Both the position numbers and the translations under genes were made by a program. A stretch of DNA of 64,000 bases. It comes from Phyllobates terribilis. Lineage: Eukaryota. The stretch is from positions 993,364,001 to 993,428,000 of the forward strand of contig NW_027362761.1 in the NCBI RefSeq assembly GCF_046119375.1. Reading direction: 5' to 3'. Under the pieces are notes generated by a model that was given only the letters and a program-made list of their open reading frames with translations, did not search any database and was not told the DNA's origin. This document shows, in pieces, positions 1 through 64,000 of the stretch (the stretch's first letter is position 1; each line of letters begins with the position of its first letter).

Positions 1-558
1 CCAGATGGATGGAGTGGAGGATGGCTGGTTGATGGACACCCCATGCAATCACGGCTACGGCGCTAACAAGGAGGAGGTGGAGTAATGTTTTGGGCTGGAA
101 TCATGGGGAGAGAGATTGTCGGCCCTTTTAGGATCCCTGAAGGGGTAAAGATGAACTCCATAACGTATGTTGAGTTTCTCAAACAGCACTTCCTTCCATG
201 GTTCAAGAAGAAGAACCGTGCATTCCGCAGCAAGATCATTTTCATGCATGATAATGCCCCGTCTCATGCTGCACATAACACATCTGCATCTCTGGCTGCT
301 ATGGGCATAAAAGGGGACACACTTATGGTGTGGCACCCATGCTCCCCTGACCTCAACCCCATTGAAAACCTCTGGAGCATCATCAAAAGGAGTGTCTATG
401 ATGGCGGGAGGCAGTTCACGTCTAAGCAACAGCTCTGGGAGGGTATTCTGTCCTCATGCAAAACAATTGAAGCAGAAACCATCCAAAACCTGACAAATTC
501 AATGGACGAGAGAGTTCAGAAGCTCCTTTCGAACAAGGGGTCCTATGTGCAAATGTAA
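1..558 (+). CDS. Tc1-family DDE transposase, C-terminal part (partial)
   Basis: ORF 85..558 is open upstream. 37 residues lie between the second catalytic D (HDN) and E (NPIE). Confidence 0.85.
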
Positions 559-898
559 CATCAACTAGAATAAAGTTTTGAGTTGAAAACTGTTTGATTT
601 CAGTTTGTAATAACCTGCTAATGCTTATAATTTCAAAAATGACCATTTTTTTGTTCTTTATTAAAATGAAAAGGTTGAAAACTCTGCTGTGCATAATAAT
701 TTGGAACATGCATTTTGAGTGCAGTTTGAGTTTTTTATTTTTTTAAAAATATACTGTTATCATAGGCAGTTTGTACAAAAACCTTTCAGTTGTACTCTAA
801 TAATTATTTGACTGGAAAATTACAATGACTGCAATTCATATAGGTAATTTGGGAAAATCTGAGAAAATATTATTTGCATAATAATTTGGAACACAGTG
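1..898 (+). mobile_element. Tc1-like DNA transposon, 3' part (DD37E/TRT-type, IR/DR ends); 5' part lies outside the window
   Basis: Transposase C-terminus with HDNAPSH...SPDLNPIENLW. Right end ...ATAATTTGGAACACAGTG is followed by TA (899-900). The inner direct repeat TGCATAATAATTTGGAACA near 690-708 recurs at the terminus. Confidence 0.9.
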
Positions 899-1262
899 TA
901 CAAGAAGTTTAGTCTTTATAGGTCACGGCGCTGCCGTAACCAGGTGTCCATGTCACCCGAGATGCATTTTGAGGGACCCGTCCCAAACCCTCCACGTAGG
1001 CCCTGGGGTGGCTACAGGGCATCGATGATCCGGCGTTGGACCACGTCTTCAGCCACCTCCACGGGTTTTTGTTCTGTGGTCTGGGACAAAAAGGGGGAAT
1101 TTACAGGTGCAACTATATACAAGGTACAGTTCCGGTTATTCATTGTCCATAACCTGTTAGTCCATGAACCCTGTCGGGTAACTAGAAAAACACAATTAGT
1201 ATGCAGGCAACAAACATTAAACGTTTCAACAGTTGCAATATACTGGTATATATACACTGCAT

Positions 1263-4200
1263 TTAGATTCTCCAGCGAGCGGGCATCTGGCCTCTAGTGC
1301 TCCTGGTGGACCTACGTAACACACTATCTGGTGGTGTTCTTTCTGGGCCCCCTGTCTCCACCCCTTGTGTAGTGGGCTCGCTAGTGTCTGCACTACAGGT
1401 GTTTGGAGCTGCTATGGGTAGGTTGGGCAGCTTTCTGTGTACTCTTTGGCTTACCACGGGCACGGCAGGCTCACTACTAGCAGAGGGTTGATTCTCCTGG
1501 GCTGCTGGTATGGAATCTTCTGCCTCCGGGGCCGGTTGCTTTCCCAACTCTACTTGCTCTTCTGTAGGATCTTGAGGGGCTGGCTGGAGAAAGGTAAGGA
1601 CGGGTACCACAATAGCGTTGTTAATTTGTGTCCAGGACCGGGGAAATTCTCCGAGTACTGGACTGACCATTTCTTCCCTTTCCTCTGCGGGTTGAGGGCT
1701 ATCTTGGTCTTCATCAGTGCTCTGCAGCTGCTCGGGACACTTCTTCAGGTGGTCTCTGGAGACAGTGGCTGTGGTCTCTCCTCCATCCTTACTGATAATG
1801 CATACTTTCGGATTTTCATGTCTGGAGGGCAGTACTGTGTACGGTTCTTTCTCCCACTGGTCCTGCTCTCCAGGTGCCAGGGGAACAGCGGGAGCATGCT
1901 GGTTGTAAGTCCTCTCTTGCCTTTCTCTTGCTTGAGACAGACTTCTCTCAACACTCTCCTGAACTTTCCGGTACTGCTGCTGCCGTTCTGTATCCCAGTC
2001 TGCCTCTGGCGAGGTGTCCTCGGGGGTCAGGACTCCCATATCCAGGTCAATAGGCAGCTTACCTGGTCTGGCTCTCATTAGGTAAGCCGGGGTGCAGTTG
2101 GTGGAATTTACTGGGATGTGGTTATACAAATCCACCAGATCAGGCAGTTTTTCAGGCAACAGACTGCGTTCTTCCAGGGGAAACGTTTTCAGAAAGTCTA
2201 TCACCACCTGGTTCATCTTCTCGCATAATCCGTTGGTTTGGGGGTGATAGGGCGTTGTCCTTATCTTCTTGCAGCCATACAGGTTGCAGAACTCCTGGAA
2301 GACCTCCGCTTCGAAGGCTGGACCTTGGTCAGTCAACACTTGCTCCGGATACCCGTGTGGACGGCAGAAGTGCTGCTGGAAGGCTCTAGCTGCGGTCTGA
2401 GCTGTTAAGTCCTTGACAGGGACCACCACCAGGAAACGGGAGTAATGGTCTATGATGGTGAGGGCGTAGACGTACCCGGACCTACTTGGAGCCAGCTTCA
2501 CATGGTCCAGGGCCACCAGTTCCAGTGGCTGCTTGGTGATGATGGACTGCAGGGGAGTCTTCTGGCTGGCACGGTCCTTCCTTCTCAGGTTGCACGGGCC
2601 GCAGTCTCTGTACCATCTCTCAATGGCCCCTCTCATGCCTACCCAGAAGAACCGTTCACGCAACAGGAACTCCAACTTCTTCCATCCAAAGTGCCCTGCT
2701 CCGTCGTGGTATGCCTCCAGGACCATAGCCGCGTCTCGTCTCGGGACCACTACCTGCCAGGTCAGCTCATGTGCCCGGGAGTTGACAATTCTCCGGCACA
2801 GCTTCCCCTTGTAGAGAAACAGTTTACTCTTCTCCTTCCAGAGCTGTTTTGTTTCTTCCGGAGCGTCTGGGTCAAGGCGGGCATCAGCCTGTGTCAACAT
2901 CTCTTTTACCAGGTGGACAGCTGGGTCACTGTCTTGCGTCTCCGCCCAGCTGTGGTGGGGTAAGGGATTGAATGTGGCAGAGAGCCTGTCGCTTACACGG
3001 TGGGAATACTGGGTAATCCCATGACGGTGGAACGCAGGGAGTTCAATCTCTTCCAGTTCTTCTGGATCTTCCCTCTGTCTGGCAAGTTTGGCATCCTGGA
3101 CAGGGCATCTGCTTTGGCATTTGTGCGTCCCGCCCGGTATTTGATGGTGAACTCATAGTTGGATAGGCGGGCCATCCATCTCTGCTCCAAGGCACCAAGC
3201 TATGCAGTGTCCAGGTGTGTCAACGGGTTGTTGTCCGTGTACACGGTGAATTTGGAAGAGGCAAGGTAATGTTTAAAGCGCTCTGTCACTGCCCATACCA
3301 CTGCGAGGAACTCTAGCTTGAAGGAGCTGTAATTTTCAGGATTCCTTTCTGTGGGCCGGAACTTCTTGCTGGCATAAGCGATTACCCGTTCTCTGCCCTG
3401 TTGGATCTGGGACAGCACCGCCCCTAGCCCGATGTTGCTCGCGTCTGTGTGGAGAATAAAAGGCTGGCCGTAATCATGGTACGCCAGGATTTCATCCCTC
3501 GTGAGGGCCATCTTCAGCTGGCGGAAAGACTCATCCTCCAGCTTGTCCCATTTGAAGGGCGGCTTCTGGTTTTTAGCCTTTGACTGACCCAACAGGAGGT
3601 TTTGCATAGGGGCTGCCATTTTGGTGAACCCAGGGATGAATCTTCGGTAGTAGCCTACCAACCCGAGGAACTGCCGCACTTCCTTTATGCTGGAGGGTCT
3701 TGGCCAGTCCTTAATCACTGTGATCTTTGCAGGGTCTGGAGCTACTCCGTCAGCACTCACCATGTGTCCCAGGTACTGTACCTTTGGTTTCAGTAGATGA
3801 CACTTGGAGAGTTTCACCTTTAGGCCGTAGCCTGCCAGGGTGTCAAACACCTCTGCCAGGTGTTTCAGATGGTCCTCATATGTTTTGGAATACACGATGA
3901 CATCGTCCAGGTATAGCAGGACAGTCTCGAAATTCCTGTGCCCCAGACAGCACTCCATCAACCGCTGGACGGTTCCTGGTGCGTTGCAGAGCCCGAACGG
4001 CATACAGTTGAATTCGCTGAGACCCATCGGGGTGGTGAACGCGGTCTTCTCCTTGTCCGCCTCTGCTACAGGAACCTGCCAGTACCCGCTAGTAAGATCC
4101 AAAGTGGAGAAGAAGTTAGCAGACTTTAATGCAGCTAAAGATTCCTCTATCCAAGGTAACGGGTACGCATTTTTGCGTGTGATACGGTTGATCTTTCTGT

Positions 4201-5314
4201 AATCTACACACATTCTCATGGTGCCATCTTTCTTTTTCACAAGAACTAGTGGAGCTGCCCAGGGGCTACAGCTGTCCCTGATTACCCCAGCATCCTTCAT
4301 TTCTCGCAACATTCCCTTGGCATTCTGACAGTGTGCAGGGGGTACAGGTCGGTATCTTTCCTTTATGGGCGGATGGTCTCCTGTGGGGATGTGGTGTTCT
4401 ACCCCCTTTACTTGCCCAAAGTCTAGCGGGTGTTTGCTAAAAACTCTTTCGTACTCTTGAACCACCCGGTAGACTCCCTGTTTGTGGTGCGAGGGAGTGG
4501 AGTCGGTGCCCTCATGCAGTTTCTGACACCAGTCCTCCATTTGTTTCTTGGAGCCGTTACCCTCCTCTGATTGAGATGGAGGCAAGGGTTCCACGGCCTT
4601 TACAGAGTTTTGGTTAACGGTGAACAATTTGGCTAGAGTGGCATACCGGGGCAAGTATACTTCTCTTTCCGCAATGTTTAGGATGCGGACGGGTACCCTC
4701 CCATGGCGTACATCGACCACCCGCCGTGCTGTCAAAATGGTGGGCCTACTGTCTGAGTAGACGGGTTCTACCATGGCTTGGTAGTCCCTTTCTCTTGACC
4801 CAATTGCAGTCCGGCACCAGATCATCATCTCACTTTTTGGGGGCATGGCAATAAGGAACGGGTCACTCATCCTAACACTACCAATCTCACCGCCAGACAG
4901 TTCTACCTGTTGCCTTTTCATCAGGGCTCTGATCTCTTTTTGTAGGACACGCTGCTGGCTGGAGCTGGCGTTCACCGCAACCTGCTGTAATATGACAATT
5001 ATCTCTGCAAGACAATTTTCAATAACATTAGTACCCAAGGTTATCTTAGGGTGGCTTTCACGATGGTCAGTGTCCACAATAATCAGTCCTTGCGCTGTCA
5101 GTTCAACTTTACCAATTTTTATGGTCACCTCCTTGAATCCCACCTGCGGCACGGGCTGACCATTGCTTGCGATGATGCTCAAATCATCATCTGGGTAGCG
5201 GGTAATATCTGAGTCATTCCAGTACTGCTTAAAAAGCACATAGGGGATGGTGGTTACCTGTGACCCGGTGTCCAGTAGTGCACTCATAGGTATGCCATTG
5301 AGCACCACAGGCAA
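1263..5314 (-). pseudogene. Gypsy pol (protease-RT-RNase H-integrase), broken by stops and frameshifts
   Basis: ORFs 3200..5314, 2993..3190 and 1263..2900 align colinearly with the 1697-aa ORF at 18282..23375. Confidence 0.92.
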
Positions 5315-5399
5315 GACCGGTCGTCCCCCTACGTACTTATCACGCCAGCTGGATCTTTCCTGGAGGGGACACCTGTAAAGACTGCACAGTTCTGGTTAG

Positions 5400-6090
5400 C
5401 GCGGCAACGCTTTTGGTCAGCTCTTGGACCTGATGGTGCAGGTCTGCAGCCGGGGCTTCATCCAAAGCTGATAGGTGATAGCAGGGCGCCTGTGGATTAT
5501 AGCGCCACCTGGTGCCGGTTCTCGGAGCACCCGGATGGCCCTGTCTTTAAACTGCGCAAAGTCCAAATCAGGGTTCTGCAAGGCCATTACACGCAACTGG
5601 GTTTGGTGGGACTGGACTGTAGACCCTCAATGAACTGTTCAGTCAACAGCTTATCCTCATTCTGCACGCTGTCAGGGTCTGCCTGCTTAATGGCTCTCAG
5701 GGCCTCCTGCAAATTCTAAGCATAGTCCCGTATACTGTCTTGTGCCCGCTGTTTGCATCCATAAAATTTTAGCTTGATCTCTGCTGAGGTGCGGGTATCA
5801 AAAGTGTCCTTTAGACGGGCCAGTATTTCCTTTATAGTCCCCTTTTCATTGGCTGACCAGGACTTCACTTCTCTTTGGGCTGCTCCGATTAACTGGCCTA
5901 TCAGGATGCTCACTTTTTGTTCCTCGGACAGGGGGTATACTTTGAATAGGCTATTCAGTCTTTCTTTAAAGTCGCTCAGGGTATGCGACTCCCCTGAGTA
6001 CTGGGGTAACCATGCTGCTCCTGGGATATACGGCATCGTGAACGGCATCACTGCAGTAGCAGCCGCGCTGGCGGTGGGAGCTCCCTCCAT
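5400..6090 (-). pseudogene. Gypsy gag (capsid-like), frameshifted, zinc knuckle deleted
   Basis: ORF 5716..6090 (MPFTMPYIPGAAWLPQYSGE...) matches the N-terminus of the intact copy. About 212 bp containing the CCHC motif is missing near 5345. Confidence 0.88.
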
Positions 6091-6434
6091 TCCTGGTGTC
6101 TTCCTCCCCCCTAGTTAACCATGGCCTACCTTCCGATGCTTCCTCTCCATAGGCCGCGGCTCCGCAGGCGATCGTCGGGGTCGAGGACCTTGCGTCACGC
6201 GCTGGTGACGTCGTCGTCTGCTGGGCTCCTTCCAGGACCTTGCGCAGCGTCAGTACGTAAGGCGGGGCTTCCGCTCTTGCACGCTTTTGGCATCCACGCC
6301 CCTCTTCTTCCTGCGTGGCATCCCAAAAATGGCGCCCAATGGCGGGAAAACGGCTGCGGATGGCGGGAAACTTCACCACGGTAAGTATCACAGTCTTTCT
6401 TCAGGCGCGCAGTACCCGGTGGTTGCGGGCACGA

Positions 6435-6453
6435 AATCCTGCCGACTACGCCA
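6435..6453 (-). promoter_or_regulatory. Primer-binding site, tRNA-Ser
   Basis: The + strand reads AATCCTGCCGACTACGCCA, the 3' end of vertebrate tRNA-Ser plus CCA, 4 nt from the LTR edge. Confidence 0.88.
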
Positions 6454-6457
6454 AAGT

Positions 6458-7465
6458 TAACGCGCCCCCTGGGCCGTGTGTGGGGGAATACCCGGAGCCG
6501 GGTCTCTGTGTAATGCTGGGGATTGTAGTCTCTGTGGCAGCGACCCGGTCCCGTGGCTCAGGGTGGTCAAACCAGTGGCGGATCTGTTTATTTGGTTTTT
6601 AATGTTTAAATGTCCGACTACGCCACCTGTGGATTGCGGTCACTGAAAACCGCCGCTGCGGGACAGACCGCTGAGGCTGATGTTGTGTGCGCAGCAGAGG
6701 GTAGTATAACTCCCCACGGGAGGAGTATAGCCTCAGGGCAGCGTGTGTAGATGGTGAGGGTTGTGATGCACGGGCGCAGCAGAAATGACTCAGAGTCCTT
6801 GCAGTACAGTTCAGGGTCTTTACTGTTGGTAATGAAGAAGGCCCTGCCGGGAGTACTGGCTAACATTAGAGGCCTGTTCAGTCTGTGAGCGAACAAGAGT
6901 CCCCCTGGCCAGGTGGAGGTGTAGGCCTTCCTGTCTGACTGCACTCTTCCTGGTTACCTTGCTGTAGTCGTGTAGTAGCCCACGTCCCTGAGTGTACCGT
7001 GTGGTGCTCACCCATATGGCGGTGACTTGGGGCCTTTGGTTCCTTCCGCTCCTGGCGGTCCCAGTCCCTTGCGTGTGACTGAGCCTCCGGGCTTTCTATG
7101 GCCAGAGGACCTGAAATCTCCTGCCAGGTGGTTTCTGCTGCTGGATGTTAATATCCTCACAGCCTCGGACTCCGGTGTCCGGTTCTCTGCGTCTTCTGCC
7201 AGGACAAGCTCTGCTAGCTTCCAGTCCCTGGCCTTCAGCTCCTGGCTCCTACAGAGCTCCTTGCTGCTGCTCTGTCCCTTTCTCTGGAACTAGACTTCTC
7301 TGCTAACCCCGCCCCAGATCCAGTTTATAAAGGGCAGGTTCCTCCCCTCCCTGGACTGGGGCAGGAGGTGTGGCATGCAATATTGCTCCTGACCAGGAAA
7401 ACCCATGCTCGCTCTCAGACATGATATTTCTACTACTGTGGCAACCAGACCCCTGGGGTGCCACA
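6458..7465 (-). repeat. 5' LTR of the degraded Gypsy (about 1.0 kb)
   Basis: Termini TGTGGCACCCC...GGGGCGCGTTA (TG..CA with one mutation). AATAAA on the minus strand near 6587-6592. Homologous to the LTRs at 16914 and 23818. Confidence 0.85.
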
Positions 7466-8155
7466 ATTACATCTTCAATAAATGCCCAAGTTTACATTGA
7501 TATTTTGGACAGTTTTCTTATCCCATCAATTGAAAGGATGTTTGGGGATGATGACATCATTTTTCAAGATGATAATGCATCCTGCCATAGAGCAAAAACG
7601 GTGAAAACATTCCTTGAAAGAAGACACATAAGGTCAATGTCATGGTCTGCAAATAGTCCGGATCTCAATCCAATTGAAAATCTTTGGTGGAAGTTGAAGA
7701 AAATGGTCCATGACAAGACTCCAACCTGCAAAGCTGATCTGGCAACAGCAATCAGAGAAAGTTGGAGCCAGATTGATGAAGAGTACTGTTTGTCGCTCAT
7801 TAAGTCCATGCCTCACAGACTGCAAGCTGTTATTAAAGCCAGAGGTAGTGCAATAAAATTCTAGTACTCTTTTGGAGTGTTCTTTTGTGTGTTTATTTTC
7901 ATGATTCCATAATTTTTTCCTCAGAATTGAGTGATTCTATAATTTTTTCCCTCTGCTTGGTCTGAAAAAAATTACCCTTACTGAGTACCACATTTTTTAT
8001 CTTGATTTCTTTTAGTGTTTCTTAAAGCCCTAAAGTTGCCATGTGAAATGACTTTAGTTTTGTGCCATGTTTGTGATCTTCTTTTTTCAACAACATTAAA
8101 CAAGTGAATGAACATCCTCCGAGCCCTGTGATTCCATAATTTTTGCCAGGGGTTG
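7466..8155 (+). mobile_element. Tc1-like transposon, 3' part (DD34E), interrupted at its left by the Gypsy LTR
   Basis: Coding sequence ITSSINAQVYIDILD...FQDDNASCH...SPDLNPIENLW starts immediately after the LTR end. Right TIR ...ATAATTTTTGCCAGGGGTTG, with repeated TGATTCCATAATTTTT motifs. Confidence 0.85.
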
Positions 8156-8159
8156 AATA

Positions 8160-8581
8160 TACCCTGCCTGCCTGCCTATATACACTGCCTGCCTGATATC
8201 CATGCAGATGGATTAGCCCTCAGAAGGACTGTTTGTTGAGATGGATATGTGTCTCTAATATAGTTTGGTACACCTACACTAACTAGAAACAATCAAATCT
8301 CTCCCTATCTCAGCAGCAGCTCTCCCTACACTGTCTGATTCCGGAGTGACTTTGATGAGCGCCAGGTCTGATATAGACCTGATGACGCTGTGCGGCCAGC
8401 CAATCACTGTAATGCCACAACCAACATGGCTACGGCATTACAGTGAGTGGCAGGCAATCCCTGCATATTCATTGGTTCTGTAAAGAGCACTAAACATGCA
8501 GGGAGGGGACCCGAGCAATCCCGGAAATACTGGCGAGCGCCGAGCATCTCGAGCAGTAGCTAGCATGCTCGCTCATCCCTA
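8160..8581. mobile_element. Terminal fragment of a non-autonomous DNA transposon
   Basis: Ends in ...CATGCTCGCTCATCCCTA, a TIR-like terminus preceded by CGAGC repeats. The other end was not found. Confidence 0.4.
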
Positions 8582-8717
8582 GATATCACACATATGTCCA
8601 ATGAAAAATAAAGTTCGGTGATTTAAAAAGACTTGAAATAGGACAAACTACATAATCCGCTGCTTCAGCTGTGATAAGTAGTGCCCTAAAAGCTATTTCT
8701 CTCTGCCTATTATTAAA

Positions 8718-11035
8718 CCTTCATTTTTCAAAGTGACATTAGTCCAGATACAATATTTCTTATATTTTCATGTATGGAGTGCCGAAGTTCTTTTTGCAAT
8801 TGAGATTACTTTTTTCTTCAGAGCACCCGAATAGACCAGTGAGCGACCCCTCTCTTTTTTCTATTAATCATTTTTGGGATCCCGCTCCTGGAGCATTGCA
8901 GCAGGTACGTGTTCACACTATTAGAAGTTTGACAGCCTTTCTTCTGACCATGTGTCCCTCCCATTCAGTCACAGGTGGTTTTAACTAGCTCTACCAGCCC
9001 ATACATTGTAGGTTAAAAGCCCAAGCAGAGACATATTGTCCATACAGGCTTACAGCCCAAGAGTGGCATATCCAGTGGTAGTGTAGCGTAGTTTCCCATC
9101 ATACGAAGGTGACCTTGTCATGGTTGATGGGCACACATAAATTGGCCAAATTATGCGCAAAAAAACTTCATTTTTCAAAGTGACATTAGTCCAGATACAA
9201 TATTTCTTATATTTTCATGTATGGAGTGCCGAAGTTCTTTTTGCAATTGAGATTACTTTTTTCTTCAGAGCACCCGAATAGACCAGTGAGCGACCCCTCT
9301 CTTTTTTCTATTAATCATTTTTGGGATCCCGCTCCTGGAGCATTGCAGCAGGTACGTGTTCACACTATTAGAAGTTTGACAGCCTTTCTTCTGACCATGT
9401 GTCCCTCCCATTCAGTCACAGGTGGTTTTAACTAGCTCTACCAGCCCATACATTGTAGGTTAAAAGCCCAAGCAGAGACATATTGTCCATACAGGCTTAC
9501 AGCCCAAGAGTGGCATATCCAGTGGTAGTGTAGCGTAGTTTCCCATCATACGAAGGTGACCTTGTCGTGGTTGATGGGCACACATAAATTGGCCAAATTA
9601 TGCGCAAAAAACCTTCATTTTTCAAAGTGACATTAGTCCAGATACAATATTTCTTATATTTTCATGTATGGAGTGCCGAAGTTCTTTTTGCAATTGAGAT
9701 TACTTTTTTCTTCAGAGCACCCGAATAGACCAGTGAGCGACCCCTCTCTTTTTTCTATTAATCATTTTTGGGATCCCGCTCCTGGAGCATTGCAGCAGGT
9801 ACGTGTTCACACTATTAGAAGTTTGACAGCCTTTCTTCTGACCATGTGGCCCTCCCATTCAGTCACAGGTGGTTTTAACTAGCTCTACCAGCCCATACAT
9901 TGTAGGTTAAAAGCCCAAGCAGAGACATATTGTCCATACAGGCTTACAGCCCAAGAGTGGCATATCCAGTGGTAGTGTAGCGTAGTTTCCCATCATACGA
10001 AGGTGACCTTGTCGTGGTTGATGGGCACACATAAATTGGCCAAATTATGCGCAAAAAACCTTCATTTTTCAAAGTGACATTAGTCCAGATACAATATTTC
10101 TTATATTTTCATGTATGGAGTGCCGAAGTTCTTTTTGCAATTGAGATTACTTTTTTCTTCAGAGCACCCGAATAGACCAGTGAGCGACCCCTCTCTTTTT
10201 TCTATTAATCATTTTTGGGATCCCGCTCCTGGAGCATTGCAGCAGGTACGTGTTCACACTATTAGAAGTTTGACAGCCTTTCTTCTGACCATGTGTCCCT
10301 CCCATTCAGTCACAGGTGGTTTTAACTAGCTCTACCAGCCCATACATTGTAGGTTAAAAGCCCAAGCAGAGACATATAGTCCATACAGGCTTACAGCCCA
10401 AGAGTGGCATATCCAGTGGTAGTGTAGCGTAGTTTCCCATCATACGAAGGTGACCTTGTCGTGGTTGATGGGCACACATAAATTGGCCAAATTATGCGCA
10501 AAAAACCTTCATTTTTCAAAGTGACATTAGTCCAGATACAATATTTCTTATATTTTCATGTATGGAGTGCCGAAGTTCTTTTTGCAATTGAGATTACTTT
10601 TTTCTTCAGAGCACCCGAATAGACCAGTGAGCGACCCCTTTCTTTTTTCTATTAATCATTTTTGGGATCCCGCTCCTGGAGCATTGCAGCAGGTACGTGT
10701 TCACACTATTAGAAGTTTGACAGCCTTTCTTCTGACCATGTGTCCCTCCCATTCAGTCACAGGTGGTTTTAACTAGCTCTACCAGCCCATACATTGTAGG
10801 TTAAAAGCCCAAGCAGAGACATATTGTCCATACAGGCTTACAGCCCAAGAGTGGCATATCCAGTGGTAGTGTAGCGTAGTTTCCCATCATACGAAGGTGA
10901 CCTTGTCGTGGTTGATGGGCACACATAAATTGGCCAAATTATGCGCAAAAAACCTTCATTTTTCAAAGTGACATTAGTCCAGATACAATATTTCTTATAT
11001 TTTCATGTATGGAGTGCCGAAGTTCTTTTTGCAAT
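8718..11035. repeat. Tandem array, 447-bp unit x about 5.2, flanked by the 10-bp direct repeat TATTATTAAA
   Basis: Identical small ORFs recur at 8770, 9217, 9664, 10111 and 10558 (period 447). TATTATTAAA at 8708-8717 and 11036-11045. About one private substitution per copy. Confidence 0.95.
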
Positions 11036-11318
11036 TATTATTAAATTACAACTCGAAGCATGGAGAATGTCAGTGCATGCTTGGGATTGTAGTTTCATAA
11101 CAACTGGAGAGTGATAGGTTGCAGACCTGTCATATGAAAGAAGCATAAATAAGTCCAGATAGAAGCTCATCATCACATCAGATCTTATCTGGGGGACATT
11201 TTTGGGGGTATTTTTAATTAAATTAGCTGCTTGATTACTTTAGGCAATAAACATTATTGTTACATGAAGTTAAAATTAATGGCGTTGTACAAAATATATA
11301 CAGTATAATATTGTATAA

Positions 11319-12181
11319 GGCTATGTGCCCACTATGCAGAAATGCTCAGGATTTTTTCCTGAGCGTTTCTGCATCTCCCTGGCAGAAAAAACGCATGCGG
11401 ATTGTGCATGCGGATTGTACATGCAATTTTCCTGCCAGGGACAAGCGGATGTGAAGTGTTCTTCACATGCATTTCCGCATGCGGGTTGACAAACGCTTTT
11501 CCAAGCGATTTTAGCATCACTTGGAAAGTGCTTGTCAACTTGGTCACACTATATAAATCCATGCAAACGGCACGGATTTATATAGTGTGACCTTAAAGAA
11601 TGTTTAAAAATAAAAAAATAAATCTATACTTACCTTCCGATGGTCGCCGGAGTCTTGATTCGCTCCGTTCTCCCTTGCCGGCAGCTCGCGGTACGCTGTA
11701 CTGAAAGACCTGCCGTAACATGACTATGACTTCAGCGCAGGTCCTTCAGTCCATCGCGATCTGCCGGCAAGGGAGGACGAGCGCTGCGGGGGCCGTCAGA
11801 AGGTAAATATAATATTTATTTTTTATTTTATTCTTTTTTTTACAGGTTCTATGGTACCCGGGTCCGGAGGAGAGTCTCCTATCCTCCACACCCGGGTACC
11901 ATCCGCACATTGGAACGCATGAAATGCGCATCTACATATGCAGTGATGCGTAATCCAAGCGATTCAATGCAAGTCAATGGCGGTGAAAACGCAGCATGTC
12001 CGCAAAATAATTGGTAGTGCTGCGCTTTTTTCCCCAGCGGAAGTTTCCGCAGCATGTGCACAGCACTTGCGGATTATCATTGGGGACCATGGCAGGCCTT
12101 CTACCATGCGTTTTTTAAGCGTTTCTGCAGCGTTTTTGCCGCTGCGGAAACACTTAAAAAACGCATCGTGGGCACACAGCC
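11319..12181. mobile_element. PIF/Harbinger-type MITE
   Basis: TIR GGCT(A/G)TGTGCCCAC at both ends, TAA TSD (11316-18 and 12182-84), internal AAAACGCA/TGCG repeats. An inverted relative lies at 33221-34429. Confidence 0.8.
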
Positions 12182-12575
12182 TAAATGTACCTACGCATAC
12201 AGATTTTTTGCAGACAATCAAAGAACTGTTGTGTCAGGTGGAGACTGCTTTTTAAAAGGCAGAGGACGTGATGCTAATGGTGGCCTTTTCTACTATTGAC
12301 TAATTGGTGATCCTGTGTTTACACCTAGCAGCCGAATCCCAAACAGAGCACAGCTACACTGTATCATTTTCAATGTGGATTTCAGATTACTTTAGAGTCT
12401 CCTCAGACAATACAGCTAAGATGAAGTCATATGTGCATACCACTGGATCAGTCCCAGATCAATATATCTCATGCAATATTTGTGGAGTCATACTGAGGTG
12501 CCTTGTAATTAACAGTGAAAATAACTTTGAGGACCCATGTACCTGTGCAGAACATGCATGTTCACCTTTAAACTG

Positions 12576-13885
12576 ATTATAGAATCATGGAATTTTAGAT
12601 TTGGAAAGGACCTGATTCATCGTGTCTAACCACCCTGCTCAATGCAGGATTCGCTAAACCATCTCAGACAGATGTCTGTCCAGCCTCTGTTAGAAGACTT
12701 CGATTGAAGGAAAACTCACCACCTCTCGTGGCAGTCTATTCCACTCATTGATCACCCTCACTGTCAAAAAGTTTTTTTAAATATTTAATCTGTATCTTCT
12801 CCCTTTCAGTTTCATTGCATTGCTTCTCTTTTTCCAAGTGCAAATGAGAATAAGTTTGATCCCTCTACACTGTGTCATCCCTTCAGATATTTATAGACAG
12901 CTATTAAGTCTCCTCTTAGCCGTCTTTTTTGTAAGCTAAACATTGCCAGATCCTTTTACCGTTCCTCATAGGACATAGTTTGCAGTCCACTCACCATGCT
13001 CTTCTCTGAACTTGCTCCAGTTTTTCGATAACTTTTTTTAAAATGTGGTGCCCCGAACTGTACACAGTATTCCAGATGAGGTCTGACTAAGGAGGAGTAG
13101 AGGGGGATAATTACTTCACATGCTTCTGTTACATCCCAATACTGTGTTTGCCTTTTTTGCTGCTGCATCACACTGTTGACTCATGTGCAGTCTGAGATCT
13201 ATTAGTATATCCAAGTCTTTTTCACACTTGCTGTTGCTTAGTTCTATTCCTCCCATTCTGTAAATGTAATTTTCGTTTTTCTTGCCAAGATGTAGATTCT
13301 TGCATTTCTCCCTGTTAAATACCATTCTATTAGTCGTTGCCCGTTGTTCAAGCTTATCTAGATTCACCTGAGTCCTTTCTGTTTCTCCTCTAGTGTTAGA
13401 TATTTCTTCTAGCTTTGCATTGTCTGCAAACTTAATTAGTTAACCTTCAGTTCCCTTATCTAGATCATTTATAAAAAATGTTGAACAACACTGGGGCCAA
13501 GACAGAGCCTTGTGTTACCCCACTTGAAACACTCCTCCAATTGGATGTGCAACCATTTATTACCACTCTTTGAGTATGATCACTGAGCCAGTTACAAATC
13601 CACCTAACCGTAGCCTTGTCAATCCCATACTTGGTAATTTTTTCAATAAGGATAGTATGAGATACTTTATCAAATACTTTGCTGAAATCGAGAGATACTA
13701 TATCTACTGCATTTCCCTCATCCACCCAGTCAGTGTTTCTATCAAGAAGGAAATTAGATTAGTCTGGCATGACTTGTTTGCTACAAACCCATGCTGGTTC
13801 TGGTTAATTTAATTACTGTATTCTCATCCAAGTACTTACATACATGCTATTTAATAATTTGTTCAAAGATCTTTCCTGGTATAGA
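12576..13885 (-). mobile_element. CR1 LINE, 3' part of ORF2 (RT) plus 3' tail
   Basis: Fragments [27 protein letters not shown] and FNREKCK..HLG. The minus-strand 3' end ATTCCATGATTCTATAATC resembles the CR1 (ATTCTRTG)n tail. Confidence 0.88.
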
Positions 13886-13890
13886 AATAA

Positions 13891-14310
13891 TGTTAGAACC
13901 TTGCTCTTAGGTTTTTTCCTTTGCTGGTCACATGACCTTGTTGGCCTATTTAATCCTGCTCCGCCCTTCTGGCTTTGCTGGACTTCATTGTATAACTACT
14001 TTCTAGCTAGCCTGTGCTCTGTATCTAACTCTGTTAGTTTGCTTGGTCTACGGACCTCTATGTTCTATATATTTTGTTTGTTCGTCTGTCTGCTACTATT
14101 TCTGTTAGGAGGTGTCCCATATTCCTCCCAGTCCTTAGTACTTGTAGGGATTCCTTCCCCACATCTATAGGTCTCCGTACAGACTAGCTTAGGACTTTAG
14201 CAGGTCTGATCGCAGGATCAGGTTCCCTGTTACATCGTAGGGATTCAGCTGAGTTCTATCGTAGGGACAGATCTCCTCTCTTTCCTTAGCTCTGGTAGCA
14301 GAACATAACA
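13891..14310 (+). repeat. 5' LTR of the sushi-like element
   Basis: TG..CA ends, TATA-like TATTTAA at 13947-13953. Two mismatches seen versus the 3' LTR. Confidence 0.95.
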
Positions 14311-14312
14311 GT

Positions 14313-14321
14313 AAGTCCAGC
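14313..14321 (+). promoter_or_regulatory. Putative self-priming PBS (Tf1/sushi type)
   Basis: No TGG tRNA-type PBS follows the LTR. AAGTCCAGC is the exact reverse complement of GCTGGACTT (13977-13985), which begins 30 nt after the TATA-like box. Confidence 0.65.
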
Positions 14322-14358
14322 CTGCAAATTCTCTAAGGAAAGATTTTTCTGTTCCATC

Positions 14359-15131
14359 ATGGTGTCGGTTCAGGATTTGGCTAAACACCTGCAGGGACTC
14401 TCTCTGGAAGTGGCCGAGCTCCGTCAGCACGTGAGTAACTGTCCTGGAGCACATTTCTTGGAGCCTAAGATATGTTTGCCGGATTTATTTTTTGGTGAAC
14501 ACCGAGAATTTTTTTCATTTAAAAATGCTTGCTTATTGTATTTTCGTTTGAGACCCAAGTCCTCTGGGGATGAATCCCAGCGCATAGGGTTCATAATGTC
14601 ACTTTTGCGCAAAGAGCCTCAGGAGTGGGCCTTTTCTTTGCAACCTAGTGATACATGCTTCAGATCAGTGGATAGTTTTTTTTCTGCTTTGGGACTATTA
14701 TATGATGATCCTGACCGTGTCGCATCAGCTGAGACTGAGTTGAGACGTTTGAAACAGGGATCAGGTAATGTGGAAAAATATTGTACTCATTTCCGTCGTT
14801 GGTCTACTCAAACAGGGTGGAACGATTCTGCTCTGAAAAGTCTATTTCTTGCTGGGCTCAATGAAAGGGTTAAAGACCTGCTAATTGCTTATCCTACACC
14901 TGAAGATTTGCAACAGGCTATGCAATTAGCTATACGGGTGGATAGGAGACTGCGTGCAAGGGTTAATGAGAGCAAATCCTCTGCTATGTCAGTTTCTGGT
15001 TATGAGAATGTGTGTACTAACAGTGGTGAACCGATGGAGATTGGATCGGTGGCACCTCGCTCTCAAGAAAAAGACCGTAGATTTTCTGAAGGCTTGTGTT
15101 TCTATTGCGGAAAATCTGGTCATTTAATTAA
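14359..15131 (+). CDS. Gag (Ty3/sushi capsid plus CCHC knuckle), 5' segment of a split gag-pol ORF
   Basis: EPKICLPDLFFG..., EPMEIG, CFYCGKSGHLI. The knuckle is completed (KGC) on the far side of the piggyBac. Confidence 0.9.
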
Positions 15132-15599
15132 CCACTTCGCGCCAGAGCCTGTTTTTGCCTTCATGACCGGGCCAATTTTTTCAATTCTGACCACTGTCAC
15201 TTTATGAGGTAATTACTCTGGAACGCTTCAACGGATCCCCCTGATTCTGAGATTGTTTTTTTGTGACATATTGTACTTCATGATAGTGGTAAAATTTCTT
15301 TGATATCACTTGCGTTTGATTGTGAAAAAATCGGAAATTTGGCGAAAATTTTGAAAATTTTGCAATTTTCAAACTTTGAATTTTCATGCCCTTTAATCAG
15401 AGAGATATATCACACAAAATAGTTAATAAATAACATTGCCCACATGTCTACTTCACATCAGCACAATTTTGGAACCAAAATTTTTTTTTGTTAGGAAGCT
15501 ATAAGGGTTAAAAGTTGACCAGCGATTTCTCATTTTTACAACAAAATTTACAAAAACATTTTTTTTAGGGACCACATCTTATTTGAAGTGACTTTGAGG

Positions 15600-16440
15600 A
15601 GCCTTTATGACAGAAAATACCCAAAAGTGATACCATTCTAAAAACTGCACCCCTCAAGGTGCTCAAAACCACATTCAAGAAGTTTATTAACCCTTCAGGT
15701 GCTTCACAGGAATTTTTGGAATGTGGAAGAAAACAATGAACATTTAACTTTTTTTCACAAAACTGCTACTTTAACCTCAAATTTTTAATTTTCACAAGGG
15801 CAGCCAGAAAAAATGGACCCCAAAATGTGTTGTGTAATTCCTCCTGAGCACGCTGATACCCCATATGTGGTGCAAAGCCACTGTTTGGGTGCACGGCATG
15901 GCTTGGAAGGTAAGGAGCGCCATTTGACTTTTGGAATGGAAATTTGACTGGAATGGATAGCGGACGCCATGTTGCATTTGGAGAGCCCCAGAGGTGTCTA
16001 AACAGAGGAAACCCCCAACAAGTGACCCCATTTTGGAAACTAGACCCCTCAAGGAACTTATCTAGATGTGTGGTGAGCACCTTGAACCCCCAGGGGCTTC
16101 ACAGAATTTTATAATGTTGAAGTGTGAAAATAAAAAAACACATTTTTAACACAAAACTGCTACTTTAGCCTCAAATTTTTAATTTTCACAAGGGCAGCCA
16201 GAAAAAATGGACCCCAAAATGTGTTGTGCAATTTCTCCTGAGCACGCTGATACCCCATATGTGGTGCAAAGCCACTGTTTGGGCGCACGGCATGGCTTAG
16301 AAGGTAAGGAGCGCCATTTGACTTTTGGAATGGAAATTTGACTGGAATGGATAACGGACGCCATGTTGCATTTGGAGAGCCCCTGAGGTGCCTAAACAGA
16401 GGAAACCCACAACAAGTGACCGAATTTTACAATCTACTCC
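15600..16440. repeat. About 394-bp tandem repeat in the piggyBac 3' region
   Basis: CACAAAACTGCTACTTT at 15756 and 16150. Near-identical ORFs at 15785 and 16179. Recurrent AAGTGACCCCATTTTGGAAA. Confidence 0.8.
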
Positions 16441-16483
16441 TCTGTATAAATTAATCTAGTGGTGGGAAAATAAGTAGATGGGT

Positions 16484-16669
16484 AAATGGTCACTAAACCC
16501 ATAGATGAATTCCCACAGAGGTGTCATTTCTATAATGGGGTCACTTCAGGGGGGATTATGCTGTTCTGGCACTTTTCAGAGTACCAGAGCTAAAGAATTC
16601 CCCCTGAAGTGACCCCATTTTGGAAATGATACCCCTCTGGGAATTCATCTATGGGTTTAGTGACCATTT
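16484..16669. repeat. Inverted repeat (about 70-bp arms, about 46-bp spacer) within piggyBac
   Basis: AAATGGTCACTAAACCCATAGATGAATTCCC...GTCACTTCAGGGG versus CCCCTGAAGTGACCCC...GAATTCATCTATGGGTTTAGTGACCATTT. Confidence 0.85.
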
Positions 16670-16821
16670 TAACTCAATGGATGATTTCCAGAAACAAGCA
16701 CGCAATGGAAGGTTTAGATTCTGGAGAACCCCCCCTGGAAATTAAGTGAGCTCTACTCGAATGTGTCATTCACTAAATGAACCAAATGTTTGAATGACAA
16801 ATTGGGATACATTTTTACAGT

Positions 16822-16913
16822 TTAAAAACGTGGTTCTGTGTGGAAGATTTTAAAGCAGTCAGTGACGCATAAGGCTGGCAATGATGGGCATTGTGGGCAA
16901 TAGTAGCGGGTAT
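16822..16913 (-). pseudogene. Displaced C-terminal cysteine-rich domain of the piggyBac transposase
   Basis: Across the GTAT TSD the frame reads ...RRDT-RYYCPQCPSLPALCVTDCFKIFHTEPRF*. Confidence 0.88.
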
Positions 16914-17916
16914 TGACGCGCCCCTGGGCCTGCTGTGTCGCGCAACGTCTCACGCACGGGGGCTTACCCGGAACCGGATCAGATGAGGGTTGTAGTCTCC
17001 GAGTGGCGGGGACCCGGTCCGTGCCCAGGGAGTCAAACTCAGTGTGTGGCAGTCTTGATAGGTGTTATTTGAGTGTCGACTACGCCACCCGTTGATTTGC
17101 AGCTCTGGAGCTGCCGCTGCAGGGCAGACCGCTGAGGCCGGTGTAGAATTGTGCAGTGTGATAGTATAACCCCCAACGGGAGGGGTATGGCCTCAGGGCA
17201 GCCGACGTGGAAGATGGGGGTAGCAGGAACCACTCAGAGACGGTGCGGTGTAATTCAGGGTCTTTACTGGTAACAACGATAGACCCTCCCGGAGTACTTG
17301 CTAGCGAACGGGGCCTGGTCAGTCCTTGAGCAGATGGGATCTCCCCTGGCCAGGCGGAGTTGTAGGCCTCCCAAACTGACTGTACTCTTCTGGCTACCTT
17401 GCTAGAAGCGGATATAAGTAGCCCACGTCCCTGAGTGTGCCGTGTGGTGCTCACCCGTATGGCCGGTGACTCGGGGCCTTCTAATGGCTTCCGCTCCACG
17501 ATGGCGGTGCTGGTCCCACGCGTGTGACCTTGCCTTCGGGTTTCTGGGCCTGAGGACCTGAAATCCCCTGCCGGTCGGCTTCTGCTGCTGGGTAAGAGTT
17601 AGTCCCCACAGCCTCGGACGCCGGGTCCGGTAAGAAAGCTTCTCAGTCAGGGCGAGCTCTGCAGCTGCCAGCCCCTGACTCGTAGTAGTATTGCTCCCAC
17701 TGAGCTTCTGCTGTTTCTTCCTATGACTGTTTCTCGTCTCTACTCTCCTTGACTCCTAACCCTGCCTCAGCCCCGGGTTTATATAGGGGAAGTTCTTCCC
17801 CTCCCCAGACTGGACAGGAGGTGTGGCATGCACAGGATCCCTGACCAAAGGACCTCCCACCTGCTCTCAGACATAACATTACATTACTGTGGAAACCAGA
17901 CCCCTGGGGTGCCACA
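16914..17916 (-). repeat. 3' LTR
   Basis: Direct repeat of 23818-24820 with about 5 mismatches seen. TGTGGCACCCC...GGGGCGCGTCA on the minus strand. Confidence 0.96.
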
Positions 17917-17927
17917 TTCCCCCCTAG
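17917..17927 (-). promoter_or_regulatory. Polypurine tract
   Basis: Minus strand CTAGGGGGGAA abuts the 3' LTR. Confidence 0.8.
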
Positions 17928-18281
17928 TGAAATTTAGTACTCCGGGACTAAACATATTTTAGAAAAACATAACAAGATATAACAACAATAACAGTACAAT
18001 AAGAAGAAACACATAAAGGTGGTCACGGCATGTCCGTAACCGGGTGCAGTCTTTGAAGAAAAAGCAAGGTGTCCATTTCACCAAAACAGGGAGACGTAAC
18101 CAGGTAGGGGTTTGTCCTGCCCCGAGTCCTTAACAGTCTTTAGTCCATCCTGGGTTACGCTCCAACTATGTACAAGGGATTCCCGGTAAATCCACCAAGG
18201 ACTCCTACAAATAACTAGAAACACAAAATTATACACAAGCAACAATACACAGGTAAACATAAATAAAACAATTTATACACT

Positions 18282-21200
18282 TCAAATCCTCCAACGTGCG
18301 GGTAACTGGCCTCTAGTGGCCCTAGTGGACCTACGGAGCTGACTGTCTAGCCCTGAACTACAGGGTGTAGGAGCTGTCAAGGGTAAACTGGGCAGCTGTC
18401 TACCGGCTCTTTGGCTCACTAGGGATATGGCAGGCTCACTGCAAGCAGAGGGTTGATCCTCCTGGTCTGCGGGTGTGGGGTCTTCTGCCTCCTGGACCGG
18501 CTGTTCTTCCAGCTCTACCTGTTGCTCCGTAGGTGCTTGGGATGCTGGTTGGAGGAAGGTGAGTACGGGTACCACAACTGCACCATTGACTTGAGTCCAA
18601 GACCGAGGGAAGTCCCCGAGCACAGTACTAACCATATCTTCCCTTTCCTCTACGGGCCGATGGTCTTCTTGTTCCTCTTCAGGGTTCCTCAGTTGTTCGG
18701 GACACTTCTTCAGGTGGTCCCGGGATACAATGGCTGTGGTTTCCCTTCCGTCTTTACTGATGGTACAAACCTTTGGGTTCTCGTGGCTTGAGGGCAGTAC
18801 GGTGTACGGGTCCTTCTCCCACTGGTCGTCCAACTTGTGGAGCCGTCTCTTCCTCTTCAAGACCTGCTCTCCGGGTACCAGGGGAACAGCGGGAGCATAC
18901 TGGTTGTAAGTTTTCTCTTGTCTTTCCCTAGCCTGACAGAGACTTCGCTCCACGCTCTCCTGTACTCTCCGGTACTGCTGCTGCCTCTCTGTGTCCCAGT
19001 CTGCTTCTGGTGAAGTGTCCTCGGGTGTCAGGACTCCCATTTCCAGGTCAACAGGTAACTTACCAGGTCTTGCCCTCATTAGGTAAGCCGGGGTACAGTT
19101 GGTGGAACCTACCGGGATGTGGTTGTATAGGTCCACCAGATCGGGCAACTTCTCAGGCCACAGACTGCGTTCTTCCAGGGGCAACGTTTTTAGAAGATCC
19201 ATTACCACCTGGTTCATTTTCTCACAAAGTCCATTAGTTTGCGGATGGTAGGGTGTCGTCCTTATCTTCCGGCAGCCATACAGATTGCAGAATTCCTGGA
19301 AGACCTCCGCTTCAAAGGCAGGTCCCTGGTCTGTCAACACTTGGTCCGGGTACCCGTGTGGACGGCAGAAATGCTGCTGGAAGGCTCTAGCTGCTGTTCG
19401 AGCTGTTAAGTCCTTGACGGGAACGACAACCAAGAACCGGGAGTAGTGATCCACGATGGTTAGTGCGTAGACGTAGCCACTTCTGCTTGGGGTCAGTTTT
19501 ACATGATCCAAGGCTACCAGTTCCAACGGCTGCCGGGTGACGATGGACTGCAGGGGAGTCTTCTGGCTGGCACGGTCCTTCCTTCTTAGGTTGCACGGGC
19601 CACAGTCTCTGCACCACCTCTCGATGGTTCCCCTCATGCCTACCCAGTGGAACCGCTCGCGCAGCAGGAACTCCAGCTTCTTCCATCCGAAGTGTATAGC
19701 CCCGTCGTGGTATGCCTCCATCACCATGGCTGCGTCTCTTCGTGGCACCACTACTTGCCAGATTAGTTCATGCGTCCGGGAGTTAACCATTCTGCGGCAC
19801 AACTTCCCCTTGTAAAGGAACAGTCGACTCTTCTCTGCCCATAGTTGTTTGGCTTCCTCCGGAGCGTCTGGTTCAAGGCAAGCCTCCGGGCGAGTCAGCA
19901 TCTCCTTCACCAGTCGGACGGCAGGGTCGCTGTCTTGCGTTTCCGCCCAGTTGTAGTGAGGTAAGGGGTTCAACGTAGCAGCCTGCTTACTCCTTACCCG
20001 GTGCGAATACTGGATAGTCCCATGACGGTGGAACGCAGGGAGTTCAACTTCTTCCAGTCCCTCCAGGTCTTCTCCTTCGTCCGGCAGGTTGGGCATCCTG
20101 GACAGGGCGTCCGCGTTGGTATTGGAGCGTCCGGCCCGGTATTTGATTGTGAACTTGTAGTTGGACAGACGGGCCATCCACCTCTGTTCCAGGGCACCGA
20201 GTCTTGCCGTGTCCAGGTGTGTCAACGGGTTGTTATCCGTGTACACGGTGAACCGGGAAGAAGCGAGGTAATGCTTAAAGCGCTCGGTGACTGCCCATAC
20301 TACGGCCAGGAACTCTAGCTTAAATGAGCTGTAATTCTCGGGGTTCCTTTCGGTGGGTCGCAGCTTTCGGCTGGCGTAGGCGATTACTCGTTCCTTCCCC
20401 TGCTGGATCTGGGACAGTACGGCTCCTAGCCCGATGTTACTGGCGTCGGTGTAGAGGATAAAGGGCTGGCTATAATCCGGGTACGCCAGGATTTCGTCCC
20501 CCGTGAGGGCCATCTTCAGCTGGCGGAAGGACTCTTCTTCCAGCTCCTCCCATTTGAAGGGCGGCTTCTGGTTCTTGGCCTTCCGGGACTGGCCTATCAG
20601 GAGGTCCTGCATAGGTGCTGCCTTTTTGGTGAAACCGGGAATAAACCTTCGGTAGTAGCCTACCAACCCGAGGAACTGCCGCACTTCTTTTACGCTGGAG
20701 GGGCTTGGCCATTCCTTAATTGCGGTGATCTTATCAGGGTCGGGAGCCACTCCGTCAGCGCTCACCACGTGTCCCAGGTACTGCACCTTTGGTTTCAGGA
20801 GGTGACACTTGGAGGGTTTCACCTTTAGGCCGTAACTCGCCAGAGCTTCGAACACTTCCGCCAGGTGTTTCAGGTGGTCCTCATACGTCTTGGAATATAC
20901 GATGACATCGTCCAGGTACAACAGGACCGTCTCGAAGTTTCTGTGGCCCAGACAACACTCCATTAGTCGTTGGAAGGTTCCTGGTGCGTTGCAGAGTCCG
21001 AACGGCATGCAGGTGAACTCGCTAAGTCCCATCGGGGTGGTGAATGCGGTCTTCTCCCGGTCCGCCTCTGCTACAGGAACCTGCCAGTACCCGCTAGTGA
21101 GATCCAAGGTAGAGAAGAAGTTAGCAGATCTTAAAGCAGCCAATGACTCCTCTATCCTTGGTAAGGGGTACGCATCCTTGTGTGTGATACGGTTGATTTT

Positions 21201-23375
21201 CCGGTAATCTACACACATCCTCATGGTGTTGTCTTTTTTTCTGACTAAGACTAGTGGAGCTGCCCAGGGGCTACAGCTATCCCTGATCACCCCAGCCTCC
21301 TTCATGTCTCTAAGCATCCCCTTGGCGTGTTGGTAGTGGGCAGGGGGTACGGGTCGATACCTCTCTTTTATAGGAGGATGGTCTCCCGTGGGGATGTGGT
21401 GTTCTACCCCCTTGACTCGCCCGAAGTCTAACGGGTGTTTACTGAACACTCTCTCGTACTCTTGAACCACCCGATAGACTCCTTGTTTCTGGTGTGCGGG
21501 AGTGGAGTCAGTACCCAGATGTAGTTGCTGACACCAGTCCTCCATGTTTTTCTTAGAGCCGTTACCTTCCTCCGGGTGAGATGGAGGCAAGGGTTCCACA
21601 GATTGTATAGAATTTTGGTTAATGGTATATAATTTGGCTAGCGTGGCATACCGGGGCAGGTACACTTCCCTCTCCCCGATATTTATTATGCGAACGGGCA
21701 CCCTCCCATGGCGTACATCAACCACCCCCCGTGCTGTCAAAATGGTGGGCCTACTGTCCGAGTAAACTGGTTCTACCATTGCCTGGTAATCCCTACCTCT
21801 CAGACCAATAGCTGCCCGGCACCAAATCATCATTTCACTTTTTGGGGGCATGGCAATAGGAAAAGGGTCACACATTCTTACGCTACCAATCTCACCGCCG
21901 GAGAGTTCCACCTGTTGCCGTCGCATCAGTGCCCGGATCTCTTTCTGGAACACCCGCTGCTCGCCGGAGCTGGCGTTCTTGGCAACCTGCTGTAAAAGGA
22001 AAATCACCTCTGCAAGACAATTTTCAATTACATTAGTTCCTAGCGTTATCTTTGGGTGACTCTCGTGTTTGTCAATGTCTACAATAATCAGTCCCTGTGC
22101 TGCTAGTTCGACTCTACCAATTTTCTTGGTCGCCTCTTTAAATCCGATCTGTGGCACGGGCTGACCATTGCTGGCGATGATACTCAAGTCGTCGTCAGGG
22201 TAGCGGGTTATATCCGAGTCATTCCAGTACTGCTTGAAGAGCACGTACGGGATGGTGGTGACCTGTGACCCGGTGTCCAGTAGGGCACTCATAGGGATGC
22301 CATCCAGTACCACAGGCAAGACTGGACGTCCTCCGACATATTTGTCGCGCCAGTTCGATGGGCCTGGTGATCTTTTTCCTGGGGGTTGGCCCTCTACCCC
22401 CAGGTTGTGGCAGTTTAAAGGACAGTACCTTGCCATATGTCCGGGTTGATTGCAGCGGCGGCAGATGGGTCGTCCGTCCTCGTTGTACCGGTCACTGGGT
22501 CTTCCTCTGGCCGGTGGGGTCCTCCTTGGTCGACGCCACGGGATGTTCTCCGGTCCGGATGCCAGCTGGATCTTCCCTGGAGTGGAAGCCTGTAAAGACT
22601 GCACAGTTCGGGTTAACGCATCAACGCTTTTAGCTAGCTCTTGGACCTGATGGTGCAGGTCTGGAGCCGGGTCATTGTTCAAAGCCTGCGCATCAGCCCC
22701 TACAGGCCCTGCCGACAAGGGCGCCGCCTCCGGGTGGTAAGTGATAGCTGGGCGCCTGTGGGTCACAACGCCATCCGGTGCCGGTTCTCGGAGCACCCGG
22801 ATGGCTCTGTCCTTGAACTGTGCAAATCCCAGATGAGGGTCCTGTAGGGCCATTGCCCGCAACTGGGTTCGGTGGGCATTGCAATATAAGCCCTCTATAA
22901 ATTGTTCAGTCAACAGCCTGTCCTCGTCTCCCACGCCGTCAGGGTCGGTCTGCTTAACGGCTCTCAGGGCCTCTTGTAGGTTCAGGGCATAGTCCCTTAT
23001 ACTCTCATGTGCCCGCTGTTTGCACCCGTAGAATCTGAGCTTGATCTCGGCTGAGGTGCGGGTATCAAAGGTGTCCCTCAGCCGGGTTAGTATCCCTGCG
23101 ACAGTCCTCCCCCCAGGTGGCCAGGACTTTACCTCCCTTCGGGCTGCTCCGGTTAATTGGGCCACCAGGATGCTCACTTTTTGCTCTTCTGTGAGGGGGT
23201 ACACCTGGAAGAGGCTATCCAGCCTTTCTCTAAAGTCCTGCAGGGTATGTGACTCCCCTGAGTACTGGGGTAGCCAGGCTGCCCCCGGGATATAGGGCAT
23301 GGTGAAAGGCATGACCGCGACAGCGGTGGCGCTGGCGGGGGTTGAAGCGGTGAAGCTCTCCTCCGTATCCGACAT
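18282..23375 (-). CDS. Gag-Pol polyprotein (capsid, CCHC, protease, RT, RNase H, integrase), 1697 aa
   Basis: CRRCNQPGHMARYC, LLDTGS, YLDD, LYTDAS...TDNNPL, H..H/C..C, and integrase D-D-E (ALDH / TDQG / LCEK), all in one uninterrupted frame. Confidence 0.96.
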   Translation of the reverse strand: MSDTEESFTASTPASATAVAVMPFTMPYIPGAAWLPQYSGESHTLQDFRERLDSLFQVYPLTEEQKVSILVAQLTGAARREVKSWPPGGRTVAGILTRLRDTFDTRTSAEIKLRFYGCKQRAHESIRDYALNLQEALRAVKQTDPDGVGDEDRLLTEQFIEGLYCNAHRTQLRAMALQDPHLGFAQFKDRAIRVLREPAPDGVVTHRRPAITYHPEAAPLSAGPVGADAQALNNDPAPDLHHQVQELAKSVDALTRTVQSLQASTPGKIQLASGPENIPWRRPRRTPPARGRPSDRYNEDGRPICRRCNQPGHMARYCPLNCHNLGVEGQPPGKRSPGPSNWRDKYVGGRPVLPVVLDGIPMSALLDTGSQVTTIPYVLFKQYWNDSDITRYPDDDLSIIASNGQPVPQIGFKEATKKIGRVELAAQGLIIVDIDKHESHPKITLGTNVIENCLAEVIFLLQQVAKNASSGEQRVFQKEIRALMRRQQVELSGGEIGSVRMCDPFPIAMPPKSEMMIWCRAAIGLRGRDYQAMVEPVYSDSRPTILTARGVVDVRHGRVPVRIINIGEREVYLPRYATLAKLYTINQNSIQSVEPLPPSHPEEGNGSKKNMEDWCQQLHLGTDSTPAHQKQGVYRVVQEYERVFSKHPLDFGRVKGVEHHIPTGDHPPIKERYRPVPPAHYQHAKGMLRDMKEAGVIRDSCSPWAAPLVLVRKKDNTMRMCVDYRKINRITHKDAYPLPRIEESLAALRSANFFSTLDLTSGYWQVPVAEADREKTAFTTPMGLSEFTCMPFGLCNAPGTFQRLMECCLGHRNFETVLLYLDDVIVYSKTYEDHLKHLAEVFEALASYGLKVKPSKCHLLKPKVQYLGHVVSADGVAPDPDKITAIKEWPSPSSVKEVRQFLGLVGYYRRFIPGFTKKAAPMQDLLIGQSRKAKNQKPPFKWEELEEESFRQLKMALTGDEILAYPDYSQPFILYTDASNIGLGAVLSQIQQGKERVIAYASRKLRPTERNPENYSSFKLEFLAVVWAVTERFKHYLASSRFTVYTDNNPLTHLDTARLGALEQRWMARLSNYKFTIKYRAGRSNTNADALSRMPNLPDEGEDLEGLEEVELPAFHRHGTIQYSHRVRSKQAATLNPLPHYNWAETQDSDPAVRLVKEMLTRPEACLEPDAPEEAKQLWAEKSRLFLYKGKLCRRMVNSRTHELIWQVVVPRRDAAMVMEAYHDGAIHFGWKKLEFLLRERFHWVGMRGTIERWCRDCGPCNLRRKDRASQKTPLQSIVTRQPLELVALDHVKLTPSRSGYVYALTIVDHYSRFLVVVPVKDLTARTAARAFQQHFCRPHGYPDQVLTDQGPAFEAEVFQEFCNLYGCRKIRTTPYHPQTNGLCEKMNQVVMDLLKTLPLEERSLWPEKLPDLVDLYNHIPVGSTNCTPAYLMRARPGKLPVDLEMGVLTPEDTSPEADWDTERQQQYRRVQESVERSLCQARERQEKTYNQYAPAVPLVPGEQVLKRKRRLHKLDDQWEKDPYTVLPSSHENPKVCTISKDGRETTAIVSRDHLKKCPEQLRNPEEEQEDHRPVEEREDMVSTVLGDFPRSWTQVNGAVVVPVLTFLQPASQAPTEQQVELEEQPVQEAEDPTPADQEDQPSACSEPAISLVSQRAGRQLPSLPLTAPTPCSSGLDSQLRRSTRATRGQLPARWRI

Positions 23376-23793
23376 CCTTCTCCCCCCTAGTGGACCGTGG
23401 CCTACCTTGCGATGATCCTCTTCCGTAGGCCGCGGCTCCGCAGTGGATCGTCAGGGTTGAGGACCTTCCGTCGCGCTCCGGTGACGTCGGCGTCTGCTGG
23501 GCTCCTTCCAGGACCTTACGCAACGTCCGGACGTGAGGCGGGGCTTCAGTTCTCGCGGGCTTTTCGGAGTCCACGCCCCTCTTCTTCCCGCGCGGCGTCC
23601 TCAAGATGGCGTCCAACGGCGGGAAAACTCCACGGATGGCGGGAAGAAGGCTGAAGATGGCGCCGGATGGCGGGAATCTTCACAGATGGCGGGAAGAAGG
23701 CTGAAAATGGCGCCGGATGGCGGGAATCTTCTCCACAGGTGAGTTTGAAAGTCTCTTTTTCAGGCACGCAGTACCCGGTGGTTGCGGGCACGA

Positions 23794-23812
23794 AATCCTG
23801 CCGACTACGCCA
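23794..23812 (-). promoter_or_regulatory. Primer-binding site, tRNA-Ser
   Basis: + strand AATCCTGCCGACTACGCCA, 5 nt from the LTR edge. Confidence 0.9.
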
Positions 23813-23817
23813 AAAGG

Positions 23818-24820
23818 TGACGCGCCCCTGGGCCTGCTGTGTCGCGCAACGTCTCGCGCACGGGGGCTTACCCGGAACCGGATCAGATGAGGGTTGTAGT
23901 CTCCGAGTGGCGGGGACCCGGTCCGTGCCCAGGGAGTCAAACTCAGTGTGTGGCAGTCTTGATAGGTGTTATTTGAGTGTCGACTACGCCACCCGTTGAT
24001 TTGCAGCTCTGGAGCTGCCGCTGCAGGGCAGACCGCTGAGGCCGGTGTAGAATTGTGCAGCGTGATAGTATAACCCCCAACGGGAGGGGTATGGCCTCAG
24101 GGCAGCCGACGTGGAAGATGGGGGTAGCAGGAACCACTCAGAGACGGTGCGGTGTAATTCAGGGTCTTTACTGGTAACAACGATAGACCCTCCCGGAGTA
24201 CTTGCTAGCGAACGGGGCCTGGTCAGTCCTTGAGCAGATGGGATCTCCCCTGGCCAGGCGGAGTTGTAGGCCTCCCAAACTGACTGTACTCTTCTGGCTA
24301 CCTTGCTAGAAGCGGATATAAGTAGCCCACGTCCCTGAGTGTGCCGTGTGGTGCTCACCCGTATGGCCGGTGACTCGGGGCCTTCTAATGGCTTCCGCTC
24401 CACGATGGCGGTGCTGGTCCCACGCGTGTGACCTTGCCTTCGGGTTTCTGGGCCTGAGGACCTGAAATCCCCTGCCGGTCGGCTTCTGCTGCTGGGTAAG
24501 CGTTAGTCCCCACAGCCTCGGACGCCGGGTCCGGTAAGAAAGCTTCTCAGTCAGGGCGAGCTCTGCAGCTGCCAGCCCCTGACTCGTAGTAGTATTGCTC
24601 CCACTGAGCTTCTGCTGTTTCTTCCTATGACTGTTTCTTGTCTCTACTCTCCTTGACTCCTAACCCTGCCTCAGCCCCGGGTTTATATAGGGGAAGTTCT
24701 TCCCCTCCCCAGACTGGGCAGGAGGTGTGGCATGCACAGGATCCCTGACCAAAGGACCTCCCACCTGCTCTCAGACATAACATTACATTACTGTGGAAAC
24801 CAGACCCCTGGGGTGCCACA
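23818..24820 (-). repeat. 5' LTR
   Basis: Direct repeat of 16914-17916. TATA-like motif in CCCCTATATAAACCC on the minus strand near 24680. Confidence 0.96.
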
Positions 24821-26549
24821 GTATCACGCCTCATTCCTCTCTTAGTATATACACGACATCTTTTCTGGGGGTTCCTTCTTGTTTCCGTTGCTGGAATAAG
24901 TGCAATAAAATGTCGCTCAGTGAGTCTTTTCACATCCTCAGATTCTAATGGATGAGCGGGGCTAACACTTTGAAAGACAAGATTTTCAATTACCTTTTCT
25001 TGATAATCAAGAAAAGGATCTGAATTTCCTGCTTTTTTGTACAACACAAAAGAATTGTATGTGGCCACCTGAAATAAATAAATAACCAACTTTTTATACC
25101 AGGTATAGGACTTTCTTGATACCTGGTATGGCTGTAGAACCTGGTCTGCAGGGTCCACACCCCCCATGTGTTTGTTGTAGTCAATGACTGACACAGGTTT
25201 TTGCTTCGGAGTGGTGGATCCTAGTTCTACAGTGGCCCTTGTGGCATCTGTGTGGATCGAGCTGAGGACAAAAATATCCCTCTTATCCCTATATTTCAGG
25301 GCAAGCAGCTCTCCGTTGCGTACAGCCCCTGACTGCCCCTTTTGAAACTTTTGGTTGACCAATGGTTGTGGAAACCCCTGACGGTTTTTACGGATGGTCC
25401 CACAAGCCCCGATGTTGTGTTCAACCAGACTTTTAAATAGGGGTATGCTGGTGTAATAATTGTCCACATATAGATTGTAGCCTTTTTGAAAAAATGGACT
25501 TATCAGCTCCCAAACAATTTTTCCAGATGTCCCCAGATAAGTAGGGCATCCTGGTGGGTTTAGTTGGCTATCTTTCCCCTCATATATGCGAAAAGCGGAT
25601 GTGTATCCGGTTGAACTTTCGCACATTTTATAGAGCTTTATTCCAAACCTTGCCCTTTTAGATGGGATAAATTGCTTGAGGTGCAGTCTTCCTTTGAATT
25701 TTACAAGGGACTCGTCTATAGAAATATTTTGTGTTGGGGTGTAGAGGCTTAAGAATTTTTCTGACAAATTTTCAATGATGGGTCTAATTTTATATAACCT
25801 GTCATGTTCTGGGGCATTTCTGGGCAGGCATTGACTATTGTCGTTAAAATGCCAAAACCGCATGAGCATTTCATAACGGGTCCTAGGCAGAATGACTGAA
25901 AACATAGGGGTGGCTTGAACAGGGTGGTTGGACCAGTAGGATCGAATGCTCGGTTTTTTAACAAGCCCCATGGCAAATGTAAGTCCTAAAAATTTTTTTA
26001 TTTCCGGGACATTAGTTGGTGTCCATAAATTTGCCCTAGCATAGTAAGATCGGGGATTCTGGCTTATGAATTGGGATGCGTATAAATTTGTTTGCACGAC
26101 AATATGCTCTAGCAAGCTGTCTGTAAAAAACAAATTAAAAAAATTAATTGGTCCAAAATCTTCCACCTCCACATTTATACCAGGAATGGCGTTGAAATCA
26201 GGGCTGAATGGAGCAGCCGAATCTGAAGCCTCCCATCTGGGAAATGCTAGATCATGTGGCAACGCCCTTGTACACTGGCGTGCGCCAATTCACTAGTAGC
26301 AGGGACAGCGCTTGTACTGGGCAGTGTTCCCTGATTTGGAGACGTTTCTCCAGTAGCGCTATTTGCCCCTATTGCTGTACTGGTCCTTGGGCTTGAGGAT
26401 GGAACAGAATCACTGCTCATTTCTGGGCTCTCAGTGTCGCCGCTACTAAAGCCCTCAAAATCCATATCTCCATCTGAGATTGCGCTGTCATCAGTGTCAG
26501 AACACAGCAGGGCATACACCTCCTCTGCGGTATAAGTCTGACGGGCCAT
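24821..26549 (-). pseudogene. piggyBac transposase (about 605 aa when reconstructed), frameshift near 26260 and Gypsy insertion in the C-terminus
   Basis: Acidic Ser-rich N-terminus (26247..26549) followed by a DDD core in another frame (ORF 26262 downward). The CRD continues at 16913. Confidence 0.9.
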
Positions 26550-26566
26550 TTTATTTTTATATTTTT

Positions 26567-27033
26567 TGACTGGACTGAACGGACCGGACTGAAAGGACGG
26601 GACCGGACTGGACTGACCGGACTGATCTGACAGGACTGACTGACTGATGTGACAGGACTGACTGACTGATCTGACAGGACTGACTTACTGACAGATCTGA
26701 CAGGACTGACTGACAGATCTGACTGACTGACAGATCTGACAGGACTGACTGACTGACAGATCTGACAGGACTGACAGATCTGACAGATCTGACTGACTGA
26801 CAGATCTGACAGGACTGACAGACTGACAGATCTGACAGGACTGACTGACTGACAGATCTGACAGGACTGACTGACTGACAGATCTGACAGGACTGACTGA
26901 CTGACAGATCTGACAGGACTGACTGACTGACAGATCTGACAGGACTGACTGACAGATCTGACAGGACTGACTGACAGATCTGACAGGACTGACTGACTGA
27001 CAGATCTGACAGGACTGACAGATCTGACTGACT
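26567..27033. repeat. Compound GACT/GACA/GATCT microsatellite upstream of the piggyBac ATG
   Basis: Repeats of GACTGACTGACAGATCTGACAG. Confidence 0.92.
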
Positions 27034-27636
27034 CACTAACCCTAACTCTTACTTTCTTTTTTATTTATTTTTTTTTTTACTTTCACAGTGGCAAGGCTGA
27101 CAGCTCTTGTCACACTGTTTCTCCTCTGCTCTCTCACTGAGATCGGAGGAGAAACTGCATTTATCAGGCAGATCGCCCGGGAAAGTTTGTTGCTAAAACA
27201 AACTTCCCTGGTGATCTCTCTGATTGGCTGGTGTGACGCTGACATCATCGAGACCTGAGCCAATCAGGTCTCAATGATGTCAGAGGTCACAGCACCGGGA
27301 TCCCCGCCGCTGACAGGTATGTGGGGGGTCCCGATCTCCGACCACCGGGGGTCCCGATCGCCGACCACCGGCTGTCCCTATCTTTTAAATGCCGCGATCG
27401 CTATGGATCGCGGCATCTAGAAGATAGGAACAGGTTAACATCATGGGGACCTGATCCAATCAGGTCCCCATGATGCCACATGTCAGAGCTATCGCTCTGA
27501 ACCGGTACCGCAGCGCTAGCAGGACCCTGGGGGTCCTGAGCGCTGCGGGACCACTCACCGTTTTTAAACGTTGGCGCTGCACAGAGCCCAGGCAGCGCCG
27601 ACGTTTATGTACAGTGGGCGGTCCTGAACCGGTTAA

Positions 27637-30600
27637 AGGCTGTGAGCTTCGTATGAAGAAAGAAAAAAAAATGGTCAGTCATGCCCGTATTGCCTGTTTA
27701 AATTCCAAGGGTGTATTTTTAGCTGCTTCCACGATTGCTCAGGAAAAATTAATGGAATTTCGGGTGTTTGTTGATTGCGGGTCTACTCTGAATGTAATTG
27801 ATGGGGGATTCTTGGAAAGACTCAATTTAAAACCCGAACCTTTATCATCCCCCATTGCTGTGGTTTCTGTGGATGGTTCCCCTTTGAAGAATATTACTCT
27901 CAAGGTCTGTGAATTTCCTCTCACTATTAATGGTGTTCACCATGAGAAATTGGATTTGGTAGTTTTGAATAACTTGCCTTCTCCAGTAATATTGGGATTG
28001 CCCTGGTTAAAATTTCACAATCCTGTACTGGATTGGTCTACCAATGAAATTAAATCCTGGAGCCATAAATGTTATGACAAGTGTTGTAACGGGCGTATTG
28101 CAGCTGTGGATAGGGGGGAATTACCTGTTCCTATTCAGGATTTTTGGAGAGTTTTTTCTGAGAAGGAATCGCAGGTTTTGCCTCCCCATAAAGACTATGA
28201 TTGTTCTATTGAATTTGTCCCTGGAGCGACTCTTCCTAAAAGTCGTTTATTTAACCTTACTATTCCTGAGAGGAAGGCTTTGGAGGAATACATACAGACA
28301 AGTTTGGCCGCCGGTCACATTAGGCCCTCTAAGTCTCCTGTGGCGGTTGGATTTTTTTTTGTAAAAAAAAAGGACGGCGGTTTACGTCCTTGTCTGGATT
28401 TTCGTGAGATTAACAAAATTACTGTACGCAATCCTTACCCACTGCCATTGATTCCTGATCTGTTTAACCAGTTAATGGGGGCCAAGTGGTTCTCTAAAAT
28501 TGACCTTAAGGGGGCATACAATCTGTTGCGCATGAAGGAGGGTGACGAATGGAAGACTGCTTTTAACACTCCTGTGGGTCATTTTGAGAATCTGGTTATG
28601 CCTTTTGGTCTTACTAATGCTCCTGCATTTTTTCAGAATCTTATTAATGACATCCTTAGACCTTTGATCGGCAAAAATGTGGTTGTGTATTTGGATGACA
28701 TTTTGATTTATTCGCCGGATCTGGAGTCTCATTGGCGGAGCGTACGTGAGGTATTACAGTTATTAATGGACAATTCGCTTTTTGCTAAGCTGGAGAAATG
28801 TGAGTTCGCTGTACAGAGAATTAGTTTTTTGGGCTACATTATCTCCAGCGAAGGTTTTGAGATGGACCCGGTTAAAGTTCAAGCTGTACAGGAATGGCCT
28901 AGGCCTATTGGTTTGAAATCGATACAGAGGTTTTTAGGTTTCGCCAATTATTACAGAAAATTCATAAAAAAAATTTCTAGTATTGTCAAACCTCTGACCG
29001 ATCTCACCAGGAAAGGTGCTGATGCGGTTCAGTGGTCTTCTGAGGCCATTGAAGCTTTTGTGTATCTCAAGGAGAGGTTCACCTCTGCTCCCATCCTTAT
29101 GCAGCCTGATGTGACTAAGCCGTTTTTGGTTGAGGTTGATGCTTCCTCTGTGGGGGTTGGCGCAGTATTGTCTCAGGATAACGGGGATGGATTACATCCC
29201 TGTGCCTTTTTTTCAAAAAAATTTTCGGAGACTGAACTGAATTACGATATTGCTAATCGGGAATTATTGGCTATTAAACTCGCATTTGAACACTGGCGCC
29301 ACTTCTTGGAAGGTGCGGAATTTCCCGTTCAGGTTCTTACGGATCATAAAAATCTGATATATCTTGATGCTGCCAAGCGCCTGAATGCCCGTCAGGCTAG
29401 GTGGGCACTGTTTTTCTCGCGGTTTAATTTCTCCGTTACTTACATCCCTGGTACTAAGAATGTTAAGGCGGATGCCTTGTCTCGCAGTTTTTCTCCCATA
29501 GTCGGTGCTGAGAAAGAGGAGAACATTTTACAAGAAGGTGTTGTGATAGCTGCTTTGGACTCCGTTTTGGAAGATGAGATTCTTAAAGCACAGGAGAATG
29601 CCCCTTCTAACACTCCTCATGGGAGGTTGTTTGTGCCTGGGACCTTTAGGAGAGATTTGTTTGTTGAGTGTCACGAATCTCGGTTGGCAGGTCATCCCGG
29701 AATCTCTGAGACCAAGAGACTGGTGGGTCGCAGTTTTTGGTGGCCTGGATGGCAGAAGGAAGTCATTAAGTGGGTGCGTCAATGTACTATATGTGCTAGA
29801 TCTAAGTCCTCACATACTCCTGCTGCGGGGTTGCTTTGTCCTTTGGAGGTTCCCAGTGCTCCTTGGACACATTTGGCTATGGACTTTATAACTGACCTTC
29901 CCCCCTCTGAGGGTTTTACTGTCATCTGGGTGGTCGTGGACCGTTTTAGCAAGATGTGTCACTTGGTTCCCTTCGTCAAACTGCCCTGCGCTAAAACTCT
30001 CGCTAAGGCCTTTGTCAAGGAAATTGTCAGACTTCATGGCGTTCCTACTGACATTGTTTCTGATAGGGGTCCTCAGTTCGTGGCTCGTTTTTGGCGTGCC
30101 TTTTGTGACAGGTTGGGAGTTCATTTGTCGTTCTCGTCCGGATATCATCCTGAATCTAATGGCCAGACAGAAAGGAAAAACCAGGATGTTGAGCAGTTCT
30201 TGCGTTGTTTTGTGGCAGACAATCAAGAGGGGTGGTCTGAGTTTCTGCCACTTGCTGAATTTGCTCTGAACAATCATACATCTTCTTCTGCTGGTTGTTC
30301 GCCTTTTTTTTGTTGTTCTGGGAGACATCCGTCGTTTGGGTCGTTCTCCAAGTTGGGATCTGCCGTGCCTGAGGAGGAGAATTTTTCCGGTGATTTGGAG
30401 AGAGTTTGGACGGAGGTGCGTGGTAATCTTCAGGAGGCCAACAGAAAATCTAAAGACTACTTTGATAGGAAACGACAGGAGGTTTTGTTCGCTGTTGGTG
30501 ACATGGTTTGGTTGTCCTCTAGGAATCTGCGGTTGAGGATTCCTTCTAAGAAATTGGGTACCAAGTTTGTAGGGCCCTTTAAGGTGCTTCAGGTTGTCAA

Positions 30601-30931
30601 CCAATCTGCTGTTAGGTTGGAGGTTCCTACCTCCTGGAGAATTAATCCGGTATTTCATGTCTCTCTGTTAAAAAAAGCTGTTGTGTCGGATGGTGACGCC
30701 TCTGCCTCTGTTCCTCCGGTGGTGGAGGACGGGGAATATGAAATTTCTCGCATCCTTAACTCTAGACGGTATAGAGGTAGTTTGCAGTATCTTGTGGCCT
30801 GGAAAGGTTTCGGACCAGAGGATAACTCTTGGGTGAGGTCAGATGATGTTTCCGCGTCCAGACTTATCAGAGCGTTTCACAGGAGATTTCCTGATAAGCC
30901 TGGTCCTAGGGGATCCGGAGGATCCTCTTAG
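27637..30931 (+). CDS. Pol of the sushi-like element (protease, RT, RNase H, integrase, GPF, chromodomain), 3' segment of the split ORF
   Basis: FVDCGS, YLDD, EVDASS...TDHKNL, H-H/C-C, MDFI/SDRG/QTER, GPFKV, YEISRIL...YLVAWKGFGPEDNSW. Confidence 0.95.
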
Positions 30932-30943
30932 AAGGGGGGGTAC

Positions 30944-31363
30944 TGTTAGAACCTTGCTCTTAGGTTTTTTCCTTTGCTGGTCACATGACCTTGTTGGCCT
31001 ATTTAATCCTGCTCCGCCCTTCTGGCTTTGCTGGACTTCATTGTATAACTACTTTCTAGCTAGCCTGTGCTCTGTATCTAACTCTGTTAGTTTGCTTGGT
31101 CTACGGACCTCTATGTTCTATATATTTTGTCTGTTCGTCTGTCTGCAACTATTTCTGTTAGGAGGTGTCCCATATTCCTCCCAGTCCTTAGTACTTGTAG
31201 GGATTCCTTCCCCACATCTATAGGTCTCCGTACAGACTAGCTTAGGACTTTAGCAGGTCTGATCGCAGGATCAGGTTCCCTGTTACATCGTAGGGATTCA
31301 GCTGAGTTCTATCGTAGGGACAGATCTCCTCTCTTTCCTTAGCTCTGGTAGCAGAACATAACA
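30944..31363 (+). repeat. 3' LTR of the sushi-like element
   Basis: Direct repeat of 13891-14310, preceded by the PPT and followed by the AATAA TSD. Confidence 0.95.
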
Positions 31364-31368
31364 AATAA

Positions 31369-31535
31369 GGCTTACTGGCCTGTAATTTCCTGTCTCCATC
31401 TGCTTTCCTTTTTTGAAGATAGGGACAACATTTTTCCCCTCTCCAATTTTCTGGGACTTCTGTTCTCCAGGAATTTTCAAAGATTCTGGCTAGTGGTTTT
31501 GCAATTTCATCTGCTATCTCTTTCATTATCCTAGA
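31369..31535 (-). mobile_element. CR1 LINE, upstream RT segment (5'-truncated end)
   Basis: KEIADEIAKPLARIFE...NVVPIFKKG...NYRPVSL joins across the TSD to ISIPGKIFEQIIK at 13885. Confidence 0.88.
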
Positions 31536-31539
31536 TGTA

Positions 31540-31990
31540 TCACCTGTACACTATGCACTATATACAGAGCTCCTGTGTAGCATGTCACTGGTGATTACAG
31601 TATTAAGTGTACTCTGACACTATATACAGAACTCCTGTGCATCATGTCCCTTGTGATCACTGTATTACCTGTACACTGACACTATACATTGTATACTATT
31701 TACGGAGCTCCTGTGTATAATGCCACTGTGATCACTGTATTACCTGTACACTGAAACTATACACTGTATACTATGTACATACCTCCTTTGTATAATGGCA
31801 CTTAGTATTGTTTTTTTAATTAATGATCAGTATTGCAGTATTCAATCACTATGTGGTGGTAATATGTGGTCTGGTCATGGTGTGGCGGTATTTCTCCCTT
31901 GCACATGGTATTATTCAGTCTCTATGTGGTGGTAATATGTGATCTGGTCATGGTGTAGCAGTATTTGTTTCTTGTATGTGGTATTATTTT
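31540..31990. repeat. Degenerate tandem repeats (ACACTATATACAGAGCTCCTGTG-type, and an about 73-bp CTATGTGGTGGTAATATGTG unit)
   Basis: Recurrent motifs at 31556, 31617, 31680 and 31755, and at 31849 and 31922. Confidence 0.6.
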
Positions 31991-31994
31991 GTCA

Positions 31995-32400
31995 AAAAAC
32001 GACCATAAAGCGCAATTGCTCAAATAATCAATCAGTGCTCAATAAAAAATGGTTTGGTCTCACCACTTGTAGTATATTTCAGGAAATGGAAGACTGGAAA
32101 TCCATGATCCAAGGGTTATAGTAATGTATACAGAGAAGAGAGAATGTTATTCAAGTACTATAACGTGCCCATGTATTACTCCTGCCCTAACAAGAGCAGT
32201 TCCCAAGTGTAGAACTAAACTCTTGTACCACACCAAGATGAGAAAATTTATCCCATATGTTGGTATAATCCCTACACGTTTCCTCCCCCGTGTGAAGGAT
32301 TCATCAGGGGATATAGAGAATTATGGGTGCTGGTTCCTACAGTGGCAGGTAACTAGGAATAAGGTCTGACTAGTGTGGTCACTGCTAGTTAATGTGGTCA
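31995..32400 (-). mobile_element. Probable Penelope-like pseudo-LTR or retrozyme fragment
   Basis: Contains a minimal type I hammerhead. Boundaries are approximate and no RT or GIY-YIG ORF was seen. Confidence 0.45.
32268..32312 (-). ncRNA. Minimal type I hammerhead ribozyme motif
   Basis: AUCCC-CUGAUGA-A-UCCUUC(ACAC)GGGGGA-G-GAAAC-GUG-UA-GGGAU: 5-bp stem I, full core, 6-bp stem II, self-complementary ACGUGU stem III, GUA cleavage triplet. Confidence 0.72.
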
Positions 32401-33220
32401 TCACGATTGGGTAGCCGAGCTGTCACTCACAATCCTGACAGCTCAGCAAGCCACTGATCCTATAGGGCGGCTGAGCTGTCACTCACAGCGTCCTTAGCAC
32501 ACTGTGAGTGGTGGAATCGTGACAGGTTTTGTATAGGACTAAAGGGCCACAATAGCTCAAAATGAGTAATCGGACGGTTCTCTTTTTGTCCTCCATGTTT
32601 GATATGGCTTACTGCTATTTTAGAAAGATTTAAATAAATAAACATTGTTGATTTTATTCCAGTTTGGACCCTGGCATTGTTTCTCTTTTTATGAAAGATA
32701 AATACTTGATCTCAACATTTTTCCACTTTGTTTTGCACTCTACAAATATGCGTATATGTGTTATAAAGAAGTATTATGGACAATAAGAAATGGAATTTTA
32801 GACTTGAAGTCTGTTGCTTCATTCTCTCCATGTGACCCAGAGTTCCTCTCAGACATGTTCTCGGTGATGCTGTCATATTTCTGTATGTTTTTGTTTCCCT
32901 CTGTGAGATGCAAGCATGGCTTGTACATTGATATGTTATCTCACTGAGCGCACATTGCATGCAGAGAAAATGGAAATATGTGAGAAGTGAGTCAGCAAGA
33001 CGACACCAAGCAAGAAGTAGCATGTCATCTGATCTAATTGTGGTAACACCAAAATATGGACCAGGGCAGGATCCACATTTCACAAATTCTTGTTATTAAT
33101 TTCTGACTTTTGACTGCTGACAAGGCCCTGAGTTATTTTTTGCAGATTACATCAGTAGGGGTCTGTTTGCTAGGACCACTCCAATGCAATATACATAGTG
33201 GTAAAGGGACTGCAGTGATA

Positions 33221-34429
33221 GGCCATGTGCCCATGTAGCGTTTTTCTAGCATTTTTTGCGGCGTTTTTACGGCCGCAAAAACACCGCGAAAACGCTTGTA
33301 AGGCTGTGTGCCCACGTAGCATTTTTCAAGCGTATATGCTGCGGAATTTCCGCAGCGTAAACGCTTGAAAAACGCATGTATATCCGCACCCCATGGTCCC
33401 CAATGGGATTCCGCAAGTTCTATGCACATGTTGCGGATTTTTCCGCAGCGTTTATGCCGCGTTCAAAAATCCGCAGCATGTCATTTAATTTTGCGTTTCC
33501 GCAAGCGGAATTGCCTTTGTCCAATGCATAAAAAACGCAAGGCAATTCCGCATGTGGAAAACGCGTGATAAACGCGCGAAAAATGCGCGATAAACGCGTG
33601 CGGAATTCCGCATGCGTTTTTCCGGGAGAGGACTTGCATTTATGCAGCAGAAATTTTCTGCTTCATAAATGCAACGTGGGCACATAGCCTAAAACCGTCT
33701 GCCATGCAAAGCAATGTGAATTCGGATGTGCTGTGCACATGATGCGCTGATTAGCGCGCCGAATTCGCATTGCATTGCAAAACGCAGCATGACCATTTCT
33801 ACCGCGATTACGCTGCAAATTCGCGGCCATTGAGGAACATTGAAACGCAGCAAACCCGCAGGTATATGTGGATTTGCTGCGTTTCAATTAAATTCAATGG
33901 CCGCGAATTTGCAGCGTAATCGGGGTGCGTGTGGTACCCAGGATGAAGAGGAGACTACAACTTCTCTCATCCCGGCTACCACGCAGTGAAAAAAAGAAAT
34001 AAAAAAGTTAAAAATAAAAAAAAACTGTATATTCACCTCTCCGGCGGCCCCCGGTCTGCTCCCGGCGGCGTCCTCTCTCCTTGGCATCCCGCGGTGTACT
34101 GTCAGGACCTGACGTCATTTAGTCAGCTGATGGTCATGCAACTTAACTTTTTAATTCTTTTTTTTTTACTATAGATGCAGCATTTAAAGCATCTAAGTTG
34201 GTCGGTTGCATGGATTTATATTGTGTGATTAACTTGTCAAGCACTTTTCCAAGTGATGCTCAAAATCGCTTGGAAAAGTGTTTGAAAAACGCATGCGAAA
34301 ACGCATGTAAAAACGCTGAAAAAACGCTTCTCTCTGGCAGAAAAAACGCATGTAAATCTGCATGCGTTTTTTTCTGCCAGCGAGAGGCAAAAATGCTCTG
34401 CATCAAATCTGCTACGTGGGCACATAGCC
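33221..34429. mobile_element. Harbinger-type MITE (outer)
   Basis: Ends GGCCATGTGCCCA / GTGGGCACATAGCC, with ATA on both flanks. Its interior is an inverted homolog of 11319-12181. Confidence 0.7.
33302..33689. mobile_element. Harbinger-type MITE nested in the previous one
   Basis: TIR GGCT(G/A)TGTGCCCAC, TAA TSD (33299-301 and 33690-92). Confidence 0.8.
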
Positions 34430-34562
34430 ATAGTCTTCACTTCAGTGCTACATGACAACAATGTTTTGATATTATCAATGCCTTAGGTATAATTTGCATT
34501 GTGCTGATATTAAATGAGTTTGTCAGGCTTAATATTTTTCTCTCACTAGAAATCAAGCTTAA

Positions 34563-34842
34563 AGGATTGTCAAAATACCATTGACCCAAGGCACAGTTTG
34601 TTTAAAAAAACTCTCTCTCTCTTTGTCCAGCGATAAATCTCCACCTCTGCTCTAGGTATTTGTCATTATCTGCAGCAATGAGGTCATGTTGATAGTACTG
34701 CAGCCAATCAGTGAGCTCAGCGGCTCTAATCGGTTTGTGCTATGTAGTTGGACAGAGCCATTGAGCTCACTGAGTAAAACACATTTAAAAAAAAAGTAAA
34801 CTGCGCCTAGGGACAGGGGTTTTCTGGAACTGGAAAACTCAT
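34563..34842. mobile_element. Degenerate T2/Kolobok-like MITE
   Basis: TTAA-AGGATTGTC ... GGAAAACTCAT-TTAA, with internal inverted CAGTGAGCTCA/TGAGCTCACTG. Confidence 0.4.
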
Positions 34843-34846
34843 TTAA

Positions 34847-35396
34847 AGGGGTACTCTTGGGTGCTAAAAACTGTCCCTCCCCTCATAAACTATAAAGATG
34901 AGATTTCCAGTGCACTTGTATTATCTTTAGAACACTTGTAATTCAGTGTGACAGGAGCTGCTCCTCACTGCTCCCCCTCCCATCTAGGATAATACATCAC
35001 ACAGCAGTTTTAAGCTCCCCGCTGTGAGTAACAGCCAGTCCAAGGTGAGGTGGTGTGGCAGGGGTGTGACCCGCTCCCTGGTAGTAGCCCTGCAGTGAGG
35101 GAGACATTATCAGGGGACTGGCTGCTACTAGAAGCTGGGGGGGGGGGGCAATACCCCCTCATCTCCTGCTGCAGTGAAGGAGACATTATCAGGTGGCTGG
35201 CTGCTGCTACTAAAAGCCAGGAGCAGGCCATGCCCTCGCCATGCCCCCCTTACCTCTGACTGATTGTTACTCACAGCAGGCTCCTGTCACACTGAATTAC
35301 AAATGTTCTAAGGATAGACCTGCACTGGGCATTTTATTTTTATAGTTTATGATGGCAGGGACAGTACAATGTTTTTCAGCTCCCCGGAGTACCCTT
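34847..35396. mobile_element. T2/Kolobok-like palindromic MITE
   Basis: TTAA flanks (34843-46 and 35397-400), ends AGGGGTACTC / GAGTACCCTT, long internal inverted arms (TGTAATTCAGTGTGACAGGAGC). Confidence 0.75.
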
Positions 35397-35476
35397 TTAA
35401 GCTTTGGTTCAAGATCAAGTATAGCTGTTGCATGCATTTGCTTTACACTATGTTCAATCTATATACATATGCTATA

Positions 35477-35995
35477 CACTGACGAGCAAAAGGGTAACAA
35501 TGTTTTGAACTTTTGACTTTCAGGCTCCATATCTCACCATCCACTACTGCTTTGAACGTGAGACTAACATCATTTTATAGACACTGATCTTGACTATCCC
35601 ATACTTAAATTTGACTTGCAACTATTTAGCATATGATTAGTTATGCAGATTCTTGTCATGTCACTACATTGTTACTGTTTTGCTCTGAAAAATCTAAATT
35701 TAAATTTTTATAATTTTGTTAGTATATTGTAAATCCACCTTTGGCTTTCAACATTTCTGCATCCTTCTGGGCATGCTCTCGATCAGATTCAAGCAATGCA
35801 TTTCTCGACCGAAATCTGATTACAGGTCTCTTCTACACATTCCCAAAGGTGCATACTGTTCGACTCGGGTATGTATACAGCCTTTCCTTCAACTCTGCCC
35901 ACACGTGTTCAATTGGGTTGAGGTCTGGGGACCATGAGGACCAATCCAGCACCTCTACTTCATTGTCACTGAACCATTTCTTCACCAATCTTGAA
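35477..35995 (-). mobile_element. Tc1-like fragment
   Basis: TA|CACTGACGAGCAAAAG terminus. The minus strand encodes ...WSPDLNPIEHV. Confidence 0.6.
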
Positions 35996-36379
35996 AGTCA
36001 AACACTGTTATCCCTTTTGCTTGTCAGTGTATATGTTATGTCTACAGGTATTATTGTGAAATTATCATTAATCCACCAAATTGCATTTGTTTCTTTATAC
36101 TTAGTTTTTTCTCATTTTAGATTCCCAGGGACCCGAAGACCTTGGTAACTGCACATGCACTTATACATTATACCAGTACATTTGCACTTATACATTATAC
36201 CACTACATTACACTACATGCAAGCTGTGCTGCTATAACACAGACTTTTGTTGTATTGCGATACTGTACAAATAAATAATATTTCAAATAATATCTACAGT
36301 ACATACTTCAAATAAATATATGCTACTATACAGCACATATACCACAAGTACATTAGTACTGCTATATCATATACACATA

Positions 36380-37654
36380 CAGGTGCTTCTCATTAAATTA
36401 GAATATCATCAAAAAGTTAATTTATTTCAGTTCTTCAATATAAAAAGTGAAACTCATATATTATATAGAGTCATTACAAACAAAGTGATCTATGTCAAGT
36501 GTTTATTTCTGGTAATGTTGATGATTATGGCTTACAGCCAATGAAAACATAAAAGTCATTATCTCAGTAAATTAGAATAATTAACAAAAAAACACCTGCA
36601 ATGGCTTCCTACGCATTTAAAAAGGTCCTTTAGTCTGTTTCAGTAGGCTCCACAATAGGCTCCACAATCTTGGGGAAGACTGCTGACTGCACAGATGTCC
36701 AGAAGGCAGTCATTGACACACTCCACAAGAAAGGTAAGTCACAAAAGATCATTGCTAAAGAGTGCTGTATCCAAGCATATTACTGGAAAGTTGAGTGGAA
36801 AGAAAAAGTGTGGTAGAAAAAGGTGCACAAGCAACCGGGATAACCGCAGCCTTGAAAGGATTGTTAAGAAAAGGCCATTCAAACATTTGGGGAGATTCAT
36901 AAGGAGTGGACTGCTGCTGGAGTCATTGCTTCAAGAGCCACCACACACAAACGTATCCAGGACATGGGCTACAAGTGTCGCATTCCTTGTGTCAAGCCAC
37001 TCATGACCAATAGACAACGCCAGAAGCGTCTTACCTGGGCCAAGGAGAAAAAGACCTGGACTGTTGCTCAGTGGTCCAAGGTGTTGTTTTCAGATGAAAG
37101 TAAATTTTGCATTTCTTTTGGAAATCAAGGTCCCAGAGTCTGGAGGAAGAGTGGAGAGGCCACAATCCAAGCTGCTTGAGGTGTAGTGTGAAGTTTCCAC
37201 AATCAGTGATGGTTTGGGGAGCCATGTCATCTGCTGGTGTAGGTCCACTGTGTTTTATCAAGACCAAAGTCAGCACAGCCGTCTACCAGGAAATTTTAGA
37301 GCACTTCATGCTTCCCTCTGCCGACAAGCTTTTTGGAGATGGAAATTTCATTCTCCAGCAGGACTTGGCACCTGTCCACACTGCCAAAAGTACCAATGCC
37401 TGCTTTGAAAACAACAGTATCACTGTGCTTGATTGGCTAGCAAACTCGCCTGACCTTAAATCCATAGAGAATCTATGACTTTTGTGTTTTCATTGGCTGT
37501 AAGCCATAATCATCAACATTAACAGAAATAAACACTTGAAATAGATCACTCTGTTTGTAATGACTGTATATAATATAGGAGTTTCACTTTTTGTATTGAA
37601 GAACTGAAATAAATTAACTTTTTGATGATATTCTAATTTAGTGAGAAGCATCTG
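36380..37654 (+). mobile_element. Tc1-like element (DD34E), degraded or internally deleted
   Basis: TIRs CAGGTGCTTCTCA.TAAATTAGAATATCATC on both ends with TA TSD. Fragments WSKVLFSDESKF, VMVWG and QQDLAP...SPDLKSIE. Confidence 0.9.
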
Positions 37655-37726
37655 TATATACATATAAATAAGACACAAACATCACACATATATTCATACA
37701 TATTACACACCACATGAACCCACATA

Positions 37727-39357
37727 CAGTGGGTACAGAAAGTATTCAGACCCCTTTAAATTTTTCACTCTTTGTTTCATTGCAGCCATTTGATAAATTC
37801 TAAAAAGTTAATTTTTTTTCTCATTAAAGTACACTCTGCACCCCATCTTGACTGAAAAAACAGAAATGTTGAAATTTTTGCTAATTTGTTAAAAAAAGAC
37901 AAGCTGAAATATCACATGGTCATAAGTATTCAGACCCTTTGCTCAGTATTGAGTAGAAGCACCCTTTTGAGCTAATACAGCCATGAGTCTTCTTGGGAAT
38001 GATGCAACAACTTTTTCACACCTGGATTTGGGAATCCTCTGCCATTCTTCCTTGCAGATCCTCTCCAGTTCCATCAGGTTGGATGGTGAACTTTGGTGGA
38101 CAGCCATTTTCAGGTCTCTCCAGACATGCTCAATTGGGTTTAGGTCAGGGCTCTTGCTGGGCTAGTCAAGAATGGTCACAGAGTTGTTCTTATGCCATTC
38201 CTTTGTTATTTTAGCTGTGTGCTTAGGGTCATTGTCGTGTTGGAAGGTGAACCTTCGGCCAAGTCTGAGGTCCATAGCACTCTGGAAGAGGTTTTCACCC
38301 AGGATATCTCTGTACTTGGCCGCATTCATGTTTCCTTCAATTGCAACCAGTCGTCCTGTCCCTGCAGCTGAAAAACACCCCCATTGCATGATGCTGCCAC
38401 CACCATGTTTCACTGTTGGGATTGTATTGGGCAGGTGATGAGCAGTGCCTGGTTTTCTTCACACATACCGCTTAGAATTATCACCAAAAAGTTCTATCTT
38501 CATCTCATCAGACCAGAGAATCTTATTTCTCATAATCTGGGAGTCCTTCATGTGTTTTTGAGAAAACTCTATGCGGGCTTTCATATGTCTTGCACTGAGG
38601 AGAGGCTTCTGTTGGGCCACTCTGCCATAAAGGCCCGACTGGTGGAGGGCTGCAGTGATAGTTGATTTTGTGGAACTTTCTCCCATCTCCCTACTGCATC
38701 TCTGGAGCTCAGCCACAGTGATCTTGGGGTTCTTCTTTACCTCTCTCACCAAGGCTCTTCTCCTACGATTGCTCAGTTTGGCTGGACGGCCAGGTCTAGG
38801 AAGACTTCTGGTGGTCCCAAACTTCTTCCATTTAAGGATTATGGAGGCCACTGTGCTCTTAGAAACCTTGAGTAATGCAGAATTTCTTTTGTAACCTTGG
38901 CCAGATCTGTGCCTTGCCACAATTTTGTCTCTAAGCTCCTTGGGCAGTTCCTTTGAGCTCATGATTCTCATTTGGTCTGACATGCTCTGTGAGCTGTGAG
39001 GTCTTATATAGACAGGTATGTGCCTTTCCAAATCAAGTCCTATCAGTTTAATTAAGCACAGCTGGACTCCAATGAAGGAGTAGAACCATCTCAAGGAGGA
39101 TCACAAGGAAATGGACAGCATGTGACTTAAATATGAGTGTTTGAGCAAAGGGTCTGAATACTTATGACCATGTGATATTTCAGTTTTGTTGTTTTAACAA
39201 ATTTGCAAAAATTTCTACGCTTGTTTTTTTTCAGTCAAGATGGGGTGCAGAGTGTACTTTAAAGAGAAAAAATGAACTTTTTAGAATTTACCAAATGACT
39301 GCAATGAAACAAAGAGTGAAAAATTTAAAAGGGTCTGAATACTTTCTGTACCCACTG
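37727..39357 (-). mobile_element. Full-length Tc1-like element (1631 bp), frameshifted transposase
   Basis: TIR CAGTGGGTACAGAAAGTATTCAGACCC at both ends with TA TSD. ORF pieces 38459..39094 (HTH...WSDE) and 38162..38413 (FQHDNDPKH). Confidence 0.93.
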
Positions 39358-40033
39358 TAAACCCCATAACACACACACATATACAGTACATATACTTTGG
39401 ACATAATATTATAGTACAGCCTGGGTCAAATTCTCAAACTACCCCCTCTCCCAAACACCCACACAAACCTCCTACGTCCATTAATAAGTAATCAATTATT
39501 AATGTGATACAAAAAAGAGTGACAATATAAAGGGAACATACAGTATGTGCTATTCCATTGCCTCTTACTTCTGCATTGGAAGTGTGTGCTCCAAAACCAT
39601 TATGTCCAGAAAATGTCCCGAGACACATGCACAGTCGACAGGTATTGTGCATGTGTCCTATTCTAATGCACCAGATAGGTGCATCATTAGAATTAATATT
39701 TACGCATTAAAAATGAACCAAAGTGGCAAGTCATACATTGAAATTAAATATAAATCAAAATAGTGATTATGTGAAATACTAAGATCATGATGTTCAGTAC
39801 TGTCATCAAGGTTGCTATACAGTATAATATAGAGTCAATTACAATTGCTGTCATCAAAAAGACTAGGGAGCATCATTCACCAATATGAATGAGAAGTATG
39901 GATGAATCACACATGAACCTCATCTAGCTTTTTCAGATTAGTACATTGGACTTAAAGACGACAAGTATTTGAAGTGAAGCCTTTCAGATTTAGTTGAAAA
40001 GTTAAAAAAATATATATTTTATCATCTGTTTTA

Positions 40034-40231
40034 GGGCTCCTTCAGATGTCCATGATCATCGGTCCGATCTCAGAATGCAATGCACGGACTGGCTGCGCAT
40101 CTCCTGACCCCGAGCATGACAGCTTCATAGAAATATATGAAACTTTCACGCTCGGGGTCGGGAAATGCGAAGCCAGTCCGTGCATTGCATTCTGAGATCA
40201 GACCGATGATCATGGACATCTGAAGGAGCCC
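40034..40231. mobile_element. Near-perfect palindromic MITE (Harbinger-like)
   Basis: GGGCTCCTTCAGATGTCCATGATCATCGGTC ... GACCGATGATCATGGACATCTGAAGGAGCCC, flanked by TTA/TGA. Confidence 0.75.
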
Positions 40232-40400
40232 TGAGAATTACACACATTTTTAAGTAGTCACATCATTTTCACAGGCTCAAAAGCGATTGGACAAATTATT
40301 GCCTTCATGATTTGGTTTGTTACTTCATTATTTCATGAATCCAAATTGATGTCAACGCCATCAAAGAATAAGAAAAAATTAATTAATGAATACATATATA

Positions 40401-42034
<1,634 letters not shown>

Positions 42035-42051
42035 TATATATACATATATAT

Positions 42052-42848
42052 TTTGACACGGTCACTGGCGATATATGTGAGGGGAGATATGTGTCTCGGA
42101 TGTTGCTATCTTCTGTGATGTGAAACCCAAAAGCTTGTCTCCAGCATGTTAGGTGCTGAAGAGGTTAATCAGCCATCTTGGGTTTGGTTTTTTGTGAGCA
42201 GGTGTGAGATGGGAGGAATGGGAGGTAGTTTTAATTGCAGTAGGATCTTACTTTCCCACATACAAGCAGACGGATGTCCCTTAGAGAGGTATTCACATTG
42301 GTAGGGTCCAGACATTGAGAAACGCCTTACCGCAGCTGTCAGGTACACATGAATTGGCCAATTTATGCGCTAAGATTTCTCATTTATTTCTGTTTTCTAC
42401 AGCAGTAATGCTATTCATATTTCATACTTCATATTTACATACTTAGCGTTGCAGAGTGCTACTTCGTTTGTTAATTGAGATGGGAGGAATGACTACTCAC
42501 CATATCTCCACCTCAAGGGTGTGGCTGGAATAGTTAAATGTTCAGCTACTGTTTTCTTTGTGGTGTTGTTTGGAGAAGGAAGTCTCCAGACTGTGTGGGT
42601 GGAAGCCAGAGAGCTAGCCAGAAGGACTTTGGTGAACTTTGTTGTGTTATCCAGAGCGGGTGAAACCCCGCTCACTTATGAACTGTGCTATTTTTTTGTT
42701 TTGATTCTCGTTATGCCGGAAAGGCCGTGTTTACTTTTGTGGAACCCCGCAGTGGTTTATGCCGTGTCCTAATAAACCAGCAGGAGGTTAACCCAAGAAG
42801 TGTACCCGTATCTATCTCTGTGAGAGCCGAGTGAGTCAATCTGCCACA
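42052..42848. repeat. Solo LTR containing a 255-bp insertion
   Basis: (T)TGACACGGTCACTGG ... CTGCCACA ends, AATAAA at 42770. Homologous blocks with the next LTR. Confidence 0.65.
42221..42475. mobile_element. 255-bp TSD-flanked insertion related to the 447-bp array unit
   Basis: 16-bp TSD TGAGATGGGAGGAATG (42205-20 and 42476-91). Shares the colinear blocks AGGT.GTTTTAA, CAAGCAGA, ACACAT.AATTGGCCAA.TTATGCGC and GAGTGC...AAT with the array. Confidence 0.75.
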
Positions 42849-42856
42849 GTATATAT

Positions 42857-43387
42857 TGTGACAAAGTCACTGTCACTGGTAAAGTGCTGGAGGGGAGTTA
42901 TGTTTCCCTGAGGCTATTAGCTTCAGTGAACTAAAACCATTAAGTTTCCTTCAGCATGTTATTTGCTGAGAGGAGTTAAGAACCATTTGTAAAAGGGCAT
43001 GTTTTTATGAGAACAACCAAAGAGTGGACGGAAAGTTGTTCTCCATATCTCCACCCCAGGGTGTGGTCTGGGGTTTAAATACTTGGCCTGCTGAGGCATT
43101 CAGCAGTAGGTCTGGAGAGAGGTACTCCAGATCTGTTTGTGTGGAGCCATCCTGAACCATGTGGAGCTGCTGAACTCTAAGCAGGCAGAACCCTGCTACC
43201 ACAAAGACTGTGCTTTTCTGTTACCATTTTACTTTGTGTTCCTGCTTTGCCCAAAGGGCTGTGTTTTCTTTTATGGACTCGGTGTTGGTTTATGCTACAT
43301 TTTAATAAACCGACCAGAAGTTTTAAAGAGATAGCGAGATAGCGTACCTGTGTCTACCTCCATGTAAAGTTGAGTGAGCGATGTACC

Positions 43388-43390
<3 letters not shown>
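42857..43390. repeat. Solo LTR in a TA microsatellite
   Basis: TGTGACAAAG...GTACCACA, ATAT on both flanks, TTTAAAT TATA-like motif and AATAAA at 43304. Confidence 0.7.

Positions 43391-43449
<59 letters not shown>
43391..43449. repeat. (AT)n microsatellite
   Basis: About 29 AT units. Confidence 0.98.
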
Positions 43450-43452
<3 letters not shown>

Positions 43453-45079
43453 TACAGACCAAAAGTTTGGACACACCTTCTCATTTAAAGATTTTTCTGT
43501 ATTTTCATGACTTTGAGAATTGTACATTCACACTGAAGGCATCAAAACTATGAATTAACACATGTGGAATTATATACTTAACAAAAAAGTGTGAAACAAC
43601 TGAAAATATGTCTTATATTCTAGGTTCTTCAAAGTAGCCACCTTTTGCTTTGATGACTGCTTTGCACACTCTTGGCATTCTCTTGATGAGCTTCAAGAGG
43701 TAGTCACCGGAAATAGTTTTCACTTCACAGGTGTGCCCTGTCAGGTATAATAAGTGGGATTTCTTGCCTTATAAATGGGGTTGGGACCATCAGTTGTGTT
43801 GTGCAGAAGTCTGGTGGATAAACAGCTGATAGTCCTACTGAATAGACTGTTAGAATTTGTATTATGGCAAGAAAAAAGCAGCTTAGTAAAGAAAAACGAG
43901 TGGCCAGCATTACTTTAAGAAATGAAAGTCAGTCAGTCTGAAAAATTGGGAAAACTTTGAAAGTGTCCCCAAGTGCAGTTGCAAAAACCATCAAGCGCTA
44001 CAAAGAAACTGGCTCACATGAGGACCGCCCCAGGAAAGGAAGACCAAGAGTCACCTCTGCTTCTGAGGATAAGTTTATCCGAGTCACCAGCCTCAGAAAT
44101 CGCAGGTTAACAGCAGCTCAGATTAGAGACCAGGTCAATGCCACACAGAGTTCTAGCAGCAGACACATCTCTTCAACAACTGTTAAGAGGAGACTTTGTG
44201 CAGCAGGCCTTCATGGTAAAATAGCTGCTAGGAAACCACTGCTAAGAACAGGCAACAAGCAGAAGAGACTTGTTTGGGCTAAAGAACACAAGGAATGGAC
44301 ATTAGACCAGTGGAAATCTGTGCTTTGGTCTGATGAGTCCAAATTTGAGATCTTTGGTTCCAACCACCGTGTCTTTGTGCGACGCAGAAAAGGTGAACGG
44401 ATGGACTCTACATGCCTGGTTCCCTCCGTGAAGCATGGAGGAAGAGGTGTGATGGTGTGGGGGTGCTTTGCTGGTGACACTGTTGGGGATTTATTCAAAA
44501 TTTAAGGCATACTGAACCAGCATGGCTACCACAGCATCTTGCAGCGGCATGCTATTCCATCCGGTTTGCGTTTAGTTGGACCATCATTTATTTTTCAACA
44601 GGACAATGACCCCAAACACACCTCCAGGCTGTGTAAGGGCTATTTGACCAAGAAGGAGAGTGATGGGGTGCTACGCCAGATGACCTGGCCTCCACAGTCA
44701 CCTGACCTGAACCCAATCGAGATGGTTTGGGGTGAGCTGGACCGCAGAGTGAAGGCAAAAGGGCCAACAAGTGCTAAGCATCTCTGGGAACTCCTTCAAG
44801 ATTGTTGGAAGACCATTTCCGGTGACTACCTCTTGAAGCTCATCAAGAGAATGCCAAGAGTGAGCAAAGCAGTCATCAAAGCAAAAGGTGGCTACTTTGA
44901 AGAACCTAGAATATAAGACATATTTTCAGTTGTTTCACACTTTTTTGTTAAGTATATAATTCCACATGTGTTAATTCATAGTTTTGATGCCTTCAGTGTG
45001 AATGTACAATTTTCATAGTTATGAAGATACAGAAAAAGCTTTAAATGAGAAGGTGTGTCCAAACTTTTGGTCTGTACTG
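43450..45079 (+). mobile_element. Full-length Tc1-superfamily element, DD38E (Intruder-type)
   Basis: TIR CAGTACAGACCAAAAGTTTGGACACACC at both ends with TA TSD. 38 residues between QQD and NPIE. Confidence 0.92.
43864..44916 (+). pseudogene. DD38E transposase, one frame with two nonsense codons
   Basis: ATG at 43864 (MARKKQLSKEKR). In-frame TGA near 43939 and TAA at 44503-05. ORFs 43957 and 44539 share the frame. Confidence 0.88.
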
Positions 45080-45199
45080 TATATGATGGAAGGAAAGGAA
45101 ATCCAGCTCCACAAACTCGTAATCTTCTTTATTTAGGTAAGTAAAAACAAATGATCAATATGGTTAAAACATACTTGCTACTGACATCTATGCATTTCA

Positions 45200-45887
45200 G
45201 GTGCTGTGGGGGTGACCCTGATTTTTTGTCAAAAGTCATCACAAGGATGAATCTTGGTATCACACCAATGATCCTGAAACAAAACAGCAGTCCAGCCATT
45301 GGAAGACAGCTTCATCACCCAGATTAATAAAAGCATGGCAAGTGAAATCAAATTTGAATTCCATGATGGTTTGTTTTTTTGACATCGAATGAGTCTTTTA
45401 CATTGAATTTGTTCCTCAGGGCACTACAGTCAACCAATATTACTATCTGCAAGTGCTGAAGCGATTGCATGAGGCAGTGAAAAAAAAATTACCTGAATTG
45501 TGGCGATTGGGGGACAGGGCTGCTTCATCATGACAACATGCCTTCCCACACAGCGTTGAAAATCACATTTTTGGTGAAAAATGTCATGACAATGGTTTCT
45601 CACTCCCCTTATTCATCCCAACATAGCCCCATGAGACTTCTTCTTATTCTCAAGAATGAAGAAAAAACTAAAGGGAAAGCATTTTCAGGATGTAGAAGAT
45701 GTGAAGAAAAAATAACTGGAGCACTAGTTCAGAAGAATATAAAAATGTTTCGAACAGTGGAAAAATCGTTGGGACAAGCGCATATCATCTAATGGACAGG
45801 ATTTTGAAAGGGATTAATGTTTTACAGGTGTTATCTTGAATAAAAAAAATGTAAATAAGTAATTCTCGTTTTTTGGGTACCCCCTCG
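45200..45887 (+). mobile_element. mariner-like fragment, degraded
   Basis: DESW...DPETKQQS..W and HHDN remnants. Terminus ...TTTTTGGGTACCCCCTCG. Confidence 0.7.
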
Positions 45888-46052
45888 CATATTAGATCAT
45901 ATACTAGGCTGCAACAGTAATAGAAATCTTTTGAAACTTAAAGTTGCCAGCTTCATTGAATTTTCCCAAAGAATTTGATTAATAGCAAATTAATTTTGCC
46001 CCGAATCTCAATCCTGCAAAGCATCTAATTGCCTCTAAAAATAGGGGTATAA

Positions 46053-46240
46053 GACCACGTTCACACGTTCAGTATTTGGTGAGTTTTTTTATTTGTAAGT
46101 CAAAACCAGGAGTGGGTGATAAATACAGAAGTGGTGACGTGTTTCTATTATACTTTTCCTCTGATTGTTCACCTCCTGGTTTTGGCTTACAAATACTGAA
46201 ATAAAAAAACTCATGAAATACTCACTGTGTGCGAGTGGCC
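46053..46240. mobile_element. Palindromic Harbinger-like MITE
   Basis: GACCACGTTCACAC ... GTGTGCGAGTGGCC ends. Internal inverted AGTATTTGTAAG.CAAAACCAGGAG / CTCCTGGTTTTGGCTTACAAATACT. Confidence 0.65.
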
Positions 46241-46269
46241 TCACACTCGCAGGTCTCCTAGGACAGATC

Positions 46270-46654
46270 TAGGAAAATGGTGACACAAGCACAATTTTTT
46301 TTTTACAAACGTCACATTTTTTTCTATGCTAGTTTGGTATCACTGTAATCATACTGAGGTGGAGAATCATATCACCAGGTCATTTTTACCATGCAATGAA
46401 CACCGTAAAAACAAAATCCCCAAAAAATTGTCAGAATTTTTTCACCAGTTCATCCCACTTTTTTTTCATATTTTTCAGTACATTGTATGATAAAATGAAT
46501 GATATTAATCAAAACTACAATGCACTCCCACACAAAAAATAAGCCCTCTTTAAGTTATATATCGATGGAAAAAAAGACATGACTCTTGGAAAAAAGGGAG
46601 GAAAAAACAAAAGTGCAAAAGCAAAAATTGTTTATTTATGAGACAAAGAGGTTA
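46270..46654. mobile_element. Terminal remnant of a TTAA-type DNA transposon
   Basis: AT-rich subterminal sequence ending in ...GAGG-TTAA. Family is uncertain. Confidence 0.35.
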
Positions 46655-47373
46655 AAGGCCGTGGCCAAAGCCTATCTGAATTTATATCATTCTCCCTCTA
46701 TTTAATGTAAAATACTAAGCACTCCTAATTTACTTCAATTAAAAAATCCTTACCCTTCACTCTCTACTCTAACTTCAAATCTGTGTTTTTTTTTTACTTC
46801 AGATGATGCTCCGTTTGAGTCTCACAGCATGCACTAGGGATTCTCTAAAGGGGACATCATCCATAATGGGTTGGTGTTGCGGTCCCCACTCTAAAACAGA
46901 TCATTATTGCTGCTGTGTTACTTTGTTTGCACACTGACAGTGCGCTCCTTCGCCGGCCCTTGCTGGCTTGTCACGTCTCTTTAAAGCTGGTGAAAGAGTG
47001 AACTGTCAGTTCTGCTATTTTATCACTTCTCTTTAGAGCCAGCAAGTGAGCACACTGTCAGTGTGCAATGAAAGTATCACAGCAAGGTGGGACAGCATAC
47101 TGAGCATGCATTGATATGGACAATTGGTGCATACGCAGTACTGCAGAGAATAGACCAGCCCCTGAAAGTGTCATCTCTGATGACAATGCGTGTCAGCTTA
47201 GGGACAGCAATTGTAGCAGTGACCGTAGCGCCAGTTCCCTAATGATGTCTTGAGGATCCTTGAATTGTGGCGATTGGGGGACTGGGCTGCGATCCAAAAT
47301 ACTGATGAAACTGGGATCCAAAATACTGATGAATCTGGGATCCAAAACACTGATGACACTGGGATCCAAAACA

Positions 47374-47562
47374 AAAACCAAGAGAAACAGGAAGGTACAT
47401 ATGTAGAAATGCGCACACCTCAATACATATTAAGTAAAAAAAATATACAAGCTTTATTATACACTTTTAAAAGTGTATAATAAAGCTTGTATATTTTTTT
47501 ACTTAATATGTATTGAGGTGTGCGTATTTCTACATATGTACCTTCCTGTTTCTCTTGGTTTT
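47374..47562. repeat. Spacer-less palindrome, about 95-bp arms
   Basis: Centre ...TATACACTTTT|AAAAGTGTATA... (47468/47469). The arms differ by one substitution and one A-run indel. Confidence 0.93.
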
Positions 47563-47777
47563 GGTTTAAATGTTTGAGTACATCATGACGCACCCTAAAT
47601 TTGTGATAGGGGCTGTGCATCCTTTTCTTTAGTTTTTGAATTTAACTGGGATCCAAAACACTGTGTAGTCTGTGTGCTGCCCGTGATTAACATTGCAAAG
47701 GATAGGAGAAGCTTTCTCATTTATTTATCCATACGTGAAAATCATCAATGAAACTGATGGTAAAAATTGACACTGAC

Positions 47778-50336
47778 CAAACACTGATGACACTGGGATC
47801 CAAAACACTGATGAAACTGGGATCCAAAACACTGATGACACAGGGATCCAAACACTGATGAAAATGGGATCCAAAACACTGATGAAACTGGGATCCAAAA
47901 CACTGATGACACAGGGATCCAAACACTGATGAATCTGGGATCCAAAACACTAATGAATCTGGGATCCAAAACACTGATGAAACTGGGATCCAAAACACTG
48001 ATGAAACTGGGATCCAAAACACTGATGAAACTGGGATCCAAAACACTGATGACACAGGGATCCAAACACTGATGAATCTGGGATCCAAAACACTAATGAA
48101 TCTGGGATCCAAAACACTGATGAAACTGGGATCCAAAACACTGATGAAACTGGGATCCAAAACACTGATGAAACTGGCATCCAAAATACTGATGAATCTG
48201 GCATCCAAAACACTGATGAAACTGGGATTCAAAATACTGATGAATCTGGGATCCAAAACACTGATGACATTGGGATCCAAAACACTGATGACACTGGGAT
48301 CCAAAACACTGATGACACTGGGATCCAAAACACTGATGAAACTGGGATCAAAAATACTGATGAATCTGGGATCTAAAACACTGATGACACTGGGATCCAA
48401 AACACTGATGACACTGGGATCCAAAACACTGATGAAACTGGGATCCAAAATACTGATGAAACTGGGATCCAAAACACTGATGACACTGGGATCCAAGACA
48501 CTGATGACACTGGGATCCAAAACACTGATGAAACTGGGATCCATAATACTGATGACACTGGGATCCAAAACACTGATGACACTGGGATCCAAAACACTGA
48601 TGAAACTGGGATCCAAAATACTGATTAATCTGGGATCCAAAACACTGATGACACTGGGATCCAAAACACTGATGACACTGGGATCCAAAACACTGATGAC
48701 ACTGGGATCCAAAATACTGATGAATCTGGGATCCAAAACACTGATGACAGTGGGATCCAAAACACTGATGAAACTGGGATCCAAAACAGTGATGACACTG
48801 GCATCTAAAATACTGCTAAATCTGGGATCCAAAACACTGATGACACTGGGATCCAAAACAATGATGACACTGGGATCCAAAACACTGATGACACTGGGAT
48901 CCAAAACACTGATGAAACTGGGATCCAAAACACTGATGAAACTGTGATCTAAAATACTGATAAATCTGGGATCCAAAACACTGATGACACTGGGATCCAA
49001 AACACTGACGAAACTGGGATCCAAAACACTGATGAAACTGACATCTAAAATACTGATAAATCTGGGATCCAAAACACTGATGACACTGGGATCCAAAACA
49101 CTGATGACACTGGGATCCAAAACACTGATGACACTGGGATTTATAACACTGATGAAACTGGGATCCAAAACACTGATGAAACTCGGATCCAAAACACTGA
49201 TGACACAGGGATCCAAAACACTGATGACACTGGGATTTATAACACTGATGAAACTGGGATCCAAAACACTGATGAAACTGGGATCCAAAACATTGATGAC
49301 ACTGGGATCCAAAATACTGATGACACTGGGATCCAAAACACTGATGAAACTGGGATCCAAAATACTGATAAATCTGGGATCCAAAACACTGATGACACTG
49401 GGATCCAAAACACTGATGACACTGGGATCCAAAACACTGATGAAACTGGAATCCAAAACAGTGATGACACTGGCATCTAAAATACTGCTAAATCTGTGAT
49501 CCAAAACACTGATGACACTGGGATCCAAAACACTGATGACACTGGGATCCAAAACACTGATGACACTGGGATCCAAAACACTGATGAAACTGGGATCCAA
49601 AACACTGATGAAACTGTGATCTAAAATACTGATAAATCTGGGATCCAAAACACTGATGACACTGGGATCCAAAACACTGATGAAACTGGGATCCGAAACA
49701 GTGATGAAACTGGCATCTAAAATACTGATAAATCTGGGATCCAAAACACTGATGACACTGGGATCCAAAACACTGATGACACTGGGATCCAAAACACTGA
49801 TGAAACTGGGATCCAAAACACTGATGACACTGGAATTTATAACACTGATGAAACTGGGATCCAAAACACTGATGAAACTGGGATCCAAAACACTGATGAC
49901 ACAGGGATCCAAAACACTGATGACACTGGGATTTATAACACTGATGAAACTGGGATCCAAAACACTGATGACACTGGGATCCAAAACACTGATGACACTG
50001 GGATCCAAAACACTGATGAAACTGGGATCCAAAACACTGATGACACTGGAATTTATAACACTGATGAAACTGGGATCCAAAACACTGATGAAACTGGGAT
50101 CCAAAACACTGATGACACAGGGATCCAAAACACTGATGACACTGGGATTTATAACACTGATGAAACTGGGATCCAAAACACTGATGACACTGGGATCCAA
50201 AATACTGATGACACTGGGATCCAAAATACTGATGAAACTGGGATCCAAAACACTGATGACACTGGGATCCAAAACCCTAATGAAACTGGGATCCAAAACA
50301 CTGATGACACTGGGATCCAAAACACTGATGACACCG
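47778..50336. repeat. 24-bp minisatellite (ACTGGGATCCAAAACACTGATGA[A/C]), about 105 units; outliers at 47283-47371 and 47643-47663
   Basis: Direct inspection. The translations show an 8-aa period (TLGSKTLM / VISVLDPS). Confidence 0.97.
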
Positions 50337-50384
50337 GTACCATTCTTTGCATATGTGAACAAACACGGACGTCTGAATGAGGCC
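50337..50384. mobile_element. Harbinger-like MITE right end bounding the minisatellite
   Basis: ...CACGGACGTCTGAATGAGGCC followed by TAA. The left end was not found. Confidence 0.5.
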
Positions 50385-50732
50385 TAAGAACTTGGGAACA
50401 ATTCAGATGTTTTGTCTGACAATTGTCTATATTTAATGTGACTGGCCTGATGGGGATTAAACTTTATATTCAGGTAAAACATATGATATGTTAATAAAAC
50501 AGGGCAAAAAAGTAGCTGCCTCTATCGATATGTTCCTCTTTCTAGGGAATAAGAATGGAAAAATCTGTTTTGCCCTCTAGGAACTCAGTGTCGCTATAAA
50601 GGCTCATAGCATGTGTCACGATATAATTACAGTAAAGTCATACACAGCTACATATGATCACAAAGACCTTTTAGACGTCTAGTGAATTTGTCCTACTGAA
50701 AAGTTGGGAATTCACCACATTTTCAATAGTAA

Positions 50733-51150
50733 AGGGAAACTGTCACTAGGTTTTTGCTACTGAGAGCGGCATGATATAGGGGCATAGACCTTGATTCTAG
50801 TGATCTTACTGGACTTACTTACTCACCTATTGGACTGATTGCTGCAGTTTTCATAAAATCACTGTTTTGATTGCTGCAAATCTGCCAGTTTTCTGAATGC
50901 TGAGCTCTGTGCATAGGCAGAAAACTTCTAATCAATGGTGGGGGTGGGGTTATACAGAGCTCATGATTATGGAGGACTACATGGCAGCAGGTTTACTGGT
51001 CCTCTAGGTATAATCTAAAAAAAACAGTAATTTAATCAAAATTACAGGAAGCAGCCCAGTAAGTGACACATTGCTGGAATCAAGGTCTCTGTCTCTACAT
51101 CATACTGCTTTCAGATAAGGCGGTAAAAACTTGGTGAAAAACTTGTCCCT
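50733..51150. mobile_element. T2/Kolobok-like MITE
   Basis: (G)TAA-AGGGAAACTGTCA ... TTGTCCCT-TTAA, with internal inverted blocks. Confidence 0.6.
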
Positions 51151-51819
51151 TTAAATGTATATCAAAACTGGATTTTACCAGACATTTGGCATACATGTAT
51201 TAATAAATTGTTTAACGTGATACATTACTATTTCCCAGAACTGGCCCACACGTAGGAAAGTGCTTCTATGACATAACATTCAATGCCCCATTTACCATTA
51301 GACAAGAGGGATTTGCATTAGCTCTAGTGTTCTGGGCAGCTTTCTCATCAGTCCTCATAGTAATGTATGGTACTATATCAGATAGACCAGACCACATGCT
51401 GGGAATCCTGGGCTTGTACATGTGTTCCACATGTGTCCCATTTTGTATCATGTGGACCATTCATGATATAGAGCTCTTTAAAGACTGCAAATATAATCTA
51501 CTCATCTCCGCTGACTATACTGATCATGACTTGTTTTACAATCATGCTACTTGTGCTTCTGATACCAAAGCAATAAGGGTGATCAGTGCACATTCTTAAA
51601 AGGTTTGTCAAACACATAAAAAATGTAGGAAATACTCAGCAGTTACTCACTGATGATATGTATTTGGCAATTTGGCTCTTAAAAATCCCTGGAATTTCAA
51701 GCAAAAGAAAAAACGTTACAAAATTGCCCATATCACTACGATTGCTTTGTTATTAAAGACTAAGTTAAAAGTTTGCAAAACACATGTAAATATAAGAGAG
51801 TTGGTGTTGGAGATCTTAA

Positions 51820-52526
51820 AGAGAACGTCACCAGGTTTTTTCCATATAATGTATGGCCTCTTCATTGGGGCCCTTTTTATCCTGTATACTGGAATGCTGT
51901 AAGAAAGTCCCAAGTCCGATCTGCAGTTCCTAAAAAATAGCTTTTATTGTACTTACAGATGGACCAGTTCAGTCCAAAGGGTGTCGCTAGTCTTGATCCG
52001 GCACCTCCAGTCTTCTTACAATTCCCGTCTTCCTTCTTGTGGATGACACGTTCTAAATCATCCACATCGTACCCATCACACTCCTGCACAGGCATATTTC
52101 TATCTGCCTTGCCGAGGCCAGAGAAAAGTACTGAAGTGCGCATACACCGGGAAAGGCCAAAGAGCTACAATGACCGGGAAGTAAAGCTGGTGCATGCGCA
52201 TTACAGGACTTTGCTCTGCCCTCAACAAGGCAGAAAGAAATGCGCCTGCGCAGGAGCGCGATGGAGGATACTTTGTGGAAGATGTAGGATGCGTCATCCA
52301 CATGAAGCAGAGAAGGAAGACAGCGATCGCAAGAAGAGAGGAGTCGGATCAAGACAAAGAGACGCCCATCGGGTCGGACCGCTCCATCTGTAAGTATAAT
52401 AAAAGCTATTTTTTTGGGATCTGCCGGCTGCACTGGCGATTTTTTACAGCATTCCAGTATACTGTAAAAAGGGCACTAACGGTGAGGCCATACTTTATAT
52501 AGGAAATACCTGGTGACAGGTTTCCA
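51820..52526. mobile_element. T2/Kolobok-like palindromic MITE
   Basis: TTAA flanks (51816-19 and 52527-30), ends AGAGAACGTCACCAGG / CCTGGTGACAGGTTTCCA, inverted arms ATACTGGAATGCTGTAA and AATAGCTTTTATT. Confidence 0.75.
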
Positions 52527-52724
52527 TTAAAAGCAAATCTACCTGATTAGCCAGTAATGACTTGCTCTATTATGGCATAAATATAAAAGCATGACCATCA
52601 GAAATGCTGGGTAATAAATCCTTATGTAAAGTACTACTACCTGTCATTACGTTTAGGGACAAAACTGTGAATTTTACGTGTTATCTTTTGCTACTTATTA
52701 TACTGGGTTTTGGAGATTCATAAA

Positions 52725-53808
52725 ATGTATATAAAAAGTCTACACACCCCTGTTAAAATATCAAGTTTTTGTCATGTAAAAACACATACAATAAGAATCA
52801 TTTCAGAACTTTATCCACCTTTAAATGTCACCTATAATCTGTACAAATCCATTAAGAAACAAATTGAAGTAATATTGATGGGGAAATAAAAACAACAAAC
52901 CTAAAATAATGCAGTTGCATAAGTATAAACACCACCCTCTTATATTTGGGGATGTGGTTGTGTTGAGAATTAGCCAATCACATTTATGTTAAATAGTAGT
53001 CAGTACACAGCTGACATAATTTAAATACATTCTGATTAACGTCATATAAAGTGTAGCTGTTCTAATAGGGTTTTCATGCATTTTACAGAAAGTAAACAGC
53101 TTACAACACAGCAAAAGGATCTCATTGTTGAAAGTTATCAGTCATGAGAAGGGTCCAAAAATATTTCAACGCATTAGATTGACCATGGAAGGCTGTGAAG
53201 ATCATCATCACAACTGTGACTTTACCTAGAGCTGGACATCTCTCAAAAAGTTTTGAAAAGACAAGATGAAAATTCACAGTTGTACTGTTCTATATTGAAA
53301 GAGAAGATGCTACCATCACTCAGTGTCCTTGGTGCACTTTTCCAACATGACAATGATCCAAAACACACATCTAAGGCCACATTTCTGAAGAAGAACAGGG
53401 TGAAAGTGATTCAGTGGCCAAGTATGTCTCAAGATCTGAACCCAATTGAATACCTAGTTGAGCATCACTCTCCATCCATCTTTCAGGTTATAAAAGAGGT
53501 CATTCTTGAAGAATGGAAAAAGATAAATGTTGCAATATGTCACCAATTTCTTCATTCCATACCTAGAAGACTTAGTGCTGCACTTAAAAATCATGAAGGT
53601 CATACAAAATAATAGATGTAGTAGTTTTTGATGTGGGGTATATTCATTTTTGCATCAACTAATTTGAGTGAAATTGAAGCGTTCGCAACGAAAGTTATAT
53701 TATTAACTTACTTTCATGTTATGGAATAAAAACAAGTTCTATGAAGCTCATTCTTGTCAAATTTTTGTAGATTTTCAAATAGGGTGTACTCATTTATGCA
53801 ATGCACTG
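52725..53808 (+). mobile_element. Old, deleted Tc1-like element
   Basis: ORF 53253..53612 FQHDNDPKH...DLNPIE. TIR-like AAAAGTCTACACACCCC. Confidence 0.7.
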
Positions 53809-53818
53809 CATTATCATA

Positions 53819-54460
53819 CAGTTATGGCCGAAAGTGTTGGCACCCTTGAAATTGTTCCAGAAAATGAAGTATTTCTCCCAGAAAATTAAAGCACTTACTC
53901 AAGTTTTGTTATACACATGTTTATTCCCTTTGTGTGTATTGAAATAACACAAAAAAACAGAGGAAAAAAGGCAAATTGGACATAATTTCACAAAAAAACA
54001 AAAATGGGCTGGACAAAATTGTTGGCACCCTCAACTTAATATTTGGTTGCACACTCTTTGGAATTATAAATTGCAATCAATCTTCCTATAACTATCACAG
54101 GCTTATCACACCTCTCAACCTGTATTTTGGACCACTCTTCTTTTGCAAACTGCTCCAGGTCTCTCATATTTGAGAATTTTAAGATCTCTCCACAGTTGTT
54201 CAATGGGATTTAGATCCGAACTCATTGCTGGCCTTCAGAACTCCCCAGCGCTTTGTTTCCATCCATTTCTGGATGCTTCTTGAATTATGTTTGGGGTCCT
54301 TGTCCTGCTGGAAGACCCATGACCTAGGGCCCAAACTCAGCTTTATGACACTGGGCACTACATTGTGACCCAAAATCCTTTGGTAATCTTTAGATTTCAT
54401 GATGATGCCTTGCACAAAACAACCCCTAAGCATCTTTGAATTTCCATCATATTTGACTGT
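53819..54460 (-). mobile_element. Tc1-like 3' fragment
   Basis: TA|CAGTTATGGCCGAAAGTGTTGGCACCC terminus. Minus-strand WVFQQDKDPKH. Confidence 0.75.
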
Positions 54461-54875
54461 ACAGGCAGATGGGACCAGGATGAAGCAAAGCACGCTCTAT
54501 GTGAGAGGCGCTTTGCGCGTGCCCGGGAAGTCAGGGAGCACCGTGCACATCACAGGGCCCTGTGACGTGCAGGGGAGGGGGGGAATATGATCATTAAGCA
54601 TATAGGCGGGGATTTGGGGGAATAATAAGCACATAGGCGGGGATTGCTTGGCGTCCCCTAGACGCCAAGCCTGTACAAAATAGAATTGATTAAAGCACTT
54701 TTCTCTGCAATCAAACCTCTACAATGGGACATACAGGTATGCATAGATTTACTTTTCTATACCCTGTATGGCCATAGTAGAGGTCTGATAACTCTAAAGT
54801 GGTGACAGATTCCATTTAAGTTGGGGCTGGTGAGCACCGGCTGTCCGCACAATGCCAACTTCATGGACTTGGCAT

Positions 54876-57047
54876 TCACCGAACCATGACTGATATCTTC
54901 CCCTTTAGAAGATCATTCAGGGGTGCCGATCTGACAGCAAAATTAGGTATAAACCGGCGGTAGTACCCAATTATGCCGAGGAATGGTCTCACCTGTTTGG
55001 TAGTCAAAGGCCTGGGCCAGTTTTGAATTGCCTCAATCTTGTTTACTCGGGGTTTGATAACCCCATAGCCAATCACATACCCTAAGTATCGGGCTTCCTC
55101 GAAACCTATAACGCACTTTTTTTGGGTTCGCTGTTAATCCCACGATTCTGAGTGAATCCAGCACTGATTGTACCTGGGACAGGTGGGTATGCCAGTCGGT
55201 ACTAAAGATGATGATATCTTCTAAATATGCCGACGCGTACTTCTGATGAGGCTCTAACACTATGTTCATCAATCTCTGGAAGGTGGCCGGAGCCCCATGT
55301 AATCCAAAAGGCAAGACATCATAGTGATAGAGGACCTCTGATGTTACAAAGGCGGTCTTTTCTTTCGCAGATTCTGTCAGTGGCACCTGTCAGTAAACCT
55401 TGGTCAGATCGGGCGTGGTGAAGTACTGGGTCTGCCCCAGTCTCTCAATCAGCTCGTCTACCCGAGGCATTGGATAAAGGTCAAATTTTGACACCTCATT
55501 CAATTTGCGGAAGTCATTACAAAATCGTAATGATCCGTCTGGCTTCAGAATCAGCACAGTGGGGCCAGTCCACTCACTCCTGGATTCCTCAATGACTTCT
55601 AACTGGAGCATTTGTTTCACTTCAGACTCGATGGCTTACCTCCATGCCTCTGGCACACGGTACGGTTTCATGCACACCCTCACCCGAGGCTCGGTAACTA
55701 AGTCATGTTGGATGACAAAGGTGCAGCCGGGTAGTTCGGAGAATACGTCCATATTCTGCTGCACTAATCTGTGAGCCTCCCGCCGCTGCTGCTTAGTGAG
55801 AGCGTCACTTATCTTTACCTCTCCTGCGGCCTCTTCCCTGGCCGGCGTTGGAGGGTCCACAGACGAGATGACTGGAGTCACATCTGTAATCATACACTCC
55901 CGGTCTTTCCAGGCTTTAATAAGCAGATTTACGTGATATAACTGTTCAGGTTTCCTCTTCCCGGGTTGGAACGCTCTGTATTTCACCTCCCCAACCTTTT
56001 CCCAGACTTCATATGGCCCTTGCCACTTGACCAAGAGCTTACTCTCTGCAGTGGGCACTAATACCAATACCCGATCCCCTGCTTTAAAGGACCTAACCGT
56101 GGCCTTTCTATTATATGCTCGGCTCTGCTCTGCCTGAGCATCCAGGAGGTATTCCTTTACTATGAGCATGACCGCCGCAATCCGGTCCTGCATACTTGCC
56201 ACATGTTATATTATACTCCTATGTGGGGTAGGCTACTATTCCCACATCTCTTTGGCTAAATCCAGCAGACCCCTAGGATGCCTGCCGTACAACAGCTCAA
56301 AGGGTGAGAACCCCGTGGAAGTCTGTGGTACCTCGGGGACAGCAAACATTAATTAGGGCAGTAACATGTCCCAATCCCTCCCATCCTTGGAAACCACCTT
56401 TTATAGCATGGACTTGAGGGTTTTATTGAATCGTTCGACTAAACCGTCGGTGTGGATGGTACACCGATGTGCGCAACTGTATTATTTTTAGCAGCTTGCA
56501 CAGTTCCTTTGTCACCTTGGACATAAAAGGAGTCCCGTGAACCGTAAGGATCTCCTTAGGCAGCCCAAGGCGACAGAAGATGGCAAACAACTCCCAGGCA
56601 ATAAGTCTAGCCGAGGTGTGGCATAGCGGAATGGCCTCTGGGTAACGGGTGGCATAATCGACGACGACAAGTATGTGTTGGTGGCCATGAGCTGACTTTA
56701 CAATGGGCCCCACCAAATCCATTGCAATCCGTTCAAAAAGGTATCTCTATAACTGGCAGAGGTACCAATGGGCTACGGAAGCTTGCGGTGGGTGTGGTCA
56801 GCTGACATTCCGGGCAAGATTCAAGATACCTCTGTACCTAAGCATAAATCCCAGGTTAAAAGAACCGCTGCAAGATGTGCTCTTGCATCTTTTTAACCCC
56901 AGATGCCCACCCAGCAGGTGTGTGGGCCATCTCGAGTACCGCCCGACGGTACGACTGAGGCACTACTAGCTGCTCCACAACCTCGTCCCGGATCTTGTCA
57001 ACCCTATAGCTTAAATCTTGGTTGACCGCCATGCGTGGAAAAACCAT
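54876..57047 (-). pseudogene. Integrase followed by RT fragments
   Basis: ORFs 56856..57047, 56423..56722 and 55636..56202 (INT); 55390..55620, 55033..55386 and 54876..55076 (RT). Confidence 0.85.
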
Positions 57048-57275
57048 CTCTGCATCGGGTGTTGAGACACCCCATTTACCTCTATTACCCTTTCACGTGC
57101 CTAAGTCAGGGAAGGCTCCTGCAGCTGGGCTGTCCCAAATGTACCAGGAGACACTTCCAGCTCTGGGATCGATGGGGTCTCCTCGACGTCTCCTGCCAAT
57201 ACCTCTAGGGGAAACATATCGGGTTTACAGGTATCCCTGACTCGGGAACTTTGGGTTCCACGCCCGGAAAGACAT

Positions 57276-58542
57276 TTACCCTGGGGGGTTAATTTTATTC
57301 TCCCACAGGGGCCAGAACAGGGGCAAGTCTCTTCCCAAAACAGTCCCATAAGGAAGGGTCTTCACCACTCCCACCACATATTTCATCTCCCCACATGGGG
57401 TGGAAAAAATAACCTCCAATGTCGGGTACTCTCGGAGGTCCCTATGGATACAAATAACCCCCACTTTCCGACCATTGGGGTTCTCCTCGGCAACTAAAGA
57501 CGCATGGACAAGTGTCACGAGGCTCACTGAGTCCAAGAGGGCCCCTGTCGGGTACCCGTTGATGAGTACCTGGCACACTTGGGGTTCACTGCGCGTAGTG
57601 TTTGCATTCGCAGTGCAGACTGTTTGGGCATACATGGACACCCGGCGCGTAAATCCGCAGTCCATGGGTTCAACAGTCAGGGGGCAGTTGGCAGCCACAT
57701 GTCCTGGCCCTTGGAACCGCCAGCACCTGATAGTGGTGGCACTGTTAGTCCATGAGACCAGTTTAGGGGTAACTGGTCTCCGTCCACCGTCACTCCCGGG
57801 TACCCCCTCAGTATGGGCCCGGCTCTTGCTGTCCCCAGCAGAGGGACGTGACCCTTCCCAGGCTCCTGTGCTTGCAGAGTCCTGTATGAATTCCTGGGTG
57901 GCTGTATACCTCTCAATCAGGCTAACCTCCTGGTCCAGAGTGCCCAGGTCCCCTTGCCCCACCCAACGCTGTATAGCGGCTGGCAGAGTTCTCACAAGCC
58001 GGTCAACCACCACCCTCTCTACCATCTGGGGCAGGGTCAAGGTCTCAGGCTGGAGCCACCTTTTAACTAGCTGCAGCAAGTCATATGCCTGAGACCTGGC
58101 AGGTTGGGCCTCCACAAAGGTCCATGAAAACACCCGTTGGGCTCTCACATAGGTAATAACCCACAGTCGTGCAAGGATCTCACCTTTCAGCTCCCCATAG
58201 TCTTGGGCATCCTCCTGACTGAGGTCAAAGTAAGCCGTCTGTGCATCACCCATCAGCAACGGAGCCACCACTTCAGCCCGCTGGGAAGTTGGCAGGTTCT
58301 ACCACTCTGCAGTGCGCTTGTAGATAGTGAGGAAGGCTTCCACGTTGTCCTCCAGACTCAGCTTCCTCAATGATGAACTGACCTTGTCCCGGGCCTCACG
58401 ACGTTCCGGGGTCGGTGATGGGGGTGCCTCACGCAGGGCCACAATTTGCTGCACGATCAAGTCAATAAGTGCGCTGCTTCTGCTGGAACTGCTCCTGCTG
58501 TTTCCGCTGAGTGAGGACCAATTGCCTTAGCAGTTCCTCCAT
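57276..58542 (-). pseudogene. Gag with SCAN-like capsid, zinc knuckle and protease
   Basis: RWLQPETLTLPQMVERVVVDRLVRTLP resembles the SCAN core. CWRFQGPGHVAANC is a damaged knuckle. Confidence 0.75.
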
Positions 58543-58544
58543 TT

Positions 58545-58562
58545 TGTCTGCATTCTCCACTA
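58545..58562 (-). promoter_or_regulatory. Degenerate PBS, tRNA-Ala-like
   Basis: + strand TGTCTGCATTCTCCACTA versus the recalled tRNA-Ala 3' end TGCCCGCATTCTCCACCA (15/18), adjacent to the LTR edge. Confidence 0.6.
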
Positions 58563-58565
58563 TAA

Positions 58566-59166
58566 TGTAGTGCGGCGGTGTTCACACTATGCGGAAATGA
58601 GGCAGTGACCCAAGTATAGTTCAACTTAAACGTCTTTATTTCCAAAACTCACAAATTAAAGGCAAACGGTATCCTCCGGTTCACAGCCTGGTCGACAAAG
58701 AACAGTCAGTTTCCAAACCCGTTGCCATGGGCGACTACGCCGCCGTGTCGCTCTGAAGTTTGTCAGAAGCTTTGCCTTCTTGGACTCTGTGTTCAAGTCA
58801 CACAGGCCAGTATTGCAGAGCCTCCAGCTCTGCAGTTTGCAAGCAAAAAATTGACACACCCAAACCTTTACTGCAGGTTTTTAAATCAAAACTGTGGACA
58901 TGAGCCACATGCAAGACCCGAGCTGGAGGGAGTGGGCCGCCCCACTGCCATCCTGTAGTCCACTCCAGGAATAAAAGCACATGCCGGGTTTTATGAAATC
59001 TCCCTTGGTCAAATAGCTTGCCCAAGTTCAAACTTACTTTTATGCTGCACTGCAACCACAGTTATGTCTGTGATTGCAATGCACTCCAGCGGGTTCAATA
59101 TGCTTCTATGCATATTCTGGGGGATACATACCGTCCCTCGCATATAATGCCCCTCACTGCCTCACA
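58566..59166 (-). repeat. 5' LTR of the Gmr1-type element (outer boundary uncertain)
   Basis: TGTAG at the inner edge next to the PBS, AATAAA on the minus strand at about 58635, ...CTCACA at 59166. Confidence 0.55.
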
Positions 59167-59247
59167 GTCCTCATTGGGGCTCACAATCTACATTCCCTAT
59201 CAGTATGTCTTAGGACACCTCTATGGTTAGTACATTTATGTGTGTTC

Positions 59248-59957
59248 TGTAAGGAAAGTGTGACATGCAGAAGTAGTGCTGTTGCTTTAAAAGCATTCAG
59301 CAACTATTAGAAGTAACACAAGCAAATGAGACAGGAAGTGTTGTGCTCCAGAAGCATCCAGCAACTAGAGAGGTTAACACAGTCACAGGAGAAGGGGAGT
59401 GTTTTAGCAGAGCCCCAGGGGGATTGTGGAGAAGTTGTTTACTGTCTGGCTGGAGCCGAAGAGAAAGGTCGTGTGTGTGTTCTGTATCTCACAGAAGCGC
59501 CCCTGCAAGTGAAAAGGATTCAAGCCAGGAGTGAGGCTAAGCACAGGTCAGGTAGAGTTCCTGAACTAGCAGTGCAGAGTATTGTCAGGCAGAAAGATAA
59601 GGACTAGAACAAATGTGCTGTCCTGTACTACTGGGAAGACAGTGAACTTCTGTGCTGCTAAGGAAACTGTACTGTTTGTCACTGGAGCCTGTTGCTCATA
59701 AGACTTAACTTGCACTGGCTGTGCAGCTTCTTATTAAATGCTACTTTTCTACTGTTTATGAGGACTCTTGTCAAGTGTGTCTGGTCAGCAAGTGAAACAA
59801 CCTACGTGTCTGTGCCTGAGGGTCAATACCCCTGTGTGCCTGAGAGAAGCTGCAGCACATGGTTTATGGGCGCCCTGAGTAACGGTTCCCCCAGAATGCC
59901 AAAGAATTCATGTAACCTGTCTCGCCCCTATCTGAACCTAGCGGCGTGCGTGTAACA
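59248..59957. repeat. Possible solo LTR
   Basis: TGTAAGG...TGTAACA ends and LTR-like composition. No TSD match. Confidence 0.4.
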
Positions 59958-60005
59958 AAAGGATATTAAGTGCAGACACCATAGGGTAGGGAGTAGGGTC
60001 ATATA

Positions 60006-61290
60006 CAGTGGCATGTAAAAGTTTTGGCAAAATTACTGTTATTGTGAGCAGTTAAGCAAGTTGAAGATGAAATTATCTCTGAAAGGCCTAAAGTTAAAGA
60101 TGACACATTTCCTTTGTATTTTAGGCTGAAAAAAAATATTGTAATCATTTTAAAAATCACAAAAAGGAAAATGGGAGTATGCAAAAGTTTGGGCACCCGT
60201 GGAGATTTGAGTGCTCAGATAATTTTAACTAAGGTTTCAGACCTTAATTAGCCTGTTAGGGTTATAGCTTGTTCACTATCATCAGTAGGAAAGGCCAGGT
60301 GATGCAAATTTCCCAGCTTTATAAAAACCCAGCCTCCTCTTACCTTGTGCCAGCAGCCATGGGTTCTTCCAAGCAGCTGCCTAGCACTCTGAAAATGAAA
60401 ATGGTGGAGGCCCACAAAGGAGGAGAAGGCTAAAAGAATATAGCAAAGCGTTTTCAAGTCGCCTTTCCTCAGTTTGAAATGTAATAAAGAAATGGCACTT
60501 AACAGGAACAGTGGAGACCAAGATAAGGTCTGGAAGACAAAGCAAAATTTCAGTGAGAGCTGCTTGTAGGATTGCTAGAGAGGCAAATCAGAATCCCCGC
60601 TTGACTACAAAAGAACTTCAGAAAGATTTAGCAGACTCTGGAGTTGTGGTGGTACATTGTTCTACTGTTCAGAGACACCTGCACAAATATGGCCTTCTTG
60701 GAACAACCATCAGAAGAAAACCTCTCCTGCGTCCTCACTATAAAATTTAGAGTCAGAAGTATGGAAAAGAACATCTCGACAAGTCTGGTGCATTTTGTAA
60801 ACAAGTCCTGTGGACTGATGAGGTTAAAATAGAACTCTTTGGCGACAATGAGTGGAGAAAAAAGGGCACAGAATTTCAGGAATAGAACATCTCGCCAACC
60901 GTTAAGCATGGGGGTGGATCAATCATGCGTTGGGGTAGTGTTGCAGCCAATGGCACAGGTGACATTTCCCGGGTGGAGGGAAGAATGGATTCAACGGAAT
61001 TTCAAAAAGTTGATGCAAACATAACACCATCTGTAAAAAAGCTGAAGTTGAAAAGAATATGGCTTCTACAAATGGATAATGATCCTAAACACACGTCAAA
61101 ATCCACAATAGACTACCTCAAAAGGCGCAAGCTGAAGGTTTTACAATGGCCCTCACAGTCCCCTGATCTGAACATCATTGAAAATCTGTCGCTAGACCTC
61201 AAAATAACAGTGCATGCAAGATCACCCAGGAATCTCACAGAACTGGAAGAATTTTCCAAGGAAGAATGGATGTAAATGCCCCAAACAAAA
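60006..61290 (+). mobile_element. Tc1-like element (DD34E), degraded, 3' TIR missing
   Basis: TA|CAGTGGCATGTAAAAGTT. Transposase from 60360 (MGSSKQL) to QMDNDPKH...SPDLNIIE. Confidence 0.85.
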
Positions 61291-61300
61291 ATTGACAGAC

Positions 61301-63473
61301 CCTGTGCACCATGCTCTATACTATGCTCTATATTATGCTCTGCACCATGCTCTATACTATGCTCTGCACTATACTCTGCACCATGCTATATACCAGTGCA
61401 TCCCAAAATCCATCCTCACGGCCCCCACAGGTCATGTTTTCAGGTTCTCCTTAGTATTACACAGATGGTTGAAGTATCATCAAGGCATCAAGAATTCTCT
61501 CACATGTGCAATACTAAAGAGATCCTGAAAACATGACCTGTGGGGGGCCGTGAGGATGGAGTTTGGGAAACACAGCTCTATACTATGCTCTGCACCATGC
61601 TCTATACTATGCTCTGCATCATCCTCTATACTCTGCACCATGCTCTATACTATGCTCTGCACCATGCTCTATACTATGCTCTGCACCATCCTCTATACTA
61701 TGCTCTGCACCATCCTCTATACTCTGCACCATGCTCTATACTATGCTCTGCACAATGCTGTATACTTCACTCTGCACAATGCTCTATACTATGCTCTGCT
61801 CTATGCTATGCTCTGCACCATGCTCTATACTATGCACTATACTATGCTCTGCACCATGCTCTATACTATGCTCTGCACCATGCTCTATAATATGCTCTGC
61901 ACCATGCTCTATACTATGCTCTGCACCACGCTCTATACTATGCTCTATACTATGCTCTGCACCATGCTCTATACTATGCTCTGCACCATGCTTTATACTA
62001 TGCTCTGCACCATGCTCTATACTATGCTCCCCACCATGCTCTATACTATGCTCTATACTATGCTCCCCACCATGCTCTATACTATGCTCTGCACCATGCT
62101 CTATACTATGCTCTATAGTATGCTCTGCACCATGCTCTATACTATGCTCTATACTATGCACTGCATCACGCTCTACACTATGCTCTGCACCATACTCTAT
62201 ACTATGCTCTGCACCATGCTCTATACTATGCTCTGCACCATGCTCTATACTATGCTCTGCACAATGCTGTATACTTCACTCTGCACAATGCTCTATACTA
62301 TGCTCTGCTCTATGCTATGCTCTGCACCATGCTCTATACTATGCACTATACTATGCTCTGCACCATGCTCTATACTATGCTCTGCACCATGCTCTATAAT
62401 ATGCTCTGCACCATGCTCTATACTATGCTCTGCACCACGCTCTATACTATGCTCTATACTATGCTCTGCACCATGCTTTATACTATGCTCTGCACCATGC
62501 TCTATACTATGCTCTATACTATGCTCCCCACCATGCTCTATACTATGCTCTGCACCATGCTCTATACTATGCTCTATAGTATGCTCTGCACCATGCTCTA
62601 TACTATGCTCTGCACCATGCTCTATACTATGCTCTATACTATGCACTGCATCACGCTCTACACTATGCTCTGCACCATACTCTATACTATGCTCTGCACC
62701 ATGCTCTATACTATGCTCTGCACCATGCTCTATACTATGCACTGCATCACGCTCTACACTATGCTCTGCACCACGCTCTATACTATGCTCTATACTATGC
62801 TCTGCACCATGCTCTATACTATGCTCCGTACCATGCTCTGCGTCACGCTCTATACTATGCTCTGCACCATGCTATATACTATGCTCTGCACCATGCTCTA
62901 TACTATGCTCTGCACCATGCTCTATACTGTGCTCTGCACCATGCTCTATACTGTGCTCTGCACCACGCTCTATACTATGCCTGCACCATGCTCTATACTG
63001 TGCTCTGCACAATGCTCTATATTATGCTCAGCACCACGCTCTATACTATGCCTGCACCATGCTCTATACTATGCTCTGCACCATGCTCTATACTGTGCTC
63101 TGCACCATGCTCTATACTGTGCTCTGCACCACGCTCTATACTATGCCTGCACCATGCTCTATACTGTGCTCTGCACGATGCTCTATATTATGCTCAGCAC
63201 CACGCTCTATACTATGCTCTGCACCATGCTCTATACTATGCTCTGCACCATGCTCTATACTGTGCTCTGCACCATGCTCTATACTATGCTCTGCACCATG
63301 CTCTATACTATGCCTGCACCATGCTCTATACTGTGCTCTGCACGATGCTCTATATTATGCTCAGCACCACGCTCTATACTATGCCTGCACCATGCTCTAT
63401 ACTGTGCTCTGCACCACGCTCTATACTATGCCTGCACCATGCTCTATACTGTGCTCTGCACCATACTCTATAC
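61301..63473. repeat. Minisatellite built from the 12-bp subunits CTCTATACTATG and CTCTGCACCATG (24-bp period)
   Basis: Direct inspection. A variant block recurs at about 61751 and 62260 (about 0.5-kb duplication). Confidence 0.95.
61394..61575. mobile_element. Palindromic hAT-type MITE
   Basis: CAGTGCATCCCAAA...CAGGTCATGTTTTCAGG / CCTGAAAACATGACCTG...TTTGGGAAACACAG. 8-bp flanks CTATATAC / CTCTATAC. Confidence 0.75.
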
Positions 63474-64000
63474 CAGGGGTCTCAAACTCAGCTGGGCATA
63501 TGGGCCGCATTAAAAAACATTTAATTTTGGGGGCCACATTGTTGGCATGACAAAGTGACATTTTTAGTGATACTATTTTATTTTCTATACACCTTTTGAA
63601 CTGGTCCTCATCTTGCAGACATGGTCTCCCCTCCAGGTCCCCCATATTACAGACATGGTCTCCCATCCATGTCCCCCATATTGCAGACATGGTCTCCCAT
63701 TCAGGTCCCCCATCCAGCAGACATGGTCTCCCATCCAGGTCCCCCATATTGCAGACATGGTCCCCCATATTGCAGACATGATCCCCCATATTGCAGACAT
63801 GGTCACTCATCCAGGTCCTCCATATTGCAGACATGGTCCCCATATTGCAGACATGGTCCCCCATCCAGGTCCCCCATATTGCAGACATGGTCCCCCATCC
63901 AGGTTCCCCATATTGCAGACATGGTCCCCCATCCAGGTCCCCCATATTGCAGACATGGTCCCCCATATTGCAGACATGGTCCCCCATCCTGGTCCTTATG
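63474..64000. mobile_element. hAT-type MITE (left end) with an internal about 21-bp CCATATTGCAGACATGGTCCC repeat
   Basis: Starts CAGGGGTCTCAAACTC after CTCTATAC. Tandem repeats 63600-64000 run off the window. Confidence 0.65.

What the first reader, a model, noticed from the sequence alone, without database searches (positions are those of the whole stretch)
8708..11045. 447-bp x 5.2 tandem array inserted as one TSD-flanked unit: candidate circular-RNA (retrozyme-like) mobile element
Seen: five full copies plus about 83 bp of a sixth, bounded by the 10-bp direct repeat TATTATTAAA. The roughly five differences found are each private to one copy (about 0.2%), with no hierarchy of shared variants. 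The unit has no credible ORF but several hairpins (e.g. CCCATCA...TGATGGG at 9542-9578). Known: non-LTR retrozymes in metazoans, including amphibians, occur as tandem 170-400-nt monomers that give circular RNAs. Inference: this is a single insertion made by an RT running several times around a small circular or multimeric RNA, rather than a satellite grown in place. I cannot assign it to a named family.
Basis: partly seen in the sequence, partly recalled or inferred. Interest (0 to 1): 0.82.

Follow-up and report, generated by a model that had tools for sequence, protein, structure and literature searches.

The report
Ribozyme-less tandem retroposon in a frog
A young jumping-DNA insertion of five-and-a-bit identical 447-base repeats in a frog genome looks like the tandem parasites of Penelope-type retrotransposons, but it lacks the self-cutting RNA that those elements use to make circles, so the circular-RNA idea is unsupported.

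Summary
The array is real: 5 x 447 + 83 bp (8718-11035) between perfect TATTATTAAA repeats, with five private substitutions. It splits one arm of an old palindromic repeat, and that arm fits its partner only with one TSD copy, so it is an insertion.

New here: a 67%-identical, 255-bp relative at 42221-42475 has its own 16-bp TSD, the same right end and a different left end. That fits a non-autonomous retroposon family with a fixed end, variable TSD length and no tail, i.e. Penelope-like (PLE) target-primed insertion.

It is not a retrozyme by definition: no hammerhead on either strand, no Rfam match, and no unusual folding. The private variants barely discriminate (P = 0.27 under stepwise growth), so circle, linear multimer and local expansion all remain open. 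One hairpin keeps two compensatory changes in the relative.

PLE ancestry could not be tested, because no eukaryotic genome or repeat library was available. Verdict: a new variant of a known kind; circular RNA about 15%.

The parts
8708..8717 (.). Left target-site duplication (6-10 bp; the last 3 nt also match the unit)
8718..11035 (+). Inserted array. Full copies 8718-9164, 9165-9611, 9612-10058, 10059-10505 and 10506-10952; 83-bp partial copy 10953-11035. The + orientation is inferred (about 70%).
11036..11045 (.). Right target-site duplication (the first base also matches the unit's continuation)
9542..9578 (.). Hairpin A (present in every copy). Its 7-bp outer stem has a positional counterpart in the relative with 2 compensatory pair changes. 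It lies about 117 nt before the shared right end.
9583..9602 (.). 20-bp near-palindrome, the best-conserved block shared with the relative
9257..9357 (+). Splice-like signals: a pyrimidine tract plus AG ending at 9268 (21 nt past the shared end) and a donor-like CAG|GT at 9351/9352. Seen by eye, not scored.
8669..11140 (.). Old palindromic (MITE-like) host repeat interrupted by the array: left arm 8669-8717 plus 11046-11064, right arm about 11074-11140
42221..42475 (+). Diverged relative: 255 bp, 67% identical over 224 aligned columns, same right end as the array, different left end. Hairpin counterpart 42308-42343, palindrome 42348-42367.
42205..42220 (.). Left TSD of the relative (16 bp, perfect)
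42476..42491 (.). Right TSD of the relative; its first 6 nt equal the array unit's continuation past the shared end

Best explanation
The array is a young copy of a non-coding, non-autonomous retroposon family in a hyloid frog. It most likely borrows the RT/GIY-YIG protein of a Penelope-like element (PLE). Shown: insertion into a pre-existing site with a TSD; a second family member with a TSD of different length; one shared end and one variable end; no ORF, poly(A), microsatellite tail, TIR, TG..CA LTR or ribozyme. Inferred: (1) a donor head-to-tail array is transcribed by Pol II into a linear multimer; (2) the partner protein binds a cis-signal, possibly the conserved hairpin plus palindrome, nicks the target (AT-rich here) and starts cDNA synthesis internally at a fixed site (the shared ...AAT end); (3) it copies a variable length, 5.19 units here and 0.57 unit at 42 kb; (4) repair fills the staggered nicks and gives a 6-16 bp TSD. 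No circle or self-cleavage is needed.
For: TSD chance 3 of 19,818. The empty-site alignment scores 48.5 with one TSD against 25.0 with none and 38.0 with two. The relative has nhmmer E = 2.9e-8 with no hit in the reversed-window control, and the best of 447 possible 3' anchor positions is exactly the array-type end. The relative's empty site fits the neighbouring LTR-like copy best with one TSD (67.5 against 56.0 and 59.0). A 6-nt match between the relative's TSD start and the unit's continuation (background frequency 3.3e-4 per site) fits priming inside a longer RNA. Unequal TSD lengths and no TIR (14 of 40 terminal bases match) argue against cut-and-paste. Literature: PLE insertions are 5'-truncated partial tandems, and non-autonomous Chlamys such as MRC1 often form multicopy head-to-tail insertions in a clade that mostly lacks hammerheads (PMC8557442). 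PLE TSDs of 8-10 bp, one of them AT-rich (PMC3846280). Internal RT start at fixed sites and ATT/AT-rich cleavage (PMC11167929). 24 of 57 Xenopus retrozyme families match Repbase TEs, 21 of the 22 matched being PLEs, in their pLTR regions (bioRxiv 2026.07.22.740005).
Against: No homology to any autonomous PLE could be shown or tested. No PLE-type domain (GIY-YIG) was hit among the window frames scanned, and the nearby RT fragment at 13468-13758 reads as CR1-type (judged from recalled motifs). Vertebrate PLE clades (Poseidon, Neptune) normally carry a hammerhead in the pLTR, and this unit has none. The fixed end rests on two copies: neighbouring anchors within about 14 nt score nearly as well, so chance is a few percent. 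Orientation is not settled: the palindrome hairpin keeps two G-U pairs only on the minus strand in both copies, and the array's left end sits at a U-tract of the minus strand. In vitro, PAc starts without primer homology, unlike the 6-nt match in the relative, and the relative's target is G-rich rather than AT-rich.
Confidence: 0.5

Rival explanations
1. A short copy (1.19 units, 530 bp, with 83-bp terminal direct repeats) inserted by the same route and then grew in place by unequal exchange between the 83-bp repeats.
For: It gives exactly n x 447 + 83 inside one TSD. All-private variants have P = 0.27 under steady growth and up to 0.90 if growth was early. Local amplification by unequal crossover is the model discussed for PLE-derived tandems in bioRxiv 2026.07.22.740005, and TE-derived satellites are reported in frogs (PMC10794172).
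Against: It needs several duplications in a short time. The six 83-bp segments differ at only 1 of 498 positions, there are no indels, and both TSDs are intact.
Confidence: 0.2
2. One reading: an RT ran about five times around a 447-nt circular RNA.
For: Seamless near-identical units, non-integer copy number and a single TSD. Each full copy carries exactly one private change (P = 0.03 under random allocation; noticed after the fact). More-than-unit copying of circles has been proposed for PLEs (PMC4209133), and amphibian retrozyme circles are documented (PMC7229834). A hairpin with covariation sits roughly where a PLE hammerhead would.
Against: No means of making the circle was found. The + strand contains no GAAA at all. 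The type I hammerhead descriptor gave 0 hits on either strand at up to 1 mismatch; 2 hits appeared at 2 mismatches, a level reached by 149 of 200 shuffles. HDV-like and twister descriptors gave 0 hits. Rfam gave nothing better than E = 6.3. The circular fold is ordinary. Back-splicing between the visible splice-like sites would give 83- or 530-nt circles, not 447 (inference).
Confidence: 0.15
3. The family is mobilised by a non-LTR LINE (CR1/L2/RTE/Tx1 type) as a tandem SINE-like element, or the RNA is the minus strand with a fixed 5' end and variable internal priming.
For: Variable TSD length and junction microhomology also fit LINE-type insertion (established knowledge). A CR1-type RT fragment lies in the window. 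There are minus-strand hints.
Against: There is no poly(A) or simple-repeat tail at either end and no tRNA-, 5S- or 7SL-like head. Multiple T runs on both strands exclude a multimeric Pol III transcript (inference).
Confidence: 0.1
4. A DNA-only route (rolling-circle HUH transposon, circular DNA patched into a break, or a DNA transposon's internal repeat), or a copy number inflated by assembly.
For: Rolling-circle DNA elements make head-to-tail tandems, and the conserved palindrome could be a DNA signal (recalled). No reads were available to check the assembly.
Against: Two independent insertions have perfect TSDs of different lengths, whereas Helitron-type elements make none and cut-and-paste elements make a fixed length (recalled). 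There are no TIRs. Every full copy is distinguishable by a substitution and no homopolymer indels occur.
Confidence: 0.05

Closest known systems
Non-autonomous Penelope-like elements with multicopy head-to-tail insertions (e.g. MRC1 / non-autonomous Chlamys; PMC8557442)
   Same: Non-coding, tandem with a partial terminal copy, one fixed and one truncated end; the clade mostly lacks hammerheads
   Different: Those are green-algal and show 3'-end similarity to a known autonomous partner. Here the host is a frog and no partner has been identified.
Non-LTR retrozymes of amphibians (PMC7229834; bioRxiv 10.64898/2026.07.22.740005)
   Same: Low-GC (42%) non-coding unit within the reported family size range (51-972 bp; amphibian mean 316), few tandem units (75% of families have at most 7), TSD longer than 4 bp
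   Different: No type I hammerhead in the unit, which is the defining feature; circular RNA not shown
Poseidon/Neptune/Penelope pLTR partial tandems (PMC11167929, PMC3846280)
   Same: Fixed internal end, AT-rich target at the array, 8-10 bp TSD class, a palindrome in the repeat, no poly(A)
   Different: No ORF, no hammerhead, no inverted 5' copy, no optional 30-40 bp tail seen in the two copies; the relative's target is G-rich with a 6-nt match
Tandem TRIM/Cassandra arrays (search listing only, PMC7215508; features otherwise recalled)
   Same: The n x unit + short terminal repeat pattern
   Different: The ends are not TG..CA, the TSD is not 4-6 bp, and the relative's left end shows the 83 bp is not a fixed LTR

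Membership tests
Non-LTR retrozyme | Type I hammerhead ribozyme in each repeat unit | tested here: not met
   Rfam 0 hits at gathering score and none better than E = 6.3. Own descriptor, including minimal and U3-A8 cores: 0 hits at up to 1 mismatch on both strands. The + strand has no GAAA. The descriptor had no known-ribozyme positive control.
Non-LTR retrozyme | Short low-GC non-coding unit in tandem, TSD longer than 4 bp | tested here: met
   447 bp, GC 0.42, TSD 6-10 bp; no protein homologue
Non-LTR retrozyme | Self-cleavage and accumulation of monomeric circular RNA | not testable with these tools
   needs RNA data or bench work
Non-autonomous Penelope-like element | Partial-tandem structure with one fixed end and one variably truncated end | tested here: met
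   Two copies share the right end and differ at the left; n = 2 only
Non-autonomous Penelope-like element | Sequence similarity of the fixed end to the pLTR of an autonomous RT + GIY-YIG element | not testable with these tools
   No eukaryotic genome, Dfam or Repbase on hand. Four motifs searched in the PMC8557442 supplement (no Xenopus entries) gave 3 short matches in unrelated context.
Non-autonomous Penelope-like element | Hammerhead in the pLTR (usual in Poseidon/Neptune, absent in Naiad and most Chlamys) | tested here: not met
   a different conserved hairpin occupies that region
Non-autonomous Penelope-like element | Variable TSD of about 8-10 bp, AT-rich target, no poly(A) tail | tested here: inconclusive
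   Array: met. Relative: 10-16 bp TSD in a G-rich site.
SINE / L1-type retrocopy | Small-RNA-derived head and poly(A) or simple-repeat tail | tested here: not met
   ARAGORN 0 genes, Rfam none, no tail at either end
TRIM / LTR element | TG..CA LTRs and 4-6 bp TSD | tested here: not met
   Ends are CCTTC.. and ..GCAAT; TSDs are 6-10 and 10-16 bp
Cut-and-paste DNA transposon / MITE | Terminal inverted repeats and fixed TSD length | tested here: not met
   14 of 40 terminal bases complementary; unequal TSDs
HDV-like or twister ribozyme element | Fold descriptor match | tested here: not met
   0 hits on either strand; shuffles hit in 11 and 12 of 200. Home-made descriptors with no positive control.

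The most novel reading that the evidence does not exclude
A vertebrate retrozyme-like family in which the hammerhead is replaced by an undescribed RNA motif (the covarying hairpin plus adjacent palindrome). This motif would cut or help circularise the multimer, so the array would be the fossil of an RT running round a 447-nt circle made without any known ribozyme.
Probability: 0.08. Interest if true: 0.8.

Novelty: new variant of a known kind. Interest (0 to 1): 0.38.

Why it matters
If the best reading holds, hammerhead-free tandem parasites of Penelope-like elements exist in vertebrates. Hammerhead-based retrozyme surveys would miss them by construction, because they keep only tandem repeats with at least two complete hammerheads. 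Such a family offers a natural control for an open question: does a PLE's head-to-tail structure come from circles made by the ribozyme, or from linear multimers? The young, clean locus and the two-member conserved hairpin give a small, testable cis-signal. Otherwise it is one more unclassified frog repeat and may already be in Dfam or Repbase, which were not checked.

Tried and rejected
Ribozymes: Rfam on the whole window, the array start and the relative gave no credible hit. The relaxed hammerhead scan gave 0 hits on + and 7 + 7 on -, none compact (3-5 bp stems, long loops or mismatched cores). The stricter type I scan gave none at up to 1 mismatch. On the whole window the descriptor found 7 rows at 3 sites, none convincing, so there was no natural positive control.

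Coding origin: 12 stop-free frames against Pfam gave 2 sub-cutoff hits. The 81-aa frame gave none in the 5.8-billion set at near or longer lengths. It gave 9 hits among the representatives, but these are summed weak matches to repeat proteins, best single stretch 12.6 bits, and were rejected, including a tempting FN3-like stretch. Only this one frame was searched against the large sets.

tRNA-like head: an eye-catching A-box-like stretch was rejected.

Relatives elsewhere: none in prokaryotic genomes, plasmids or phages, as expected. Five motifs in paper full texts: 0 papers. Rana temporaria repeat paper supplements: 0 hits, but 4 of 6 files had no text. A two-member profile found no third copy in the window (best E = 1.2).

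Autonomous partner in the window: 10 long frames plus 171 shorter frames outside the large Gypsy blocks and arrays gave only Tc1, piggyBac, LTR-type and one LINE-type RT hit.

The 'no shared variants' argument was tested and found weak.

Left unchecked: viral and metagenome contig collections, any eukaryotic genome, Dfam/Repbase, reads, and the supplements of PMC7229834 and of the 2026 preprint, which hold amphibian retrozyme sequences that could match.

Full report
1. Observation. The array is as described. Tandem Repeats Finder gives period 447, 5.2 copies and 99% matches. TATTATTAAA occurs only at 8708-8717 and 11036-11045 in the window, and the 2318 bp between are five full units plus 83 bp. 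A direct repeat of 10 bp or more within 4 nt of two random positions arose in 3 of 19,818 trials. The last 3 nt of the left repeat and the first base of the right repeat also match the unit, so the duplicated target is 6-10 bp. There are five substitutions and no indels, one per full copy: 0.22%, 95% CI 0.07-0.50%. All six frames contain stops and the longest open stretch is 81 aa.

2. Setting. The window is a transposon-dense stretch with Tc1, piggyBac, Gypsy-type and LINE fragments. The piggyBac frame's two best hits are from hyloid frogs (84% and 80% identity), so the host is very likely a hyloid anuran.

3. It is an insertion. With the array and one TSD removed, the site reads as the left arm of an old palindromic repeat. 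That arm aligns to the right arm at 27 of 45 positions without gaps. The alignment score is 48.5 with one TSD, 25.0 with none and 38.0 with two, the latter two needing a 10-nt gap. This is an internal empty-site test, not an observed empty allele.

4. A 32-bp match at 42342-42373 (E = 1.9e-5) extends to a 255-bp relative at 42221-42475: nhmmer E = 2.9e-8 with no hit in the reversed window, 151 of 224 aligned columns identical, and best of 738 window segments tested. It has a perfect 16-bp TSD (42205-42220 and 42476-42491) inside an LTR-like repeat whose neighbouring copy fits best with one TSD (67.5 against 56.0 and 59.0). When the 3' anchor was slid over all 447 positions, the best score fell exactly on the array's own right end, although positions within about 14 nt scored nearly as well. 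Its left end lies elsewhere in the unit. The first six bases of its TSD equal the unit's continuation beyond the shared end (background 3.3e-4 per site). An intact TSD with 33% divergence suggests a different subfamily rather than a decayed copy (inference). No third copy was found.

5. No known ribozyme. Rfam gave no hit at gathering scores over the window and only chance hits over the array start and the relative. The + strand has no GAAA tetranucleotide. A type I hammerhead descriptor that allowed minimal forms and U3-A8 cores (variants described in PMC4209133) gave 0 hits on either strand at up to one mismatch. At two mismatches it gave 2 hits, a level reached by 149 of 200 shuffles. HDV-like and twister descriptors gave 0. 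These descriptors are home-made and lacked a positive control. The unit folds no better than shuffles, linear or circular.

6. What is conserved. Hairpin A (9542-9578) has a counterpart at 42308-42343 with 6 of 7 outer pairs kept, two by changes on both sides. The chance of that under 33% independent divergence is 0.004, but the stem was picked after inspection and only two sequences exist. It is followed in both by a 20-bp near-palindrome, the best-conserved block. Its outer extension pairs (G-U) only on the minus strand, which counts against my preferred + orientation.

7. The private variants do not prove one-step synthesis. In a simulation of stepwise duplication to five units, all five variants look private with P = 0.27, rising to 0.90 if growth was early.

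8. Mechanism. Shown: insertion, TSDs of unequal length, one shared end, no tail, no TIR, no ORF, no known ribozyme. Inferred: target-primed reverse transcription by a borrowed protein that starts at a fixed internal site and copies a variable length. PLEs fit best. Their insertions are 5'-truncated partial tandems, and non-autonomous Chlamys such as MRC1 often form multicopy head-to-tail insertions in a clade mostly without hammerheads (PMC8557442). Rotifer PLEs have 8-10 bp TSDs and palindromes in their pLTRs (PMC3846280). The anole Poseidon protein cuts at ATT in AT-rich DNA, starts internally and does not need ribozyme cleavage in vitro (PMC11167929). Xenopus retrozymes are related to PLE pLTRs (bioRxiv 10.64898/2026.07.22.740005). 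Against this: no partner could be identified, vertebrate PLE clades normally keep a hammerhead, n = 2, and the relative's target is G-rich with a 6-nt match. My odds: linear multimer by a PLE 0.5; short insertion then local growth 0.2; circular template 0.15; LINE partner or reverse orientation 0.1; DNA route or artefact 0.05. That it is a reverse-transcribed, TSD-flanked mobile element at all is about 0.9.

9. Known versus new. It works like a non-LTR retrozyme or non-autonomous PLE in layout, but it is not a retrozyme, because the defining hammerhead was tested and not found. PLE membership is untested. Eight paper searches turned up no description of this sequence or of a hammerhead-free vertebrate family of this type. 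The library lacks most subscription papers, and Dfam/Repbase were not available, so it may already be catalogued.

10. What I saw of each paper. The 2026 preprint: parts 1-3 of 5 (abstract to discussion), supplements not seen. PMC11167929 and PMC4209133: parts 1-2 of 4. PMC8557442: 12 of 21 passages, section 10 and a five-term search of its supplement. PMC7229834: 12 of 18 passages, supplement unreadable. PMC3846280: 10 passages. PMC5680766: 5 passages. PMC10794172: 12 of 13 passages. PMC12054243: supplement search only, 2 of 6 files with text. PMC7215508: search listing only. Features of Helitrons, TRIMs, SINEs and CR1 motifs are recalled.

11. Verdict. A real, young, cleanly bounded insertion of a small non-autonomous retroposon family; a hammerhead-free variant of a known kind. 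Interest 0.38. The novel case, a new cleaving or circularising motif, has probability 0.08 and would deserve 0.8.

Noticed in passing
window 9257-9357 (+), in every copy: Acceptor-like pyrimidine tract plus AG 21 nt past the shared end, and a donor-like site 83 nt later. PLE 5' regions carry introns, in one case spanning the pLTR boundary. Not scored.
   Followed up: partly
window 8718-10952: Each of the five full copies carries exactly one private substitution (P = 0.03 under random placement); probably chance.
   Followed up: partly
window 8715-8717 and 42221-42240: Both variable (left) ends lie at or within about 10 nt of the unit's only two A-runs of 4 or more, i.e. U-tracts of the minus strand; a possible hint of reverse orientation.
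   Followed up: no
window 42053-42850 and 42857-43389: Two adjacent, diverged solo-LTR-like repeats (TG..CA ends) set in TA-repeat context; the first hosts the relative.
   Followed up: partly
window 16914-24820: Gypsy-type element with 1003-bp LTRs 99.5% identical and a 1722-aa frame; an older, 83%-identical relative at 1388-7465.
   Followed up: no
window 13888-31363: A second, chromodomain-bearing Gypsy-type element with 423-bp LTRs 99.3% identical, containing nested insertions including a piggyBac transposase at 24625-26289.
   Followed up: partly
window 13468-13758 (-): LINE-type RT fragment, CR1-like by recalled motifs.
   Followed up: partly
window 47779-50331 and 61575-63473: Long minisatellites (24-bp x 106; 12/24-bp x about 79) that give long stop-free repetitive frames.
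   Followed up: no
window 55036-58298 (-): Decayed LTR-type element with a SCAN-domain gag-like frame and integrase upstream of RT.
   Followed up: no
window 15696-16459: Two-copy tandem of about 395 bp at 88% identity, an older duplication that TRF did not list.
   Followed up: no
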